This document shows positions 1-64,000 of a stretch of DNA of 64,000 bases, piece by piece (positions within the stretch are counted from its first letter, which is position 1; the number at the start of each line of letters is the position of its first letter). Position numbers and translations under genes: made by a program. The notes below the pieces were generated by a model that saw only the letters and a program-made list of their open reading frames with translations, searched no databases and was not told the DNA's origin. Source of the stretch: a virus (Duplodnaviria > Heunggongvirae > Uroviricota > Caudoviricetes); IMG/VR virus record IMGVR_UViG_3300049919_000280, positions 19,682 to 83,681 of that record. The stretch is one strand, 5' to 3'.

Positions 1-35
1 CACACGGTCAATCCAATTTATTTAAGGAGAATGCA

Positions 36-161
36 ATGCAGCGAAATATTTACGCAAAAGAATTGCGCTCTCTTGGGCAGTTCAAGCAAAAGGTAGTGGA
101 TTCAAAGAAGGGTCGAGGTTCTTGGAAGCGGAAAGAGAAGCATCGAGTTTCCGAGGATTGA
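36..161 (+). CDS. small basic ORF (41 aa); may be the 3' end of a gene entering from upstream of the window
   Basis: AAGGAG sits 6 nt before the ATG at 36. The same frame stays open back to base 3, so the true start may be upstream. Confidence 0.25.
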   Translation: MQRNIYAKELRSLGQFKQKVVDSKKGRGSWKRKEKHRVSED

Positions 162-171
162 CAAAGATTTA

Positions 172-247
172 CTCTCAGTCGGTTAGCGGCTATACCACCT
201 CGTTTGGGGCGAGGATTTCGTGTGTTCGAGTCACACCTGAGAGACCA
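172..247 (+). tRNA. tRNA-Pro (anticodon UGG), CCA encoded
   Basis: Hand-folded cloverleaf: acceptor ctctcag/ctgagag; anticodon stem cctcg/cgagg with loop tttgggg; 5-nt variable loop; T arm gtgtg-ttcgagt-cacac; discriminator A then CCA. Confidence 0.7.
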
Positions 248-539
248 GAATTAAGATAGCGACGAGTATGGTCTAGAACAGAAACATCGCCGTAAATCGA
301 GGACTGGTAGGTTAGGCAACCTCGTTAAAAAGCCTACCCCAGATTTTAGAATGGAAGGATGTTGCAGATAAGTTAAAGTATTTGGAACAGTAAAAGAATT
401 CAAAGCAGTCGCATTCGGTTAATATCTGGATGGATGTGTGATGATAGGCAGATGTCAGTCTGCTCACGGTGCCGAAACTCATCGTGCTAGGGAGAAGTTG
501 GATACCGAAATCCGAAGCAAATGGGTTATACTTAACGAA

Positions 540-585
540 AGTGGTCTAATAAAACGGATACTTCCGTACCATATTAGTTGAGTAC
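540..585 (+). repeat. short member of the AAGTGGT ... CGGWTACTTC element family
   Basis: aagtggtctaataaaacggatacttccgtacc shares AAGTGGT and CGGATACTTC with the copies at 3012, 4473, 4634 and 4826. A local hairpin acgga/tccgt can form. Confidence 0.35.
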
Positions 586-780
586 CAAATGTTAAGATTG
601 GTCTAGTGGAATTGATCACCACGAAAACTGAGAGGATGCAGTGTATAAATGCCGACAAAGTTTCAAATATTTTTCGAGTAGGGCATTCTCGTCTAATGTC
701 AAAACGCTAAGACATCCGTAGGGTGTTGATCACGTTAGCGCAATCTGGGTACGATCTTAGACCAGAAAGAATTTGGTAGA

Positions 781-881
781 GTGTAAATTTGTGGAACGGC
801 GAAGTAGGAGAGTCGCGGCTGACTGTAAATCAGTTCCCTCTGGGTGAGTAAATTCGAATTTTACTTCCACAAATTTACACT
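781..881. repeat. 16-bp perfect inverted repeat (gtgtaaatttgtggaa / ttccacaaatttacac) enclosing 69 bp, just upstream of ORF 909
   Basis: Exact reverse-complement arms at 781-796 and 866-881. The enclosed segment contains the hairpin ctga-ctgtaaa-tcag. Confidence 0.55.
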
Positions 882-908
882 TTGGCCACTTCATAACTAG
901 GAGGCATT

Positions 909-1421
909 ATGTCCATGATGTTACGTTTAAACGAAGAATATGGGACAAGATTCCAGACGTTCCGAGAATTCTGCGAACTATCCGAATCGTTCAAACCAAA
1001 ACATACAGAATTCGGAACCGATGGTAAAAACGGAAAGTGGAACGAGAACGAATCCCATCACTGGACTTTCTTCTCTCATAAACCAGATCACCATGCATTC
1101 GTCCATTTGAGTAAGGAGTCTGGAGAATTTGGTTTCGGCACTCATCGTGGAGAATTTACCGACGATGTTGCAAATCACTACGATGAAGAACCAAAACATG
1201 TTGGCGAAGCATTGTCCGTGATGAATAAGGCGTTGCATGTCGCAGTGACGGGGGCAAAGGAGCATAGTCTAAAGCAGATTTTCATTCATGGTGCGAATAA
1301 CCACCTGAAACAAGTTTACGATAAGGCAATAGGAAACAAGTTTCTTCAGAAGCATATGGAAAGTCATGGATTCAAGTATTCGCATTCGTTTAAGGATCGG
1401 CATTACTTTTCTGCAGTATGA
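909..1421 (+). CDS. hypothetical protein (170 aa)
   Basis: Long ORF with the RBS aggagg 7 nt upstream. No family recognised. Confidence 0.7.
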   Translation: MSMMLRLNEEYGTRFQTFREFCELSESFKPKHTEFGTDGKNGKWNENESHHWTFFSHKPDHHAFVHLSKESGEFGFGTHRGEFTDDVANHYDEEPKHVGEALSVMNKALHVAVTGAKEHSLKQIFIHGANNHLKQVYDKAIGNKFLQKHMESHGFKYSHSFKDRHYFSAV

Positions 1422-1426
1422 TCAGT

Positions 1427-1509
1427 GCGGGAGTAGCCTAGAGGTCAGGCACCTGATTTCCAATCAGGCAGACGAGAGTCGCACGCAGGTTCAAATCCTG
1501 TCCCCCGCT
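1427..1509 (+). tRNA. type II tRNA (long variable arm); anticodon loop tttccaa gives UCC by position, so identity is unresolved
   Basis: Acceptor gcgggag/cccccgc with one A-C mismatch; 3-bp D stem gcc/ggc; anticodon stem cctga/tcagg; 16-nt variable arm with a gac-gaga-gtc hairpin; T arm gcagg-ttcaaat-cctgt. No CCA is encoded. Confidence 0.5.
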
Positions 1510-1548
1510 CACGAATTTCTCTTTTAAATCAACGAGTTACTGAAATTG

Positions 1549-1576
1549 TTGCATTCTCCTGTGATGTCTGTATAAT
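1549..1576 (+). promoter_or_regulatory. promoter TTGCAT-N16-TATAAT with upstream box AAATCAACGAGTTAC (1526-1540) and leader CATCGGAAC ... GGAG
   Basis: This is one member of a cassette repeated at least 10 times in the window; see findings. Confidence 0.5.
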
Positions 1577-1611
1577 TCATCACATCGGAACACAAACACA
1601 GGAGAAACATC

Positions 1612-1995
1612 GTGGCCTACGTCAACAAAGAAGTCATCGCAAAGTGTCGTGCTGGTGCAGCGGCAATTCGTAAACAGTATGGCATCAAGATGACGTTTTC
1701 AGTGAATCATGGATCGACTTTGGTTTGTAACATCGCCAGCGGTAATGTCGATTTCTTTGGTCAGATGACCGAGAAGAGTGCATCATATGCTGACGGAAAG
1801 TATTGCCAAGTGAATCATTACCACCTCGATTCCAGTTTCAAGGGAGAGGCTCTGGAATGTCTAGAAGCAATAAAGACTTTGATGCACGTCGATCATTGGG
1901 ATGAGTCCGATATCATGACCGATTATTTTTGCACATCATTTTACGTTAATATCCACGTGGGTAAATGGAACAAACCATACGTTTGTGTGGCATAA
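1612..1995 (+). CDS. hypothetical protein (127 aa), GTG start
   Basis: ORF directly follows the promoter/leader cassette (ggagaaacatcGTG). Confidence 0.55.
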   Translation: MAYVNKEVIAKCRAGAAAIRKQYGIKMTFSVNHGSTLVCNIASGNVDFFGQMTEKSASYADGKYCQVNHYHLDSSFKGEALECLEAIKTLMHVDHWDESDIMTDYFCTSFYVNIHVGKWNKPYVCVA

Positions 1996-2000
1996 GAATC

Positions 2001-2095
2001 AGTCCTGTAGTTTAATGGTAAAACTCCGAGCTTATACCTCGGCATTGCGGCTAGATTGGCTGATGATTTCGGTTCGAATCCGGACGGGACTACCA
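2001..2095 (+). tRNA. tRNA-like gene with a perfect anticodon arm (ccgag-cttatac-ctcgg, anticodon UAU, Ile-like) but about 25 extra nt between the anticodon and T arms; CCA encoded
   Basis: Acceptor agtcctg/cgggact; D arm gttt-aatggta-aaac; T arm ttcgg-ttcgaat-ccgga. At 95 nt it is too long for a normal tRNA. The next ORF starts 2 nt after the CCA. Confidence 0.4.
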
Positions 2096-2096
2096 A

Positions 2097-2366
2097 ATGA
2101 AAGTTGTTCATTGCAAGAAAGACCCTTTCGATATATACATCGGAAGACCAAGTAAATGGGGAAACCCATTTGAGATTGGGAAAGATGGTGATAGGAAAGC
2201 CGTTATATTGAAGTATGCGGCTTGGATACAAAAGCAACCAGACCTTCTTAGAGACATTTCAGAATTGAAGGGCAAGGTTCTTGGTTGTTGGTGCTATCCG
2301 AAAGCGTGTCATGGTGATGTTCTTTTGAGGTTGGCTAATGAATCCAGCTTATCTGATTTTATGTAA
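2097..2366 (+). CDS. DUF4326-like small protein (89 aa)
   Basis: The pattern GNPF ... GCWCYP ... CHGDVL resembles the DUF4326 family, which is often linked to ADP-ribose processing genes. Confidence 0.5.
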   Translation: MKVVHCKKDPFDIYIGRPSKWGNPFEIGKDGDRKAVILKYAAWIQKQPDLLRDISELKGKVLGCWCYPKACHGDVLLRLANESSLSDFM

Positions 2367-2381
2367 AGGGTTGGAGGTAAA

Positions 2382-2891
2382 ATGATATCAGTAAAAGAAA
2401 TATTCGCTAGGCGGCTTCAAGAGATGTTTGATTCTCCTTGGCCGACGACGGAAGATCAGGATGCGACTACTGCTGCCAATGATGACGTAAAGAACAGAAA
2501 ATTGCCGGTGTCTAGTGTTAAGGTATATGATCTTGGCGACGATAACGGTAAGATGATCACATACGTTCGCAACGGTGCATTGGAAGTGCATCATCAGGAC
2601 AATTCTGGGATATCTGGGGTTCTCCATCTAGGGAGAAATAAACCAAATCCAAGATTCGTTGGGACTATGATGCGACATCTTTTGAAGCACGGTCTAGAAA
2701 AGTCACATCCTGTTCGGATCATCGCGAAACAAAAGTTGTTCGTCCGGTATAAGTCTTTGATCGATAAACTGCTGAATCAGAAACTGTATCGGGTGGTTTA
2801 TTCGGAAGAAACTGTGGATGGTCAAGTTGTAGAAACTGCGACTATATATCCAAGGAATAAGATTTCGGAAGAGTATTTTCCGAAGTTTTGA
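2382..2891 (+). CDS. hypothetical protein (169 aa)
   Basis: Long ORF with RBS ggagg. Confidence 0.6.
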   Translation: MISVKEIFARRLQEMFDSPWPTTEDQDATTAANDDVKNRKLPVSSVKVYDLGDDNGKMITYVRNGALEVHHQDNSGISGVLHLGRNKPNPRFVGTMMRHLLKHGLEKSHPVRIIAKQKLFVRYKSLIDKLLNQKLYRVVYSEETVDGQVVETATIYPRNKISEEYFPKF

Positions 2892-2898
2892 AGTTTAT

Positions 2899-3007
2899 GG
2901 GGAGGTAATTCAGTTGGTAGAAGAGTGACAATCGGATAGTTATTGGGCAGGCGTCCTAGCTTGATTGTTGCGTTACGTCGGTGGTTCAAGTCCATCCCTC
3001 CCCACCA
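2899..3007 (+). ncRNA. tRNA-like RNA (109 nt) with acceptor, D and T arms plus CCA, but the anticodon arm is replaced by a 6-bp helix with a 29-nt loop
   Basis: Acceptor ggggagg/cctcccc followed by A-CCA; D loop agttggtag; T arm ggtgg-ttcaagt-ccatc; central helix acaatc/gattgt. No canonical anticodon stem-loop can be drawn. Confidence 0.4.
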
Positions 3008-3011
3008 ATAT

Positions 3012-3080
3012 TGACGTGGTGAAAAGAAATCGGTTACTTCATTTGGCGAAATCAATACCGAATTCTGAATGTTCCCGTCA
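3012..3080 (+). ncRNA. copy of the about 70-nt repeat-family element (gacgtggtg ... cggttacttc ... gaaa ... ataccg ... tgttccc)
   Basis: Near-colinear with the copies at 4634-4713 and 4826-4893. It lies immediately 3' of the tRNA-like gene. Confidence 0.4.
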
Positions 3081-3087
3081 TGAACTA

Positions 3088-3118
3088 CCGCGAAGCTAAA
3101 GACATCGCGGTTTTCTTG
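3088..3118 (+). terminator. rho-independent terminator (ccgcga-N11-tcgcgg followed by TTTTCTT)
   Basis: 6-bp GC-rich stem followed by a T tract. Confidence 0.6.
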
Positions 3119-3309
3119 CTTAAGGGACGATAAAGATGTGTCGTCGTGACATGAAGATTTGTCGCGACGATAATTAAGTAGAAACGGAGTCTATGACTCC
3201 ATCGGCGAACGTGGTAGCCGTTTCTGTGGCCGAAGTGATCACTGGGCAGCAGTAGCTAAGTCAAAATCAACTCTTCCAGATTATCGGACTAAATCTGACC
3301 AAATTCAAT

Positions 3310-3386
3310 GCATCCGTGGTCTAATTGTATAAGGCATCGCACTTCTAATGCGAACGATGGGAGTTAGAATCTCTCCGGGTGCACCA
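3310..3386 (+). tRNA. tRNA-Arg (anticodon UCU), CCA encoded
   Basis: Acceptor gcatccg/cgggtgc with a G-U pair; D arm gtct-aattgtata-aggc; anticodon stem tcgca/tgcga with loop cttctaa; T arm gggag-ttagaat-ctctc. Confidence 0.75.
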
Positions 3387-3420
3387 AAATACGTTGTAAA
3401 ATCAACGAGTTACAAATATC

Positions 3421-3449
3421 TTGCTTCTGCATTCACATGTCTGTATAAT
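3421..3449 (+). promoter_or_regulatory. promoter TTGCTT-N17-TATAAT with upstream AAAATCAACGAGTTAC box (3398-3413)
   Basis: Cassette member. Leader ttacatcgaaacaacaaacggagtaaacatcATG. Confidence 0.55.
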
Positions 3450-3483
3450 TCATTACATCGAAACAACAAACGGAGTAAACATC

Positions 3484-3834
3484 ATGAGCAAAAACATCGG
3501 ATACCACACTCGCCTGATCAGCAACAACGCAACAAAGGTTTGTGGCGGATCGTTTGGTGGCGAGGTTAGTGCTGATACGGTGGCCCGTTTGGTCAAGTCG
3601 CACTTTGATGTCGCAGTCAAGCCTTCTGGCGCTGTTGTTTTTGTTGATAAGAGTGGTCGCGAAGTTTCACTTTATCTCACAGTTGATCCGATGACTACTG
3701 ATATCGGCAAGGTTGCTAAGAAAGAATGGCTTGCTAAACGCAGTGCGGAACAAGACGAGTCTCGCGAAAAAATCGAGAGTCTTATGGCTGGACTTGATGA
3801 TGCTGAAATTATTCGTCGGTTGTCTGATTATTAA
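3484..3834 (+). CDS. hypothetical protein (116 aa)
   Basis: ATG follows the cassette leader. The track ORF 3348 overlaps tRNA-Arg, so the start was moved to 3484. Confidence 0.65.
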   Translation: MSKNIGYHTRLISNNATKVCGGSFGGEVSADTVARLVKSHFDVAVKPSGAVVFVDKSGREVSLYLTVDPMTTDIGKVAKKEWLAKRSAEQDESREKIESLMAGLDDAEIIRRLSDY

Positions 3835-3845
3835 GGAGATTTGCA

Positions 3846-4004
3846 ATGTGCTGCGAAGGATGGTATTACGATGACAAATGTGTCGATGGGGAGTGTCCAG
3901 ACTGCGGAGAACCCACTGTCGACGGCGAAGCCCAATCTGGTTGCCATTATTCGCCTTGCTCCTGCCAGACATGTAACTCTCGCCCGTGCGACGGAAGTTG
4001 TTGA
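3846..4004 (+). CDS. Cys-rich small protein (52 aa)
   Basis: AAGGAG RBS. The product has 11 Cys arranged in CxxC-like pairs. Confidence 0.45.
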   Translation: MCCEGWYYDDKCVDGECPDCGEPTVDGEAQSGCHYSPCSCQTCNSRPCDGSC

Positions 4005-4016
4005 CGGGAGTATAAA

Positions 4017-4142
4017 ATGAATATGCTAACATTAGAAGAAGCGTATGCCGAACATGTACATGTTCATAAAACCTTCGGAATCAAAGTGATGACCATCGAA
4101 CAATTCAGTGAATTTTGGAACCTCTTTCAGGAGACCAAATAA
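4017..4142 (+). CDS. small ORF (41 aa)
   Basis: Weak RBS gggag. Below the ORF-track cutoff. Confidence 0.3.
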   Translation: MNMLTLEEAYAEHVHVHKTFGIKVMTIEQFSEFWNLFQETK

Positions 4143-4437
4143 AGAAGTAGGTGCCAAGCTTATCATTCTGTTCCCTATGGATTGATGGCTTAAACAGGCG
4201 AAAAACACTCTTGATGTAGAGAGCCCATAGCTCAAGAGTGTCCTCATTTAAACTATGGGAGCGACTGTCGTCGTAGGTATGAGTTGCCAAAGACCATCAG
4301 AAAATGATTTAGGGATCATGAGTATGATGACAGAATAAATGGAGAGTTAACTGCTAAGGTAGCAGCGGGACTTGCTAAGTCTCTGGTCCCTGTAATATGG
4401 GATGGGAATCGTGATCTCAGCTCTCCTCCAATATTAC

Positions 4438-4466
4438 TTGACTTTGCAGAGCGATTAATGTAAAAT
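4438..4466 (+). promoter_or_regulatory. strong sigma70-type promoter TTGACT-N17-TAAAAT that fires into element E0
   Basis: Consensus-like hexamers with 17-bp spacing. The predicted start (about 4473) coincides with the conserved gaagtggt motif. Confidence 0.55.
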
Positions 4467-4472
4467 GTTTGA

Positions 4473-4590
4473 AGTGGTAAAGATTCAGCAGTAAAAGTTT
4501 TAATCCGTAGTGTAGGCATCAGTTACTTCAATGCTAATGACGAGGTGGTGGTTCGAATCCACCCAACACAAATCTGATTTGTGTTGAAGC
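4473..4590 (+). ncRNA. candidate small RNA E0: repeat-family motifs plus a perfect tRNA T-arm (ggtgg-ttcgaat-ccacc) and a 3' hairpin caacacaaat-ctg-atttgtgttg
   Basis: No ORF is present. It has its own promoter. It shares gaagtggt and cagttacttc..gctaatga with R1/R2. No acceptor or anticodon arms can be drawn, so it is not a real tRNA. Confidence 0.45.
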
Positions 4591-4633
4591 TCATGGATGA
4601 GCGCGAAAATCTCTGATGCCGTCTGTTCTCGGA

Positions 4634-4713
4634 AATGATTTATTTTAAAGTGGTGTGGATTGCGGTTACTTCCTTATAGACGAAACTTATACCGTGGTCG
4701 TTTGTTCCCTTTA
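4634..4713 (+). ncRNA. repeat-family element R1 (ttttaaagtggtgtgg ... cggttacttcc ... gaaac ... ataccgtggtcg tttgttcccttta)
   Basis: About 75% identical to R2 and to the 3012 copy. Substitutions keep the cggt/accg pairing (acgg/ccgt in R2). Confidence 0.4.
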
Positions 4714-4728
4714 ATTATGATGTATAAT

Positions 4729-4804
4729 TCCCTAGTAGCTCAGCTGGCAGAGCGTGGTGCTGTTAACACCGAGGTCACTCGTTCGAACCGAGTCTGGGGA
4801 GCCA
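4729..4804 (+). tRNA. tRNA-Asn (anticodon GUU), CCA encoded
   Basis: Acceptor tccctag/ctgggga; D arm gctc-agctggca-gagc; anticodon stem tggtg/caccg with loop ctgttaa; T arm actcg-ttcgaac-cgagt. Confidence 0.8.
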
Positions 4805-4825
4805 AAATTTGTAGTAGTTGTGAGT

Positions 4826-4893
4826 TTTAAAGTGGTGTAGACTAACGGTTACTTCTCGCTAATGAAACCATGCCGTAGTCATTTGTTCCCTTT
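4826..4893 (+). ncRNA. repeat-family element R2, directly upstream of the Ro60-like gene
   Basis: ttttaaagtggtgtagactaacggttacttctcgctaatgaaaccatgccgtagtcatttgttcccttta. It ends 15 nt before the ATG at 4909. Confidence 0.4.
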
Positions 4894-4908
4894 ACTTGGA
4901 GATTTAAA

Positions 4909-6342
4909 ATGTCGTCAATCAACAAAAAAGTTGAAGCAGAAAAGATTTACACTGATGGCGGAGCGATTGCTTCTCGCATCACTAAGATTCAAGAGCTTGA
5001 GCGAACTGTTATGTCCTGCATGCTGTGGGAAGATTCATACAGCGAAAGTGGCGTTAAAGTTGCAGATCGCATTAAGGAATTGGTGCATTCATGCAAGCCA
5101 GATGCTGTTGCAAAGATTGCTATTTCGGCACGTACCGATATGCATCTTCGTCACGTCCCGCTTTTCCTAGTTCGTGAGTTGGCTCGGCATGCTATGTCGC
5201 CTTCATATCCTAAACTCGTCGCGAATACTCTGACTGCAGTTATCCAGCGACCAGATGAAATTGCCGAATTCATGGCAATCTATCAGAAGGATGGAAAGCA
5301 GCCGCTGTCGAAGCAGGTTAAGATCGGTCTGGCTAATGCGTTCAAAAAATTCAACGAGTATAGCCTCGCAAAGTATTCTAGCGAAGGCAAGGAGTATTCG
5401 CTTCGTGATGTGTTGTTCCTAGTTCATGGCAAGCCTGCAGACGTTCCTGCTGATGCCACGAAGTATGATCGTGCTGCCCGTGTTATTGGTGTGAATCGCC
5501 AACTAACTGCAGGCGAGGCTCTGTATCGTCGTGTGTCAGAAAACGCTCTTGTGACCCCAGATACTTGGGAAGTCGAGTTGAGTTCTGGTGCGGATAAGGC
5601 GGAGACTTTTGTTCGCCTGATGGAAGAAGGCACTTTGGGTGCAATGGCGTTCCTGCGCAATCTTCGTGGTATGAAGGAAGCTAAAGTTCCGAAGATTAAT
5701 ATCAAGGAATATGCAGAAAAGGTAAAGGTTGACAAAATCCTACCGTTCCGATTTATCGCGTCTGCACGAGCGGTTCCTGAATGGGAAGATGTTATCGAGC
5801 CAATGATGCTGCGTTGCTTGGGTGGTCTGCCGAAGCTTTCTGGTAAGACTGTGTTCATTGTTGATATCTCTGGTTCCATGGGGCAACCTATTTCCAGCAA
5901 ATCAACTATGCGTCGTTATGATGCTGCGATGGCTCTTGTTATTCTGGCCAAGGAAATGTGCGAGGATGCTGTCATCTACGCAACTGCTGGTAGTGATGGA
6001 CAAGGCATTCATGCAACCGAAGTAATCCCTAATCGGAAAGGGTTTGCCATTGCCGATGCTCTTCGCAGCATGAACGCCAAGTTGGGTTTCGGTGGTATTT
6101 TCTTGAAGCAGACTTTGGATTACGTTCATGAAAGGGAATTGACTGCGGATCGAGTGATTGTATTCACCGATGAAATCGACTGCGATCATAAATGCAACCC
6201 TGCAGATGCGAAGGCGTTTGGTGGCAGCAATTACATCGTTAACATCGCTTCTCAGCGTAATGGAATTGCATACAACAAATTCACTCATATCGATGGGTGG
6301 AGTGAGCAGGTAATGGCTTTCATCCAAAAGTTGGAAGCATAA
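4909..6342 (+). CDS. rsr: Ro60/Rsr-like RNA-binding protein (helical N-terminal region plus C-terminal vWA domain with MIDAS motif DISGSMG)
   Basis: 477 aa. The vWA motif VFIVDISGSM ... TDEID sits at residues about 305-420 behind a roughly 300-aa helical N-terminal region, which is the TROVE+vWA layout. The gene is embedded among tRNA and tRNA-like RNAs, as in known rsr/Y-RNA loci. TROVE assignment is from memory, not from a search. Confidence 0.5.
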   Translation: MSSINKKVEAEKIYTDGGAIASRITKIQELERTVMSCMLWEDSYSESGVKVADRIKELVHSCKPDAVAKIAISARTDMHLRHVPLFLVRELARHAMSPSYPKLVANTLTAVIQRPDEIAEFMAIYQKDGKQPLSKQVKIGLANAFKKFNEYSLAKYSSEGKEYSLRDVLFLVHGKPADVPADATKYDRAARVIGVNRQLTAGEALYRRVSENALVTPDTWEVELSSGADKAETFVRLMEEGTLGAMAFLRNLRGMKEAKVPKINIKEYAEKVKVDKILPFRFIASARAVPEWEDVIEPMMLRCLGGLPKLSGKTVFIVDISGSMGQPISSKSTMRRYDAAMALVILAKEMCEDAVIYATAGSDGQGIHATEVIPNRKGFAIADALRSMNAKLGFGGIFLKQTLDYVHERELTADRVIVFTDEIDCDHKCNPADAKAFGGSNYIVNIASQRNGIAYNKFTHIDGWSEQVMAFIQKLEA

Positions 6343-6349
6343 AGGTTTA

Positions 6350-6421
6350 GCCGGTTTAGCTCAGTGGTAGAGCAACCGCCTTGTAAGCGGTAGGTCGTCT
6401 GTTCAATCCAGACAGCCGGCA
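6350..6421 (+). tRNA. tRNA-Thr (anticodon UGU)
   Basis: Acceptor gccggtt/agccggc; D arm gctc-agtggta-gagc; anticodon stem accgc/gcggt with loop cttgtaa; T arm gtctg-ttcaatc-cagac. No CCA is encoded. Confidence 0.8.
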
Positions 6422-6552
6422 TATAAATTTAGCACCATCTGTCTAATACCCATCAGCATATGGGAACTTAAACCACCACACATCTTGCGCAAGATTAACC
6501 GTGGATTGCTACAACTCAAATTGACAATGAGTTGGATGGTGCTAAATTTATG
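6422..6552. repeat. 17-bp perfect inverted repeat (ataaatttagcaccatc / gatggtgctaaatttat) enclosing 95 bp that include the 14-bp palindrome atcttgcgcaagat
   Basis: Arms at 6422-6439 and 6534-6552. Internal hairpin cccat-cagcat-atggg. Confidence 0.5.
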
Positions 6553-6581
6553 TTGATTTTAATATGTAAACGCGGTATAAT
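6553..6581 (+). promoter_or_regulatory. sigma70-type promoter TTGATT-N17-TATAAT for the helicase gene
   Basis: Consensus spacing. The track's ATG at 6582 lies inside this promoter, so the CDS start was moved to 6609. Confidence 0.6.
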
Positions 6582-6608
6582 ATGCGTTCATCTTCTTATA
6601 GGATTATT

Positions 6609-7901
6609 ATGGCTGATTACGCAAAACTAGCAACCAAGATGCTTGGGTTCCCTCTAAACGAAGACCAGAACGCTGCAATAAGCGAGATCGTAGAATGGGC
6701 AAACCAACCTCTTGCGGTCTCACCGTACAAAACACTGGGTGGGTATGCTGGAACTGGAAAGTCAACAATCGTAAAGGTTATCGTTAGCCTAGTTTCTAGT
6801 AACACTGCACTGTGCGCACCAACAAACAAAGCGGTTAAGGTTCTTAAGTCTCTAGGGACTGGACGAACATGCATGACCATTTATTCTCTTCTTGGTCTTC
6901 GTATGTCACAGCATGAGGATAAGCTAAAGCTCGAAAAGGCGTTGAAGGATAAGGTCGGCAGTTATAATCTAATCATCATCGATGAGGCTGGAATGATTGG
7001 CGAAGAACTTCTTGACTATATCGAGACAGCAACAAAGATGTATGGCGTTAAAGTTCTTTTCGTTGGTGACCCCGGCCAGTTGAATCCTATTGGAGAAGAC
7101 CTCTCTGAGATTTGGGGGCGTTATCCAATGATCATCCTTCGCAAGGTTGAGCGTCATGACAATCAGATTCTGGATTTTGCTACTCATATTCGCTCAACAA
7201 AAATTACTGCTCTTCGTTATGAAAATAATAACGATGGTATCGAGGGGGTATGGGATTTGGATATGACAAAATTCAAGGGTACCATCAAGGACTATGCAGC
7301 GGCTGGTTCTTTCCACGGAACAAAAAGTCGTGTTCTAGCATGGAGAAATAAAACTGTTGATGAATATAATGAATTCATTCGGCATTGCATCCATGGGGTT
7401 AGGGCTAAGAAAGAAGAATGGATTGAGGGGGATCGTGTAGTATTCACCGCACCGTTTGGCGATGATATCATTACAGACGACGAAGGCTATGTTAGGTCAA
7501 TGTCGGTTGGGTTCAGTCGAGATTATCCAAGATTCAAGTGCATCCATCTTGAAGTAATGTTGAACGACGAATATCCAATCATCGTACCAATTATTCATCC
7601 TGACTCAGATGATGATTATGTTGACGAACTCAGTCTAATATCCATGCAGGCTAGGAAATATAAAGAGGCAAAGGATTTTAAGGCTTCTGGTGCAAAGTGG
7701 AAAGAATACTGGACTCTCGTTGATTCCTTCGTGAAGATAAAGCATGGTTACGCACTTACCGCACATCGGGCACAAGGATCGACTTATGAGAACGTTTTCG
7801 TTGATGTTAGTGACATTCTAACGAACAGCAATCGCAAAGAAGCTAAGCGGTGTTTATATGTTACTGCAACCAGACCTACAACTAGGTTGTTCCTGACATG
7901 A
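6609..7901 (+). CDS. dda: Dda-like SF1B DNA helicase (430 aa)
   Basis: Walker A GYAGTGKST; C-terminal motif ALTAHRAQGSTYENVFVD typical of the RecD/Dda family. Size matches T4 Dda (439 aa). Confidence 0.7.
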   Translation: MADYAKLATKMLGFPLNEDQNAAISEIVEWANQPLAVSPYKTLGGYAGTGKSTIVKVIVSLVSSNTALCAPTNKAVKVLKSLGTGRTCMTIYSLLGLRMSQHEDKLKLEKALKDKVGSYNLIIIDEAGMIGEELLDYIETATKMYGVKVLFVGDPGQLNPIGEDLSEIWGRYPMIILRKVERHDNQILDFATHIRSTKITALRYENNNDGIEGVWDLDMTKFKGTIKDYAAAGSFHGTKSRVLAWRNKTVDEYNEFIRHCIHGVRAKKEEWIEGDRVVFTAPFGDDIITDDEGYVRSMSVGFSRDYPRFKCIHLEVMLNDEYPIIVPIIHPDSDDDYVDELSLISMQARKYKEAKDFKASGAKWKEYWTLVDSFVKIKHGYALTAHRAQGSTYENVFVDVSDILTNSNRKEAKRCLYVTATRPTTRLFLT

Positions 7902-8240
7902 GAAGGGGGCATAAAGAGCTTCCACACCATGAGTTTAAACGGGAGCCGGTGAGGATACCTAAAGATGAGTTCTCTTGGTGGCATGCCGTTTTCTTGGTGA
8001 TTCTTTTAATATTTTTGTATAACTTGATGGGGTGAAACGTGGAAAAGTATATTTGGTTTGGATTTATCGTAGTGTGGTTTGGATGGTTCGCAAAAATCTA
8101 TATCGATATTATGATCGCAGCATTCAAGAAGCGTAACGAAAACTGTTCCTCATAATTTACATTGTAAACAATTAGAAACATTCTGCGTGGGTTGTCTGCC
8201 ATCACGTAGTCTCATTTGAGGCAGAAATTTTAATAGGGAA

Positions 8241-8471
8241 ATGCATATGACTAAAGCAACTAAATCTTCAACATCGAAAATCCAAATTCTGGCCGGATCG
8301 AAAGTTACCATCCCAACCGGAACACGGATCAATACCGAAGCTGGTATGATCAAAGCAAATCGTGATTTTTCTGTCACGGTACAATCCGCACGTAGCACCC
8401 CTGCTGGCAACATCAAGGTAACTTGGCGCGGTCATCGCAGCATGAAGAGCGCCGTTATTAAGACTAAGTAA
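8241..8471 (+). CDS. hypothetical small protein (76 aa)
   Basis: ORF with RBS agggaaatgcatATG. Confidence 0.5.
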   Translation: MHMTKATKSSTSKIQILAGSKVTIPTGTRINTEAGMIKANRDFSVTVQSARSTPAGNIKVTWRGHRSMKSAVIKTK

Positions 8472-8490
8472 TCAACTAGGATTAATGGCA

Positions 8491-8524
8491 AAGACGGCTT
8501 CCACGGAAGTCGTCTTTTTGCTTT
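8491..8524 (+). terminator. rho-independent terminator (12-bp stem aagacggcttcc / ggaagtcgtctt, then TTTTTG)
   Basis: Strong hairpin with one G-U pair and a T tract. The next promoter cassette follows directly. Confidence 0.65.
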
Positions 8525-8611
8525 AAAATCAATGAGTTAATAAATGTATTGCGTTTTGTTTGAAATTTTGTTAAAGTTACTCCATCGAAACGAAACATAT
8601 GGAGAAACATC

Positions 8612-8743
8612 ATGAACAGCACCGCAACCTTCGACTGTATTAGCCAGTGTGCAGTATTCTGTGCAGAACTCGTTAAGAATGGCATCGTGTTTCGTATGGA
8701 AACCGTTGGTTCGTCGTTTCGTGTGACCATGACTGGGTATTAA
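8612..8743 (+). CDS. small protein (43 aa)
   Basis: Cassette leader ccatcgaaacgaaacatatggagaaacatcATG. Below the ORF-track cutoff. Confidence 0.5.
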   Translation: MNSTATFDCISQCAVFCAELVKNGIVFRMETVGSSFRVTMTGY

Positions 8744-8747
8744 GTAG

Positions 8748-9122
8748 ATGACAAGAATTAACGTTTTACCGCCAGAAGAACTCTGCAATCAGCACCTTCT
8801 GGCGGAGTGGCGTGAGTTGCCTAGGATGGCATGGTTTGCCGGAAAGGCTGCTTCCAAGGATGCCCCTAGAGAATATACCCTTGGTGCAGGGCACATGAAA
8901 TTTTTCCTCGACAAGGGAATATTTCTTGAGAACCGGCACACGGATTTGACCAAAGAACTTCTCAGGCGAGGGTTCCAGCTTTCTAACACGGAACCATTTA
9001 TCATGTCTGATCGGTTCGGCAAAAAAGATTACATTCCGACTGCAGATGCGGTTAGAATTAATAGGGCGCGTGTTCTGGAAAGAATGCCTGCATCACCAAG
9101 ATGGGAATTGAAAGGACTTTGA
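8748..9122 (+). CDS. denV: pyrimidine dimer DNA glycosylase (endonuclease V)
   Basis: The N-terminus MTRINVLPPEELCNQHLLAEWRELPRM aligns with T4 DenV [32 protein letters not shown]..FF is also shared. Confidence 0.85.
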   Translation: MTRINVLPPEELCNQHLLAEWRELPRMAWFAGKAASKDAPREYTLGAGHMKFFLDKGIFLENRHTDLTKELLRRGFQLSNTEPFIMSDRFGKKDYIPTADAVRINRARVLERMPASPRWELKGL

Positions 9123-9361
9123 TGTATTGTGTATACGCAAAAAATATTGAAGGTACTCCAATTGGATTGGAAATATCCGATTTGAATGCCGCAATCGAAA
9201 TGTGCGCTGCTATGCGAAAAGCAGGCACGTATCGTTTCGTCACGATGACAGTCGAAGACGAAAATCATGTAGGGAAAATGGGCGTGACCGAGGTCGATGA
9301 AACATACGACTGGGTCAAGCGTAGGGATTCAATTAAAGTTAGGAAAAATAATGAAGAGTAA
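9122..9361 (+). CDS. hypothetical protein (79 aa)
   Basis: TGATG overlap with the denV stop. The longer upstream start in the track overlaps denV. Confidence 0.5.
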   Translation: MYCVYAKNIEGTPIGLEISDLNAAIEMCAAMRKAGTYRFVTMTVEDENHVGKMGVTEVDETYDWVKRRDSIKVRKNNEE

Positions 9362-9444
9362 ATTTAAATCGTTTGTTTTGTGGGTGTGTTCGCTAGAAAG
9401 TCCGAGTATGAAGAGGTTCGCTAAACTTTATTGCCGGTGAAATA

Positions 9445-10254
9445 ATGTCAAAAATTAAAGATGCGCTTGGAGACAAGCTAAAGGAATATGAAATGGTTGA
9501 AGCTGGTCGGCGATGCATGAAAGGTCTGCCGATTGTCGCTAGACTTGATGGTCGTGCGTTTAGCAGCTTCACCAAAGGTCTGGCTCGACCTTATGATATT
9601 CGCATGAGCGCAGCGATGGTGGAGACCACGAAGTATTTGGTTGCCACCACTGGCGCTTTAATTGGTTACTGTCAGAGCGATGAAATTTCACTCCTATACT
9701 TCGTTGAAGCTGATGGGGTTGAGGATTATGCTTTTTCAGGCAGGTTCCAGAAACTAACCAGTATCCTCGCATCGACTGCTTCTGTCATGTTTTACTCTGA
9801 AGTGATTAAAAACATTCCAGAAAAGGCAGACAAACTTCCTGTGTTTGATTGCCGCATCATGCAACTTCCAACCAAAGAGATTGCAGCTGAGTGCTTCAAG
9901 TGGCGTGAATTGGATGCGACAAAGAATGCTGTTAGCATGGCTGCACATTCGATGATTCCACACAAAGAACTCGAAGGGCTCAAGGGCTGGCAAAAGCAGG
10001 AGTTAATGTTTAGTCGATTCGGCGTCAATTTCAACGATTACCCAGTGTTCTTTAAGCGTGGGACTTATGTCCGTAAGGAACCCATCCTTATCCCACTGGA
10101 CGAAGAGACACGAAATAAAATTCCAGCGGATAGGAGACCACCAAAGGGATTTTCGGTAATTCGTAATATGATGGCAGAACTTGATTGGGAGCCATGTACC
10201 AAGTATGATTCGGTTGAATGGACCAACATGATTTTTGGCGATGAGCCTAATTGA
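9445..10254 (+). CDS. Thg1-like protein (tRNA-His guanylyltransferase / 3'-5' polymerase family)
   Basis: VARLDGRAFSSF, GYCQSDEISLLY, FDCRIMQLP and KWRELDATKNA match Thg1 motifs VVRLDGRNFHRF, YGQSDEYSF, FDGRVVVYP and SWRQADCHINN (recalled from memory). Confidence 0.75.
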   Translation: MSKIKDALGDKLKEYEMVEAGRRCMKGLPIVARLDGRAFSSFTKGLARPYDIRMSAAMVETTKYLVATTGALIGYCQSDEISLLYFVEADGVEDYAFSGRFQKLTSILASTASVMFYSEVIKNIPEKADKLPVFDCRIMQLPTKEIAAECFKWRELDATKNAVSMAAHSMIPHKELEGLKGWQKQELMFSRFGVNFNDYPVFFKRGTYVRKEPILIPLDEETRNKIPADRRPPKGFSVIRNMMAELDWEPCTKYDSVEWTNMIFGDEPN

Positions 10255-10395
10255 TTTTCTTGCTGTAGTCTGGTGCGGCAGCGGCGAGCTAAAGCCTGTT
10301 TGACCAGAACGCTACCATGCTGCGCCGGGGCATGGTCTAAGACAAGTTCTACTGCGGGTTCGTGGGGGAATTAGCCGGTGCCAATTTTAGGAGCT

Positions 10396-10587
10396 ATGAT
10401 GCGATACTACGTGGATAGTGAAGGGCAAATTAAGGACGATTCGGTTCCACCTGCTGGTTATTATTTCAGTTATGAGGATGATGGTACCTATGAATCTATC
10501 CTAATCGTTAACGAAACTGATTTTGAGATCGTTGCAGAATATTGTATCTGGGACTCCCTCGAAGAACTTAAGGCTGCAATAAAGTGA
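10396..10587 (+). CDS. hypothetical protein (63 aa)
   Basis: RBS aggag 6 nt upstream of ATG 10396. Confidence 0.5.
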   Translation: MMRYYVDSEGQIKDDSVPPAGYYFSYEDDGTYESILIVNETDFEIVAEYCIWDSLEELKAAIK

Positions 10588-10949
10588 GACATATTAACAT
10601 CGCATTAGTTTGTGCCGAACGATCCACGTTCAAGCAGAGAATTGGGGCTGTAGTTTTTAAGGGCTCTAGGATTCTTGGAACTGGATTCAACCAGACCAAT
10701 AGGCACCAAAGCTTGGTCAAGACCTCATCTTGGCCCGGTTCTGTGCATGCTGAAGTTTCTGCAATTGCGGATGCCATCAGGAATTACAAAGACGTTCGTG
10801 GTGCTGATATGCTGGTCGTTAGATTAAAGAGGACTGGTGATATGGGGTTGGCTATGCCATGCGAGGCATGTTACAATGTTTTGAAGTCTGTTGGAATCCG
10901 GAGAGTCAATTTTTCCGATGTTGATGGATTTGGCTGCATCACTTTTTAG
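10584..10949 (+). CDS. CMP/dCMP deaminase family zinc-binding protein (121 aa)
   Basis: HAEVSAI ... PCEAC zinc-ligand motifs. Confidence 0.6.
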   Translation: MRHINIALVCAERSTFKQRIGAVVFKGSRILGTGFNQTNRHQSLVKTSSWPGSVHAEVSAIADAIRNYKDVRGADMLVVRLKRTGDMGLAMPCEACYNVLKSVGIRRVNFSDVDGFGCITF

Positions 10950-10957
10950 GAGTTAAA

Positions 10958-11131
10958 ATGGCTAAAATTCCCGTTATCTTAGAACCACCATACACCTGTT
11001 TATTTTGTGGTATGCCTTCTTGGGTCGATCCGTCTGATCAGTCTCCGCCACCAGATTATTGCCATGAATCCGACCATGGCGATGCCGAGGATTATATCGA
11101 GTACGCGCTTAGTCAAGGACAGGTTGATTGA
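10958..11131 (+). CDS. small protein (57 aa)
   Basis: RBS aggag. The product carries a CxxC pair. Confidence 0.45.
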   Translation: MAKIPVILEPPYTCLFCGMPSWVDPSDQSPPPDYCHESDHGDAEDYIEYALSQGQVD

Positions 11132-11150
11132 AATTAGTGTTGTAAATCAA

Positions 11151-11188
11151 GGAGTTGCGTGATTAGTTGCGTGACTCCTTTTCTTTTG
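11151..11188 (+). terminator. terminator hairpin ggagttgcgtg ... cgtgactcc plus TTTTCTTTTGG, immediately followed by an extended -10 (TGgTAGTAT) and the CATCGAAAC leader
   Basis: This terminator/promoter fusion recurs at 24189 and 37081. Confidence 0.5.
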
Positions 11189-11226
11189 GTAGTATGACTA
11201 CATCGAAACAACGTTGGAGACGCAAA

Positions 11227-11367
11227 ATGTTTAAGGGAGCCTTTTTTGTGTTTGGCGAAAATCCATTTGATGAATCTGACGAAATGGGGTTCATCATTCT
11301 CTCTGAGAAAATGGAAGCTGTTGATTTTACGACTGAATTTCCAGTTGGCTTGATCGAGGTCGAATAA
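11227..11367 (+). CDS. small acidic protein (46 aa)
   Basis: Leader ggagacgcaaaATG. Confidence 0.45.
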   Translation: MFKGAFFVFGENPFDESDEMGFIILSEKMEAVDFTTEFPVGLIEVE

Positions 11368-11368
11368 A

Positions 11369-11524
11369 ATGTTTATCATCCTTTATATTATTTCTTTCGT
11401 GCTGGTGCTCGTCGGATTCGGTGGCGTGTTGTGGGGTCGTGATACGCTCCCCGGAATGTCGTGCATGGCATCTGGTATTATTCTTAGCCTCATGGTTGCA
11501 TTCATGCATCAATCATCGATCTGA
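11369..11524 (+). CDS. small membrane protein (51 aa)
   Basis: Hydrophobic product MFIILYIISFVLVLVGFGGVLW. Confidence 0.45.
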   Translation: MFIILYIISFVLVLVGFGGVLWGRDTLPGMSCMASGIILSLMVAFMHQSSI

Positions 11525-11527
11525 ACC

Positions 11528-11803
11528 ATGAAACCACATCAAACAGCACACATCCATCATCGCTATTTTGTGTTCAGTCACGAAGATGGCGATAACATTA
11601 AACATCTTCGCTTCAATGACCTCGACGGTGGCTCTCGTTGGGTTACGCAATTCGAAGAAGCTCACATGTGGTCTAGCGAGGCAGATGCACTGGTTCAAGC
11701 AGACTATTGGGCGGATTCAATGAAACACAGCAACGTTAAGTACGTGGTTGGCCGAGTTACTGTGTCGGTCGATGGTCTTTACGCAATGATTGTCGCAGGA
11801 TAA
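11528..11803 (+). CDS. hypothetical protein (91 aa)
   Basis: ORF. Confidence 0.55.
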   Translation: MKPHQTAHIHHRYFVFSHEDGDNIKHLRFNDLDGGSRWVTQFEEAHMWSSEADALVQADYWADSMKHSNVKYVVGRVTVSVDGLYAMIVAG

Positions 11804-11979
11804 TGCAGTTCGATATGTATCATCTGATGTTTGGTAAGGCGGAAACATTTTACGATGACGCCCCACCAAAATGGCTGTTGTCGCAGGAATATAAGTGGTG
11901 GTATGATGCACATGTCCTGACGCTCAAGGTTGGACAGAGCATCAGTACGGATTTTAATGAAATTAAGAGGATTGCATAA
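11803..11979 (+). CDS. hypothetical protein (58 aa)
   Basis: TAATG start/stop overlaps at both ends. Confidence 0.45.
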   Translation: MQFDMYHLMFGKAETFYDDAPPKWLLSQEYKWWYDAHVLTLKVGQSISTDFNEIKRIA

Positions 11980-12401
11980 TGAAATCATTTAATGAAATTT
12001 GCCGCGAAATGGGTTACACTCGGGGGGATTCGTGCCCGATTCCAGTTCTGCGAGAGTTCTTTGCATACAGCAACGGGGTTGCAACAAAATTCCAAACCGA
12101 GGCAGAAGCTAGGAAAAGTTCAAAGCTCGTTGAAGTTGTTGATTGTTCTGCCGAGGCTAGGAAGAAGTGGTGGGCTGCTCGAATGGAGTTAGAGGCGAAG
12201 GCTGCTGCGATATGGTTCACTGCACTCAAAGAGCATTGGACTACTCCATGCCAAGCATTGAGTTTCGGTCTCTCTGAGGAATTGTTTCAGGTTTGCTATG
12301 ATGAAGCATACGCACGAGGACACGCTAACGGGTATGATGAGGTCGAAAATTATATGCGCGAGATTGTGGATTTTGCTCTTAAGATACGGGCGGCAAAATG
12401 A
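11979..12401 (+). CDS. hypothetical protein (140 aa)
   Basis: ORF. Confidence 0.6.
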   Translation: MKSFNEICREMGYTRGDSCPIPVLREFFAYSNGVATKFQTEAEARKSSKLVEVVDCSAEARKKWWAARMELEAKAAAIWFTALKEHWTTPCQALSFGLSEELFQVCYDEAYARGHANGYDEVENYMREIVDFALKIRAAK

Positions 12402-12727
12402 CGACATACAGTCCAGACTGCTGGGTCGTCATAAAGATATCCCAGAAGGATAAGCCAGACCTTTACAAGGTGTTCGGTTCTTGGTATGGTGGATATACCT
12501 CTGGTGATAGCTGGAAATGTAATTCCGGCATCACTAAGGTGCGACTTGTTGGTGACTGCTATGAGTTTCATGGGGTGTCTGGTAGCAAATATATTTGTCG
12601 AGTTAATGACGAAGGCACCTCTGGGTATGGTACAATGATTCTCGGTGGTTTGATTGATAGGGCAGCAGAAGCAGGATTCAAAATTGAAATTGTTCCGGTT
12701 GAGATTGTAATTAACCTAATGGGGTAG
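12398..12727 (+). CDS. hypothetical protein (109 aa)
   Basis: ORF. Confidence 0.6.
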   Translation: MTTYSPDCWVVIKISQKDKPDLYKVFGSWYGGYTSGDSWKCNSGITKVRLVGDCYEFHGVSGSKYICRVNDEGTSGYGTMILGGLIDRAAEAGFKIEIVPVEIVINLMG

Positions 12728-12731
12728 GATC

Positions 12732-13607
12732 GTGGAAAACAAAAACATCATTGTGAAAGAATCAAAGCGGTTTCCGGGGTTGTTTGTTCGGAAATACAAA
12801 AATTCAGTTTTTTATGATAATACCTGGTGCGCAGAAACCGTTGAGGCTCGCGGTCACGTATATAATGCTGCTGGGGTTCGTGTCGTAAATTCTCCCACCA
12901 AAATCTTCAATCACATGGAGAACGGACATACCATTGATCGAGATACAGAAGTCGTTGCCATCCGTAAGGTGAATGGATTCATGGCATGCGCGACTTGGAT
13001 ACCTGAACTTGATCGAGTCGTCGTTTCGACTACCGGTTCATTGGATTCCGATTTTGTTGGATATGCTGAGGAAATGTTCGCCCCAACTAACGTGATGGCT
13101 GTCGTTGCTGCAGCCGGCAAGAGAGCAGAATACAACACCACTTGGTTCTTTGAAATTTGCCATCCATCTGATCCGCATATTATTGAGGAAGCAGAAGGAG
13201 TTTATCTTCTGGGTGGTCGCTACGTTTCTTCTGGGTCGCCGTATTCATCGACAAAGGTACTGGAATCGGTATTTGATGATGTTGCAAAAGAAATGAACGT
13301 GATGCGCCCGTCATGGGCAATGTGTCGGTTTGGTGATGTTGTGAAGGAATCGAAGACGGTCAAGCACGAGGGATTCGTGTGCTACAGTGTAGATAAAGCG
13401 ATCAAGATTAAGTCGCCATATTATTTGGGGTGTAAAGCGGTTGCCCGAAAGAAGGATATCTTTACGCTGGATAAAAAGCGAGTTGATGAGGAGTTCTATC
13501 AAATCATCGATGCTTTGGTTGCAATGGGTAATGAGTTTAACGCTATGGAAGAACAGGATCGGCTGAAGTTGATTCGTAAATTGATTGAGGATGCACAAAA
13601 TGACTAA
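12732..13607 (+). CDS. Rnl1-family ATP-dependent RNA ligase, GTG start (291 aa)
   Basis: Nucleotidyltransferase motifs I K79-V-N-G, III FFEICH (E141), IV EGFV (E213) and V KIK (K225,K227). The spacing (62/72/12) matches T4 Rnl1 K99/E159/E227/K240. Confidence 0.6.
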   Translation: MENKNIIVKESKRFPGLFVRKYKNSVFYDNTWCAETVEARGHVYNAAGVRVVNSPTKIFNHMENGHTIDRDTEVVAIRKVNGFMACATWIPELDRVVVSTTGSLDSDFVGYAEEMFAPTNVMAVVAAAGKRAEYNTTWFFEICHPSDPHIIEEAEGVYLLGGRYVSSGSPYSSTKVLESVFDDVAKEMNVMRPSWAMCRFGDVVKESKTVKHEGFVCYSVDKAIKIKSPYYLGCKAVARKKDIFTLDKKRVDEEFYQIIDALVAMGNEFNAMEEQDRLKLIRKLIEDAQND

Positions 13608-13669
13608 TTCACCCGCAATAAAATCAAACACCACGGAAGAAATGCTTGAGGTAATTCAAGCCAAGGCTG

Positions 13670-13903
13670 ATGGCAAGGAAGTCCAATTCAAGCAGCAAGG
13701 TCAGCGAAATGATAAAGTGCGGTGATTGTAAATTTCTTGAGTCTGAGGATTCTGAATGGTTGGAGACTCGCGGGGCAAGTTATTGCAGAATCCAACTCCC
13801 GCCACAATTCTGGCATAAGGGTAGTCCCAGAATACACCAACCTGAAAATAGTGGTTGTGACCTAGGTATTGCGAAAGAAACCTCGATAAAAACTCCTTTG
13901 TAA
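13670..13903 (+). CDS. possible small Cys-containing protein (77 aa)
   Basis: An alternative 41-aa ORF 13600-13725 overlaps in another frame. Coding status is uncertain. Confidence 0.3.
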   Translation: MARKSNSSSKVSEMIKCGDCKFLESEDSEWLETRGASYCRIQLPPQFWHKGSPRIHQPENSGCDLGIAKETSIKTPL

Positions 13904-13923
13904 TCAACGAGTTGTGAACCGGC

Positions 13924-13952
13924 TTGACTTGGCACCAAGTCGTCTGTAGAAT
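13924..13952 (+). promoter_or_regulatory. promoter TTGACT-N17-TAGAAT overlapped by the 16-bp palindrome gacttggcaccaagtc (13926-13941); upstream TAATCAACGAGTTGT box
   Basis: The palindrome spans the -35 and spacer, so an operator is possible. Confidence 0.55.
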
Positions 13953-13983
13953 GCATCACATCGAAACCAAACGGAGCAAGACC

Positions 13984-14292
13984 ATGACTTACAAGTTATT
14001 CATTGATGACGAACGGCATCCTGTTACCAATGACTGGGTTATTGCTCGCTCGTCCAAAGAAGCAATCAAATGCGTTCAGGAAAATGGTTTGCCAGATGAA
14101 GTCGCGTTCGATCACGACCTCGGCGGCGATGACACTGTTCGCAGCTTCATTTTCGGTTTTGTGGACTATATTATCGACAATAGACTTGTTATCCCTAAGA
14201 GTTTCAAGTATAGTGTGCATAGCCAGAATCCAGTTGGTGCAGAGTGGATTCGTGGTACCATGAGCACGATCATAGAAGAATTCGGAGAATGA
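13984..14292 (+). CDS. hypothetical protein (102 aa)
   Basis: Cassette leader ends in caagaccATG. The earlier track start lies inside the promoter. Confidence 0.6.
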   Translation: MTYKLFIDDERHPVTNDWVIARSSKEAIKCVQENGLPDEVAFDHDLGGDDTVRSFIFGFVDYIIDNRLVIPKSFKYSVHSQNPVGAEWIRGTMSTIIEEFGE

Positions 14293-14293
14293 C

Positions 14294-14521
14294 ATGTTGG
14301 GATATACAACGTCTGAGTATGATGCTGCAGTGGAAGTTGCCTTGGCCGGAATGTCTGATGGACTCACCGACTTCGAGGGAAACAACTGCGAAGACTCTGG
14401 CCAAGATTGCAATGGGTGGGATGGATATAGTCGCAGATGCGAATGTGGAAATCGAAGAGTTGAATGGATTGCGGAACGGAATATGCGCGGGGAACTCGTG
14501 GCTGTTGCGGTTGCATACTAA
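14294..14521 (+). CDS. Cys-rich small protein (75 aa)
   Basis: ORF. Confidence 0.5.
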   Translation: MLGYTTSEYDAAVEVALAGMSDGLTDFEGNNCEDSGQDCNGWDGYSRRCECGNRRVEWIAERNMRGELVAVAVAY

Positions 14522-14535
14522 TTCGGAGAATCAAA

Positions 14536-14682
14536 ATGTTTACCATTTACTTTAAGATAATCGGCGATCATTTCGCCTCGGAACAGCGTGAGGTTGTTGA
14601 GGCTATTTCACGCAGCGAAGCAATCTCTAAGTTCGTTTCCAATATGGTCGGTGAAGCATATTTAATCGTTGAGGTGGTATGA
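14536..14682 (+). CDS. small protein (48 aa)
   Basis: ATG 14536. Its stop overlaps the next start (ATGA). Confidence 0.4.
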   Translation: MFTIYFKIIGDHFASEQREVVEAISRSEAISKFVSNMVGEAYLIVEVV

Positions 14683-15680
14683 TGGGCGGAAACTGCTTGA
14701 AGAATTGCGAAATTCGCCGGATGAGTCTGGTTGAATACAACATGACCTGCAAGAAGGTTCTTGAATCAATCAAAGATATGCGTGGCGAATGGGGATACTT
14801 GCGAGTTGCTAAAGTGTGTCGGTCAACTCGCAGCAAGATCGACTTTGGTGATATCGACGTTCTGATGGTTTCTGACGAATTGCCTGCGGATTGGATTGAA
14901 CAGTTATCTAAGGAATGGAAGAGCAAAGAAGTTGTCCGCAATGGCCCAGTGGTCACATTTGAAGTTGATGGCTTTCAGGTGGATGTCATCAAAACCCCAT
15001 CACATGAATTCAATTCGGCGTATGCCTACCTGGGCCAGGCCGACTGTGGCAACTTTATGGGAAAATTGTCCCGCAGACTTGGTCTGAAATACGGTCACAA
15101 TGGCCTAACCTATGTCTATCGTGATGGTGATCATGTCGTTGGTAATATCACTGTGTCCGATACTCCTGCCGAAACATTTGACCTACTCGGTTTAAATTAT
15201 GAAAAATTCCTAGAAGGATTCGATACGCTTGAAGATGTTTTTGAGTTCGTCGCATCCTCAAAATATTTCAGCCCGAAACCGTTTTCATTCGAGGAAATGA
15301 ATTCCATCGCTCGCATCCGTGACAAAAAGCGACCATCGTATAACGCGCTGCTGAAATGGATCGATGCTAACAAGGCAACTCGGGATTGGAATTATGAGTT
15401 TGCAGATAAGGATTCGTATCTCCCGATGCTCTTCGAAAGGTTTCCTAAATTCCGAGAAGAGTGGTATAATCTACGAGCTAGATCATATGTCATGCGAGAT
15501 ATTCAGGCCAAATTCAACGGCGATATTGTCAGAGATATAACTGGCCTTCAAGGTAAAGACCTTGGGTTATTCATGATTAAGTTGCGTATGGAAGGTGGAT
15601 TGACTCAAGACTTCATCCTCACTCAGTCGCAGGAAAAGATCAACCAAGTTATTGCAGATCAATTTAAGGAATCAAAATAA
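14679..15680 (+). CDS. putative Pol-beta-superfamily nucleotidyltransferase (333 aa)
   Basis: RSTRSKIDFGDIDVLMV resembles the GS-x(9-13)-DxD nucleotidyltransferase signature. The assignment is weak. Confidence 0.4.
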   Translation: MMGGNCLKNCEIRRMSLVEYNMTCKKVLESIKDMRGEWGYLRVAKVCRSTRSKIDFGDIDVLMVSDELPADWIEQLSKEWKSKEVVRNGPVVTFEVDGFQVDVIKTPSHEFNSAYAYLGQADCGNFMGKLSRRLGLKYGHNGLTYVYRDGDHVVGNITVSDTPAETFDLLGLNYEKFLEGFDTLEDVFEFVASSKYFSPKPFSFEEMNSIARIRDKKRPSYNALLKWIDANKATRDWNYEFADKDSYLPMLFERFPKFREEWYNLRARSYVMRDIQAKFNGDIVRDITGLQGKDLGLFMIKLRMEGGLTQDFILTQSQEKINQVIADQFKESK

Positions 15681-16114
15681 TGCGTAGAGACTCGTTGTTA
15701 TATTACTTCCTAAACACTTATGGAAACAAAAAGCTATGGTATCTCGAAAGAACTAATGGGCTGAATACATGTAATTTGGTCGGCATTATTTTCTCCACCA
15801 TCCTACTTTTTCTTTTGTTATATTCTACTGTTGCTGTGTTATCATATGTTCTTGTCGTGTCTCCTTTAATGTGGCTAGTTGCATATATGATGTTCGGCAG
15901 CATCGAACCAGACACACCTGCAGCTGTAGGAACCGCTTTTGTCTTTGCCGGGTCAGTGTTTTTAATTGGTGGATACACAATTCATCAAATCGAGACAAGG
16001 ATCACATCGAAATACCGTGATATAATTCACGAAAGAAATCCGGATTCCACGGTCGGAAAAATTTATTCTGCATGGCGAGATAAGGTTTGTCATAAAATCG
16101 AAATTGAGGATTGA
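15680..16114 (+). CDS. membrane protein (144 aa)
   Basis: Multiple hydrophobic segments. Confidence 0.55.
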   Translation: MRRDSLLYYFLNTYGNKKLWYLERTNGLNTCNLVGIIFSTILLFLLLYSTVAVLSYVLVVSPLMWLVAYMMFGSIEPDTPAAVGTAFVFAGSVFLIGGYTIHQIETRITSKYRDIIHERNPDSTVGKIYSAWRDKVCHKIEIED

Positions 16115-16117
16115 ATA

Positions 16118-16303
16118 ATGGAAGATTACTACATCATAGTTGGTCGCCAGCAGGTGTTGAAGTCCGAGGCGAAATGCATCCAGTGCGGAGATCCGTTCAA
16201 GAATGGGGTTAATGTCTTCACTAGGGAAGGTCATGCCGAGATCGCCATTTCAGGGGTATGTGAGCGGTGCTTCGATGCCTTATTTGAAGACGATGAGGAA
16301 TGA
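16118..16303 (+). CDS. zinc-ribbon small protein (61 aa)
   Basis: CxxC ... CxxC pairs. Confidence 0.5.
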   Translation: MEDYYIIVGRQQVLKSEAKCIQCGDPFKNGVNVFTREGHAEIAISGVCERCFDALFEDDEE

Positions 16304-16306
16304 GGA

Positions 16307-16546
16307 ATGATGAACACACGAATTGAAGAATTGAAACAGCAGGCTATGGTTGAGGTTGTGGACACTTGTCCATACAATGGTATGCCAAGTGTATCAACGG
16401 AGTTGGACGTTGATAAGTTCGCCGAACTGATCGTTGATGCGATATGTGACATCGTGATTGAGTGTGACGAAAGCAAAAGGGCTAGTATGCGTGAACCGTA
16501 CTCATTTATTATGCGCCGCATCCAAGAAGAGTTTGGAGTAGAATGA
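16307..16546 (+). CDS. tandem paralog 1 of a small-protein family (ends EEFGVE)
   Basis: Shares M(M)NxRIEELK, KFAELI and the C-terminal HFGVE with the next three ORFs. Confidence 0.55.
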   Translation: MMNTRIEELKQQAMVEVVDTCPYNGMPSVSTELDVDKFAELIVDAICDIVIECDESKRASMREPYSFIMRRIQEEFGVE

Positions 16547-16782
16547 TGAATTTACGAATTAAAGACCTGTATTCATGTGCTGTGGCATACGCATTTGACC
16601 AGAGATTCATTGAATCGCCTGATGGCCCGAGAGAACTCCAAGCGGTAATTAATGAAAAGTTCGCTGAACTGATTATTAAGGAATGTTTATTCACCGGTGA
16701 ACAATATGCGGACGGATTAATTGATACGAACCATTACTCTTTTGTTAATATGAAGATTAAAGAACACTTTGGAGTAGAATGA
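16543..16782 (+). CDS. tandem paralog 2 (ends EHFGVE)
   Basis: ATGA overlap with paralog 1. Contains KFAELIIKEC. Confidence 0.55.
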   Translation: MMNLRIKDLYSCAVAYAFDQRFIESPDGPRELQAVINEKFAELIIKECLFTGEQYADGLIDTNHYSFVNMKIKEHFGVE

Positions 16783-16982
16783 TGCGCGAACGAATTAAGG
16801 AATTACTCACAAAATGCAATTACCCAACGGATGGTACTTGTGATCTAACTCGCGAAGAAAAGCTCACCAAATTGATCATTGAAGAAGTCATCAAAGTAGG
16901 AAAAGATGAGTTTACTAAAGATCACAGCATATTGCCGATCTTTCCGGCACATAAAATTCGTCAACATTTTGGGGTGGACTGA
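16779..16982 (+). CDS. tandem paralog 3 (ends QHFGVD)
   Basis: ATGA overlap with paralog 2. Confidence 0.55.
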   Translation: MMRERIKELLTKCNYPTDGTCDLTREEKLTKLIIEEVIKVGKDEFTKDHSILPIFPAHKIRQHFGVD

Positions 16983-16983
16983 T

Positions 16984-17166
16984 ATGAACAATCGAATTGA
17001 AGCACTATGGCTAGAAGCACATAAACGGGGTGGGATAGTTGGCATCGAAGAAATTGAAAAGTTCGCTGAACTGATTATCAAGGAATGTGCTAAAGTCATG
17101 AACGATAACGATTTTGATGATAGTACAATTGGTGATTGCATCAAAGAACACTTTGGAGTAGAATAA
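16984..17166 (+). CDS. tandem paralog 4 (ends EHFGVE), 60 aa
   Basis: MNNRIEALW ... KFAELIIKEC. The track's longer start overlaps paralog 3. Confidence 0.55.
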   Translation: MNNRIEALWLEAHKRGGIVGIEEIEKFAELIIKECAKVMNDNDFDDSTIGDCIKEHFGVE

Positions 17167-17459
17167 TGCAAGACCGTGAACTGATCGAATTCGCAGCAAA
17201 GGCATCTGGTATAGAAGGTTGGTGGGAGACTGAATACCTATCTTTCATTAAACGCTCCGGTGGTGTGTGGGCACCGCTAGACGATGATGGTGATGCCTTT
17301 CGCTTAGCAGTTAAGCTGCACCTTGGTGTTTTATCCGAGGACGTTTCTTCCGTTGCATGGGATTTTAACTTTCGAGAGGAAGTCACAAATAAAGATTCGT
17401 GTATGGCAACTCGTAGGGCAATCGTTCTATGCGCAGCAAAAATTGGAAAGGAAATGTAA
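17166..17459 (+). CDS. hypothetical protein (97 aa)
   Basis: TAATG overlap. Confidence 0.5.
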   Translation: MQDRELIEFAAKASGIEGWWETEYLSFIKRSGGVWAPLDDDGDAFRLAVKLHLGVLSEDVSSVAWDFNFREEVTNKDSCMATRRAIVLCAAKIGKEM

Positions 17460-17761
17460 TGAGAAAAAGTTTCAAAAAAGAAATCAAAAGAGTTTATCTA
17501 GAAGGTAACTTATTGGAGGTTAAGAACCTCATTGATGAATTGATCGAAATTCATGGGGCTTCCGCCACGCTAGAAGAAACAGAGCAATACTATATGTACG
17601 AGAATACCCCGGACAAGTACATCGCTCTATTCAAAATGGTAGAGGAAACCGAGGCTGAAATGGTGGTTCGTATCGCAAACGAAACTAAATTGAAACAAGA
17701 TCAAGATAAGCATGACCGTGCGCTACTTGAACAACTCAAGAAAAAACTAGGAGAGAAATAA
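17459..17761 (+). CDS. hypothetical protein (100 aa)
   Basis: TAATG overlap. Confidence 0.5.
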   Translation: MRKSFKKEIKRVYLEGNLLEVKNLIDELIEIHGASATLEETEQYYMYENTPDKYIALFKMVEETEAEMVVRIANETKLKQDQDKHDRALLEQLKKKLGEK

Positions 17762-18270
17762 TGGCATTAGAAATCGAAAGAAAATGGCTGATCAATCGAA
17801 TCCCAAATGGAATTCAGGATGGGTTCAGCATCAATGAAATTCGTCAAGCATACGTGCTAAACAAAGCACATACGGTGCTTCGAGTGCGTTCAATCAGAGA
17901 ACACCAAGACGGCGAAATGTTCAATGAGTATGGAGTCATTACAGTCAAAGGCCCATCTGATGTTGAAAACGCACCTAGGGAATATGAAATGGAGATTCCT
18001 ATCGATCTGGCCAATAATCTAATATCAGGATGCAATGTAGTTTTGCTGAAGCGTCGGCACAACATTCCATACGGCGAGCATTTAATTGAACTGGATATCT
18101 TTGAAGGTAAATTGAATGGGCTTATCGTCGCAGAGGTTGAGTTCTCCGGATTGGATGATAGGGATTCTTTCGTTGCACCTGATTGGTTTGGTCTCGAAGT
18201 AACAGGAATGCACACATATGCAAATTCTAACTTGATTAAGTTGGATAAGGCACCGGAAGAAATTCAATGA
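17761..18270 (+). CDS. CYTH-domain protein (triphosphate tunnel metalloenzyme family)
   Basis: The N-terminal EIERKW signature (ExExK) is characteristic of CYTH/CyaB-type enzymes. Confidence 0.55.
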   Translation: MALEIERKWLINRIPNGIQDGFSINEIRQAYVLNKAHTVLRVRSIREHQDGEMFNEYGVITVKGPSDVENAPREYEMEIPIDLANNLISGCNVVLLKRRHNIPYGEHLIELDIFEGKLNGLIVAEVEFSGLDDRDSFVAPDWFGLEVTGMHTYANSNLIKLDKAPEEIQ

Positions 18271-18524
18271 GATATGTGATGCAATATGATGTTGGTGATG
18301 GTTATACTTGGTACGGCACGGAAAATGTCCCTATTGAATTTGACGGGGATAAGGAAACCTTAGCGGCTGCGTTCCTTGTGGCACTTGACGAAAAAAAGTA
18401 CCACACAAATTGTGGTGAATTTACTTTCGCAGGTGAGAATTTTCAGTCATGCGATTTTTATGAGAATGGTCAGTTTATTGAGCCACGCTTTTTGACTGTC
18501 GATGAATGGTTTGGGGTAAAATAA
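18267..18524 (+). CDS. hypothetical protein (85 aa)
   Basis: ATGA overlap. Confidence 0.5.
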   Translation: MRYVMQYDVGDGYTWYGTENVPIEFDGDKETLAAAFLVALDEKKYHTNCGEFTFAGENFQSCDFYENGQFIEPRFLTVDEWFGVK

Positions 18525-18775
18525 TGCAATACATTTTGAGTGAAGAAGAGTACGAAGCTTTGCAATCGAAGCAAACGGAACAATTGCAGTTGAACAATAA
18601 GAAACTACAAGCACTATGCACAAAGATCGCAAACGAAATGCCAGTCAAATGGGGCTGGGGTGGGCCAGACCCTAAACCATGGGGATGTAAGTTGACAGAC
18701 GAAGATGAATGGCACTGCGATAAATGTCCAGTGAGCGAAATTTGTCCTTCTGATGATAAAGATTGGAGTAAATAA
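18524..18775 (+). CDS. hypothetical Cys-containing protein (83 aa)
   Basis: TAATG overlap. Motif CDKCPVSEIC. Confidence 0.5.
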   Translation: MQYILSEEEYEALQSKQTEQLQLNNKKLQALCTKIANEMPVKWGWGGPDPKPWGCKLTDEDEWHCDKCPVSEICPSDDKDWSK

Positions 18776-19236
18776 TGATTGGCGCTAAGAGAATTATAAC
18801 TAGATCAGAATCTTTCAGTTGGATCGACAAACTCGCGGGCAAGACAATCAAGGAAGCATACGACATATTGGAAAGTGCCCAAGCGAAATATGGAAGCAAT
18901 GCAGTGTTGGAGTGTGAGCATCACGATTATTATGCTACGAGTTGTGTGGAAGTGACACGGGAAGAAACCGACGAAGAGTACAATTCTCGCATTCGGAAAG
19001 AAGAAATGATGGCGGCAAGTCTGCTCGCAAGAGAACGCATCGAGTTTGAACGGCTGTCTGAAAAATTTGCTACGGAAGAAAATAAGCCGATGCCGATGGG
19101 GTATGATGATTGGTGTAAAATCACTAAGCCGGTATATGAACCATTGATCCTGAGTTTTGGTAACGAGGATGTCATCAACAACTTTCTGCATCGCAAGTAC
19201 AAAGAGTATGTAATTCAATTTAATAATGGAGTATAA
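18775..19236 (+). CDS. hypothetical protein (153 aa)
   Basis: ORF. Confidence 0.55.
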   Translation: MIGAKRIITRSESFSWIDKLAGKTIKEAYDILESAQAKYGSNAVLECEHHDYYATSCVEVTREETDEEYNSRIRKEEMMAASLLARERIEFERLSEKFATEENKPMPMGYDDWCKITKPVYEPLILSFGNEDVINNFLHRKYKEYVIQFNNGV

Positions 19237-19238
19237 TT

Positions 19239-19376
19239 ATGAAAAAGGAAATTGAACTGCTCGAAAAGGTTGTTATGTATGAGGGTACCGAATACGGTGA
19301 AATGCTTCAGGTATTGCTTCTGTTAGAATCCAAATCAGCGCATTACTCGGAAGCACTTTATGCGGCATATCGGTAA
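19239..19376 (+). CDS. small protein (45 aa) whose last 6 codons lie inside the 112-bp repeat
   Basis: Ends YAAYR*, the same C-terminus as the ORF ending at 20580. Confidence 0.35.
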   Translation: MKKEIELLEKVVMYEGTEYGEMLQVLLLLESKSAHYSEALYAAYR

Positions 19377-19470
19377 AAGTTATTTGTTTTCAATGAGTTA
19401 TATTAATGGTTGACGGATACCCTTGCATTTGTTAATATTCGTTATCGAAAAGTAAACGAGGCAACAAAAT
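19359..19470 (+). repeat. 112-bp perfect direct repeat, copy 1, containing the TCAATGAGTTAT box and the promoter TTGACG-N17-TAATAT
   Basis: Checked base by base as identical to 20563-20674. Confidence 0.9.
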
Positions 19471-19497
19471 TTGGGTTCGCTCTAAAGAAGAGGATGA

Positions 19498-19680
19498 ATG
19501 ATGGCTAAAGTAATCGGGTTTGATGAAAAGGTGTATAAGAAATTCACTTGTCGAGATTGCGGTGCGATTGTTCAATATGCACCTAATGAAGAAAAGTGGA
19601 ACGGTCTGCGCGATGAAGGAACGCAGATTTTCGGGCTCGATTGCCCAAATTGTGGCAAATTCCATAGGACGAATCCGTGA
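19498..19680 (+). CDS. zinc-ribbon small protein (60 aa)
   Basis: CRDCG ... CPNCG. Confidence 0.5.
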   Translation: MMAKVIGFDEKVYKKFTCRDCGAIVQYAPNEEKWNGLRDEGTQIFGLDCPNCGKFHRTNP

Positions 19681-19928
19681 AACCGTGCCCGTTTTGCGGT
19701 AAAGAGGTTGATATGGAAGACCCAGATACTTGCTATCCAACTGGAACCGGTTGGAAGATTTTTAAGAACGGCGAAGATGAAATGCGTTCATATCACAACT
19801 TCAGAGACGTACCAAAAGAACAATGGTGCTATTCGTTGCATTGCTTACCGCATGCTGGCGGGTGTGGTGCTGAAATGCACGGTGATAGCAAAGAAGAAGT
19901 GATTGAAAATTGGAATCGAAGAACATGA
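19677..19928 (+). CDS. Lar-family (restriction alleviation) like protein (83 aa)
   Basis: N-terminal MKPCPFCG and C-terminal EEVIENWNRR resemble Lar-family proteins. Confidence 0.5.
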   Translation: MKPCPFCGKEVDMEDPDTCYPTGTGWKIFKNGEDEMRSYHNFRDVPKEQWCYSLHCLPHAGGCGAEMHGDSKEEVIENWNRRT

Positions 19929-20116
19929 AAACAAAGTTTAACTATGGTGTGGGGCATTATTGGGACGAGGGTGAGGGTTCAGTTGGACTCTACACTTACC
20001 ACAATGATATGTTCTTTGGCACGATGAAAGAGGCAAAGAAGTTTCGTGAGTATGTGAAGAAACAGAGTCCAGATCGTGAGTGGAAAATCTTTCAATTGGT
20101 GGAGGTGCCAGAATGA
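19925..20116 (+). CDS. hypothetical protein (63 aa)
   Basis: ATGA overlaps at both ends. Confidence 0.45.
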   Translation: MKTKFNYGVGHYWDEGEGSVGLYTYHNDMFFGTMKEAKKFREYVKKQSPDREWKIFQLVEVPE

Positions 20117-20580
20117 ATACTTTTATCAAAGCACCTGAGCGGTTCGTGAGAACCACCAGACACGACAAACGACCAACCATATTTCTGGCCGGCGGAATCA
20201 CTGGGTGTCGCAACTGGCAACAAGATGTTGAGAATAAACTCTCTGACAACCTTGATGCTGTAATATTCAATCCTAGACAAGCAGACTTCGATGTTCGCGA
20301 TCCTAAAGGTAGCGAGAAGCAAATTGAATGGGAACATTATCACCTAGAAATTGCCGAATACGTCCTGTTCTGGTTTCCTGCAGAAGGGCAATGCATGATC
20401 ACCCTATTCGAATTGGGTAAGTGCCTTGCCGGTGGAAAGAAGGTGATTCTTGGGTGTCATCCAGACTACGTGAGATATATCGACGTGGTAGTTCAATCGA
20501 GATTGATGCAACCTGATATTATGATTGCCGAAGACCTAGACGAACTTGTTGCCTTTATTGAGTATGCGGCATATCGGTAA
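20113..20580 (+). CDS. nucleoside 2-deoxyribosyltransferase-like protein (155 aa)
   Basis: The pattern IFLAGGITG ... W ... E ... LF resembles the Nuc_deoxyrib_tr-like (DUF4406) fold. Its final codons lie inside repeat copy 2. Confidence 0.5.
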   Translation: MNTFIKAPERFVRTTRHDKRPTIFLAGGITGCRNWQQDVENKLSDNLDAVIFNPRQADFDVRDPKGSEKQIEWEHYHLEIAEYVLFWFPAEGQCMITLFELGKCLAGGKKVILGCHPDYVRYIDVVVQSRLMQPDIMIAEDLDELVAFIEYAAYR

Positions 20581-20674
20581 AAGTTATTTGTTTTCAATGA
20601 GTTATATTAATGGTTGACGGATACCCTTGCATTTGTTAATATTCGTTATCGAAAAGTAAACGAGGCAACAAAAT
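20563..20674 (+). repeat. 112-bp perfect direct repeat, copy 2
   Basis: Identical to 19359-19470. The two copies bracket 1.1 kb carrying the Zn-ribbon, Lar-like, 63-aa and NDT-like genes. Confidence 0.9.
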
Positions 20675-20843
20675 GCGTATTTTTGAATTGGTTGGATTCT
20701 ACGATGGTGGGGAAGAACCAGAATACCGTAAAATATGTGCTTCATTAGAAGAGTCCGAAGCACAAATGCGGATTGAGATTCAAGCTTACACGTATAAAGG
20801 TGAGTGCAAATGGGAGTTTAAGATAAATGAGGTTGAATTATGA
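20673..20843 (+). CDS. small protein (56 aa)
   Basis: ATG directly after the repeat. Confidence 0.4.
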   Translation: MRIFELVGFYDGGEEPEYRKICASLEESEAQMRIEIQAYTYKGECKWEFKINEVEL

Positions 20844-21013
20844 AGAATCATGATGAAAATGAGTTGGCTGCACTGAAAGAAGAATTTAACGCCTTGATGG
20901 GCAAGTCAATGACGGTTGGTGAACGATTTAGCAATGAGGGGCAGGCAAAGATTGACCGAATTTGCGATCTGCGCGACATACTAAACCTGTGGAATTTTGA
21001 GGATCGGGCATGA
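20840..21013 (+). CDS. small protein (57 aa)
   Basis: ATGA overlap. Confidence 0.4.
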   Translation: MKNHDENELAALKEEFNALMGKSMTVGERFSNEGQAKIDRICDLRDILNLWNFEDRA

Positions 21014-21381
21014 AACGAGAAACAAAATCAGAACGGTTGGCTAGGCTCGAAGCAATTCGAGAAGCTGAAGCTGCTGTTGAGAAAGCACAGTATCCCATGA
21101 CCTTGATGGAAACCATGATGCTCGCTAGTAAAGCTGGTGCTAGCATCTTCGTGGAGGATGTGTCCACATTCAGTGTTACCATCACAGACCAGTGGGATGA
21201 CAGGGTTGAATTTTTTGTTGGAGTAGAACATTCCCAAGCATATGTCGACTCACTCGATCAATTGCGATATACTGCACTATCTAGGATTGAGAAGGAAGCA
21301 GCGGCAAAGGCGTTGTATGACGCTCGGTTAGCCGCACTAGCAAAATTGACTAATGCAGAACGAGAAATTCTAGGAGTTTGA
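21010..21381 (+). CDS. hypothetical protein (123 aa)
   Basis: ORF. Confidence 0.55.
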   Translation: MKRETKSERLARLEAIREAEAAVEKAQYPMTLMETMMLASKAGASIFVEDVSTFSVTITDQWDDRVEFFVGVEHSQAYVDSLDQLRYTALSRIEKEAAAKALYDARLAALAKLTNAEREILGV

Positions 21382-21382
21382 A

Positions 21383-22186
21383 ATGAGTGTAAAATTATTT
21401 GGTGGGAATCAGTTCATCGAGCTTAAATGGTGGGATTTCCCTGCAGGCGAGCGTGGGGTTAAGATCGTTGATCCGTTGGATATTGAGCGATACAAGTCAT
21501 TCACGGTGCATTGCTTGTTCAAGGGTTCGAGCGACCTGATTGATGTTATGCTTCTGGTAAATGCCTGCCGTAATGTTATGGGAACGGTGAAGTTGCGTCT
21601 GCAGATTCCATATTTTCCTTATGCTCGGCAGGATCGGGTTTCTGTTGCAGGAGAATCGTTTTCATTGCAGATTGCTGCGGATGTCATCAAGTCATGCAAC
21701 TTCTATGAGGTTGAAGTCTGGGATGCACATAGTGACGTTCTTGCTGGAATGTTTCCAGCAGGTGTCTTGAAGAATAAGACACAAGCTGAACTGGCAGATA
21801 TCTTTTTCATTCTAGGCGGATATTCTTCTGATCAGGTTGCCATCATTTCACCTGACGCTGGAGCCCTGAAGAAAATTTATGCGGTTGCCAAGCGGATCAA
21901 TTGTGATGTAATTTGTGCAAGCAAGAATCGTGATCCGAAGACTGGCAATATCACTGAGACGACGATTGACAGCAGTGAGTTTCATCGGTATGATAGAATG
22001 GTAATTGTGGATGATATCTTAGATGGCGGAAAAACATTTTTGGATTTGGGTAATCTCATTCGAAAAACATATTCCGGAGAACTTGGGTTGCACGTAACAC
22101 ACGGGCTATTTACCAAGGGTAAGGATGCGCTTCTGGAAAATTTTGATGGTATTAGCGCGGCCATCGACTACACTGAAACTAATTGA
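21383..22186 (+). CDS. truncated ribose-phosphate pyrophosphokinase (Prs) homolog; candidate ADP-ribose pyrophosphokinase (Adps)
   Basis: VKLFGGNQFIEL, IPYFPYARQDRV, IISPDAGAL and VIVDDILDGGKTF align with E. coli Prs MKLFAGNATPEL, IPYFGYARQDRR, VVSPDIGGV and VLVDDMIDTGGTL. It is 267 aa versus 315. Confidence 0.7.
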   Translation: MSVKLFGGNQFIELKWWDFPAGERGVKIVDPLDIERYKSFTVHCLFKGSSDLIDVMLLVNACRNVMGTVKLRLQIPYFPYARQDRVSVAGESFSLQIAADVIKSCNFYEVEVWDAHSDVLAGMFPAGVLKNKTQAELADIFFILGGYSSDQVAIISPDAGALKKIYAVAKRINCDVICASKNRDPKTGNITETTIDSSEFHRYDRMVIVDDILDGGKTFLDLGNLIRKTYSGELGLHVTHGLFTKGKDALLENFDGISAAIDYTETN

Positions 22187-22197
22187 GGAGTAATATT

Positions 22198-23946
22198 ATG
22201 GGACGATTTAAGCAGACTGCATTGACTTCAGTGGATAGTTACAAAACGGCACATGCCGATATGCTACCCACTGGAACTGAGCAAATTTACAGCAACTTCA
22301 CTCCTCGTTCAATGAAGCACTTCAATGTGCCGGAAGAGTACAAGGCAGACAAGAAGATCGTTTGGGTTGGCCTGCAGGCATTCATGTACGAGTTGAAGGA
22401 AGTGTGGCAAGAGACCTTCTTCGAGCGTCATGTTGATGCGGTATGTAATGAATTTTCTGAATTCGTCGCCCCGTTTGCTGGCCCTCGTGGCTTCAACATT
22501 GAACGGGTTCGCGCATTACACAAACTTGGGTATCTGCCAATTCGCATCAAGTCACTACCAGAAGGTTCGCGGGTTAATGTTGGAGTTCCATGCCTGACTA
22601 TCACCAACACGGTAAGCGAATTTGCATGGCTTACGAACTATCTGGAAACTTGGATTAGTTGCGAAATGTGGAAGATTTGTACGAGTGCCACTACCGCTGC
22701 AGTGTATCGCAAGATTTGTGAGAAATATGCAGACCTTACTGGTGGATCGAAGGAATTCATTCAATGGCAATGCCATAATTTTGCGGATCGTGGGCAAAGT
22801 GGAATCCAAGATGCTGCGAAGTCTGGTGTTGGTCACTTGCTGAGTTTCACCGGCACAGATTCATTGTCTTCTGTTAAGCTGATCAATGACGTTTATGAAG
22901 GCAAAAAGACATTTGTTGGCGGTAGTGTTCCTGCCTCCGAACATATGGTGCAATGTGCAGGTTCGATGGAAGGTGAGTTGGAAACATATCGTCGCCTGAT
23001 CAAGGATTACCCTAGCGGTGTTGTTTCTATCGTGTCAGATACTTGGAATTTTTGGGATGTCATCACTAAGACTGCAGCTACTCTGAAAGAAGAAATTCTT
23101 GCTCGGGTTCCTGATCAGTTTGGATTGGCAAAGGTCGTGTTCCGCCCAGATTCTGGTGATCCGGTTGATATCATTTGTGGCGATGAAATTCGTGATATTT
23201 CTAGCTATCTAACCGAAAATTCGACAATTGAAGCGATAGGTGCGGAAGCGGTAGATTTCCTAAGCGGTGCAGTATTTATCAAAACCCCTCATGGTGAGTG
23301 TGGTGACAGCAGCCCCTCAGCGATATTCAAATGTTTCGGTAAATACTACAAAGTAACAGCTAACATCGAATGGAATCGTTACGACAAGCAGTATTATTAC
23401 ATCGATGGCAGCAACCTAGAATCAATTGAAGAAGTCCAATTGTCTCCGGCGCAAAAGGGCGCAGTAGAATGTCTCGCTGAAATTTTTGGCACCACCACTA
23501 ATGACAAGGGATTCAAAACTCTGAATCAACGAGTTGGTTTGATTTATGGCGACAGCATCACTCCGCAGCGTGCCATTGCGATTTTCGAGCGACTTGCAGC
23601 TAAGGGATATGCCAGCGACAATATCGTTTTTGGGGTGGGTAGTTATACTTACTCCTATGTAACTCGGGACTCACTAGGTTTCGCAATGAAGGCAACTAAC
23701 GTCGTTATCAATGGCGAAAGTCGAGCGATTTTCAAAGACCCAGCCACTGACACTGACAAGACCAAGAAGTCTGCAAAGGGTCTTCTTCGAGTTGATCGAG
23801 TTGGCAAGGACTTTGTGCTGCGGGATAACGTCACTGCAGAAGAGGAAGCTGGTGGCGAGTTGAAAGTCGTGTTTGAAAACGGCAACATCTTGTCGAGAGA
23901 GAACTTTGCGGACATGCGCAGCCGTTTGGAATTGGCTTCTCAGTAG
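22198..23946 (+). CDS. nicotinamide phosphoribosyltransferase family enzyme (Nampt/NadV-like; candidate Namat)
   Basis: The N-terminal TDSYKTAH motif matches Nampt TDSYK. Large (582 aa) and directly 3' of the Prs homolog. Confidence 0.6.
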   Translation: MGRFKQTALTSVDSYKTAHADMLPTGTEQIYSNFTPRSMKHFNVPEEYKADKKIVWVGLQAFMYELKEVWQETFFERHVDAVCNEFSEFVAPFAGPRGFNIERVRALHKLGYLPIRIKSLPEGSRVNVGVPCLTITNTVSEFAWLTNYLETWISCEMWKICTSATTAAVYRKICEKYADLTGGSKEFIQWQCHNFADRGQSGIQDAAKSGVGHLLSFTGTDSLSSVKLINDVYEGKKTFVGGSVPASEHMVQCAGSMEGELETYRRLIKDYPSGVVSIVSDTWNFWDVITKTAATLKEEILARVPDQFGLAKVVFRPDSGDPVDIICGDEIRDISSYLTENSTIEAIGAEAVDFLSGAVFIKTPHGECGDSSPSAIFKCFGKYYKVTANIEWNRYDKQYYYIDGSNLESIEEVQLSPAQKGAVECLAEIFGTTTNDKGFKTLNQRVGLIYGDSITPQRAIAIFERLAAKGYASDNIVFGVGSYTYSYVTRDSLGFAMKATNVVINGESRAIFKDPATDTDKTKKSAKGLLRVDRVGKDFVLRDNVTAEEEAGGELKVVFENGNILSRENFADMRSRLELASQ

Positions 23947-23956
23947 GAGATTTGAC

Positions 23957-24166
23957 ATGGATCGATTCGATTTAGAGCAGCAGATTATGGAATGTTGGAA
24001 CGTTACTTCTGACATTAAGACATTGGCCGAGGGTGTGCTGGAAACTGATATATCAAAGGATCAGGTGGCTAATGTTCTTATTGGTATGGAAGAACTTTAT
24101 AACATTCGATTCGACAAACTCTTCCGCACATACGAACAGTTGATCCGGAGCCATCAACTCAAGTAA
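23957..24166 (+). CDS. hypothetical protein (69 aa)
   Basis: ORF. Confidence 0.45.
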   Translation: MDRFDLEQQIMECWNVTSDIKTLAEGVLETDISKDQVANVLIGMEELYNIRFDKLFRTYEQLIRSHQLK

Positions 24167-24188
24167 GTTAAAATATACTTAAAAACAA

Positions 24189-24226
24189 GGAGTTACGTGA
24201 TTATTTGCGTAACTCCTTTTCTTTTG
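24189..24226 (+). terminator. terminator ggagttacg-N10-cgtaactcc plus TTTTCTTTTGG, followed by an extended -10 TGgTATTAT and a CCGAAACATCGG leader with no ORF
   Basis: 9-bp perfect stem. The unit that follows (24227-24300) has no start codon, so it may be an orphan leader or small RNA. Confidence 0.6.
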
Positions 24227-24313
24227 GTATTATTGATGTTCCGAAACATCGGTAGTTGTAAAGAAGTGGCGATCTTTCGTAACATCAATAAAATCAACGA
24301 GTTACAATTTGAC

Positions 24314-24342
24314 TTGACTTAAAGAACCGGCATCTGTAGAAT
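24314..24342 (+). promoter_or_regulatory. promoter TTGACT(TTGACT)-N17-TAGAAT with AAAATCAACGAGTTAC box (24290-24305)
   Basis: Cassette member with a tandem -35. Confidence 0.55.
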
Positions 24343-24369
24343 TCATTACATCGAATCAACGCACGGAGA

Positions 24370-24654
24370 ATGACCATGAAAACCAAGACCTACAAGTTTT
24401 ACTCAGATTCCGGCCATGGTTGGCTTGCTGTTAAGCGTACCGAGCTTATCAAGCTTGGCATCCTCGATAAGATCAGTCATTATTCTTATCAGCGTGGTGA
24501 GACAAAATATCTAGAAGAGGATTGCGACATGTCTATCTTCTTCAAGGCAAAGGGGTGGACTGCCGAAGACTTCAAGACTAACGTTGTTGAAGGTAAGTTT
24601 CAGGATCGTTCCCCGATTCGCAGCTATGAGTCGTTTTCAGATAAGGTAGCATAA
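24370..24654 (+). CDS. hypothetical protein (94 aa)
   Basis: Leader cggagaatgaccATG. Confidence 0.55.
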   Translation: MTMKTKTYKFYSDSGHGWLAVKRTELIKLGILDKISHYSYQRGETKYLEEDCDMSIFFKAKGWTAEDFKTNVVEGKFQDRSPIRSYESFSDKVA

Positions 24655-24663
24655 GGAATTATA

Positions 24664-25176
24664 ATGGCACAATTAGTGATTATTCGTGGATTGCCCGGAA
24701 GTGGTAAGACCACCATCGCGAAGAAAGAATTTCCGAATCATTTCCATACAGAAGCCGACCAGTGGTTCATCGACCCGCAGACTGGTGAGTACCGATTCGA
24801 CCCAACCAAATTGAATGGTGCCCATCGTGGGTGTCAGGCTGCGACTTTCAAGGCACTGCAATCAGGACATGACGTGGTCGTCACCAACACTTTCACTCAG
24901 AATTGGGAATTCGATTCCTATTTCGATATTTGCGACGAATTGGAAATTGAGGACATTCTGGTAATCGAAATGAAAACCCAGTACCAGAATATTCATGGTG
25001 TCCCTGAAGAAAAGATGGAAGTCATGCGCCGTCGCTGGCATGCATGGGGCTCATTCGAAGTTCCTGAATGTGTTCAGTATCAGGAAGTTTGGCCGATTCG
25101 AACCGATGAGCAAAAGAACTGCGACTGCATGTCAGAAGATCACTTCGACCCTGAAGCTGGAGTGATGCCATCATGA
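24664..25176 (+). CDS. P-loop kinase, polynucleotide 5'-kinase-like (170 aa)
   Basis: The N-terminus LVIIRGLPGSGKTTIAKK resembles the T4 Pnk kinase domain ILTIGCPGSGKSTWAR. Confidence 0.55.
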   Translation: MAQLVIIRGLPGSGKTTIAKKEFPNHFHTEADQWFIDPQTGEYRFDPTKLNGAHRGCQAATFKALQSGHDVVVTNTFTQNWEFDSYFDICDELEIEDILVIEMKTQYQNIHGVPEEKMEVMRRRWHAWGSFEVPECVQYQEVWPIRTDEQKNCDCMSEDHFDPEAGVMPS

Positions 25177-25394
25177 CCAGAGTGTTTGTGGTTACCGCAT
25201 ATCGTTTCGGCGACGACGAGTCTCACAGCTATGTTGTTGGTGCATTCTCCACCAGAGTTCAGGCGAAGCTTCACTCTGAGGTTGAGGAATCGTGGCGTGG
25301 TGGGAAATATTTGTGTCGCATAACGGAGCTGCTACTCGATGTTCCATGCGATACCGAAATGCTGGATTATCACTACAGTTGTACTCATATCTAG
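25173..25394 (+). CDS. hypothetical protein (73 aa)
   Basis: ATGA overlap. Confidence 0.45.
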   Translation: MTRVFVVTAYRFGDDESHSYVVGAFSTRVQAKLHSEVEESWRGGKYLCRITELLLDVPCDTEMLDYHYSCTHI

Positions 25395-25439
25395 TACGAT
25401 TGTACTCATATCCGATACATTATTGAATCCGAGGAAAAT

Positions 25440-25664
25440 ATGCAATATAGAATACGAGAGTCGGCAGATGACGGAAGGTTTTATCCAGAATGTAAGACTT
25501 GGTTCAACCCATGGAAGCCTTTTGATGTTGATCGAAATGGTCTATATACTCCAAGCATTTCGTTCGACTCATTAGCGGAGGCAAGGAATTTCATAACCAC
25601 TAGCACCAAGAAAGATTCGTTCCACGAATACCGCACGTTCAGAAAATCCTTTAAAAATCAATAA
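25440..25664 (+). CDS. hypothetical protein (74 aa)
   Basis: ORF. Confidence 0.5.
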   Translation: MQYRIRESADDGRFYPECKTWFNPWKPFDVDRNGLYTPSISFDSLAEARNFITTSTKKDSFHEYRTFRKSFKNQ

Positions 25665-25739
25665 GTTACGATATCACTTGCGATCTTTACTCCATTTTGT
25701 TAATATAGCCACATCGAAACAAACAACGGAGTAAAGATC

Positions 25740-26162
25740 ATGATCTACGTTCTCAACACTGAAACCGAATGCCGTGCCATCGAGTCAAAGGAAGCCGCTG
25801 ATCGGAAGTGGCTTAATGTTGAATGCCGTCGTGACTGGAATAGCATGGAACAAGCTGCGGATGTCGCACGTAAGCTTTCTGATGCTTCTGGGGAACTTTA
25901 CCTTGCAACGGATTCCGGAGAATGGTGTCTTCCTAGGTACGATGTTATTCGTGCACCGAAAGTTGGCGATGCAGTAAGTTACAGTTTTAATGGTGATTCA
26001 TACCCCTGTGGCCATATCGCAAAGATTAGCGATTCGATGAAGCTTATTACCACAACTGATGGCAAGAAGTTTTATCGCAGAAAGCTTAGTGGTTCGTGGG
26101 TTCGCAATAGCACTTGGTCGCTCATTCAAGGTCATCACAGAGAACAGAATCCGTCGTTCTGA
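25740..26162 (+). CDS. hypothetical protein (140 aa)
   Basis: Cassette leader ggagtaaagatcATG. Confidence 0.6.
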   Translation: MIYVLNTETECRAIESKEAADRKWLNVECRRDWNSMEQAADVARKLSDASGELYLATDSGEWCLPRYDVIRAPKVGDAVSYSFNGDSYPCGHIAKISDSMKLITTTDGKKFYRRKLSGSWVRNSTWSLIQGHHREQNPSF

Positions 26163-26257
26163 AAATCGTTTAGAATCAGTGAGTTAGGAAATAACTTGAC
26201 TCACTGATTATAAAGTGAGAAAATACACTCCTCGAAACAAACACCGGAGCAAAGATC

Positions 26258-26428
26258 ATGATGCCATTCCACGAACAGAGAGACGCGATTGCTTGGGTTC
26301 CTGCCTGCGGTGGTACGGAGACCCCCTTCACGAAGGAAGGGAAGCAATATCAGTACATGTGGAATTACCGCACTGGCGAGCATGCATACTACTGCATCAC
26401 CGACGACATTTTTGTAGATGGGATTTAA
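26258..26428 (+). CDS. small protein (56 aa)
   Basis: Cassette leader ccggagcaaagatcATG. Confidence 0.45.
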   Translation: MMPFHEQRDAIAWVPACGGTETPFTKEGKQYQYMWNYRTGEHAYYCITDDIFVDGI

Positions 26429-26429
26429 A

Positions 26430-27104
26430 ATGACAAGTAAAAAGATTTGGTTTTGTGCAGATTTACATCTGGGGCATCGTAACATCATGAAGTTTTCCCC
26501 AGATAGAATCGATATTCTCGGGTTAGATAAGTTCTACTCGAAGGAGTTGATAGCTCGTGCCTTTCAGGCGACGACCCTTAAACAAGATAGCCAAGCAGAG
26601 ATTGCGGAAGCACAGAATATATTGAGTCGCGCTCGGGATAAGATGGACGAACTGATCATCAAACAGTGGAACGAGACCATTGGATTTTCTGATGACGTGT
26701 ATATCCTTGGTGATGTATCATTCTGGAAAGCGGATAAAACTGAACGGTTGTTGAATCAGATGCATGGTCGGTTGCACCTAATCCGGGGTAACCATGATCA
26801 TGGCACGGACATGCTGGATCGCTGGGAATTGGTTAAGGATTATGCTGAAATTAAGTTCGATGGCATTCCGACTATCATGTTTCATTTCCCTATCCAGGAA
26901 TTTTGTATGCAACATCGAGGGGCAATTCATATTCATGGGCATACCCATAACAACCTACCAAAGCATCTGGGGAAGGTGTTAGATGTCGGAATGGAATCTC
27001 TCGGTAAGATCGCAATAGAATGGGCAGAATTAAAGGATTATATGGCAACCCGCCCGATTACACCACATGGCGATTCGGACGAAAATCAAACTCACGGATA
27101 TTGA
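26430..27104 (+). CDS. calcineurin-like metallophosphoesterase (224 aa)
   Basis: DLHLGH ... GNHD ... HGHTH metal-ligand motifs. Confidence 0.65.
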   Translation: MTSKKIWFCADLHLGHRNIMKFSPDRIDILGLDKFYSKELIARAFQATTLKQDSQAEIAEAQNILSRARDKMDELIIKQWNETIGFSDDVYILGDVSFWKADKTERLLNQMHGRLHLIRGNHDHGTDMLDRWELVKDYAEIKFDGIPTIMFHFPIQEFCMQHRGAIHIHGHTHNNLPKHLGKVLDVGMESLGKIAIEWAELKDYMATRPITPHGDSDENQTHGY

Positions 27105-27119
27105 ATAAAGGAAACCAAA

Positions 27120-27422
27120 ATGACGAAGAAAATTGAAGTTGAATTCACCCCGGAACAAGCCGCAACTATCTATAGCCTTCTTTATAGTCTCGGCGGCAGC
27201 ACCGATATATCGGCCAGAGGATTTGCAGATGAGGTTCGATTGAAGTTAGAGGGAGAATTTACGGAAACTCAGCGGATCGCATTGGAACGGCTAACAATTC
27301 TAAACGCACATAAGTATTTTGCTGATGGCACCAAAGGTGCAATCAGAGGTATCATGTTCGAGCCGAAATCTGAAATTATGGTGGATGGATATTATTATGT
27401 TCTCGCCCCAAATCAGTTCTGA
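27120..27422 (+). CDS. hypothetical protein (100 aa)
   Basis: ORF. Confidence 0.55.
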   Translation: MTKKIEVEFTPEQAATIYSLLYSLGGSTDISARGFADEVRLKLEGEFTETQRIALERLTILNAHKYFADGTKGAIRGIMFEPKSEIMVDGYYYVLAPNQF

Positions 27423-27575
27423 ATCATTGATCGAACGTCTGCAGAAGAGGGCGGCAATTCGCAGGCAAATTTCAACAAGGAAGTCGGTGCAGGAGGGTAA
27501 GCCTGATCGCATCGCCGACCTTCTCGAAGAGGCTGCAGCGGCACTGATTAAATGTAATTACACTGAGGAGTTAAA

Positions 27576-28010
27576 ATGATTAAGTACATGGATTGGCCGC
27601 CGCCAGAGTTGGTTGGATTGTTTAAAACGAAATACGACTTTTACCTAGGTGGAAGTCGTCGTATGGCAAAGAAATTCTACGAAGAAGTTCATGTAAATTC
27701 TGCCACAGATTACGACCTGTATGCGACCAGCAGCCAAGATGCAGAAGATATTCTAGCAATGGCAGGATTCACTCGCAGTTTGATAGATGATTTGTATCTG
27801 GACGACCAAGCAGTTTCAATTTGGAAGAAGGGTGACGTTCAAGTGGTATTGCGAAAAAATGCCGAATTCTATGAAAAAGTATTCGAGAGCATTTCTGCGG
27901 AATATTATGTTAATCACCTATGGAAAAGCTCACAAGTTTTTGAATCCCATCCTGAACGGCGAGCATTAATCGGCGAACACTTCAACCAAATGTTTAGGAG
28001 TGCGGCATGA
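27576..28010 (+). CDS. putative minimal nucleotidyltransferase (144 aa)
   Basis: LGGSRRM ... SATDYDLY resembles the GS ... DxD nucleotidyltransferase signature. Weak. Confidence 0.35.
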   Translation: MIKYMDWPPPELVGLFKTKYDFYLGGSRRMAKKFYEEVHVNSATDYDLYATSSQDAEDILAMAGFTRSLIDDLYLDDQAVSIWKKGDVQVVLRKNAEFYEKVFESISAEYYVNHLWKSSQVFESHPERRALIGEHFNQMFRSAA

Positions 28011-28366
28011 TCATTTTTAGGGTGGATAAATCTGCTGTGAAAAAGGCGGCGAAGTTTCTTCTAAAGAAGAATCCGTCCATACTAACTTGGCCGGATTTTA
28101 GATACAATCAAAACGTGTCAGTCGAATCTGTTTATGATGTTATCATGAAGTGTGTTATTAACGGTGCGACTATGCGCACTCGGTATCTTAAGAATGACGG
28201 CACCTCAGATGAGTGGTCTGGTTGGCAATCTACCGGTGGATATACGATCATTTACACTGCAGAATTTTACGACTCAACTGGAGATTGGGTTATGGAAGCT
28301 GAGGTGACCGTTGATCCTGCGGTCATGGTAAGGAATCGTAAGTATCACGAAGAGCGACTTGTTTAG
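28007..28366 (+). CDS. hypothetical protein (119 aa)
   Basis: ORF. Confidence 0.55.
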   Translation: MIIFRVDKSAVKKAAKFLLKKNPSILTWPDFRYNQNVSVESVYDVIMKCVINGATMRTRYLKNDGTSDEWSGWQSTGGYTIIYTAEFYDSTGDWVMEAEVTVDPAVMVRNRKYHEERLV

Positions 28367-28375
28367 GAGACAACT

Positions 28376-28657
28376 GTGAAGAAAAAGAAATTATTTGATG
28401 TATTCGGTAAAGAAGTAAAATTACCTAAATGTAAAGTATATCTTTCGCGCAGGAATCTTGAGGCGTTGATATCTAAGCTTGATCGTGTTGCTGCAGGAGA
28501 GTCGTCGGAGTGTGCCATCATAAAGCGAGATAACGCACATCCAGAATATGCTCAGTCGATGAAGGAGATTATGGTGGTTGCAGTCGAGAACGAAAAATAC
28601 TACGTGGATCGTCCTGCTGGGCTGATGATGCCTGCTGATGTGAAGACCATATCGTGA
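28376..28657 (+). CDS. hypothetical protein (93 aa), GTG start
   Basis: ORF. Confidence 0.5.
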   Translation: MKKKKLFDVFGKEVKLPKCKVYLSRRNLEALISKLDRVAAGESSECAIIKRDNAHPEYAQSMKEIMVVAVENEKYYVDRPAGLMMPADVKTIS

Positions 28658-29301
28658 ATACCGACTTCAAAAAGCGAGTCGTATTTGTTGATATCGACGG
28701 CCCGATGGTTTCGGATCGCACTATCCGATTCGACCCAAAGAATAAGTCGAACCATCCAACTGTTCAGGACTTCATTGCGAAGCATTGTGACGAAGGAGAC
28801 TTTGCCGCTCGTGTAATCACATACATCCACTTCGACACAGTTGCCGTTGGTATGATGAATGAGTTATATGATCAATATCCGTATGAAATGGTGTTGTCGA
28901 GTTCGTGGTTCCATATCATCAACGAGAAGCAAACTCGTGCCCTATTTGAATACAATGGAATTAAAGCTCCATGGCATAAACGATGGAACACCCCTCGCAG
29001 ATTCAATTCCACAAGGGGAGAGGAAATTTCTTGGTGGCTGAAAGAAAATTCGTCGTATGACTACATCGTATTGGACGATCCTAGTAGTTTTCCAGATTCG
29101 TCTGATCCTAATGTTCTTCGCCAATTTGATATCGATCCAGACTATTGCATTATTGTCGATCCTTTCATTGGTCTTGAATATCACCACTTTGACCAGATGA
29201 AGAACATTTTTGCAGGGGAATCAATAGCCGCGAGGCACGGTAAGATGGTGGCAAAGGTGGTAAACGAGCAGATTTACCAAAAAACCCTTACAGATCAGTG
29301 A
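28654..29301 (+). CDS. HAD-like phosphatase (215 aa), GTG start
   Basis: The N-terminal VVFVDIDGPMVSD (DxDG) resembles the phosphatase domain of T4 Pnkp and 5'-nucleotidases. Confidence 0.45.
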   Translation: MNTDFKKRVVFVDIDGPMVSDRTIRFDPKNKSNHPTVQDFIAKHCDEGDFAARVITYIHFDTVAVGMMNELYDQYPYEMVLSSSWFHIINEKQTRALFEYNGIKAPWHKRWNTPRRFNSTRGEEISWWLKENSSYDYIVLDDPSSFPDSSDPNVLRQFDIDPDYCIIVDPFIGLEYHHFDQMKNIFAGESIAARHGKMVAKVVNEQIYQKTLTDQ

Positions 29302-29379
29302 GTTGCAAAGTGTTGTGTTTTGGTTTCGATGCGTGTATAATTCATTACATCGAAACCAACAACGCAAAGTGAGATTAAA

Positions 29380-29631
29380 ATGTTATCAACCAACCAGTTC
29401 AGATTCGATAAGGCTTCTAGAAATTTGGTCGCTTCGGTTAATACGTTTAATGAGAGTTATCTTGGTGGGTTTCCGGTGACCATGGAAATTCATTCGCCGA
29501 AGACCGGTAATGTTTGCCGGTTCTTCATCGATGCCGCCGCTGCTGAGCGCAATGAGTATTGGGATGGTGAAGAAATGCAGTATATTTCTGCGGAAACTGA
29601 TGTCCGCGTTATTTTACATTGTGGAGAGTAA
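29380..29631 (+). CDS. hypothetical protein (83 aa)
   Basis: Cassette leader. Confidence 0.55.
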   Translation: MLSTNQFRFDKASRNLVASVNTFNESYLGGFPVTMEIHSPKTGNVCRFFIDAAAAERNEYWDGEEMQYISAETDVRVILHCGE

Positions 29632-29633
29632 AG

Positions 29634-30677
29634 ATGAGTCGTGAAAACAATCAAATGAGCTACATCGCGGAAATCACCCATCTGGTGCCGATCCGCGATG
29701 CTGATGCCATCGAAAAAGCAGTCATCAACGCGGGGTGGCCTGTTGTGGTTAAGAAGGGCGAATTCAACGTTGGCGATTTGGTAATATACATGGAAATCGA
29801 CAGCTGGTGCCCGACTGAGTTGGCACCGTTCCTATCAAAGGGAAACGAACCTCGCGAATACAATGGGGTAAAGGGAGAGCGTCTGCGTGGTATTAAATTG
29901 CGCGGACAGCGCAGCCAAGGTCTCGTCCTACCACTCCAAAAGAAAATGGGCGGTTGGCTGTTGCCTATGCCTTACGATCAAACGCTAGTCGAAAAAGGCC
30001 AATTGATCGGCGATGTTCTTGGAATTCAGAAGTGGGAAGCCCCAGAAGGATTCTCGTCTGGTAATGCTAAGGGCAATTTCCCATCTGTTGTGCCGAAGAC
30101 TGATGCAGAACGCATCCAGAACCTTCGCCATGAACTGCAAGACTGGATCGAGCGGGGTCTTACCTTTGAAGTCACTGAAAAGCTACATGGTACTTCGTTC
30201 ACTGCTCTTGTCGTAGATGGTGAATTCGGTGTATGTTCGCGGAATCTACTTCTCCAAGAAGGAGAAGGTACATATTGGTCTGTAGCTGAAAAGCATGGCC
30301 TCAAGGAAAAGATGCTTGCCATGGGTCGAAACTTCGCGGTGCAAGGCGAAATCATTGGGCCGGGAATCCTCGGAAACCAGTATGGATTGCCTGAATCCGA
30401 AGTGTTCGTGTTCAATGTGTTTGACATTGACAAAAAAGGATACGTCACTCCGGAAGAACGGCATAGCATTATCGAAGAACTTGAATTGAAGCATGTACCT
30501 ATCATCTGCAAATGGCATAGTATGAGCGAACATACTATCGATTCATTACTTGAACTTGCAGAAGGAAAGAGTGTGCTCAACAGCAGCGAACGTGAGGGAT
30601 TGGTATTCAAGTGTATCGAAGACCCTAGCATTCAGTTCAAGAGTGTGAGTAATCGCTGGTTGGATAAGGAAAAGTGA
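29634..30677 (+). CDS. ATP-dependent RNA ligase, Rnl2/Rnl5-like, with N-terminal extension (347 aa)
   Basis: Motif I EKLHGTSF (KxHG as in T4 Rnl2 KIHGTN), then FAVQGEIIG, EGLVFK and a KxK tail. The nucleotidyltransferase module is C-terminal behind a roughly 170-aa N-domain, as in DraRnl-type ligases. Confidence 0.6.
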   Translation: MSRENNQMSYIAEITHLVPIRDADAIEKAVINAGWPVVVKKGEFNVGDLVIYMEIDSWCPTELAPFLSKGNEPREYNGVKGERLRGIKLRGQRSQGLVLPLQKKMGGWLLPMPYDQTLVEKGQLIGDVLGIQKWEAPEGFSSGNAKGNFPSVVPKTDAERIQNLRHELQDWIERGLTFEVTEKLHGTSFTALVVDGEFGVCSRNLLLQEGEGTYWSVAEKHGLKEKMLAMGRNFAVQGEIIGPGILGNQYGLPESEVFVFNVFDIDKKGYVTPEERHSIIEELELKHVPIICKWHSMSEHTIDSLLELAEGKSVLNSSEREGLVFKCIEDPSIQFKSVSNRWLDKEK

Positions 30678-30680
30678 AAA

Positions 30681-30851
30681 ATGATTGAAAAATTAAAGAA
30701 ACACCCACTCAATGTTAAACTTTCGTATGCGTTTTTAATATTGTTGGATTTTGGTTTGGTTATTACGTTCCCAATCGCAGGAGGTATGATAAATTGTGCG
30801 ATTGGTATTTTGGTGGCTGTTATAACGTTGGCCGATTATCATACGAGGTAA
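30681..30851 (+). CDS. small membrane protein (56 aa)
   Basis: Hydrophobic. Confidence 0.4.
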   Translation: MIEKLKKHPLNVKLSYAFLILLDFGLVITFPIAGGMINCAIGILVAVITLADYHTR

Positions 30852-30855
30852 TTAA

Positions 30856-31062
30856 ATGGGACTATCGATTGGAATTTCCACAATGGGTGATGAAGTTGGC
30901 ACTAAACAAATCGATGCCGTAGAATTGAGCCTAGGCAACCATTCATTTAAATGCAGTAGCGGTGTTGCTCGCTTCCATGCAAAACAATTACTGCTTGCCG
31001 CTGATTTTGTGGATGGAATTTTTGAATCGGACGATATTAAGGAATCAGTAGATAAGGAATAA
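30856..31062 (+). CDS. hypothetical protein (68 aa)
   Basis: ORF. Confidence 0.45.
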   Translation: MGLSIGISTMGDEVGTKQIDAVELSLGNHSFKCSSGVARFHAKQLLLAADFVDGIFESDDIKESVDKE

Positions 31063-31065
31063 AAT

Positions 31066-31245
31066 ATGAAAGTTTGGATTTTAATGGCGGTGGTATACAA
31101 TGGCCATTTTGTCTGGCCCATTGTTCCAACTATTGAATTTTCAACTCAACAGAAATGCGAGCAGGCGAGAATAAAAATTACCGAAGAAATTCAGAAATTT
31201 CCGAGAGGAAAGTTTGAAGGTTATTGTTTGGAGATCGAAAAATGA
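31066..31245 (+). CDS. small membrane protein (59 aa)
   Basis: Hydrophobic N-terminus. Confidence 0.4.
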   Translation: MKVWILMAVVYNGHFVWPIVPTIEFSTQQKCEQARIKITEEIQKFPRGKFEGYCLEIEK

Positions 31246-31424
31246 TTTATGAGGGCAAGCAATATGCGCTAGTTCAGATTAAAAACAAAACGCCGCAGTC
31301 GTGGTACGAGGTATGCAGAAGTTGTGCTTTTGATAAAAAAATACGCGGGTGCAGTATAGCTGAGTGCGCACCTTATTCAGATATTGATACCTTTTTTGTT
31401 GAGATAGGAGTAGTAAATGTTTAA
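31242..31424 (+). CDS. Cys-containing small protein (60 aa)
   Basis: ATGA overlap. Confidence 0.45.
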   Translation: MIYEGKQYALVQIKNKTPQSWYEVCRSCAFDKKIRGCSIAECAPYSDIDTFFVEIGVVNV

Positions 31425-31593
31425 AATGATTTTAGTCTTTGTATTAGTATCGATTATAATTGCTGGTGGAATCCAGATTTTTCGTAATATGTCTGGTAAG
31501 GAAAAGTGGACATTGACGAAAATTGTAGGTTATGCGATAATGTGTTCTGGTATTGCAATTAGTATTCTCTCCGCTATTGTTGTTCTCTTTTAA
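31417..31593 (+). CDS. small membrane protein (58 aa)
   Basis: Two hydrophobic helices. Confidence 0.45.
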   Translation: MFKMILVFVLVSIIIAGGIQIFRNMSGKEKWTLTKIVGYAIMCSGIAISILSAIVVLF

Positions 31594-31609
31594 TTAAAGG
31601 AAATTTAAA

Positions 31610-32407
31610 ATGAATAAAATGTTTAAGTTTGGTATTGCTGCTCTTGTTATTGCGTCTGCTATTGGTTGCTCAAGAATTGAATCTGGTACTGTCGGTGTTC
31701 GTGTTAATGCAAGTAAAGAAATTCAGGGTTCAGAGCTTCAGGTTGGATCGTGGAATCAGACCATCATTGGTGACGTGCTTGAGTTTCCGGTTCGCGACCT
31801 AACCATCAATCTGGAAAACAAAACACCGCTAACTGCTGATAACTCCGCACTTGCTGACTTCGACGTTACTGTTGTTTATGGAATTAACCCTGCATCTGTA
31901 GCAGAAATCTACACCAAGAAATCCAAGGCTTTCCACGCATACGATAGGGGCGATATTTACCTGATGTATAACTACGTTTCGACTCTTGTCAATAACGCAT
32001 CATATAAAGCAGTTCGTGGTTACAAGTCACTTGAAGTTGCAGACAACCGTCAGAAAATCGAAGGAGAAATCCGCGACCTAGTTACCGCACAGTTGAAGTC
32101 AGAAGGTCTTGATACTTCTATCACATTGACTGTTGTTCAGGTTCGGAACGTCACGCCAAATGCTGCGATTCTTGCTGCTGCAACCGAGTATGTCCGCAGC
32201 CAAAACGAAATTCTTATTAAATCTGCTGAAGTGAAAGTAGCAAAACTCGAAGCAGAAAGAATGGCAGCATTATCAATTAATAGTCAGCAATCTATTGCCT
32301 ACATGAATGCCCAAGCAAACGTAATTATTGCCAATGCGGTGAAAGACGGAAAGATATCTACTATTCTGATTCCGCATGGTATGACGGTTCTTGGATCACT
32401 GAAGTAA
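31610..32407 (+). CDS. SPFH/band-7 domain lipoprotein (265 aa)
   Basis: Lipobox LVIASAIGC at the N-terminus; SPFH-like core (DFDVTVVYGINP). Confidence 0.5.
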   Translation: MNKMFKFGIAALVIASAIGCSRIESGTVGVRVNASKEIQGSELQVGSWNQTIIGDVLEFPVRDLTINLENKTPLTADNSALADFDVTVVYGINPASVAEIYTKKSKAFHAYDRGDIYLMYNYVSTLVNNASYKAVRGYKSLEVADNRQKIEGEIRDLVTAQLKSEGLDTSITLTVVQVRNVTPNAAILAAATEYVRSQNEILIKSAEVKVAKLEAERMAALSINSQQSIAYMNAQANVIIANAVKDGKISTILIPHGMTVLGSLK

Positions 32408-32552
32408 GTTTTCTTCTTTTAGCTTCTTTAAGAACTACAAATATCGAACCTGATCAATCGGTGTGAAGAAGCACTTGAAAACATCGAAGAAGGGGACGAG
32501 CAGTCTGGAAGACGGATTCTTGCTGAAATCATTAAAGAAGGGCGGAAATAAA

Positions 32553-32957
32553 ATGGATGCTAATCAATTTGCATGGGCTTACCTAGTTATGAACGGTCAT
32601 GCCAACAAACGCTCGTCGTACTATGGTGGAATGGAGCCTGTTGACCATAAAGCTCCGGGTAAGGTCGCCGTACATTGGACGGACTCGTGGAACGATGCCT
32701 TCATCAAACAGATTAAGACAATCGGAGTTAATTGGAAAAAGACTAATGCACCAGCTTCGGACAGCGTTTCGATTTTCCTCGGCACGTTCTGCAAAGAGCA
32801 AGGGCATAAAGAAGTCATTGAGGGCACGCTGGTGCTGAAGAACGGTACTAAGCAGGTATGGGAAGCAGAGGCTCTTGAAGTGTCTAACATCTTTGCTGTG
32901 ATGGCAGACACCACGGAATTGCAGAAATTTTACGCAGAAGTATTTGGAGCAGAGTGA
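32553..32957 (+). CDS. hypothetical protein (134 aa)
   Basis: RBS ggcggaaataaaATG. The longer track start has no RBS. Confidence 0.5.
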   Translation: MDANQFAWAYLVMNGHANKRSSYYGGMEPVDHKAPGKVAVHWTDSWNDAFIKQIKTIGVNWKKTNAPASDSVSIFLGTFCKEQGHKEVIEGTLVLKNGTKQVWEAEALEVSNIFAVMADTTELQKFYAEVFGAE

Positions 32958-33292
32958 TGACGGATAAAAGTACATTCGACAAACAGGTAGAGGATGCAAC
33001 CGAAAAATATTATAATCGGGTATTCGGTGCATGTAACGACGACCTTCGAGTTATCGCGAATGCATTGGCAAAATCAGCAGCAACGGCAGAAATCAATGCT
33101 ACATGGGGAGATATCCGAAATGCTGACCCCGGCAAATGCATTCGCGAGTACAACATGTTTCTCGCAGGATATAATTTCGCAAAGGGTGGCGCAATGATTG
33201 ATCAGTATAGCTGGATAATCAAAGAGCATAGGCTGAAGGCAGATGCGGAATATGCAGAATATCAACGACTCAAAACAAAATTTGAAGGATAA
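32954..33292 (+). CDS. hypothetical protein (112 aa)
   Basis: ATGA overlap. Confidence 0.55.
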   Translation: MMTDKSTFDKQVEDATEKYYNRVFGACNDDLRVIANALAKSAATAEINATWGDIRNADPGKCIREYNMFLAGYNFAKGGAMIDQYSWIIKEHRLKADAEYAEYQRLKTKFEG

Positions 33293-33297
33293 TAATC

Positions 33298-34155
33298 GTG
33301 GATAATTTCACCCCATCACCGGAATTTATTAAAATGTTGCGAGATCAAGTTGCAGAGTGGAAGACAAAACATTATAATCTTGAAGAGACATTCATTACAC
33401 AACGTGAAACCTTCGGCGCGATGGTTGCTGATCGTGATGCAAAGATCGCAGCACTCAATGCAGAGAACGAAAGACTGAAAACCGTCCCCATGAAGTATCG
33501 GCGGATGGAGTTCAACGCACAATTACAGAACGAGAATTTTTCTCTCCGGACAGAGTTAAAAAAACTAAAGTCTGATTACCACAAAGCCAATGCAGAATGG
33601 CAGGACGAACTTGATGAGGTTATTCAGCACAACGCAGCAATCAAGGCTGAGTTGGCAGAGGCGAAACTTGAAATGCAGAAGGTGAATGACGTTGCATTTC
33701 AGGAATGCATGGAACGTATCTCTGCAACCGAACGTTGGAAAATAGCCGTTGATGATTGTGTTAGATTTTCCGACGAATTGGAAACATCCAAGGCTGAGTT
33801 GGCAAGAGAGAAGGAAATGCGTAACGCTACGCAATTGGTTCTTGAGCAGACTGAGAATGAGTTACTCAAGGCGCAGCCGGAGCCGGTTGCTACATTTCGG
33901 GGACACTTTCCGTGCGGCGACAAAGTTTATACCTGCATTGAGTTGCACGGTGCTTTGCCTCGCGGAGCAAAACTATACACCCACCCCGCCCCGGCAGACA
34001 AAGGCGCTATATGGAACGAAGCTATAGAAGCCGCAGCGAAGTGTGCAAAGAACTTTGAGCCTAAATATCGTGAGTATCTTGTCTGTCCTACAAATGCAAT
34101 TCTTAGCTTAAAGCGAAACGCAGCCATGAAGGAGGTAATCCGTGATCGAAATTAG
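33298..34155 (+). CDS. coiled-coil protein (285 aa), GTG start
   Basis: Long heptad-like region rich in E, K and L. Confidence 0.55.
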   Translation: MDNFTPSPEFIKMLRDQVAEWKTKHYNLEETFITQRETFGAMVADRDAKIAALNAENERLKTVPMKYRRMEFNAQLQNENFSLRTELKKLKSDYHKANAEWQDELDEVIQHNAAIKAELAEAKLEMQKVNDVAFQECMERISATERWKIAVDDCVRFSDELETSKAELAREKEMRNATQLVLEQTENELLKAQPEPVATFRGHFPCGDKVYTCIELHGALPRGAKLYTHPAPADKGAIWNEAIEAAAKCAKNFEPKYREYLVCPTNAILSLKRNAAMKEVIRDRN

Positions 34156-34333
34156 AGACTATCAAGGCAAGACACACTTTGTCGCACCGTCAGCGATAGC
34201 TCAAATCACAGAGGCGGCAGCAAGTAGTCAGTGGCACGGCATACGAGCCTATGTGAAGTTATTTGATGGCTCTTCTATTGAAGCTGGGGACTCAGCCGAC
34301 CGTATTGCAACAGCCATGAAGGAGGGGAAGTGA
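34142..34333 (+). CDS. hypothetical protein (63 aa)
   Basis: ORF. Confidence 0.45.
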   Translation: MIEIRDYQGKTHFVAPSAIAQITEAAASSQWHGIRAYVKLFDGSSIEAGDSADRIATAMKEGK

Positions 34334-34536
34334 TGAAACTATCTAAATTGTTGCAATCAGTCACACAAGTTACAGCAAAAGACCCTACTGATCCAGACGG
34401 CACGCGCTGGTATCCAGTACGGCCACAGACCGCTGAAAACACTTTTTTGAGACACAGAATTAGAGCAGCAATGCGGGTTCTGTTAGGGAAAAGCGATGCT
34501 GTTGAGTGGGATTACCCGATGAAGGAGGGGAAGTGA
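34330..34536 (+). CDS. hypothetical protein (68 aa)
   Basis: ORF. Both this and the previous ORF end MKEGK*. Confidence 0.45.
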   Translation: MMKLSKLLQSVTQVTAKDPTDPDGTRWYPVRPQTAENTFLRHRIRAAMRVLLGKSDAVEWDYPMKEGK

Positions 34537-34537
34537 G

Positions 34538-34792
34538 ATGGAACCAAAGATAGGTTGCGTGCAGCACGACTGCGCTAAGTGCCAGCAAGAGGTAAGCGAA
34601 ATCGCCCGCATCACCAAGCAGCGCGATGAACTGGTTGCTTCTCTTTCGTTGGCTGTACGTCAAAACAGCCACGACATGATGATGACCGGCGACGAGTTAC
34701 GTATCTGCGAAGAGACACTCGCCAAAGTGAAGGAGTCGAAAGGAATCGTTACCTCGCTGATGTTGCAGCCTTCGCACAGCCGTTCATTGTGA
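34538..34792 (+). CDS. hypothetical protein (84 aa)
   Basis: ORF. Confidence 0.5.
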   Translation: MEPKIGCVQHDCAKCQQEVSEIARITKQRDELVASLSLAVRQNSHDMMMTGDELRICEETLAKVKESKGIVTSLMLQPSHSRSL

Positions 34793-34914
34793 TGGCTATA
34801 GGCGGAAAAGATATGACCGTCGTTGGAGCCAACTTGGCTTTCGCTTACGTCGTAGGTGTGTGGCTTGCAGGTATGGCTATATGGCTGTGCGCTATTTTGG
34901 AGCATAACAAATGA
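34792..34914 (+). CDS. small hydrophobic protein (40 aa), holin-like in size
   Basis: One transmembrane helix. TGATG overlap. Confidence 0.35.
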   Translation: MAIGGKDMTVVGANLAFAYVVGVWLAGMAIWLCAILEHNK

Positions 34915-34967
34915 AACAAGAATGGAAAGAACTAAAGCCCCTGCAAGTTTGGAGGGATTTTTCATAA

Positions 34968-35192
34968 ATGCTAGAATACAAACCGATGGACGGAATCTAC
35001 ATAACGCTTCCAGATTCAGCACCGTTTACCCTAGCTGAACCCCCACCACCAAGCGAATGGAAGTGTTATCTTTTTGGTGGGGATCATTACGGAATGGTAT
35101 TCTATCCTAGGAAGGGGAAGCATCCGAACTGGTTCTGGCGGAAGATGCAATTTTTATGCTTTGGTAATAGATGGGTGAGGGAATCGAAATGA
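34968..35192 (+). CDS. hypothetical protein (74 aa)
   Basis: ORF. Confidence 0.45.
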   Translation: MLEYKPMDGIYITLPDSAPFTLAEPPPPSEWKCYLFGGDHYGMVFYPRKGKHPNWFWRKMQFLCFGNRWVRESK

Positions 35193-35380
35193 AAGACCCA
35201 GTATTTTTATGCCCTGAATGTGGCACAGATGACGTAATCGTAAGGGCCGTGACTTCGTATAAGGTTAACGGTGGTTATTTTTACTGCCATAGTGTAAAGA
35301 CACACGACAGCGATGCAGAAGTAATGTGTCTCGACTGCGACTGGGATGGGAAACTTCATGAGTTGAAGGAATCAAAATGA
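35189..35380 (+). CDS. zinc-ribbon protein (63 aa)
   Basis: CPECG ... CLDCDW. Confidence 0.5.
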   Translation: MKDPVFLCPECGTDDVIVRAVTSYKVNGGYFYCHSVKTHDSDAEVMCLDCDWDGKLHELKESK

Positions 35381-35691
35381 GAGAGTTCAATTTCAAAGGT
35401 TCTTACAAAGCAACCATCGAAACAAGCGGGTGTAAGGCTGCTACACTGAAACGGATTCATAAGTTATTGGGCAACAAGCTGATGCTTCGAATCTGCAAAT
35501 TGCTTCCATTCAAACAACAAGAGGATAAAGGTTTAATAATCATGGAATCAATGTACCCAAAGGACAATTGGGCTTTGATGTGGAACAACGGATCGTCATG
35601 GCATATGTTTTGTTGTATCATGGTTACATCAAAGCCACAGAGAGATTTTTTACGCGATGGTTATATTGTATTGGGTGGAGAATTTAAATGA
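35377..35691 (+). CDS. hypothetical protein (104 aa)
   Basis: ORF. Confidence 0.55.
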   Translation: MREFNFKGSYKATIETSGCKAATLKRIHKLLGNKLMLRICKLLPFKQQEDKGLIIMESMYPKDNWALMWNNGSSWHMFCCIMVTSKPQRDFLRDGYIVLGGEFK

Positions 35692-36038
35692 ATAAAGGAA
35701 TGCCATTAAAAGAATTCATCGCCGAGTTGGAGTCAACCACGGAAGGTAAGGAAGCGATGGATAAAGGCAGGGAATGGGTGCAGGAAACATTCTACCCTGA
35801 TCGAGTGGCTAAACATCTGCATTATCCTGAGTGTTGGGATACCGCAGCCTACCCAACACTCAAGGACGCAATCTCTGCAATTGGACACTCCAAATGTACG
35901 AACGACGAGTGTGAGCAAGTTAAGAACGTTATTGAGAGAATCGAACATGCCGTTAGAATTTTGTCTTCGGTGACTACTTTCGAAGGTAGGAAGGCGATGC
36001 GGATACTAGAAAACCTACTTGAAGATATGGAGAAATAA
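35688..36038 (+). CDS. hypothetical protein (116 aa)
   Basis: ORF. Confidence 0.55.
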   Translation: MNKGMPLKEFIAELESTTEGKEAMDKGREWVQETFYPDRVAKHLHYPECWDTAAYPTLKDAISAIGHSKCTNDECEQVKNVIERIEHAVRILSSVTTFEGRKAMRILENLLEDMEK

Positions 36039-36866
36039 ATGTTTGGAATTTACCCACATCGCCGAAAATATTGGGCTTTATCTAAACCTGTACTTTGGAT
36101 AAGATCGAAGTTCGGGCCAAATCTTGAGTACGGAACCGCAGAGGAATGGGATTCCCATTCAGCATATTGGGAGAACGAGCGCCCCATCATCAACTGGCTA
36201 ACAGATAATCTTGTTGATAAGGTTCAGGATTTTGTTTACTTTCCATACGACCTAAAGAAGCACGTCGAGTATAAACTTGGTGCTAGGTTCTTCCACAGAT
36301 ATTATTCGGCATCGAGCGATCTTAATAAATGGGAGTATCATGATATCGATTCTCGCATGCTTCATTGCAATTTCCAGATGCTTGTGGATTTTGTTGAGGT
36401 CGAACGAGCAGGATATAAGAACGAAAAGTGGTACCACAGTGGATTCTCATCTTTCATATTTGGTCTTCTTCGCGATCCAGACGAAGGGATAAAATATCTT
36501 GACTGGGAGGCCACTTTAAAGTATGATGAATCCTTCTTTGGTGGAGACCTCACAGAAGCAGAGGCAAGAGAAAATTTCGGTGATAGTTATGGTAAGCCGA
36601 CTCCACAAGCAGAGAGGGCCATAGAGGCACTTGAACTGTACCATTGGTGGGTTACTAGACCGTTCAGGCCCGATCCTTGGGTTGATAGCGGATATCAGGC
36701 TGCACTGGACACCGAGGGGGACTCTGGAAAAATTCTTTCATTATCACTGAGTCCAGCTAGGAAAGAAGCTCATGTTAAGCTTCGTGAGTTGGAAGAGAAG
36801 TATCAAAAAGAGGATGACGAAATGCTTATTCGATTGATTAAGATTCGTCATGGATTGTGGTCTTGA
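36039..36866 (+). CDS. hypothetical protein (275 aa)
   Basis: ORF. Confidence 0.6.
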   Translation: MFGIYPHRRKYWALSKPVLWIRSKFGPNLEYGTAEEWDSHSAYWENERPIINWLTDNLVDKVQDFVYFPYDLKKHVEYKLGARFFHRYYSASSDLNKWEYHDIDSRMLHCNFQMLVDFVEVERAGYKNEKWYHSGFSSFIFGLLRDPDEGIKYLDWEATLKYDESFFGGDLTEAEARENFGDSYGKPTPQAERAIEALELYHWWVTRPFRPDPWVDSGYQAALDTEGDSGKILSLSLSPARKEAHVKLRELEEKYQKEDDEMLIRLIKIRHGLWS

Positions 36867-36892
36867 ATACTTCAATTAACTAGGAGCATCAC

Positions 36893-37069
36893 ATGCAATA
36901 TGCATTTATAGCAATGATTTCGGTTTTAATTATTTGGGTTGTTCCACTAGCAGCAATTTGGTCCATCAATACTCTGTTCCCTGTTTTGTCGATTGGAACT
37001 GGTCTTGCAGAATGGGCGGCGATGCTAGTTTTTCTCATGATGTTCGTTCCTAAACCTAGTAAAAGATGA
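36893..37069 (+). CDS. small membrane protein (58 aa)
   Basis: RBS taggag. Two hydrophobic helices. Confidence 0.45.
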   Translation: MQYAFIAMISVLIIWVVPLAAIWSINTLFPVLSIGTGLAEWAAMLVFLMMFVPKPSKR

Positions 37070-37080
37070 TGTAAATCAAG

Positions 37081-37119
37081 GAGTTGCACATTTAGTTGCG
37101 CAACTCCTCTTGTTTTGGT
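37081..37119 (+). terminator. terminator ggagttgc-N12-gcaactcc plus TCTTGTTTTGG, followed by an extended -10 TGgTAATAT and the CATCGAAAC leader
   Basis: Third copy of the terminator/promoter fusion. Confidence 0.55.
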
Positions 37120-37156
37120 AATATAGCTACATCGAAACGAGAAACAAGGAACGGAA

Positions 37157-37459
37157 ATGAACATCAAAAACGAAGCAGCCTACGCAGAGTTCATCCTGAA
37201 AAATGCAGGTGGTGATCGTATCATCGCTAATGGTGATATGCTCACTGAGGCGATGGAAGATGGTTACCTCTACGATGAGTTTGTTCTTGATCAATTTGCA
37301 GACCTTGGTTCGCGGTCTTCTTACTGCCTCGCAGGTTCCGAGTATTCTCTCGGGTATAGCCTGCAATCAGATGCAGAGCAACTGTTCATCGATAACCTCG
37401 ATCTTCAACCGAAGATGCGGGAAATTGCAAAAGGTTTCCTCTGGACTCTGAAAGGATAA
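37157..37459 (+). CDS. hypothetical protein (100 aa)
   Basis: Cassette leader. Confidence 0.55.
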   Translation: MNIKNEAAYAEFILKNAGGDRIIANGDMLTEAMEDGYLYDEFVLDQFADLGSRSSYCLAGSEYSLGYSLQSDAEQLFIDNLDLQPKMREIAKGFLWTLKG

Positions 37460-37461
37460 TC

Positions 37462-37638
37462 ATGAATGAACTTTTGAAGGTTTTGATTGAGCGCGATGAA
37501 CTTACCAAAAAGGAAGCGTTGCTCTGGCTTAAGGATTGCGCTGCGATGGTGAATGAAGGTGAAGACGCTGCGGATGTTCTTATGGATGAATTGGGCCTGG
37601 AGCCGGATTATATTTTCGACCTGATCGAATATTGTTAA
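37462..37638 (+). CDS. small protein (58 aa)
   Basis: ORF below the track cutoff. Confidence 0.4.
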   Translation: MNELLKVLIERDELTKKEALLWLKDCAAMVNEGEDAADVLMDELGLEPDYIFDLIEYC

Positions 37639-37649
37639 AAGAGGGAAAT

Positions 37650-37856
37650 ATGGAAATTACGAATAAGGGCGTGGTATTTGAGTCGTATCGATCAGTCAAT
37701 CCGAGTGAAGGGTACTCTTGTTTCACTGATGAAGATGGCGCAAAACTGCTGATCAAAACTACAACCTTGGTTAAAATGTATGAGATTGTCAAGTATGATC
37801 TTGAACGCCGAAATGGATGGGCTGGACTAATGGCTACTCTGGAGGAAGAGCGGTGA
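37650..37856 (+). CDS. hypothetical protein (68 aa)
   Basis: RBS gagggaaatATG. Confidence 0.5.
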   Translation: MEITNKGVVFESYRSVNPSEGYSCFTDEDGAKLLIKTTTLVKMYEIVKYDLERRNGWAGLMATLEEER

Positions 37857-38617
37857 AAATCAGAATCTGGTCAGATTTGCACCAAGATGGTGCAAGATTC
37901 CTATTCGACAAAAACTGCCAAGACGAAGTGCTTGTTCTTGCAGGAGACACGTCGAACAGCCTCGCAGGAACGGTAAACTTTATCAACGGCATCCATGACC
38001 TGTTTAAGGCTGTGATTGTAGTCGCCGGGAATCACGAATATTATAGACACGACCCTTTATCGACCTTCACCGAATTATTCCGAGCGGAATTTGCTGGAAA
38101 GAATGTCCATCTGTTGAATCCAGATTCAGTTAAGATCGATGCCGTGACATTCATTGGTGGCACCCTCTGGTCGGACTTCAACAGAGGCGATCCCCTGTGT
38201 ATGTGGGCCGCGCAGAGAGGCATCAATGATTTCCGACTAATCGAAACCAAGCCGGGAGTTAGAATCACCCCAGAATGGATGATTCGACAGTGTGAATATG
38301 AACTGAACTTCATTCGGGAAGAGTGTAAGCGGGTTGAAGGCAAGAAAGTTATCGTCACGCATTTTCCGATGCTCCGTGACTTCCAACATCCTAAGTGGGG
38401 CTCTTTGTCAGAGAATCCTCTTAACGGATATTTCATGTCTGATTTCAGCCATAAGGTTATGGATTTGGAATTCGATTTGGCGGTGGCTGGCCACACGCAT
38501 TCTTCCGCAGCATTTGAAAAATACGGAAAACGCTGGGTGGCCAATCCTAGGGGATACTGTTATAAGGGTATTGCGGAAAACGAAGAATGGGATGAAAATC
38601 TAGTCATTTCGGTCTAA
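37853..38617 (+). CDS. calcineurin-like metallophosphoesterase (254 aa), GTG start
   Basis: DLHQD ... GNHEYY ... GHTH motifs. Confidence 0.6.
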
Positions 38618-39403
38618 CTTCCTTCGTAATCTACTTGCTCTAGACTGTGGATTTGCGTCTCCTTTAACACTAAGTCGCCCTCTACACATATCATGTATTC
38701 TAACATCGTCCAAGAATACATGATATGAGGTAACTCCGTCATTTATCCATATCTTCCCTCCCTTCTGCACGTTTCCATGCAGTCTTCCCTTTATTAGGTT
38801 TAACTTTACTATTTTGGGGTCACTCGGGTATAGTCGATAGTCAAATGTTCCGTCGTTATAACACTTTTTATCTTTATTGTTGTTTCGTATTTCTCCTGTG
38901 GCCCATCTTGGGTCTGACGATTGCACCTTACCCAAAAGGATTCCAGTTGCGGTGCAGTATGCAGTAGAAAGGCCAAGCTGCCTTTCACTATTTCGTCTAT
39001 TTTCCTCAGCCGAATACTTCTTTCCTGCTGCGCCGTTGCCACCATCTTGAACATTTTCCAGTATTCCGGTGCCATCTGTTTTCTTTCCCCACCATCGTAT
39101 CAGGCGGCGCTCTATGGAAAACGCACCAAGTTCGCTTAAGTTTCGCTCCAGGATTACTATCTGTGTATCATCTGGCACCAATAGACGCCCGGTGTGGTAT
39201 CCTTTTGTTTTTCCCCAAGCACGATTTCCCTTACCCTTGCCGATGTAATATGGGGTTCCTGCTTTTGCTGTTTTGGAATCTTTCGCTCTGAGGTAAGCAT
39301 AGACGTAATAAATATACTCGCTGGACATGTTGATCCTTTCAATGTTAGAATGTCTAGAACCACTGGGAATTTGCCGTTCCGCGAGTGGTATTTTATTTGA
39401 CAA
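38600..39403 (-). CDS. GIY-YIG homing endonuclease (Seg-like), the only - strand gene in the early region
   Basis: YIYYVYAYL ... [12 protein letters not shown] matches the GIY-X(10)-YIG-R motif. The likely true start is the internal Met at MSSEY (about 39328). Confidence 0.7.
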
Positions 39404-39467
39404 GAAATGTTTCCTGTGTTAGTATTTATCTTTTATGTGATAGGTCGCTTTATCTAAAGGAACTAAT

Positions 39468-39710
39468 GTGAAAATCAAAGATCAAATTGCAGCGTGTCAA
39501 GGAAACCCAGATCAACTTAGAGCGGTCATGAATTCATTGCACGAGGAGCGAAAGCGAAAGGCGGAGACTGCTGAAATCAAGCGATTGATTAAAGAGATTG
39601 CATTGAGAGAGAAACAAAAACAGGCAGAGATTACTGGTCGAGGTCTTCGAGCAAGAAAAATGAAGATCACCAGACCAAGTGCTGTGATCATCACGAAATT
39701 TGATAAATAG
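39468..39710 (+). CDS. hypothetical basic protein (80 aa), GTG start
   Basis: ORF. Confidence 0.45.
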   Translation: MKIKDQIAACQGNPDQLRAVMNSLHEERKRKAETAEIKRLIKEIALREKQKQAEITGRGLRARKMKITRPSAVIITKFDK

Positions 39711-39739
39711 TAACTTAACTAGCATATTTAGGAAATAAA

Positions 39740-39940
39740 ATGAAACCGAACCTTACGAACAAATACTTCATCAAGAAGATTGTATCTAGTGGCAACCCGT
39801 TTGAGCTTTACAATAACGCCACGGCATATCTGGAATTCATCAAGTTTCGCCGTGATTATGCAAGCTCACTTTATTGCAAATCGATTCGAGAGAACGATAT
39901 CAATGGGGTTATTGATGCCATGACGATTCGCCTACATTGA
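39740..39940 (+). CDS. hypothetical protein (66 aa)
   Basis: ORF. Confidence 0.45.
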   Translation: MKPNLTNKYFIKKIVSSGNPFELYNNATAYLEFIKFRRDYASSLYCKSIRENDINGVIDAMTIRLH

Positions 39941-39981
39941 CATTGGTTGTTTAACCTGCTATAATTGGGTATCGTAATAAC

Positions 39982-40251
39982 ATGGGAAACAACAAAATTA
40001 TGTTCGGACTAGAAGCATCATTAGAGCATGAAGACACATACTTCATGACTCAAACGTCTTTCCAGATGGCAATTGAAAATCTGGTATCAGATGGTAGGAC
40101 GTATCTTGAGGCAATCGTGGAGTACAGCGAGGACAATGACATTGATTTCGATGATGTCGGTAAATTGATGACGACCAATCTTAAAGATAAACTTAAACTT
40201 GTCGCGATGGAAGAAGGATACATTCGACAGGAATCGACCTTACCAATCTAG
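39982..40251 (+). CDS. hypothetical protein (89 aa)
   Basis: ORF. Confidence 0.5.
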   Translation: MGNNKIMFGLEASLEHEDTYFMTQTSFQMAIENLVSDGRTYLEAIVEYSEDNDIDFDDVGKLMTTNLKDKLKLVAMEEGYIRQESTLPI

Positions 40252-40258
40252 GCATACC

Positions 40259-40474
40259 ATGACACCAACGTTCAAATGGTCCGGTAACGAGACCAATAAA
40301 GAAGGCATCGCTGAATTTAAGATCGGAAACATGACTACGACGATCCCACTTAACGATTTCAGCACGGCACTCATGATTTCCAAAATGAATATCAATGCAT
40401 ATGAGGATGGAATTTACGAAGGTATTGAGCGAGTTTCATCCCTAGTTAAAACCGCAATGGCGAATGTTAAATGA
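40259..40474 (+). CDS. hypothetical protein (71 aa)
   Basis: ORF. Confidence 0.45.
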   Translation: MTPTFKWSGNETNKEGIAEFKIGNMTTTIPLNDFSTALMISKMNINAYEDGIYEGIERVSSLVKTAMANVK

Positions 40475-40926
40475 TTAAAATTATTGAAGGTGATTTGTTG
40501 GCAGTCGAACGTGGGTTCATGGTTCAAGGCTGCAATGCTCACGGATATGGCGGTGCCGGTATCATCATGCAATTCCGAAAGCATTATCCAGAATCGTATG
40601 AGGTATATCGAAAATCAAATCTGACTATTGGGCACATTTCAACCTGTCCAGTCAATGTAGATAAAACAAAATGGGTGGTTAACGCCATCACACAGCAATC
40701 AACCGGTATCGGCAAGCAGGTATCATATGATGCAATCGAATCGTGCTTTGAGCGAATCGTAAATTTTCATGCATATGTCGAAGCCGACACTGGAATCAAC
40801 CTACCGATCTGCTTTCCTATGATAGGCGCAGGATTAGGAGGAGGTTCATGGCCCATCATCGAAAAAATAATTGATGAAACGGTGCCAAACTCTATAGAAA
40901 AACATCTTTATATCTTCAAGGGGTAA
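40471..40926 (+). CDS. macro domain protein (ADP-ribose binding/processing), 151 aa
   Basis: GCNAHGYGGAGI and ICFPMIGAGLGGGSWP resemble macro motifs VNAAH..L.GGGGV and IAFPAISTGVYG. Confidence 0.55.
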   Translation: MIKIIEGDLLAVERGFMVQGCNAHGYGGAGIIMQFRKHYPESYEVYRKSNLTIGHISTCPVNVDKTKWVVNAITQQSTGIGKQVSYDAIESCFERIVNFHAYVEADTGINLPICFPMIGAGLGGGSWPIIEKIIDETVPNSIEKHLYIFKG

Positions 40927-40928
40927 TC

Positions 40929-41525
40929 TTGGATGCATTTACTTTTTTCTCCCTCCATCAGGCTTTGAAATTGCACTTCACATCGAATTATGACGTAATA
41001 CGATATTGTGGTAAGGTCACCAACATAAACGAGAATTCTTTTTATGCAAGGACAGATTGCCGCCAATTCGAGTATGTTGCAAAGAAGTGCGACAACAAAA
41101 AGATAGGCGGAGAGCTTTGTTTAGCCAATTTTATGAAACGGGATGATTGGATACATAAAGACGTTGAAACAATATTCTCGACGTATAACGACAGAAAAGA
41201 GAAAAGAAAAGACCTCACAAAAAACATTCAGGACGACATAGCCTTCCTGAATTCCATCGTAGAAGAAAAGAAAGTTAGAGAATTCCATGACCTTTTTCAA
41301 AAGACGAAAACCGGAAACAAACCACCAGCAATGCAGCTTTATTTTGTGGGTAAATTATTACCTGACACAATATTATCCATCGATGATCACAATGCTGGGC
41401 GTATTCTCGAATCGTGGGTAGAGTTTGGTGGATTGGACCCACTAATAAAAAAGAATATGTTCAAGTTAAATAAGTTCAAACCGTTCGCAAAAATAATTAA
41501 ATTGGATATCCCAATTTTCTTTTAA
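40929..41525 (+). CDS. 59: gp59-like helicase loading protein (198 aa)
   Basis: SLHQALKLHFTSNYDVIRY resembles T4 gp59 KLYLMIKQHMNGKYDVIKY. It sits immediately upstream of gene 32, as in T4. Confidence 0.5.
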   Translation: MDAFTFFSLHQALKLHFTSNYDVIRYCGKVTNINENSFYARTDCRQFEYVAKKCDNKKIGGELCLANFMKRDDWIHKDVETIFSTYNDRKEKRKDLTKNIQDDIAFLNSIVEEKKVREFHDLFQKTKTGNKPPAMQLYFVGKLLPDTILSIDDHNAGRILESWVEFGGLDPLIKKNMFKLNKFKPFAKIIKLDIPIFF

Positions 41526-41540
41526 AAGGAGAAGTAAGTC

Positions 41541-41732
41541 GTGGCAAACACAAAGCATCGTCAGTATCAATCAGACCGCAGCAGCCCGTATGACGAAACA
41601 GAGCAGCAAATGATGGTGAGGGATTATCGAAAGCAACGTGCTGAATGCGTTATGGATATTGAGGACGATGAAGATTTGAAAGAATGTGGGCACTACCAAG
41701 ATATCGCATATTTTCTTAGTCGGTATAAATAA
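41541..41732 (+). CDS. hypothetical protein (63 aa), GTG start
   Basis: ORF. Confidence 0.4.
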   Translation: MANTKHRQYQSDRSSPYDETEQQMMVRDYRKQRAECVMDIEDDEDLKECGHYQDIAYFLSRYK

Positions 41733-41751
41733 TCATCTTGACTTATAAATA
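41724..41751 (+). promoter_or_regulatory. two T4-type late promoter motifs TATAAATA (41724-41731 and 41744-41751) upstream of gene 32
   Basis: Exact matches to the T4 gp55-dependent late -10 consensus. Confidence 0.45.
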
Positions 41752-41872
41752 CAAGTCATGTTAAAATTACATATTGAGTAGTACAGTTGTATTGGAGTAG
41801 GCAATTCTGCCACACCATCGAATCTCCGGATGGTATCGCATAAAGCGCAAAAATCGTTTATAAGGATTACAT

Positions 41873-42769
41873 ATGGCAAATAACAAAGCGTATTCAAACC
41901 TCCTATCAGCAGTCACAAAGATGAAGGAGGGCAATGGATTCAAAGACCCAAACGAAGGAAAATTCTGGAAACTTTCTGGAGACAAAGCAGGTAACGCATC
42001 TGCTGTTATTAGATTCCTACCCGGTAAAGATGACGACACCCTACCATTCACTCGGGTTTATGCCCACGGATTCCAGAACGACGCCGGTCGCTGGTTCATC
42101 GAAGAGTGTTTGACCACTCTAGGTAAAGATTGTCCTGTGTGTGCAGCCAACAGTCTTCTGTGGAACACTGGAGCGGAAGTAAATAAGGAGATCGTTCGCA
42201 AGCGCAAGCGCAAGCTGTCATATATTGCTAACGTGCTGGTGGTCGAAGACAAAGCAAACCCAGACAATGAAGGTAAGATTTTTCTTTATAAGTTCGGCCA
42301 AAAAATCTTTTCGAAGATTGAAGATAAGCTGGCACCAGAGTTTGAAGATGAAAAATCCTTCAATGCATTTGACCTAACTTCTGGCGCGGATTTCCGAATC
42401 AAGATGCGTCGGGTTGAGGGCTTTCCTAACTTCGACAAATCCGAGTTTAAGGAACCTGCTGAATGTGATATGAAGGCAAGTACGGTTATCCAAAGTCTTC
42501 ATGATCTATCGCAATTCTCCGACCCAAAAATGTTCAAGTCCTACGAAGAGATCGAATCTAAGTTTAACAAGATTGTTAACGGCCCTTCAACAAACGCTGA
42601 ACGTCAGTCACACAAAGACAAGGTCGAAGATGATACAGATGATGATTTCCTTCGTCAGGCCACAGAGAAGCAGGAAGCCAAGAAGGAAAGAAAGGTCGAG
42701 AAGCCAAGTTTGGATGACGACGATTCTTCCGATCTTGAATATTTCAAGAAGCTTGCAGCTGAAGATTAA
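41873..42769 (+). CDS. 32: gp32 single-stranded DNA-binding protein
   Basis: AVIRFLPGKDDDTLPF ... HGFQNDAGRWFIEEC ... CPVCAANS ... YIANVLVVEDKANPDNEGKIFLYKFGQKIFSKIE aligns with T4 gp32, including the zinc ligands and the acidic C-terminal tail. Confidence 0.85.
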   Translation: MANNKAYSNLLSAVTKMKEGNGFKDPNEGKFWKLSGDKAGNASAVIRFLPGKDDDTLPFTRVYAHGFQNDAGRWFIEECLTTLGKDCPVCAANSLLWNTGAEVNKEIVRKRKRKLSYIANVLVVEDKANPDNEGKIFLYKFGQKIFSKIEDKLAPEFEDEKSFNAFDLTSGADFRIKMRRVEGFPNFDKSEFKEPAECDMKASTVIQSLHDLSQFSDPKMFKSYEEIESKFNKIVNGPSTNAERQSHKDKVEDDTDDDFLRQATEKQEAKKERKVEKPSLDDDDSSDLEYFKKLAAED

Positions 42770-42810
42770 TTAGATGGATGTGGGGATGATATTTGATTAT
42801 CATCCCCCTT

Positions 42811-45057
42811 TCAATTCAGCCTACCACTTAAGTACATTTGCAGTATCTGATCGCCTTCTGTTTGTCTTGGGCTAAATGTTCCTCCCTGCACACTGGTTTG
42901 CGCATTTATGACACTTGTACCACCGGTATTAGAAACGTTGACTTGGGTAGCAGTCGTTTTCTTAGCTGAGTCCAGTTCTGTCCTCGTGGCGTTTGTTGCT
43001 TCTAGATTTTTTGCCATCTTGCTTCGCTCTGTCGGAGATACCCCAGCAGTATTGTTTGCGGCTGCTAATTTAGCCATCCTATCTTTATCTGCTGGAGAAA
43101 CAGCGGCAGTTGCGTCCATCGATCCACCAGCGACTTCGCCTTTGTTCTTTTTGTTGTGGTAGTAAACCTCTGCTGTTTTTTCTCCAGCTGCTGCCCCACC
43201 AAAGCTACCTGCAACACCACCAATAAGACCACCTATAGCCATCCCCAGAGGCCCACCAAAGGCACCTAGCATGGCACCAGTGGCTGCACCTGCTGCTGCC
43301 CCAGCTAGACCACCACCAGTGCCTGCATGCGCGACGTTCTTCTGCTCTCTAGTCTTTGTTGTATCTGTTTCTGTGCTCATTATATCGATACCGGCACCAA
43401 TGACAGTGAGGGGGACTGCCACTCGTTTTAATACATTTCCGGCAAACTTAGCTGTGCTTTTCAATGCACTCTTTGAAGTGTCTTCTACCACATCCTTTGC
43501 TATATTTGCATCCTTCGCTGATATATCAACACCATCGACCTTTGGCACTTTACTAACTATCCCAACACCTTCCTTTGGAATAATTGTGGCTTTAGTCACT
43601 GGATCGATTGTTGGCACAGCAGCCTTCGCCGTGCTCTTTGGTGCGTTATCTACCAATTCCTTCGCAGTAGAAACGTCGCCAACCTTTGTTGCTTTATTAA
43701 CGACAGCATCTGCTTCCTTTGGAAATGCCGTTTGGGTTGCAATTGGTTCAACTTTTACGAAGCGACCTTTAGCGTCTCGAATCCGCTCTTGCTTTACTTG
43801 TGCTTCTGGAGCACCTGCAACGGGTACTGTACCCGTTGCAGGTATTACAGGCTTTTTGGTTACAGGATCGATTGTGGCAGCAGGAACCTTTGTTGCTTTA
43901 TTAACGACAGGATCGATTGTGGCAGCAGGAACCTTTGTTGCTTTATTAACGACAGGATCGATTGTGGCAGCAGGAACCTTTGTTGCTTTATTAACGACAG
44001 GATCTGCTTCCTTTGGAAATGCCGTTTGGGTTGCAATTGGTTCAACTTTTACGAAGCGACCTTTAGCGTCTCGAATCCGCTCTTGCTTTATTGGAGAATC
44101 CGTGGAACCAACAACTGGTGCTTTATTAACGACAGCATCCGTTGCAGGTATTACAGGCTTTTTGGTTACAGGATCGATTGTGGCAGCAGGAACCTTTGTT
44201 GCTTTATTAACGACAGGATCTGCTTCCTTTGGAAATGCCGTTTGGGTTGCAATTGGTTCAACTTTTACGAAGCGACCTTTAGCGTCTCGAATCCGCTCTT
44301 GCTTTATAGGTGTATCAACAGCTTTCTTTCCTGTAGCATCAGGAACTGGATCAACAGCTTTCTTTACCGTCTTATCAGCAACCTCACCTACCTTAGACGG
44401 AACCTTTTCCGCAACGGCACTACCTGCCTTAGCCAAATCTTTCTTTCTTCCGGTAACCATATCGAATATCTTCGATCCGATCCCCATGAGAGCCTTTCCG
44501 ATCAAACCAACAATGCCCATTATGGCAGCACCGAATGTTTTTAGAACTGTTATGACTCCCTTAATGGCTGCAGTGGTATGTGGCATAAGTGCTGCCAGCA
44601 TACCAAAAAAACCAGTCGATTTTGAGTCGTCATCGTCGCCTTCAGCTAGTGGAGTTTTTTCCGCATCGCCTTCATTGACCTTTTTAAGATTTAAGAGGTC
44701 TGGATCAGTATTCTCTTCGATTTTCTTCAACAATCCAATCATGGATTGGGTGTCTTTTTTCTCACCAAATATAAGCCTAGAAAATATGCCTTGGGGCTTT
44801 TTGTCATCACTAATAATTGACTCCGAGGGTAGTCTGGACACTCTCTTAACATCAACTGCCTCGGTCTCTTTTCCCTTTACGCCAACAGCAACGCCACCTT
44901 TAAGAAGCTTCTCCAACCAAGCAGAAGAGAAGCTCTTTTTCAGAGCATCCTTCTTTTCCTCCTGAAGCTGAACTTCGAGAAGTTGCCCAAGAAAGTCTTC
45001 TATCTTAACTAGAACATTTTCAATCTTTGATGGCAATACTACCGTGACATTAGGCAT
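42811..45057 (-). CDS. large repeat-containing protein (748 aa) with glycine-rich hydrophobic C-terminal segment; likely virion or injected protein
   Basis: Three copies of an approximately 28-aa unit IKQERIRDAKGRFVKVEPIATQTAFPKEAD and at least five copies of the 11-aa unit VNKATKVPAATIDPV, all in frame. Confidence 0.6.
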   Translation of the reverse strand: MPNVTVVLPSKIENVLVKIEDFLGQLLEVQLQEEKKDALKKSFSSAWLEKLLKGGVAVGVKGKETEAVDVKRVSRLPSESIISDDKKPQGIFSRLIFGEKKDTQSMIGLLKKIEENTDPDLLNLKKVNEGDAEKTPLAEGDDDDSKSTGFFGMLAALMPHTTAAIKGVITVLKTFGAAIMGIVGLIGKALMGIGSKIFDMVTGRKKDLAKAGSAVAEKVPSKVGEVADKTVKKAVDPVPDATGKKAVDTPIKQERIRDAKGRFVKVEPIATQTAFPKEADPVVNKATKVPAATIDPVTKKPVIPATDAVVNKAPVVGSTDSPIKQERIRDAKGRFVKVEPIATQTAFPKEADPVVNKATKVPAATIDPVVNKATKVPAATIDPVVNKATKVPAATIDPVTKKPVIPATGTVPVAGAPEAQVKQERIRDAKGRFVKVEPIATQTAFPKEADAVVNKATKVGDVSTAKELVDNAPKSTAKAAVPTIDPVTKATIIPKEGVGIVSKVPKVDGVDISAKDANIAKDVVEDTSKSALKSTAKFAGNVLKRVAVPLTVIGAGIDIMSTETDTTKTREQKNVAHAGTGGGLAGAAAGAATGAMLGAFGGPLGMAIGGLIGGVAGSFGGAAAGEKTAEVYYHNKKNKGEVAGGSMDATAAVSPADKDRMAKLAAANNTAGVSPTERSKMAKNLEATNATRTELDSAKKTTATQVNVSNTGGTSVINAQTSVQGGTFSPRQTEGDQILQMYLSGRLN

Positions 45058-45283
45058 TTTCTTGTCTTTCTTTTTCTAATTTGTCTTTTAAATACTGAAT
45101 CAACAACGAAACATAAATCTCCCTCTCCCAAGGTATCATATCTTCGAGTTCCCTTAGCGCATATTTGTGTTCTTGCATCAGGGTGAAGTTGACTCGATAA
45201 TAATCAATAAGGGTTTCCTGTGAGAGGATTAATCGAAAAAACTTTGCAGTCCTTCCAGCTGAATGACATTTTCTGAGCGACAC
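45050..45283 (-). CDS. hypothetical protein (77 aa, or 43 aa from an internal Met)
   Basis: Its 5' end overlaps the upstream gene by 55 nt. The shorter start at about 45181 is as likely. Confidence 0.35.
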   Translation of the reverse strand: MSLRKCHSAGRTAKFFRLILSQETLIDYYRVNFTLMQEHKYALRELEDMIPWEREIYVSLLIQYLKDKLEKERQENA

Positions 45284-45936
45284 TTGACACAGGTGTATGC
45301 ATCATTAAGCACAATCTTAGGTATATTTCCGAAGAATGCATCGATCATATCAAACTTTTCTCTTGGTAATTTTTCCAACCAGTCTATGATGTCTGACTGT
45401 TTCTGATCCTTACAATCAAAGGAACTCTCACCCTTTAATATTGAAACGATGCATTTCGACAATATCGACATAACTTGGTCATAATTCTTTGCCGCATTCA
45501 TCGCAAATCCCATTTCCAAGGTCGGCAACTTCACCGTAACCCATAGGTCGGAATCTAGTTGAATAACTGGATCGATTTTCATTGTTGGATATTTGATTTC
45601 AATCTTGTTTAGGTCTAATACCATAGGAGTTTTGTGTCCACAATTTGAGCACTCAACCTCGACATCCACCCCCTCACCCATGGACTTATTTCTTATCATA
45701 ATGAATAGGTATTCAATATCCACCTGACTTAGAGAACCAACTTCTAGTTTATTCATTGTGCAATCTGAAATAACGGTTTTTATCGCCGTTATCATACAGT
45801 CCTGAGAATCTTCCTGCATTGCAATAAGAAGATTCTTTTCTTCCCGAACCGTGAATGGGCGATACTCAACCTTCTGCTTTGTGCTAGGGAGAGTTGCGGT
45901 GTATTTTGGTAGTGATACTAATGGTAATCCTGACAT
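45229..45936 (-). CDS. hypothetical structural/assembly protein with zinc ribbon (235 aa)
   Basis: CSNCGH ... CVKC. Confidence 0.55.
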   Translation of the reverse strand: MSGLPLVSLPKYTATLPSTKQKVEYRPFTVREEKNLLIAMQEDSQDCMITAIKTVISDCTMNKLEVGSLSQVDIEYLFIMIRNKSMGEGVDVEVECSNCGHKTPMVLDLNKIEIKYPTMKIDPVIQLDSDLWVTVKLPTLEMGFAMNAAKNYDQVMSILSKCIVSILKGESSFDCKDQKQSDIIDWLEKLPREKFDMIDAFFGNIPKIVLNDAYTCVKCRSENVIQLEGLQSFFD

Positions 45937-45954
45937 AATTGTTCCTCAATATAA

Positions 45955-46737
45955 TTAAATTTGATTTCGGATGCTTCCAACAATTCCACCTGCAGCACTC
46001 GCACCATTTATGATGAGATTTTGTGCCTGTGGGATGAGATTCTTTAGACGCCCTATTAGGGTGTCCGACTTCTTGACAAAATTTGGGCCGGGTTCTGGTG
46101 CAGTGCCAGCCTGTGGATATGATGAGTAAAGAAATTCAAACGCAAACTCTACCGTTACGGTTTGTAAAAGCTGAGAATCATTACTAAGAGTCACCTGCCC
46201 TATATTTACTGGGTAGACATTTATGAATTTATGTCTAGCGACAACCATCTCTTCAAAAATTGCCTCAACAGGAGGCTTTTGCGTAAATGCGTTAATGATG
46301 GCTTGAGTAAAAGGTATCTCCTCAGTCAAGTCCGCAAGGTTTGTGAGTCTCGGTGCAAGCTCAGAAATTGTTAAGTCCATGACGTAGTCGTCATAGTAAT
46401 TAAGAATATTGCTATTGCAATCAACAACGGTTTGCATCCAACCCTCAAGAACTCCCTTAATGACATGTCTAGTGTCTATCAAGAAGGTTATGCTGAACCT
46501 ATCACCAAACTTAAAGTCAGTTGGAATGAAGTGTGGTTTGGACCCATATCTAATGGGCATAACATCGACATTTCTGTTGGGTAAAGTTAGTGCATTGGCA
46601 TAAAAAGCCATTAACCTAAGAGTTTCAGAATCATTTCCCTTACCTCTTATGTCTGGGAAGTCAATTCGATACCTATTTGTCTTAGCTACTCCATAACTAC
46701 CTACGGTGGCTATAAATTCAGTTATTTTTCCTGGCAT
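45955..46737 (-). CDS. hypothetical structural protein (260 aa); C-terminus loosely resembles tail-tube-associated gp54/gp48
   Basis: Loose resemblance in TVEFAFEFLY ... GASAAGGIVGS to the gp54 C-terminal region. Weak. Confidence 0.45.
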   Translation of the reverse strand: MPGKITEFIATVGSYGVAKTNRYRIDFPDIRGKGNDSETLRLMAFYANALTLPNRNVDVMPIRYGSKPHFIPTDFKFGDRFSITFLIDTRHVIKGVLEGWMQTVVDCNSNILNYYDDYVMDLTISELAPRLTNLADLTEEIPFTQAIINAFTQKPPVEAIFEEMVVARHKFINVYPVNIGQVTLSNDSQLLQTVTVEFAFEFLYSSYPQAGTAPEPGPNFVKKSDTLIGRLKNLIPQAQNLIINGASAAGGIVGSIRNQI

Positions 46738-46746
46738 AGTATTCCT

Positions 46747-47502
46747 TTAGAGTTGTCCAGACCAAACGTTAGAGGCAGATTGCTTTTTAAAGTTTTCGCA
46801 TGGTAGTAAACATGCCATAGCCCAATTTTCAGGCTCAATCTTCAAGAAGTTGCTCTTGACGTGTGGAAGATGGTACATATGAACACATGGTGCGACCATG
46901 TTCATCTGGGCGGCACCCTTAAGAAGCTGCCATGATAACTGCATCTTTGTGTTTGGTGTGAGCCTATCATTTGATGCGAACTGCATCAGCTTTGTGAGAA
47001 GCTTCAGCCGAAGTTGTGGGTGTAGGTAATGAATGTTAAGACCTGTCATATACTCCCCCTTCTTTCCGGGGAATCTAGTAAAACTAAACGGCAACACCAA
47101 AGGAAAGGTGTCATAAACTGGTAGGGTTTCTTTGTGGATTGGCGAATATGTAAACATAAACATCGAACCGATCTCTGGCTTAGATGTCTGCAGCTTCAAT
47201 CCATCACCTAGTAGTCGCATAGGGCCGACACCACGTTGGCTATTGAACTCCCTGACGTTCTTCATGAACCAAGCCACGGAATTCTTAATACTATACTGCC
47301 CTCCTACGTTGTTTCGAATCTCATCGTAAATGGATTGGTTTGATAACCGTTTCTTGTTTGGTTCTAGTCCCGGTGCCAGTTTGCTTTGTGGAATGTATGG
47401 TGCAGGGGCGTTCGACGCCCGATTTGGATTCGGGCGCAAGCCATTTGCAAGCTGATCCTGCGGGATCGCTGGCGCTGTTGGTTGTCTTGCTGGAACGCTC
47501 AT
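46747..47502 (-). CDS. hypothetical structural/assembly protein (251 aa), Pro-rich N-terminus
   Basis: ORF. Confidence 0.5.
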   Translation of the reverse strand: MSVPARQPTAPAIPQDQLANGLRPNPNRASNAPAPYIPQSKLAPGLEPNKKRLSNQSIYDEIRNNVGGQYSIKNSVAWFMKNVREFNSQRGVGPMRLLGDGLKLQTSKPEIGSMFMFTYSPIHKETLPVYDTFPLVLPFSFTRFPGKKGEYMTGLNIHYLHPQLRLKLLTKLMQFASNDRLTPNTKMQLSWQLLKGAAQMNMVAPCVHMYHLPHVKSNFLKIEPENWAMACLLPCENFKKQSASNVWSGQL

Positions 47503-47960
47503 AAACCCAAATCCCTCTCGGTAATTATTTTGAATACAAATCCATTATCTAATGCCCATTCTCTCGCTGCCTTCCATTTCGCATCATTGGTTGCATACGT
47601 CATCACTTCATTTATATATTGCTTCGTTTGCTTCCGTTTCTTTGGTGGAAGAGTCTGGGCGTAAGGCTTGACTTCGATAATTTCCCTCTTAATTTCACCA
47701 TCTGCGTTTTTATACATGACGGTAAAGTCGAGGTAATATGTGTGAATTTTTTTGTCGACAGGCGAATAATACCTCACTGTTGTTTCCTCGCTACCCCATT
47801 TAATAACGTCTTTGTTCGAATCAAAAAACAACATTAACTTCTTTTCCCACGAGGAACGGAAAATAATTTTCGATACATCGCCCACATATTTTTGTGGGTT
47901 TCTTGGTACAAAGGTTCCTTGGGAATATGCTCGCATCTTGGGATAAATACTAGAATTCAA
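47499..47960 (-). CDS. hypothetical protein (153 aa); size and position of a T4 gp4-like head completion protein
   Basis: The track start is TTG. The first ATG gives 145 aa (start about 47936). Confidence 0.45.
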   Translation of the reverse strand: MNSSIYPKMRAYSQGTFVPRNPQKYVGDVSKIIFRSSWEKKLMLFFDSNKDVIKWGSEETTVRYYSPVDKKIHTYYLDFTVMYKNADGEIKREIIEVKPYAQTLPPKKRKQTKQYINEVMTYATNDAKWKAAREWALDNGFVFKIITERDLGL

Positions 47961-47984
47961 TCATGTATTTATCTCGGGCATAAA

Positions 47985-49181
47985 ATGGCAAAATACAACA
48001 GAGCAACCCTAAGTAAACACCAAACCATTGGGGAAGAGGGCGCGAAAAAATATTATGAGGTCACATCATTCCCAGCAGACGTTGGTATAACATACAAAGG
48101 TGGGACTGCGGAAGAGAATTTCGACTACACTCGATCCCCATTCTGCATGGCGTTTTTCATGAATGTTACATATAGGGCGCTTGACGAAGCGGTTGCACCA
48201 AAGAATAGGACTTTATACGACATAGACTTGCGTAGAGGTGGCAACAGCGCACTTAACCTTAGTAGGTCAGGGGGCACAGTCATCGGAACTGTTGTTGGTG
48301 CTGCTGGTGGTGCGGCACTAGCGAAAAAATTTGGTACTAATGTTGCTGTTGGGGCAGTAGCTGGCGCTGCTGCAGGTGGTATTGCAGGTGGTGCTGCCGA
48401 TGCATTAGGAGTATCCAAGGGACTTTCAGATATCGTCTTCGCCACAAGAAAAAGACTAGCAGAAACAATCATCCTACCTATGCCAATGGGTCTAGAATTC
48501 GCAGATAACACATCCTACGGTGAAGCAGGGATTGGTGGTTCTCTTGGCACTCTACTCAACGCAGGAGCCAACGTGGCATCAATGAGGGATGCTGCTGGTG
48601 CCGGTGGAGGTGCTGGTATGCAACTACTGCTCGATTCCATGAAATACGATCTTAATGAAGCTCTCGCAGGTAAGGGAAGAAGCAGGGGTATCGGAGAAAA
48701 GTTCGGCATAACCAACATGGATGGGGTGATCGACAAGGCAGTTGGTGCAGTCAACAACCCAAGACTTGAGCAAGTATTTAAGGGAAAAGAGTTTAGAAAG
48801 TTCTCTTTCGTTTGGCAATTAGCCCCAAGAAACGAACAAGAAAGTGAATCGATCAGAACAATAATTAAGAAATTCAGAATGCATATGACACCAGAGGTCA
48901 CCGATCATCTTGGTGGTGCGTTCTTGGTTATGCCAGACGAATTTGATATCGTATTTTACAAGATAGATGGCGACCCAGAGACCAATTCTGGTGCAAAATT
49001 TACAGAAAACACCAACATACCAAAGATCGCAACCTGTGTGATGACAGACTTTAACGTAGATTACCAACCAAATAACCATTGGAGTTCATTTGCAGATGGT
49101 TCGGTTGGTCATTATGTAATTAAGATTGCCTTCAAGGAAGTTGAGCCGATCTATCGCAAGCAAATCGAGGATGGGTTCTAA
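47985..49181 (+). CDS. baseplate/tail-tube-associated structural protein (398 aa) with Gly/Ala-rich central region
   Basis: First ATG with the RBS gggcataaaATG. Divergent from the - strand block. Confidence 0.5.
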   Translation: MAKYNRATLSKHQTIGEEGAKKYYEVTSFPADVGITYKGGTAEENFDYTRSPFCMAFFMNVTYRALDEAVAPKNRTLYDIDLRRGGNSALNLSRSGGTVIGTVVGAAGGAALAKKFGTNVAVGAVAGAAAGGIAGGAADALGVSKGLSDIVFATRKRLAETIILPMPMGLEFADNTSYGEAGIGGSLGTLLNAGANVASMRDAAGAGGGAGMQLLLDSMKYDLNEALAGKGRSRGIGEKFGITNMDGVIDKAVGAVNNPRLEQVFKGKEFRKFSFVWQLAPRNEQESESIRTIIKKFRMHMTPEVTDHLGGAFLVMPDEFDIVFYKIDGDPETNSGAKFTENTNIPKIATCVMTDFNVDYQPNNHWSSFADGSVGHYVIKIAFKEVEPIYRKQIEDGF

Positions 49182-49183
49182 AC

Positions 49184-50026
49184 ATGCCAAATTACTTTGC
49201 AAAAATGCCAGTCGTATTATACGACTTCACAATCCAATCAGATTCCACAGAAAAACACCTAACCTTAGCAGATGTAACATCTAGGGCAACACTAAAGCTT
49301 TCTTCTGAAACCGAAGATCAGGTTATGAATAATCATATGATAAAAGAATGGGAGACTCCGAGATCAATATCTGAATATTATTACGGAACAGGGGATTATT
49401 ATTGGCTAATAATGTACCTCAACAGTATTGTAGATATACAAAACGATTGGGTAAAGAGTGAATTTAATTTGGTTGAATTTTGCAAGAAAAAATATTCGGC
49501 TAGTGCAAAGGAATATCGCCCCGAAGAGGTTTTTTCTATGTATGTTGAGGATTTGGATACTGCATCATTCAACCTTACCGTATCAACTTCTGACCTTGAA
49601 AAAATTGGCGATATCATATTGGGTAGTTATATTGAATTGGAAAATTATCTTGCGCCAGACACTAAGGTCACTGGGATCAACGACAATATATTGACAATCG
49701 ATAAAAAACCATTGGTAATCACATCACCAGATTTAGCAGTTCCTGTTTTAATCATACCAGTCATCGAAGGACATCTTGGCTTACATCACTATGAGGATGA
49801 TGTAGGTAATGTTAGTGATATAACATATACCAACGGGACCATGTCTTCGGTTGGTATGAGCGATGAAAACGAACCAATTTATGAACTTTCAGTATACACA
49901 GCATCTGGAATATCCAACCTTGAATATGAGCAGAGAATTAATGAGTCGAAAAGAATTATTCGGGTTGTCAAGCCTGACTACATCGTTGATTTTATTCGTA
50001 AATTTGATGCGGCAAGCTTCAAATGA
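49184..50026 (+). CDS. hypothetical structural protein (280 aa)
   Basis: ORF in the late structural operon. Confidence 0.5.
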   Translation: MPNYFAKMPVVLYDFTIQSDSTEKHLTLADVTSRATLKLSSETEDQVMNNHMIKEWETPRSISEYYYGTGDYYWLIMYLNSIVDIQNDWVKSEFNLVEFCKKKYSASAKEYRPEEVFSMYVEDLDTASFNLTVSTSDLEKIGDIILGSYIELENYLAPDTKVTGINDNILTIDKKPLVITSPDLAVPVLIIPVIEGHLGLHHYEDDVGNVSDITYTNGTMSSVGMSDENEPIYELSVYTASGISNLEYEQRINESKRIIRVVKPDYIVDFIRKFDAASFK

Positions 50027-51303
50027 GCGTATCTAAACCCGGAGATATTGTAATCAAAGGTATTCTTATCTCCGGTAACGAGGAGGTGAGAATCGAATTT
50101 GGTGGGGTTTTTGTTGAGTTTGATATGTATGAAGATATATTGAAAAGCAGCATAACCGGACTCATCACCATTACAGATTCAGTTGATCTGATCGCCAAAA
50201 TGCCGATCATCGGGGAAGAGACCCTAGAAGTGGAGTTTAGCACCCCCAACACAGATTTCATTATAAAGAAAACATTCAGGGTTTACTCCATTGAAACAAA
50301 GGCAACTGATGGTAGCAAATCCGTTTATATAATGAATCTGATGACTAAGCCTGCATTTGATAGCATGAATACCAAGAGGTCTAGGGCATATTCCGGATTC
50401 ACGCATGATATCGTGAAATCCATTTTGGGCGAAACCGATTTGGCTGTTGATGCAGCAGCAATCGAAGATTCTGTAACAAAAATAAAATTTATTTCGAATT
50501 ATTGGACTCCGATGAAATGCATCAGTTATTGTGCATCAAGGTCCATGGACGTGAAGGCAATGTCTCCGAACTTTATATTTTATGAAGGAAATAAGGGATT
50601 TCAATTTGTGTCAGTAAATTCATTATTTGACCCAAAAATTGATAAGGATATGCTTGAATCCGCAAAACGAAACTATTCATGGGATGCATCAACCACCAGA
50701 ACCGATCTTGGTAATGGTCTTGGTAGCGTTTCCGATCAAGCAGCAAAGCTAACCCAAATACTAGACCTTAAGGTTGTTAGGCAATTCAATTACCTAAGAA
50801 ATCTTATGTTGGGTGCATACTCAAATCGAGTGGTAGAGCATGATATATTAAGAAAAACATTAAGGGACAACACATATAACTATTGGTACAACTTCGAAGA
50901 TAATAATCACCTCGGGACAAAACCGGTGCATTCTAAATATATTGATTTCAACGATGTTGATTCAGAGGTATCCAGCCGCACAATATTCACTCATGCTCAT
51001 AGTGGTATAACAGAAGATCGTTCTGCAAAAATTCAGGCTGCTAGGATTCCGCTATTAAGCCAGCTTGAATTTATCGCATTTGATATTACCGTTGTTGGTA
51101 GAACTGACGTTCAAGTAGGTGAATTAATTTGGATGAATATTAAATCCGCTGAGCCAATAATAGATGAAAGCGGGGCGGCACCAGACAAGGATTATACCGA
51201 TCAGCGGCTTAGTGGGAGATATCTCATTTCTGCAATTCAACATCGTATCGCATCAAATGAACACCAAATGATTATGCGTGTAACCAAGGACTCATTCAAT
51301 TGA
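50023..51303 (+). CDS. putative baseplate hub protein (gp27-like position, 426 aa)
   Basis: Directly precedes the gp5-like spike. No strong motif found. Confidence 0.4.
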   Translation: MSVSKPGDIVIKGILISGNEEVRIEFGGVFVEFDMYEDILKSSITGLITITDSVDLIAKMPIIGEETLEVEFSTPNTDFIIKKTFRVYSIETKATDGSKSVYIMNLMTKPAFDSMNTKRSRAYSGFTHDIVKSILGETDLAVDAAAIEDSVTKIKFISNYWTPMKCISYCASRSMDVKAMSPNFIFYEGNKGFQFVSVNSLFDPKIDKDMLESAKRNYSWDASTTRTDLGNGLGSVSDQAAKLTQILDLKVVRQFNYLRNLMLGAYSNRVVEHDILRKTLRDNTYNYWYNFEDNNHLGTKPVHSKYIDFNDVDSEVSSRTIFTHAHSGITEDRSAKIQAARIPLLSQLEFIAFDITVVGRTDVQVGELIWMNIKSAEPIIDESGAAPDKDYTDQRLSGRYLISAIQHRIASNEHQMIMRVTKDSFN

Positions 51304-53759
51304 AATTAAAATTTGGAGTAATCGAATCAACTGACGACCCACTTAGAATCGGAAGATGCCGAGTTCGTATTGTTGGTATTCATAATGCTGATCGGGTAAT
51401 TCTACCAACCAACGATCTTCCTTGGGCAACCCCATTACAGCCTATAAACAGTGCTGCGGTTTCTGGTGTTGGTATATCACCAACTGGTGCAACAAATGGG
51501 GCTTGGGTGGTCGTCACGTTTCTGGATGAGGATGAGCAGAATCCAATCATTTTGGGATCAATCGGCGGAGTGCCAAGCGGCAATTCCAATGATTTTATGT
51601 TTCCAGACGAAAGTGATGCTAAGGATACCTTTGATCCACCAGACACAGAAAAATTGCCGATACAAAAAGAAGAGTCGACAATCGAACCAAACGATTTGTA
51701 TCTAGGGTCTCTTACCAAAGCTCAATACGAAAAATATAAGGAAGCGATAAAACAGAAGGAATCATCTGGCGACTCACAGGTGGTTAATCGCATTGGGTAT
51801 ATTGGATGGTATCAGTTTGGTATGCAAGCACTTGAGTCTTTGGGTTACATCAAAAAAGGATCATGGTCGAAGCACCAAAAAAACTCTGCCATGGACCTCG
51901 ATGAAGTTTGGACTGCCAAGGGTGGTATAACCTCAAAGTCGGCTTTCTTGCACAGCAAGAGCGAGCAGGATGCTGCGTTCTTGGCTTTCGTCCAGTATAA
52001 CTACAACTTGTTAAAGGGAAATAATACAGTATCGGCCAGCACTCCACCGGAAAAGCTTGCTGGTCTTCTAGGTGTTGCGCATAATCAGGGGCATGTAGCA
52101 GCCAAAAAATATGTCAAAGGAGTGGTCGGTGTTGATGGTAATAATGTATCTGGCACGGTATATTACAACCTTGGTTTCACGGCTGTTCGTGGTAACACTA
52201 CCCTAGAACACCCAGATGAAAAGACCATAGAAAGAGAACCATTAGACACATCACTTAATAGACCTAACGACAACTCAAAATACGATGTTACAGGGTCTCC
52301 TGCCCTTGGAAATGCCGCATTGACGGAAGCTGGGTTCAATGATCCGGATGGTAGGTATCCGAAGAAAGATTGGCTTGACGAACCAGACACCCATCGTTTA
52401 GCGAGAAATCATAAGATTAACAAAACAATTGTTGGGGATAAAGAAGCGACTAGGGTGACCGATGTTTCGATAGCACTAAGCGGTTCCACTTGGAACCAAC
52501 CTGCCATTCCATACAACACGAAGTATCCTTATAACAAAGTCATATCAACAGAATCCGGCCATGCATTTGAGATGGACGACACACCGGATAGCGAAAGAAT
52601 AAACCTGCATCATAGCTCTGGAACCTTTACTGAGGTTGATGCTAACGGCACTCAGACGAATAGGATCGTTGGGAATTCTTGCACCATCGTTGAGAAGGAT
52701 GGATTGATTTTAATCAAAGGCTCCGGTCATGTTAAAGTCGAAGGCAACATAACCATTCATGTATCTCAGAACGTGCATATGGAATGTGATGGAGACTTCA
52801 ACCTAAAGGCCAACAAGATAAACCTAGATGGGGTTGATTCAATCACGATGACCTCTCCCAAAATCAATGTTTTGGGAGAAGAATCTGTAAATCTTGAGTC
52901 GCAAACCGTTGGTATTGATGGTAAAACGAGTGTTCTTATACGAAGTGCTGCAATATCATCTTCTGCGGCGGCAATAGCGGAGGATGGTTATATATCAACC
53001 AACGTCGGAATGGCAACCGCAGCTACTGCTGCCATAATACCAATCATTAAAAACGACATGGCATATAATGGGTCTGTGCATGAACTGTACGTCAAGACTC
53101 GTGGTGAGGAAGCGGATTTCCTACTAGAAGGTACCGATGAGGCTGCTGCTAGGGGAGAGATGAGTGCATTAGTATCGGAGGGAGAGACAGTGACAGAACA
53201 ATCAAGTGGCATAGAAACAAAACAGGAACCCGCCATAGTTGGGTGCGACCTTATCCTTCCGCTGAAGATGTCAACACAGCTTTCAACCAATTTCACGATA
53301 GAAAAATTATGTATTAAGGAGAACTTCGCTTTTGGAGGACAGCATAATTTGTCTGCTGCAGAACTTGCCTGCAACATGAAGAATCTCTGCATAAACGTGG
53401 TTGAACCATTATTCTCCAGATATAGGGAAAAGGGTATTAAGATAAATGATGGTTTCCGACGTGCTGGCAGTAAAACTTCTCAATCAAAAACAATATCACA
53501 GCACGAAAAGGGAGAGGCTGTGGATATAGGGTTTAGTAATATTCGTGGACTACCTAATGATCGTGAGTTGTATTATGAGCTTGCCCAAGAGATTCGAAAT
53601 GTAATTCCATTTGACCAGATGTTGTTTGAATATAACCAAAAAGGCAATGTGTGGATTCACATCTCTTTCACAACGAAGAAACAGCTTCGATACGAAATCT
53701 TTACCTACAGCGAAGGTAAAAACATTGGCCCTGGTCTAATTCTCAAGAGTAAAAAATAA
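51300..53759 (+). CDS. 5: gp5-like baseplate central spike: N-terminal OB domain, muralytic region, beta-helix, C-terminal M15 zinc peptidase
   Basis: LKFGVIESTDDPLRIGRCRVRIVGIHN aligns with the T4 gp5 N-terminus (GRVRVRIVGLH). Beta-helix-like repeats around VEGNITIHVSQNVHMECDGDFNL. C-terminal SQHEKGEAVDIGF (SxHxxGxAxD) is the M15 peptidase signature. The track start codon is TTG. Confidence 0.65.
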   Translation: MKLKFGVIESTDDPLRIGRCRVRIVGIHNADRVILPTNDLPWATPLQPINSAAVSGVGISPTGATNGAWVVVTFLDEDEQNPIILGSIGGVPSGNSNDFMFPDESDAKDTFDPPDTEKLPIQKEESTIEPNDLYLGSLTKAQYEKYKEAIKQKESSGDSQVVNRIGYIGWYQFGMQALESLGYIKKGSWSKHQKNSAMDLDEVWTAKGGITSKSAFLHSKSEQDAAFLAFVQYNYNLLKGNNTVSASTPPEKLAGLLGVAHNQGHVAAKKYVKGVVGVDGNNVSGTVYYNLGFTAVRGNTTLEHPDEKTIEREPLDTSLNRPNDNSKYDVTGSPALGNAALTEAGFNDPDGRYPKKDWLDEPDTHRLARNHKINKTIVGDKEATRVTDVSIALSGSTWNQPAIPYNTKYPYNKVISTESGHAFEMDDTPDSERINLHHSSGTFTEVDANGTQTNRIVGNSCTIVEKDGLILIKGSGHVKVEGNITIHVSQNVHMECDGDFNLKANKINLDGVDSITMTSPKINVLGEESVNLESQTVGIDGKTSVLIRSAAISSSAAAIAEDGYISTNVGMATAATAAIIPIIKNDMAYNGSVHELYVKTRGEEADFLLEGTDEAAARGEMSALVSEGETVTEQSSGIETKQEPAIVGCDLILPLKMSTQLSTNFTIEKLCIKENFAFGGQHNLSAAELACNMKNLCINVVEPLFSRYREKGIKINDGFRRAGSKTSQSKTISQHEKGEAVDIGFSNIRGLPNDRELYYELAQEIRNVIPFDQMLFEYNQKGNVWIHISFTTKKQLRYEIFTYSEGKNIGPGLILKSKK

Positions 53760-54970
53760 TGGCACAAAAATGCGTAGAGATTTCATTATCCAGTCTTAAT
53801 TTCACCGGAATGGATGCGCTTCTTGGCATCATAGGATCATTCAAAATACCTAGCATGCCAATCGTACCAGACCCACTCATGGGAGATCAATCATATCCAT
53901 TGATGGAGAAGATGGAGAAGCTTGGTTCAATCGTCATGTCTGCGATCATGAAATACTTCAAGGAGTTTATCCTTGACCCAATAAACATCATAATCAGTCA
54001 GGTTAAAGTTTTTATCGCGGCAGCTGGGGACTTATGGGACGAAATAATTAATTTTGAGATACCTCACCTAGGGGTTAAGTTTATGGATTTCATCGATGAT
54101 TTGATTGCTAGGGGTGGTGTAGCCATTTCAGAATTGGTTGATAAAATAAAAAACATTGTCGATTCGATTAAGCCTATCCAGCTTCCAGACCCACTAATCG
54201 CAACCGGTAAAAATCCAATCTGGGAAGCTATTCAGAAGGTACAGGCTGCTATTAAAGAAGCTAGCTTGATCGTTTTCAAGAAGTGCATGGATATCATGGA
54301 TTTGGTGATTAACAAGGTAAAGTTGGCAATGGACATTGCTGGTGTGAGTCTCGGTCCTATGATTGACGCATTCTTTACAATGTTAACTAATGTTGGCGAG
54401 CTAATAAGTAAAGGCTGGACTGCTTTGATGGCGATGTTTGGTCTCGGTGATATTGATTCTAGTGGTATATTAAAATCCTTATCGGATAAAGTAGCTTCTG
54501 CAGTTGGTGAAGCGAAAAGGATTGCTGCAGAACAACTTAAGGCTGCTATGCAGGTTGTTCAGGATATGAAAGTTAAGATCATTGAGTTCATGGCCAAGTT
54601 AACTGTGTTATTTGATACCATACCAATCCCTGGACTACCAGATTTCGCTACCATATTAGGTGGAAAGGCAGTGGACTTCTATAAACAATTCACAATGTAT
54701 ATTTCTAACTGGTGGACTTCAATGACATCAGCCATAATGAACGTTTTTACCGAAGCGATGAAGGAATTCAAGACGAGTGTAGAACAGATGCTTGCGATAA
54801 TAAATGCTCTGGGTCAACAAGCTAAGAACGACATGGTAAATATGATAAACCAAGTAACAGGCGGCATGATGTCATTTATAACCGGTCTTCCAGCAATGCT
54901 AGCTGGATTGACTACAGGTAAAATAACTTATTGTATTGACGTTGAAGAACCGACTTTACCAGCCACCTAA
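53759..54970 (+). CDS. alpha-helical structural protein (403 aa); tape-measure-like composition
   Basis: Helical and rich in I, L and M. Lies between the spike and the wedge genes. Confidence 0.45.
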   Translation: MAQKCVEISLSSLNFTGMDALLGIIGSFKIPSMPIVPDPLMGDQSYPLMEKMEKLGSIVMSAIMKYFKEFILDPINIIISQVKVFIAAAGDLWDEIINFEIPHLGVKFMDFIDDLIARGGVAISELVDKIKNIVDSIKPIQLPDPLIATGKNPIWEAIQKVQAAIKEASLIVFKKCMDIMDLVINKVKLAMDIAGVSLGPMIDAFFTMLTNVGELISKGWTALMAMFGLGDIDSSGILKSLSDKVASAVGEAKRIAAEQLKAAMQVVQDMKVKIIEFMAKLTVLFDTIPIPGLPDFATILGGKAVDFYKQFTMYISNWWTSMTSAIMNVFTEAMKEFKTSVEQMLAIINALGQQAKNDMVNMINQVTGGMMSFITGLPAMLAGLTTGKITYCIDVEEPTLPAT

Positions 54971-54974
54971 AAGA

Positions 54975-55163
54975 ACAAATAACGGAAACCAGAATCGGGA
55001 GCGAAGCGATGCGACCGAAGGGCGCTACTTGAAGTCTATGAAGTCACTTTATCGCCTATTAAAACGAGTAATAAGCGAAATTATATCCGGTAAAAGTGGT
55101 ATCAAAGTATACAAATAACGGAAACCAGAATCGGGAGCGAAGCGATGCGACCGAAGGGCGCTA
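54975..55163 (+). repeat. two identical 49-bp direct repeats (54975-55023 and 55113-55161) inside an ~800-bp noncoding island
   Basis: caaataacggaaaccagaatcgggagcgaagcgatgcgaccgaagggcgcta occurs twice 138 bp apart. An imperfect inverted copy lies at 55283-55320. Confidence 0.8.
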
Positions 55164-55731
55164 TATTACCGTTTAACGAATTTTAAGTTTCTCTAGAATC
55201 GTTTTAAGTTACTTCTATCGCCTGTTAAATTTTTTTTAAATTAAAGTTGTCTCAAGAATCATTCTGAGGAACTTAAGTACACCCTTCGGGTGGTCGCTTC
55301 GCTCCAGGTTCTGTGGTCACTTATTTTAGTTCTAGAGTTGGTCTAGAGTTGTTCTAGGATTATTCCGAATGATTCTTGAGAGAATTCCGTGTCCCCCATA
55401 TTTCGGTTTTAAACTTTAGTGTGAAAACCGAGGCGTGACGAGGGGTTGCGCCCTGCCTGAACAACAAACGTGGACTTCTCCTAAGTAAATCTTATTTAAA
55501 GTCGAGGAGCGCAATGATACTGGCGGTTATCGACTCTCGACTGGTAGGGAGGTATGCCAGCGGCGTTTCTATTTGCGGTTTTGTTTCCGTATTACATACT
55601 TACTTATCCATCTGACAATAGGTCAGATGCAAAAAATCGAGCTTTGTTACAATTCGTAACAATTCTTTTTACTAACCTTCGGAATATTAACACCAAAATC
55701 GTGATCTTGTCAAGCACTTTCTTCCCTATGC

Positions 55732-55739
55732 CATAAATA
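55732..55739 (+). promoter_or_regulatory. late-promoter-like motif CATAAATA (7/8 match to TATAAATA), 26 bp upstream of the gp25-like gene
   Basis: Position and spacing fit a T4-type late promoter. Confidence 0.35.
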
Positions 55740-55764
55740 CTAAGATCACATAACCGGCACAATT

Positions 55765-56151
55765 ATGGCTACCATCACAACTTACTCAGACATAGACTTG
55801 TTTTTGACTAAACATCCCGGTACTGGGGACATCACAAAAAAGATAAACACCGAAGCTGTCAAGGGTGCGATGAAAAACATTCTCCTAACAGACATTGGTC
55901 AGAAGCCGTTCGACCAGTATTTTGGTCTTGGTCTGCAGGCTATGTTATTTAATTTGAATACCCCAGGCCAGCGTGTTGTCCTTGAGAGATTGATCAGGGA
56001 GAAGATCGGCATCTACGAACCTAGAGTCGGTATCGAAGAGATTACCATAGTAGATTCCGATAGCGGAAACGTTTCTGTTGAGATTTATTACTACATCATG
56101 GGCATAGAAAATTTACAAACATTATCCATTTCAGTTGAGAGAACAAGATGA
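55765..56151 (+). CDS. 25: gp25-like baseplate wedge protein (GPW family), 128 aa
   Basis: The pattern IKGAMKNILLTDIGQKPFDQYFGLGL ... IGIYEPRVGIEEITIV is typical of the gp25/GPW family. Confidence 0.65.
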   Translation: MATITTYSDIDLFLTKHPGTGDITKKINTEAVKGAMKNILLTDIGQKPFDQYFGLGLQAMLFNLNTPGQRVVLERLIREKIGIYEPRVGIEEITIVDSDSGNVSVEIYYYIMGIENLQTLSISVERTR

Positions 56152-57929
56152 CAGCAAAGAAAATTAGAGTTTCTGACTTTGACTTTGACACAATCAAAGC
56201 AGATTTCAAAAATTATCTCTCAGGGACACCGGAATTCACCGACTACAACTTTGAGGGATCGAACCTTAATGTCTTGTTTGATATCCTAGCATACAATACC
56301 CACTACACAGCCTTAATGGCAAACTTCGTCGCAAACGAAATGTATATCGACACCGCAGCAAAGAGAAGCAGCGTTGTTTCTCATGCAAAGAAGCTTGGGT
56401 ATCTGCCAAAATCTGCCACTGCATCAAAGGCTGTCGTAAACGTCATCATAAACACTTCAGCAGTATCAACACCAACTTCCCTAGTTCTACCTGCTGGTAC
56501 TAGGTTCATCTCGTCAGTTGACGGGGAGACCTATATATTTTCTACCACGTCTGCATACACCTCGACAAGAGTCGGATCAAACCCATACTCATTCACTTTT
56601 TTTAATGTGAATATCTTTGGTGGTACATTGGTTCGTCAGGAATTGGCTTACAGTGAGCTACTAAACAAGGTCGAAATAATGAATTCGACTATGGATTCTA
56701 GTACATTGACCGTTAGAGTTGATTCTCCCGACTCACAAGTTGATGTTGTTTATAATCTGGTGTCAGATGTTCTTGAGGTTAATGGCAACAGTAAGATATT
56801 TTACCTACAGGAGGGGTTTCTTCAGGAATATGAAGTTCTTTTCGGGGACAATATTCTTGGTGAGCGTCCTATTGATGGTTCTGTCGTATCTGTTGAGTAT
56901 ATTGCTGCCTCTCCTTCCACTTCAAACGGTGCTAAGAATTTCACTCTATCAACAAGTTTCGGTGTTGGTATGCCATTCACGTCTCAGGTGATAACCCTAC
57001 AGTCTGCTCGTGGTGCAGCTGACCGTGAGAGCATCGACTCGGTTAGGTTCAATGCTGTTAATTACTTCGGATCACAAAACAGAGCGGTTATCACGAATGA
57101 TTATAAACTTCTTGTCTCATTAAACGCAGACAACGTAAAGTCTGTTCTTGCTTGGGGTGGTGAAGATAATGTACCGCCAAAATTCGGTCATGTGATGCTT
57201 TGTATTATTCCAGATCAGGGTGAGCTTATTACACCAGACGAAGAGGTTTCAATTAGGGATTATATTAAAACAAAATCTGTCGCTAATACCATAATCGAAT
57301 TCGTCCCGCCAGAATATTTGGATTTGGTTGTTGATACCACTATCGTGTATGACAAAACTAAGATAACAACAGGTGTTTTTGAATTGGAATCTGCTGTTCG
57401 ATCACAAATAAATGAATATGCTGTCGAAAAGCTTAGCCAATTCGGAGGCGTGTTTAGATATTCGACCCTCATTCACGAAATCGATATTTCTGATCCTGCC
57501 ATTATAAATAATACTCTAACGATGAGGGTTATTAAAGAACTTATTCCAACGTTATTTGAATTGAGAGATATGACAATAACAGTTGGTAACGCATTAAACC
57601 AGAAAGATATTCTACCTTGTGTTGTCAGCACCGGATTCTTCATTCCAAATAACAATAATAAAATGTTCTTTGAAGATGATCGAAACGGTAAAATGAAGAT
57701 GATATATTATTCTGGAATTGAGAAGTTTTCCTTCAATAGTTCGGCAGGGACCGTAGATTACACAAAGGGTATCATTTATCTAAACCCCATCGAAATAACC
57801 TCTTATGATGGAGACGTTCTTTCGTTCAATATAGGTGCTGCAAGTAATGATCTAGTTTCGACTAGAAATGTGGTTCTTAGGTTGAAAGACGAAAATATCA
57901 CCGTCAAATCCCGTTCGGATTATGTTTAA
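56148..57929 (+). CDS. 6: gp6-like baseplate wedge protein (593 aa)
   Basis: Directly follows gp25 with an ATGA overlap. Size and synteny match T4 gp6. Confidence 0.55.
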   Translation: MTAKKIRVSDFDFDTIKADFKNYLSGTPEFTDYNFEGSNLNVLFDILAYNTHYTALMANFVANEMYIDTAAKRSSVVSHAKKLGYLPKSATASKAVVNVIINTSAVSTPTSLVLPAGTRFISSVDGETYIFSTTSAYTSTRVGSNPYSFTFFNVNIFGGTLVRQELAYSELLNKVEIMNSTMDSSTLTVRVDSPDSQVDVVYNLVSDVLEVNGNSKIFYLQEGFLQEYEVLFGDNILGERPIDGSVVSVEYIAASPSTSNGAKNFTLSTSFGVGMPFTSQVITLQSARGAADRESIDSVRFNAVNYFGSQNRAVITNDYKLLVSLNADNVKSVLAWGGEDNVPPKFGHVMLCIIPDQGELITPDEEVSIRDYIKTKSVANTIIEFVPPEYLDLVVDTTIVYDKTKITTGVFELESAVRSQINEYAVEKLSQFGGVFRYSTLIHEIDISDPAIINNTLTMRVIKELIPTLFELRDMTITVGNALNQKDILPCVVSTGFFIPNNNNKMFFEDDRNGKMKMIYYSGIEKFSFNSSAGTVDYTKGIIYLNPIEITSYDGDVLSFNIGAASNDLVSTRNVVLRLKDENITVKSRSDYV

Positions 57930-57938
57930 GGAATAAAA

Positions 57939-60900
57939 ATGGCAATTTCGATCAAGGCAACAAACTCCGATATCGTTCAATATCAGTTACCTGAGCATCA
58001 TCAAGATAAAGCACAATTCATAAAGTTCCTACAATATTATTATAAATGGATGGAAGAGGCTAATGGCTCGACAACATTCCTTCAGAATTTGGTTGAAACA
58101 ACTGATATTGATAACGCTGACGAAGATACCCTTGCTCTAGTTGTCGAACAGATTTTTGGTATTATTCCAAGAACAACATTCGCGGATAAAAGAATTATCG
58201 CGAAGCACCTGAAAACATTCCTTCAGGCTAAAGGTTCTTTACCATCCTATGAATTCATCATGACAGCTTTGTTTGGTGAAGAAATGAAAATGGAATGGAT
58301 GAGCGATTATGTTTTTAAGGCGTCTGCTAACTCTTTTTCTCAGGTTTCCAAGATTTGCGTTGAGAGCGGAACCTCAGATTTCTCTCTTTGTCTTGGGGGT
58401 AGAGTTACCCAAATCACCCCTCGTGCATCTGCCACTATCGAATCTGTTTCAGACGCAGCAATTAATGGAATCTCTTATAACATAATCAAGATCGATCCAA
58501 AAACAATAAACGGGACCTTCATCATAGGTAAGGAAGTCCGAGCATTGCATAGATCGGTTGATTCGTCAAAAACAGCGGTTGAAGATTATTACCCTAAAGT
58601 ATTATGGGTTTCTAGTACAAAAACCCTCGTGGTAAAAACAAATGAATTTAAGAATGTTAGATATACCTCTTTATTAATCAAGCAATTAGGATCAACTTTT
58701 TCTGGTGTTATTGATAAACTCGCCGCTACTTCGACTGCAAACAATACTCTTGAGTTTATCCTTTCATCATATACAGGGTCTATTGGTAGTGGAGATTTCT
58801 TCATCATCCCTCCTATTCTAGAAGGAAAATATTACACTCGCGAAGATTATGAATATGGCTTTGTTTCAGAATCTTTGGTTGGTGTTAATATGACAAATGC
58901 AGGCTCGCTTGCCACTTCCGGTGGGGAGTTTAATGTTGTCGGCGGTTCTGGCGATGGGGCAAGAGGGTATATCTCCGATCTTGGAAGAGGTTCTGTTGAT
59001 TCAGTGTTCGTCTTAGCAAAGGGACAAGGATATTCTGTTGGGGATCAGGTTTCTGTCAGTGACCATGAATCTGGCGGATATGGATTTTCAGCAGAGGTTT
59101 CTGCTATCGACGGTTATGGGGCAGAAATCGTTCCTGTTATGGAACTAGATGATGTTCAGATCATATCAGGTGGCGAAAATTACCAAGCAGGCGAGTCTTT
59201 CACCTTACTACATCCTAGTTTGGTTAATTGTACCTTTTCGGTCTCCACGGTAAACCAGACAACGCTTCGATTAGAAAACGTCAGAATTGGAAGCATGGGC
59301 GCTGGATATCAATATGCAAAGGTTGCGCTTTCCAATAACGGTGGTGCTCCTATTGCTGGCCTAGCCGCAGATGTCATCCTGAATAATGGTGATAAGATCG
59401 TGGCGAATACCACTTATGCATTATTGGATACATCTAAAATGTATCCTGATCCTCCTTTGGGGGCCATCATTGATATCCAATTTACTGCTAAACCGACTGG
59501 TCTAAGTGCTGTTGGTACGCATTCAATAAAAATTAATGGTTATGGTGCATCTGCAACCGCAACCCTTTCGTCAGGTGTTGTAACAGGGACTTCTGCCCTT
59601 GTTGGCGGATGGAATTATGTTGATCCGATTGTGATGGTCGCAGGGCCGGGACAAGGGGCGGTTCTTAGCTTAGTTAAGAATGGGGCAGGTTCTATCACTT
59701 CAATTGTGGTCGAGAAGGGTGGTACAGGATACACAACCGCAACCATAGTAATTAAAGAAAGATATGGCTCCGGTGCAGTTATATCACCAGTCATTTACAC
59801 AAACGTTTCAAAAGGAACGATTCTCACTAAGACGATTGTAAACCGTGGTGAATTCTACAGTTTACCGTCAACATTTTCTGCGGTACAAAAGAATTACGCA
59901 ACCCCTGGGGGCAACCAGATTCTTAATTACACAACCATCGATCCAGTGGAACCGGGCGAAGGTGCAAAGTTCGGATTAACCTTTAAGGTTAAACGTTTGG
60001 AATTAAGAAACAGCGGGAAGTTTTATAAAACACCGAGTGTTGTTGAATTCTCTGGTGGGCTTGGTTCTGGCTTTGCCGGAAACGCAGTCCTTAACGGCGC
60101 TACACTAGAACGCATCGACGTTGTTTCTGTTGGTTCTGGGTATCCAGAAGACAGTGCCATTACCTTCAGTGGGACTTGGTCTGTGATGCCTGTAGCCACG
60201 GTTTTAGTGTCCAATGGAAAGATATCATCGATCAAGATAATAAACGCAGGGTCCGGTCTAACATCCAATTTGTCATTCACGATAGCATCACCAAGTTCTA
60301 CCACGGCTACAGCAACTGCTACGATTTCAGGAAATGGTCAGATAAGGTCTGCCTCTGTTCAATCTGGTGGTTCTGATTACTTTACGGTAAATGAATATAC
60401 TCCATTATCATTGAGTGTTACTGGGCATCCAAACGTTTTGCTCGATCCAATATTGGACGATGTCGGAAGTCTTGTCGGTGCCAATATAATTTCAGGCGCA
60501 TCTTCAAATATGACTTCAGAAGATGCAGTTGTGGTGGTCTCTGGTGGTATCATAAACGGGGGATCGGTAAAAACAGCATCCGTAACCGCCAAGATGTTCC
60601 AAGGCGGGTGTGTTTCTGTTGATGTTGCCACATCTGATTCTGGATACAAGTATGGCACCAGAATAAATGCAGTTGGCACCGGAACTGGTGCAGTTTTGGT
60701 TCCTGTTGTAGAGTCTGGCGTTGACAAAACGAACTTGTATTATGCAGGTGAAGTAGGTGCATACCCACCAAATAAAATATATCAACTAACAGTAACTGAT
60801 GCAAATTCAATCTCGACACCGGCACAAACATTTGTAGCTGCAATCATAAACGTTACTACAAACTCGGTTGGGCAGGTATCTAACGTGACAATTTTCAGTT

Positions 60901-63900
60901 CTGGTAGAGGACATGTTCTCCCAGTTCTTCCAGCGATACCAGACCTAGCAGTCGGGTTTGATCCTGCAATCATATATCTCTATGCGACAAGACCTGTCGT
61001 GGGTGTTGTTGTATCAGCAGGTGGCACCAATTATGAATACGCAGACCTATCTGTTGTTGGGGATGGCAGTCGCGCAAAGATTTCTGCCACTCTTGACAAA
61101 CTTGGTTCTGTCGATGCAGTCACGTTTGGTGCCTCTGGAAGAAAATATACCTCAGTGCCTAAAGTTTCAGTCGTTGATCAATCTGAATTTGGTGCGGTGT
61201 CAAAGGTGAGTATAACTGACTATGGTCAGCTGTATCTAAAGTTGCCGCTAGTCTCCCTTCCTGTGACGGTATCAAAATTTGGAGCTAAGCTTGGACTTTA
61301 TTCCAAAACAATTGGTAAGGTTATCGGCACTGAAATGTCATCTTTTGGGTATGGTTGGGATGAGTCTCCTAGCATCCTATTCCCATTCAATGCAATTGTT
61401 TCTTCTACTGCAGGATTTAAGCTCGGTGAGCTTGTAAAACCTGCCAATGCAAAACCAAAACTAATCACATCGAATATTGCTTCCATAGCAGGCAATGGTA
61501 CGACTACCCTCGTCATTACTCTTAAGACACAAACAAATTCTGCGGTGATCGACCAGTCTGTTAGAACTTCATACGACCTTCGTATAAAAGAAGGAGACTT
61601 CGTCACAATCGTTGCCGCCTCTCAGGTTTGGGGTGGTACATGGAAGGTTTCATCTGTTACAAAAACAACCGTCACACTAATTCTAGACGTTGTCGTAGGG
61701 GTTAATCCAGCACTCTCTTTCACAGAAGTTAGGGTAGATTCTGAAAAAGATTACTCCCATGCAAACATCGTATTACTAGATGGTGCAAGAAACATAATGG
61801 GCTTCGCTAATGCTACCGATAATCAGATTATCATCACCGAAAGCGGAGACCCTATCATTTCAGAAACCTCTGCATATATTGGCACTGAGGAGTCTTTCGA
61901 TTTTGGTTACGGAAAGATTGTAGGCACTTCTTCTGGCGCGATTTCTGCCATCCTCAATATCAACAGACCTGCTGGATTGCCTGTTATAGGGTCGGTTGGA
62001 AAGACAGAAAAGAAATTCCAAAACATCATTGGTATGCTATCTGAGAGAAGAGTTCGCCTAAACGATAACGACAAATACATGGATCATGCGTATGTTATTT
62101 CAACTGGCTTGTCGCTTTCTGATTACGAATCTTACCTAAAACGCACGGTGCACCCTGCAGGATATCGTATGCTTGGTGAAGTCGTTATTAATGAGTCAGT
62201 AAACCTACCTGGCCTAACACTACCTGCAATTGATGAAAGCTCTGGTACCGTAATCCTATTGATCTTCACCCTAACACCAGTATCCCTAATCAATGAGATG
62301 CGAAAGGGAGACAACAACATTAGATTGTATGAGACTCGTTTCGACTGGGGTGAAACTCGCATAAGCGATTATGATTCCATGATTGGTGTTAGTTCGATGC
62401 AGATCAAGGATTTCGATTGGAGTGATTATGGTGATACCTCAAAGTACAGACCTATTTTCATGGAAGCATACATCACGAAGAAGGCTGATGTTTATGCAAC
62501 ATATTCTAAAGACAATGGTGTCCTTACAATTACTAGCGATAGTGATGTTAGATTTACTGACCAAGTTGAGTTGCAGGCATACGAGCCAATGAATCTTAAT
62601 TCCAATGCTGTGACATTTTCACGGTCTAGTATTGGCACATATTATGATTCAACTGGTGTTATGCGAGTAACCCCAGTTAACCTTTTGACATACAGTGAGC
62701 AGTTTGATAATGGTGCTTGGACAAAGAATGATTTGACCGTAACAGCGAACTCGCCGATGGTAAAAGCACCAAATGAGGCATACGTCGCAGATAAACTTGT
62801 TGAGAGTGCTACAACCGCTTGGCATTATCTAGGTCGAGCTGGTGTGGCGATCACTACGATTTCATACGGCATGTCGATTTACGCGAAGGCTGGTGAGAGA
62901 ACCGTTCTGCAGATAGTACCTAATGGAAACGCATTCCCAACATCGTATGCCAACTTTGATTTATTAAACGGCACTGTATCTGCTAGTTCAGGGGTCGATT
63001 CCGCCAGCATAGTCAGTATAGGTGATGGGTGGTACAGATGTATCGTTACTGACACCGCAACTACTGCTACATCGGGTTCACCATTCAGCATAACGATGCA
63101 GAATTCGCCAACTGCAGCCAGAGTGGCTACGTATGCAGGGGATGGAGTATCTGGATTGTATATCTGGGGCGCTCAGTTCGAGACCGGTCCAGTTGTCACT
63201 CCATACATAAAAACCGAGGCTGCATCTACTGGCTTGCCTAGATTCGACTACAATCCAAACACCTTTGCTAGTCTTGGTTTGTTTATTGAAGAACCAAGAA
63301 CCAATCTGCTGTTGAATTCCGAAGATTTCAATACGACATGGACTTCATCAAACACCCTCATTGGTGCTAATATCATAGCAGCACCTGATGGTACGATGAC
63401 TGCAGATAAGATTATCCCAACTGCAACTACACCAGACAGTCCTTACTTCACGAAGAGTCAGGTTGTTACAACTGCATCCCTAACCTTCACCGCTTCCATA
63501 TTCTTTAAGGCTGGTGAGTATGGTTATGCTGGCCTGAGATTGGATGATAACGGCTCGGCAAACACATTAACTGCAACGTATAACATATCAGCAGGAACAA
63601 TTTTCGATGCTGCAACTTCGTCTGGTACAGTCACCACCCCTAGTGCCACAATAACTGCTGTTGGTAACGGTTGGTATCGTTGCACCCTGACAGGCACTTG
63701 GGCTGCGATGACAACACTCAGGATTTTTGTTCGTGTTCCTGATGATACAGGCAACCTTGCCTTCACAGGTGATGGTACGAGTGGAATATATGCATGGGGT
63801 GCTCAGGTAGAGGCGGCAGCATTTGCCACGAGTTATATACCTTCGCTTAATGCTTTCACCTCCCGCGCCGCTGCCGGATCGTATTATGATTCAACCGGAG

Positions 63901-64000
63901 TTTTATGTAGCGCAGCAACGAACACAATTAGATATACCTACAACCCATCGAATCTTGGACTAGCACCAAAGATGCTGTTGGAATTGGCGGCAACAAACCT
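57939..64000 (+). CDS. very large structural protein (more than 2020 aa, 3' end beyond the window); gp7-like wedge or tail-fiber protein with internal repeated domains
   Basis: ATG 57939 with the RBS aaggaataaaaATG. No + strand ORF boundary is reported through 64000, and every - strand ORF there is short. Repeated YIWGAQFE / YAWGAQVE modules recur about 215 aa apart. Confidence 0.55.
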   Translation, partial: MAISIKATNSDIVQYQLPEHHQDKAQFIKFLQYYYKWMEEANGSTTFLQNLVETTDIDNADEDTLALVVEQIFGIIPRTTFADKRIIAKHLKTFLQAKGSLPSYEFIMTALFGEEMKMEWMSDYVFKASANSFSQVSKICVESGTSDFSLCLGGRVTQITPRASATIESVSDAAINGISYNIIKIDPKTINGTFIIGKEVRALHRSVDSSKTAVEDYYPKVLWVSSTKTLVVKTNEFKNVRYTSLLIKQLGSTFSGVIDKLAATSTANNTLEFILSSYTGSIGSGDFFIIPPILEGKYYTREDYEYGFVSESLVGVNMTNAGSLATSGGEFNVVGGSGDGARGYISDLGRGSVDSVFVLAKGQGYSVGDQVSVSDHESGGYGFSAEVSAIDGYGAEIVPVMELDDVQIISGGENYQAGESFTLLHPSLVNCTFSVSTVNQTTLRLENVRIGSMGAGYQYAKVALSNNGGAPIAGLAADVILNNGDKIVANTTYALLDTSKMYPDPPLGAIIDIQFTAKPTGLSAVGTHSIKINGYGASATATLSSGVVTGTSALVGGWNYVDPIVMVAGPGQGAVLSLVKNGAGSITSIVVEKGGTGYTTATIVIKERYGSGAVISPVIYTNVSKGTILTKTIVNRGEFYSLPSTFSAVQKNYATPGGNQILNYTTIDPVEPGEGAKFGLTFKVKRLELRNSGKFYKTPSVVEFSGGLGSGFAGNAVLNGATLERIDVVSVGSGYPEDSAITFSGTWSVMPVATVLVSNGKISSIKIINAGSGLTSNLSFTIASPSSTTATATATISGNGQIRSASVQSGGSDYFTVNEYTPLSLSVTGHPNVLLDPILDDVGSLVGANIISGASSNMTSEDAVVVVSGGIINGGSVKTASVTAKMFQGGCVSVDVATSDSGYKYGTRINAVGTGTGAVLVPVVESGVDKTNLYYAGEVGAYPPNKIYQLTVTDANSISTPAQTFVAAIINVTTNSVGQVSNVTIFSSGRGHVLPVLPAIPDLAVGFDPAIIYLYATRPVVGVVVSAGGTNYEYADLSVVGDGSRAKISATLDKLGSVDAVTFGASGRKYTSVPKVSVVDQSEFGAVSKVSITDYGQLYLKLPLVSLPVTVSKFGAKLGLYSKTIGKVIGTEMSSFGYGWDESPSILFPFNAIVSSTAGFKLGELVKPANAKPKLITSNIASIAGNGTTTLVITLKTQTNSAVIDQSVRTSYDLRIKEGDFVTIVAASQVWGGTWKVSSVTKTTVTLILDVVVGVNPALSFTEVRVDSEKDYSHANIVLLDGARNIMGFANATDNQIIITESGDPIISETSAYIGTEESFDFGYGKIVGTSSGAISAILNINRPAGLPVIGSVGKTEKKFQNIIGMLSERRVRLNDNDKYMDHAYVISTGLSLSDYESYLKRTVHPAGYRMLGEVVINESVNLPGLTLPAIDESSGTVILLIFTLTPVSLINEMRKGDNNIRLYETRFDWGETRISDYDSMIGVSSMQIKDFDWSDYGDTSKYRPIFMEAYITKKADVYATYSKDNGVLTITSDSDVRFTDQVELQAYEPMNLNSNAVTFSRSSIGTYYDSTGVMRVTPVNLLTYSEQFDNGAWTKNDLTVTANSPMVKAPNEAYVADKLVESATTAWHYLGRAGVAITTISYGMSIYAKAGERTVLQIVPNGNAFPTSYANFDLLNGTVSASSGVDSASIVSIGDGWYRCIVTDTATTATSGSPFSITMQNSPTAARVATYAGDGVSGLYIWGAQFETGPVVTPYIKTEAASTGLPRFDYNPNTFASLGLFIEEPRTNLLLNSEDFNTTWTSSNTLIGANIIAAPDGTMTADKIIPTATTPDSPYFTKSQVVTTASLTFTASIFFKAGEYGYAGLRLDDNGSANTLTATYNISAGTIFDAATSSGTVTTPSATITAVGNGWYRCTLTGTWAAMTTLRIFVRVPDDTGNLAFTGDGTSGIYAWGAQVEAAAFATSYIPSLNAFTSRAAAGSYYDSTGVLCSAATNTIRYTYNPSNLGLAPKMLLELAATN

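What the first reader, a model, noticed from the sequence alone, without database searches (positions are those of the whole stretch)
21383..23946. Adjacent Prs-homolog plus Nampt-family genes, matching the NARP1 (Adps + Namat) NAD+ reconstitution anti-defense pathway
A truncated ribose-phosphate pyrophosphokinase homolog (267 aa; all Prs core motifs present) is translationally coupled to a 582-aa Nampt-family enzyme (TDSYK motif). This two-gene arrangement is the architecture described for phage NARP1, in which Adps pyrophosphorylates ADP-ribose and Namat then adds nicotinamide to regenerate NAD+. NARP1 counters NAD-depleting defenses such as Thoeris, DSR/SIR2 and SEFIR. Nearby genes add ADP-ribose/NAD-linked functions: a macro domain (40471-40926), DUF4326 (2097-2366) and a nucleoside 2-deoxyribosyltransferase-like protein (20113-20580). 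The alternative is an ordinary PRPP + NadV salvage pair.
Basis: partly seen in the sequence, partly recalled or inferred. Interest (0 to 1): 0.7.

Follow-up and report, generated by a model that had tools for sequence, protein, structure and literature searches.

The report
Phage NAD+ rebuilding operon (NARP1)
An uncultured T4-like phage carries the known two-gene NARP1 cassette (Adps plus Namat), which most likely rebuilds NAD+ from ADP-ribose and nicotinamide after bacterial defences destroy it; this is a correct identification of a known system, not a new one.

Summary
A 267-aa Prs-like gene (21383-22186) is followed 11 nt later by a 582-aa Nampt-like gene (22198-23946).

Both pass the published sequence tests for NARP1:
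- **Prs-like protein.** It has the Adps hallmarks: catalytic Lys181, conserved acceptor-site residues, an HSDV motif, a K-x-R-D-x-K-T-G-x-I hairpin and the PP loop DDILDGGKTF. It lacks the Prs C-terminal alpha11-alpha12 module.
- **Placement.** It groups with four biochemically or genetically validated Adps (Bas63, SPbetaL1, FADO, ICP1) and apart from 19 cellular Prs (194/200 NJ bootstraps). It scores 255 bits on an Adps profile against 101 on a Prs profile.
- **Nampt-like protein.** It carries the Namat-specific adenine clamp (GSYTYSYVTRD, and SMKH in the loop). KVP40 Nampt has GGGLLQQLDRD at that site.
- **Gene order.** In 79 of 80 related viral contigs a Namat homologue lies downstream of the Adps homologue on the same strand.
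- **Other routes.** No Nmnat or PnuC homologue is in the window.

This is a new, divergent member (33-43% identity to validated enzymes) of a known pathway found in about 4% of phages.

The macro-domain, deoxyribosyltransferase-like and DUF4326 genes exist, but their link to the operon is loose. Enzyme activity is inferred, not shown.

The parts
21383..22186 (+). adps: ADP-ribose pyrophosphokinase (Prs-like, 267 aa). Key residues: Phe19, Arg82, His116 (in AHSDV), Asp158, catalytic Lys181 (SKNRDPKTGNI hairpin), PP loop Asp210-Phe219 (DDILDGGKTF).
   Evidence: Pfam and PHROG hits. Signature alignment with ICP1, Bas63, SPbetaL1 and FADO Adps against cellular Prs. NJ tree split 194/200. Profile scores 254.8 vs 101.0 bits. 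Below the TIGR01251 cut-off.
22185..22190 (+). GAGGAG ribosome-binding site for namat. It overlaps the adps stop codon (22184-22186) and lies 7 nt upstream of ATG 22198.
   Evidence: Read directly from the sequence.
22198..23946 (+). namat: nicotinamide ADP-ribose transferase (Nampt-like, 582 aa). Catalytic core Asp13, Tyr15, Phe195, Arg198, Asp221, His249, Arg316, Asp318. Clamp loop Ser38-Met-Lys40-His41. Clamp helix Gly481-Asp491 (GSYTYSYVTRD). About 80 extra residues around aa 331-417.
   Evidence: Pfam, PHROG and NCBIfam hits. Best solved-structure matches are 9W5X/9W5W, the SPbetaL1 Namat (3.5e-116), against human Nampt at 1e-56. Motif alignment with validated Namat and KVP40 NadV.
20673..21381 (+). 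Three small co-directional ORFs of unknown function (20673-20843, 56 aa; 20840-21013, 57 aa; 21010-21381, 123 aa). They overlap each other by 4 nt, and the last ends one base before adps. Probably co-transcribed, but not part of the conserved cassette.
   Evidence: ORF list. No credible Pfam or PHROG match: for the 123-aa ORF; the 56-aa ORF has no hit and the 57-aa ORF only a sub-threshold one (Diphthami_syn_2, E 0.0066, 16.4 bits vs cut-off 23.2). No homologues beside NARP1 in 80 related viral loci.
23957..24166 (+). 69-aa ORF of unknown function between namat and the terminator-like hairpin.
   Evidence: Called as a gene on the Logan contig. No Pfam hit. Not conserved beside NARP1 elsewhere.
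24187..24218 (+). Terminator-like hairpin (14-bp stem, 4-nt loop, T-rich tail). Probable 3' end of the transcription unit that holds adps-namat.
   Evidence: Consensus scan. The total number of such sites in the region is not above the shuffle expectation, so this rests on the unusual stem length.
20614..20642 (+). Sigma-70-like promoter candidate (TTGACG-17-TAATAT, with TG) upstream of the small-ORF/adps/namat block.
   Evidence: Consensus scan. Weak evidence: 9/12 match, and the site count equals the shuffle expectation.
40471..40926 (+). Macro-domain protein (151 aa), 16.5 kb downstream. Possible ADPR-1''-phosphate phosphatase (Adpp-like) feeding NARP1. Association not established.
   Evidence: Pfam Macro 3e-5. 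33% identical (E 3e-12) to macro genes that sit between Adps and Namat in viral loci L112/L114. Best PDB matches are generic macro domains; yeast Poa1p (6LFQ) was not among them.
20080..20580 (+). Nucleoside 2-deoxyribosyltransferase-like protein (166 aa from GTG 20080; 155 aa from ATG 20113), four genes upstream of adps. Association with NARP1 is uncertain.
   Evidence: Pfam Nuc_deoxyri_tr2 7.6e-21. Homologues lie between Adps and Namat in L167 and just after Namat in L166, i.e. in 2 of 80 loci.

Best explanation
The two genes are a NARP1 cassette.

**Inferred mechanism** (by homology to Bas63, SPbetaL1, FADO and ICP1):
1. Bacterial NADases of SIR2, TIR or SEFIR type cleave NAD+ and release free ADP-ribose and nicotinamide.
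2. Adps (21383-22186) transfers the beta,gamma-pyrophosphate of ATP onto the 1'' hydroxyl of the terminal ribose of ADP-ribose, giving ADPR-pyrophosphate and AMP. Lys181 on the catalytic hairpin is the key residue.
3. Namat (22198-23946) uses the Nampt catalytic core to displace that pyrophosphate with nicotinamide and form NAD+ directly. Its aromatic clamp (Tyr483, Tyr487, Lys40/His41) holds the adenine and so favours ADPR-PP over PRPP.
4. The phage thereby restores the NAD+ pool and escapes NAD+-depleting defences such as type I Thoeris, DSR1/2, SIR2-HerA and SEFIR.

**Shown here:** the genes, their order, the family-specific motifs, the clade membership and the conserved pairing.

**Inferred:** substrates, products and the anti-defence role.
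For: **Adps.**
- The acceptor and catalytic residues defined in the ICP1 Adps structures (PMC13586617) are conserved: Arg87, His121, Asp161, Lys185, Asp212, Asp213 and Asp216 correspond to window Arg82, His116, Asp158, Lys181, Asp210, Asp211 and Asp214.
- The motifs are of Adps type. HSDV replaces the Prs HA-x-Q. The hairpin is K-N-R-D-P-K-T-G-N-I against Prs KRRPRANVS. The PP loop is DDILDGGKTF, against Bas63 DDICDGGRTF and Prs DDMIDTGGTL.
- The protein ends about 36 residues before the C-terminus of E. coli Prs (alpha11-alpha12 missing). It also lacks the N-terminal helix and the basic RF-loop motif.
- In an NJ tree of 107 sequences, 88 phage-type proteins (the window and four validated Adps included) separate from 19 cellular Prs of six phyla plus human in 194/200 bootstraps.
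- An Adps profile built only from sequences less than 40% identical to the window protein gives 254.8 bits; the Prs profile gives 101.0. Leave-one-out controls classify correctly.
- TIGR01251 gives 104.7 bits, below the cut-off of 113. SPbetaL1 Adps scores 106 and E. coli Prs 423.

**Namat.**
- The SCH motif GSYTYSYVTRD fits the published GS-X-phi-X-phi-X-phi-TRD with aromatic X (PMC12774641). The SCL has Lys at position 3 followed by His.
- Nearly all of 65 Adps-linked viral Namats share the motif, while KVP40 NadV has GGGLLQQLDRD.
- The match to SPbetaL1 Namat crystal structure 9W5X is 392 bits, against 196 bits for human Nampt.

**Context.**
- 79/80 IMG/VR contigs with an Adps homologue have a Namat homologue downstream on the same strand.
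- The neighbourhoods of the closest relatives are otherwise unrelated, so the pair moves as a cassette.
- No NatV or PnuC homologue is in the window, and no nucleotidyltransferase domain is in any ORF of 140 aa or more.
Against: - Nothing biochemical was tested.
- Pairwise identity to validated enzymes is low for Adps: 33.5% to Bas63 over 179 aa and 29% to SPbetaL1. Pairwise BLAST bits to SPbetaL1 Adps (64) barely exceed those to E. coli Prs (61). Membership therefore rests on profiles, motifs and the tree.
- ICP1 Phe92, one of three adenine contacts, aligns with Ser87 in the window protein. It is not conserved in Bas63 or SPbetaL1 either.
- Position phi-2 of the clamp helix is Ser, where most Namats have Gln or Asn.
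- The tree is neighbour-joining on saturated distances, and archaeal class III Prs were not sampled.
- Only 64 kb of a genome probably longer than 150 kb was visible, so an Nmnat gene elsewhere cannot be excluded.
- SPbetaL1 Namat retains PRPP-dependent NMN synthesis in vitro, so some NMN production is possible.
Confidence: 0.85

Rival explanations
1. Ordinary salvage pair. The Prs-like enzyme makes PRPP from ribose-5-phosphate. The Nampt-like enzyme makes NMN from PRPP and nicotinamide. NMN is then adenylylated by a host enzyme (NadR or NadD) or by a phage Nmnat encoded outside the window, which would be a NARP2-like route.
For: - NCBIfam and Pfam name both proteins in this way. The Nampt-like protein passes the NF006629 cut-off.
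- SPbetaL1 Namat can make NMN from PRPP in vitro.
- Most of the genome is unseen. Attempts to extend the window added only about 2.5 kb on one side and a giant structural gene on the other.
Against: - The Prs-like protein fails the Prs family cut-off.
- It lacks the Prs regulatory and C-terminal modules and carries Adps-type donor-site motifs.
- It separates from 19 cellular Prs at 97% bootstrap.
- The Nampt-like protein carries the adenine clamp that KVP40 NadV and human Nampt lack.
- No Nmnat homologue is in 64 kb.
- In the published survey, SPbetaL1 Adps gave no product in the assay for canonical PRPP synthesis, and no phage carried both NARP1 and NARP2.
Confidence: 0.06
2. The chemistry is NARP1, but the main role is housekeeping rather than counter-defence. 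The cassette would top up NAD+ for phage NAD-consuming enzymes, or recycle ADP-ribose produced by phage or host turnover, whether or not a defence system is present.
For: - The cassette sits in a long run of early or middle metabolic and RNA-repair genes, not in an obvious anti-defence island.
- NARP2 raised NAD+ even without a defence system.
- T4-like phages are known to use NAD+ for ADP-ribosylation (general knowledge; not tested here).
Against: - In Bas63 infection, ADPR-PP appeared only when an NADase defence system was active. Deleting NARP1 affected plaque formation only on defence-carrying hosts.
- Free ADP-ribose, the substrate, is produced in quantity mainly by NADases.
Confidence: 0.08
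3. A diverged Adps-like kinase with a different acceptor (for example a modified ADP-ribose or another nucleotide sugar), paired with a transferase that builds an NAD+ analogue rather than NAD+.
For: - The window Adps belongs to a short (about 265 aa) metagenomic subclade at most 59% identical to it, with no characterised member.
- ICP1 Phe92 is not conserved.
- The clamp helix has an unusual Ser at phi-2.
Against: - All residues shown to contact the terminal ribose and pyrophosphate, and all nicotinamide and ribose-phosphate contacts of Namat, are conserved.
- The variable positions also vary among validated enzymes.
Confidence: 0.03

Closest known systems
NARP1 of Escherichia phage Bas63 (JohannRWettstein) gp79-gp80 (Osterman et al. 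2024)
   Same: - Gene order is the same: Adps then Namat.
- Adps has the same PP-loop type (DDICDGGRT vs DDILDGGKT) and the same hairpin.
- Both Namats are long forms (593 vs 582 aa), with an insertion of about 80 aa at the same site and the same clamp helix (GSYTYQYMTRD vs GSYTYSYVTRD).
   Different: - Identity is only 33.5% (Adps) and 39% (Namat).
- The window Adps is 26 aa shorter, at both the N- and C-termini.
- The host phage is T4-like, not a Felixounavirus.
- The insertions align poorly with each other.
NARP1 of Bacillus phage SPbetaL1 (biochemically characterised; Namat structures 9W5X/9W5W)
   Same: - The Namat catalytic core and clamp residues are conserved, and it is the best solved-structure match (3.5e-116).
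- The Adps catalytic Lys (K162 vs K181) is conserved.
   Different: - SPbetaL1 Namat (491 aa) lacks the insertion and uses Arg40 in the clamp loop; the window protein has Lys40-His41.
- The SPbetaL1 Adps PP loop is DDLSSFGGT.
- Identity is 29% (Adps) and 42-48% (Namat).
Vibrio phage ICP1 NrsA/NrsB (Adps structures, NAR 2026)
   Same: - Arg87, His121, Asp161, Lys185, Asp212, Asp213 and Asp216 are all conserved.
- The alpha11-alpha12 module is lost in both.
- The HSDV motif is shared.
   Different: - ICP1 Phe92 aligns with Ser87.
- The PP loop is CDGAAS in ICP1 against LDGGKT in the window protein.
- ICP1 Namat is the short form (488 aa).
NARP2 of Vibrio phage KVP40 (NadV Nampt + NatV Nmnat)
   Same: Both are carried by T4-like phages, use a Nampt-fold enzyme and rebuild NAD+ to escape NAD+ depletion.
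   Different: - KVP40 NadV lacks the clamp motif (GGGLLQQLDRD) and is only 28-36% identical to the window Namat over the two aligned segments.
- No NatV homologue is in the window, and a Prs-like gene is adjacent instead.
NARP1-AP of Vibrio phage Gary (Adps-Adpp-Namat; Osterman et al. 2026 preprint)
   Same: The window encodes a macro-domain protein. That protein is homologous to macro genes embedded in Adps-macro-Namat operons of viral contigs L112/L114.
   Different: - Here the macro gene lies 16.5 kb from the cassette, outside the 'within two genes' definition.
- It did not match yeast Poa1p in the solved-structure search.
- Gary Adpp itself could not be retrieved for comparison.

Membership tests
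Adps (ADPR-PP synthetase, NARP1 step 1) | PRPS-like two-domain fold | tested here: met
   Pfam Pribosyltran_N + Pribosyltran. TIGR01251 E 4.3e-30 over aa 12-245. PDB Prs matches down to 1.9e-15. Sequence-level test only; no structure was predicted.
Adps (ADPR-PP synthetase, NARP1 step 1) | Catalytic Lys on the beta-hairpin (ICP1 K185, SPbetaL1 K162), and acceptor-site residues Arg87, His121, Asp161, Asp212, Asp213, Asp216 | tested here: met
   The window protein has Lys181, Arg82, His116, Asp158, Asp210, Asp211 and Asp214. They are invariant in the alignment with validated Adps.
Adps (ADPR-PP synthetase, NARP1 step 1) | Remodelled PP loop and hairpin (donor site) conserved among Adps and different from Prs | tested here: met
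   PP loop DDILDGGKTF against Bas63 DDICDGGRTF, ICP1 DDICDGAASF and Prs DD[MI]xD[TS]xGT[LIM]. Hairpin KNRDPKTGNI against Prs KRRPRANVS. HSDV against Prs HAxQ. Compared across 19 cellular Prs.
Adps (ADPR-PP synthetase, NARP1 step 1) | Loss of the C-terminal alpha11-alpha12 module and degeneration of the Prs allosteric sites | tested here: met
   The protein ends about 36 residues before the C-terminus of E. coli Prs. The basic RF-loop motif (RRVRSAR) is replaced by VSVAGES. The N-terminal helix is absent.
Adps (ADPR-PP synthetase, NARP1 step 1) | Adenine of ADPR held by Phe18', Arg87 and Phe92 (ICP1) | tested here: inconclusive
   Phe19 and Arg82 are conserved. Phe92 aligns with Ser87, but this position also differs in Bas63, SPbetaL1 and FADO.
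Adps (ADPR-PP synthetase, NARP1 step 1) | Falls in the phage Adps clade, separate from cellular Prs | tested here: met
   NJ split of 88 phage-type vs 19 cellular sequences, 194/200 bootstraps. Adps profile 254.8 vs Prs profile 101.0 bits. Caveat: NJ only, and no archaeal class III Prs were included.
Adps (ADPR-PP synthetase, NARP1 step 1) | A Namat homologue in the immediate vicinity (97% of the clade) | tested here: met
   Namat starts 11 nt downstream. The same holds in 79/80 related viral contigs.
Adps (ADPR-PP synthetase, NARP1 step 1) | Converts ADPR + ATP to ADPR-PP + AMP and not ribose-5-phosphate to PRPP | not testable with these tools
   Needs purified protein and LC-MS.
Namat (nicotinamide ADPR-transferase, NARP1 step 2) | Nampt-like catalytic core (SPbetaL1 Asp13, Tyr15, Phe189, Arg192, Asp215, catalytic His, Arg306, Asp308) | tested here: met
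   The window protein has Asp13, Tyr15, Phe195, Arg198, Asp221, His249, Arg316 and Asp318.
Namat (nicotinamide ADPR-transferase, NARP1 step 2) | Selectivity-clamp helix motif GS-X-phi1-X-phi2-X-phi3-TRD with aromatic X | tested here: met
   G481-S-Y-T-Y-S-Y-V-T-R-D491. Phi-2 is Ser (usually Gln or Asn), still small and polar. KVP40 NadV has GGGLLQQLDRD.
Namat (nicotinamide ADPR-transferase, NARP1 step 2) | Selectivity-clamp loop with Arg, Lys or Tyr at position 3 (with Lys or Tyr, the stacking role passes to position 4) | tested here: met
   Ser38-Met39-Lys40-His41. The loop is 7 residues longer than in SPbetaL1.
Namat (nicotinamide ADPR-transferase, NARP1 step 2) | Prefers ADPR-PP over PRPP and makes NAD+ directly | not testable with these tools
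   Needs a competition assay.
Canonical class I ribose-phosphate pyrophosphokinase (Prs) | Passes the Prs family model and retains the allosteric and C-terminal elements | tested here: not met
   TIGR01251 104.7 < 113. All Prs equivalog models are far below their cut-offs (e.g. 79.7 vs 297). The C-terminal module is absent.
NARP2 (Nampt + Nmnat) | Nmnat (NatV-like) gene in the same phage, and a Nampt-clade enzyme without the adenine clamp | tested here: not met
   tblastn with KVP40 NatV gives a best E of 1.9. No nucleotidyltransferase domain is in any ORF of 140 aa or more. The clamp is present. Only the 64-kb window was searched.
NARP3 (PnuC-like transporter + NadR-like enzyme) | PnuC and NadR homologues | tested here: not met
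   KVP40 PnuC and its NadR-like NatV give no significant tblastn hit. The AAA_33 kinase at 24664-25176 has no PDB match at E <= 0.01. It was not compared directly with a NadR kinase domain. The Bas30 proteins were not used as queries.
NARP1-AP (NARP1 with associated ADPR-1''-P phosphatase Adpp) | Macro-domain gene within two genes of the Adps-Namat pair | tested here: not met
   The only macro gene found (40471-40926) is 16.5 kb away. The genes within two positions of the pair have no credible Pfam hit: for the 123-aa ORF; the 69-aa and 94-aa ORFs have none and the 57-aa ORF only a sub-threshold Diphthami_syn_2 hit (E 0.0066, 16.4 bits vs cut-off 23.2).

The most novel reading that the evidence does not exclude
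The phage may run a dispersed, extended NARP1. The distal macro-domain protein (40471-40926) would act as an Adpp-like ADPR-1''-phosphate phosphatase. The nucleoside 2-deoxyribosyltransferase-like protein four genes upstream (20080-20580) would be a so-far undescribed accessory glycosidase or hydrolase that converts other NAD-derived products (cyclic or conjugated ADP-ribose) into linear ADP-ribose for Adps, by analogy with Adpp and RyDEP.

The lead is that homologues of this NDT-like gene sit between Adps and Namat in viral contig L167 and directly after Namat in L166. Macro homologues sit inside the operon in L112/L114.
Probability: 0.12. Interest if true: 0.5.

Novelty: new member of a known kind. 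Interest (0 to 1): 0.22.

Why it matters
NARP1 is an established phage counter-defence, present in about 4% of sequenced phages, so this instance changes no concept.

Its value is modest:
- It extends NARP1 to an uncultured T4-like phage. That lineage has no detectable DNA similarity (85% identity or more) to deposited phages.
- It supplies a very divergent Adps/Namat pair, 33-43% identical to characterised ones, and this pair still keeps every published signature. That supports using these signatures (HSDV, the K-x-R-D-x-K-T-G hairpin, the D-G-G-x-T-F loop and the C-terminal truncation for Adps; GS-aromatic-x-aromatic-x-aromatic-x-TRD for Namat) to re-annotate the many 'ribose-phosphate pyrophosphokinase / nicotinamide phosphoribosyltransferase' pairs in metagenomes.
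- It predicts that this phage's host population carries NAD+-depleting defences.

Tried and rejected
1. **Near-identity DNA search against 50,697 phage records.** No match. The phage is novel, so annotation could not be transferred.
2. **NCBIfam.** It has no Adps- or Namat-specific models. The Nampt model NF006629 does not discriminate, because validated Namats pass it too.
3. **PHROG 619 alone.** It is not discriminating: E. coli Prs also scores 193 bits. I therefore built my own Adps and Prs profiles with leave-one-out controls.
4. **The one allowed genome-contig scan, with E. coli Prs.** It returned only Gammaproteobacteria at 80-99% identity. Diverse cellular Prs were taken from the plasmid/chromid collection instead.
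5. **Extending the window to look for an Nmnat.** Only short Logan contigs were found: about 2.5 kb upstream, and a giant structural gene downstream.
6. **Retrieving Vibrio phage Gary Adpp for a direct comparison with the macro protein.** It was not among the listed hits. The Adpp-like status of the macro gene stays open.
7. **The AAA_33 kinase two genes downstream as a possible nicotinamide-riboside kinase.** It has no PDB match, and its PHROG neighbours are 'ATPase' and 'polynucleotide kinase'. It fits the adjacent RNA-repair genes better.
8. **The three small upstream ORFs and the 69-aa downstream ORF as conserved NARP1 accessories.** No homologue was found beside NARP1 in 80 loci.
9. **The 80-aa Namat insertion as a sign of a different family.** Rejected. 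About half of Adps-linked Namats, including functional Bas63 Namat, carry insertions of 20-120 aa at the same site.
10. **Not attempted.** I did not predict structures. The Adps structures were not matched in the PDB copy searched, and the Namat alignment needed for a good model would have cost another whole-database search for a side issue.

Full report
**Observation.** The window holds an ORF at 21383-22186 (+, 267 aa) and, after an 11-nt spacer, an ORF at 22198-23946 (+, 582 aa from ATG). A GAGGAG ribosome-binding site (22185-22190) overlaps the first gene's TGA stop and lies 7 nt before the ATG. An alternative TTG at 22183 would overlap the stop, but public gene calls use the ATG. ORF1 matches Pfam Pribosyltran_N and Pribosyltran, and PHROG 619 at 4.6e-67. 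ORF2 matches Pfam NAPRTase and, below its cut-off, NAMPT_N, and PHROG 448 at 1.2e-176. The N-terminal motif is VDSYK rather than TDSYK. The genes abut rather than overlap. The Prs motifs are present in a modified form.

**Setting.** The window comes from an uncultured T4-like phage. It encodes gp32, baseplate proteins gp5, gp6, gp25 and gp53, a Dda-like helicase, and a giant ORF that runs off the 3' end. It has no near-identity DNA match among 50,697 phage records. The exact Adps protein is on record on a 98.8-kb JGI contig and a Logan contig. GC content across the pair equals the window average.

**What defines NARP1.** Osterman et al. described Adps (a Prs-like enzyme; ADPR + ATP gives ADPR-PP) and Namat (a Nampt-like enzyme; ADPR-PP + nicotinamide gives NAD+). 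Adps forms a phage clade separate from Prs, and 97% of its members have a Namat next to them. NARP2 phages instead have a Nampt of a different clade plus an Nmnat, and no phage had both pathways. Two later structural papers give residue-level criteria.
- For Namat: a Nampt catalytic core, plus an adenine 'selectivity clamp' made of a variable loop (third residue Arg, Lys or Tyr) and a helix with the motif GS-X-phi-X-phi-X-phi-TRD, where X is aromatic.
- For Adps (ICP1 enzyme): conserved acceptor residues Arg87, His121, Asp161, Asp212, Asp213 and Asp216; catalytic Lys185 on a beta-hairpin; a remodelled PP loop conserved among Adps; loss of the C-terminal alpha11-alpha12 module; and degenerate allosteric sites.

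**Test of the Prs-like protein.** I fetched validated Adps from Bas63, SPbetaL1, FADO and ICP1, plus E. coli Prs. In the alignment the window protein keeps Phe19, Arg82, His116, Asp158, Lys181, Asp210, Asp211 and Asp214. It shares three Adps-type motifs that differ from all 19 cellular Prs examined:
- HSDV, against HA-x-Q and its variants in Prs
- the hairpin KNRDPKTGNI, against KRRPRANVS in Prs
- the PP loop DDILDGGKTF, against Bas63 DDICDGGRTF, ICP1 DDICDGAASF and Prs DD-x-x-D-T/S-x-G-T-L/I/M

It also lacks the Prs N-terminal helix, the basic RF-loop motif and about 36 C-terminal residues.

Pairwise BLAST alone does not decide the question: 90 bits to Bas63 Adps, 64 to SPbetaL1 Adps and 61 to E. 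coli Prs. Three family-level tests do.
1. The protein fails the NCBI Prs model TIGR01251 (104.7 < 113), as SPbetaL1 Adps does (106). E. coli Prs scores 423.
2. I built an NJ tree of 107 sequences: 88 phage-type proteins, and 19 cellular Prs from Gamma-, Beta- and Alphaproteobacteria, Bacillota, Actinomycetota, Cyanobacteriota and human, including divergent plasmid-borne forms. The cellular/phage split appears in 194 of 200 bootstraps. The window protein sits on the phage side with all four validated Adps. Order inside the clade is unresolved.
3. An Adps profile built only from 57 sequences less than 40% identical to the window protein gives 254.8 bits, against 101.0 for the cellular Prs profile. 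Leave-one-out controls put validated Adps and cellular Prs on the correct sides.

One published adenine contact (ICP1 Phe92) aligns with Ser87, but that position also varies among validated Adps.

**Test of the Nampt-like protein.** Its best solved-structure matches are 9W5X/9W5W, the SPbetaL1 Namat crystals, at 3.5e-116 and 392 bits. Human Nampt scores about 1e-56 and 196 bits. All catalytic-core residues are present: Asp13, Tyr15, Phe195, Arg198, Asp221, His249, Arg316 and Asp318. The clamp helix reads G481-S-Y-T-Y-S-Y-V-T-R-D491 and the clamp loop Ser38-Met-Lys40-His41. KVP40 NadV, the validated NARP2 Nampt, reads GGGLLQQLDRD at the helix. Among 65 Namat homologues that lie beside Adps homologues in viral contigs, nearly all keep GS-aromatic-x-aromatic-x-aromatic-x-TRD. 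The window's Ser at phi-2 is unusual but within the published definition. The protein is about 90 aa longer than SPbetaL1 Namat because of an insertion of about 80 aa between RPDSGDP and the next helix (aa ~331-417). This site is a hot-spot: about half of the family, including functional Bas63 Namat (593 aa), carries insertions of 20-120 aa there. The insertion is therefore no argument against membership.

**Context.** In 79 of 80 IMG/VR contigs found with an Adps alignment, a Namat homologue lies downstream on the same strand, usually within 150 nt. The nearest metagenomic relatives (52-55% identical Adps) sit in otherwise unrelated neighbourhoods, so the pair behaves as a mobile two-gene cassette. 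In the window the pair is preceded by three tightly packed small ORFs and followed by a 69-aa ORF. It is bracketed by a promoter-like site (20614-20642) and a strong hairpin with a T-rich tail (24187-24218). Site counts do not exceed the shuffle expectation, so the transcription unit is only suggested. None of these small ORFs recurs beside NARP1 elsewhere.

**The refuting conditions.** The Prs homologue does not cluster with canonical Prs. No Nmnat, NadR or PnuC homologue is in the window: tblastn with KVP40 NatV and PnuC gives best E-values of 1.9 and 0.3, and Pfam scans of all ORFs of 140 aa or more show no nucleotidyltransferase. The limit is that only 64 kb of a larger genome could be inspected.

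All three exist.
- *Macro domain.* A 2026 preprint shows that 15% of NARP1 operons include a macro-domain ADPR-1''-phosphate phosphatase (Adpp), which lets NARP1 overcome the aRES defence. The window's macro protein is 33% identical to macro genes lying between Adps and Namat in contigs L112/L114, and related to macro genes just downstream of Namat in L102, L103, L105 and L171. Here, however, it is 16.5 kb away. Its best PDB matches are generic macro domains rather than Poa1p. Distal macro genes are common in large phages. It does not meet the NARP1-AP definition, and a functional link is only possible.
- *NDT-like and DUF4326.* The NDT-like gene has homologues inside or beside NARP1 in 2 of 80 loci (L167, L166), and DUF4326 in 1 of 80. 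These are leads, not evidence.

**Mechanism and confidence.** The best-supported reading (0.85) is a functional NARP1. Adps pyrophosphorylates ADP-ribose released by host NADases, and Namat joins nicotinamide to it to regenerate NAD+, which counters Thoeris I, DSR1/2, SIR2-HerA and SEFIR-type defences. The genes, motifs, clade membership and pairing are shown here. Substrates, products and the anti-defence phenotype are inferred from homologues. Rivals are an ordinary PRPP/NMN salvage pair (0.06), NARP1 chemistry with a mainly housekeeping role (0.08), and a diverged acceptor specificity (0.03).

**Novelty.** This is a new and divergent member of a known kind. Interest is low (0.22). The most novel reading not excluded is a dispersed extended NARP1, with the macro and NDT-like proteins as feeder enzymes (probability about 0.12).

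Noticed in passing
window 4909-6342, 9445-10254, 17761-18270, 24664-25176, 26418-27104, 28654-29301, 29619-30677, 37817-38617: A scattered set of RNA-repair or tRNA-related genes surrounds the NARP1 pair: a TROVE/Ro60-like protein with a vWA domain, a Thg1-like tRNA-His guanylyltransferase, a CYTH domain, an AAA_33 P-loop kinase, two metallophosphoesterases, a HAD_SAK_2 ('Swiss army knife RNA repair') phosphatase, and an RNA ligase with a PHA02142 OB fold. Together they look like a phage RNA-repair toolkit, possibly against tRNA-cleaving defences.
   Followed up: no
window 23188-23448 (Namat aa ~331-417): Namat has an insertion of about 80 aa between the RPDSGDP strand and the following helix. 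The same site holds insertions of 20-120 aa in about half of Adps-linked Namats, including Bas63 Namat, while SPbetaL1, FADO and ICP1 have none. The insertions align poorly with one another, and their function is unknown.
   Followed up: partly
L167:4313-4780 and L166:6286-6777 (viral contigs); window 20080-20580: Homologues of the window's nucleoside 2-deoxyribosyltransferase-like protein lie between Adps and Namat in one viral contig and directly after Namat in another. This hints at a rare NARP1 accessory gene that is not described in the papers read.
   Followed up: partly
L112/L114:4516-4953; L102:5512-5970; L103:6421-6879; L105:7017-7475; L171:5184-5681: Macro-domain genes sit inside (Adps-macro-Namat) or just downstream of NARP1 in 6 of 80 related viral contigs, the NARP1-AP arrangement. 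Three of them (L102, L103, L105) are among the closest relatives of the window's cassette, whereas the window's own macro gene is 16.5 kb away.
   Followed up: partly
window 57939-64000 (runs off the end); L175:2662-12652: A giant ORF starts right after the gp6-like baseplate gene. It is at least 2020 aa in the window and at least 3399 aa on the overlapping Logan contig, with no Pfam hit on record. It may be a very large baseplate or tail-fibre protein.
   Followed up: partly
window 19677-19928 and 19498-19680: Two small zinc-ribbon proteins lie just upstream of the NDT-like gene. One resembles the Lar restriction-alleviation protein (Pfam Lar_restr_allev, 3e-6, just under its cut-off), which would be another possible anti-defence gene in the same early-gene block.
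   Followed up: no
L176:8797-10290 (ENA contig NODE_28_length_106261): In the contig that carries relative P0007, the Namat gene is called as two ORFs (198 aa with NAMPT_N, and 249 aa with NAPRTase). In Pectobacterium phages phiTE and CB7 the gene is interrupted by an HNH endonuclease. Namat therefore seems to be a recurrent target of splitting or homing elements.
   Followed up: no
window 31610-32407; L177:11692-12564: An SPFH/Band_7 protein lies 7.7 kb downstream of NARP1 in the window and 1.4 kb downstream of NARP1 in the unrelated contig of relative P0035. This may be coincidence.
   Followed up: no
window 10584-10949 and 6582-7901: A dCMP/cytidine deaminase and a Dda-like SF1 helicase are present, as is typical of T4-like early regions.
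   Followed up: no
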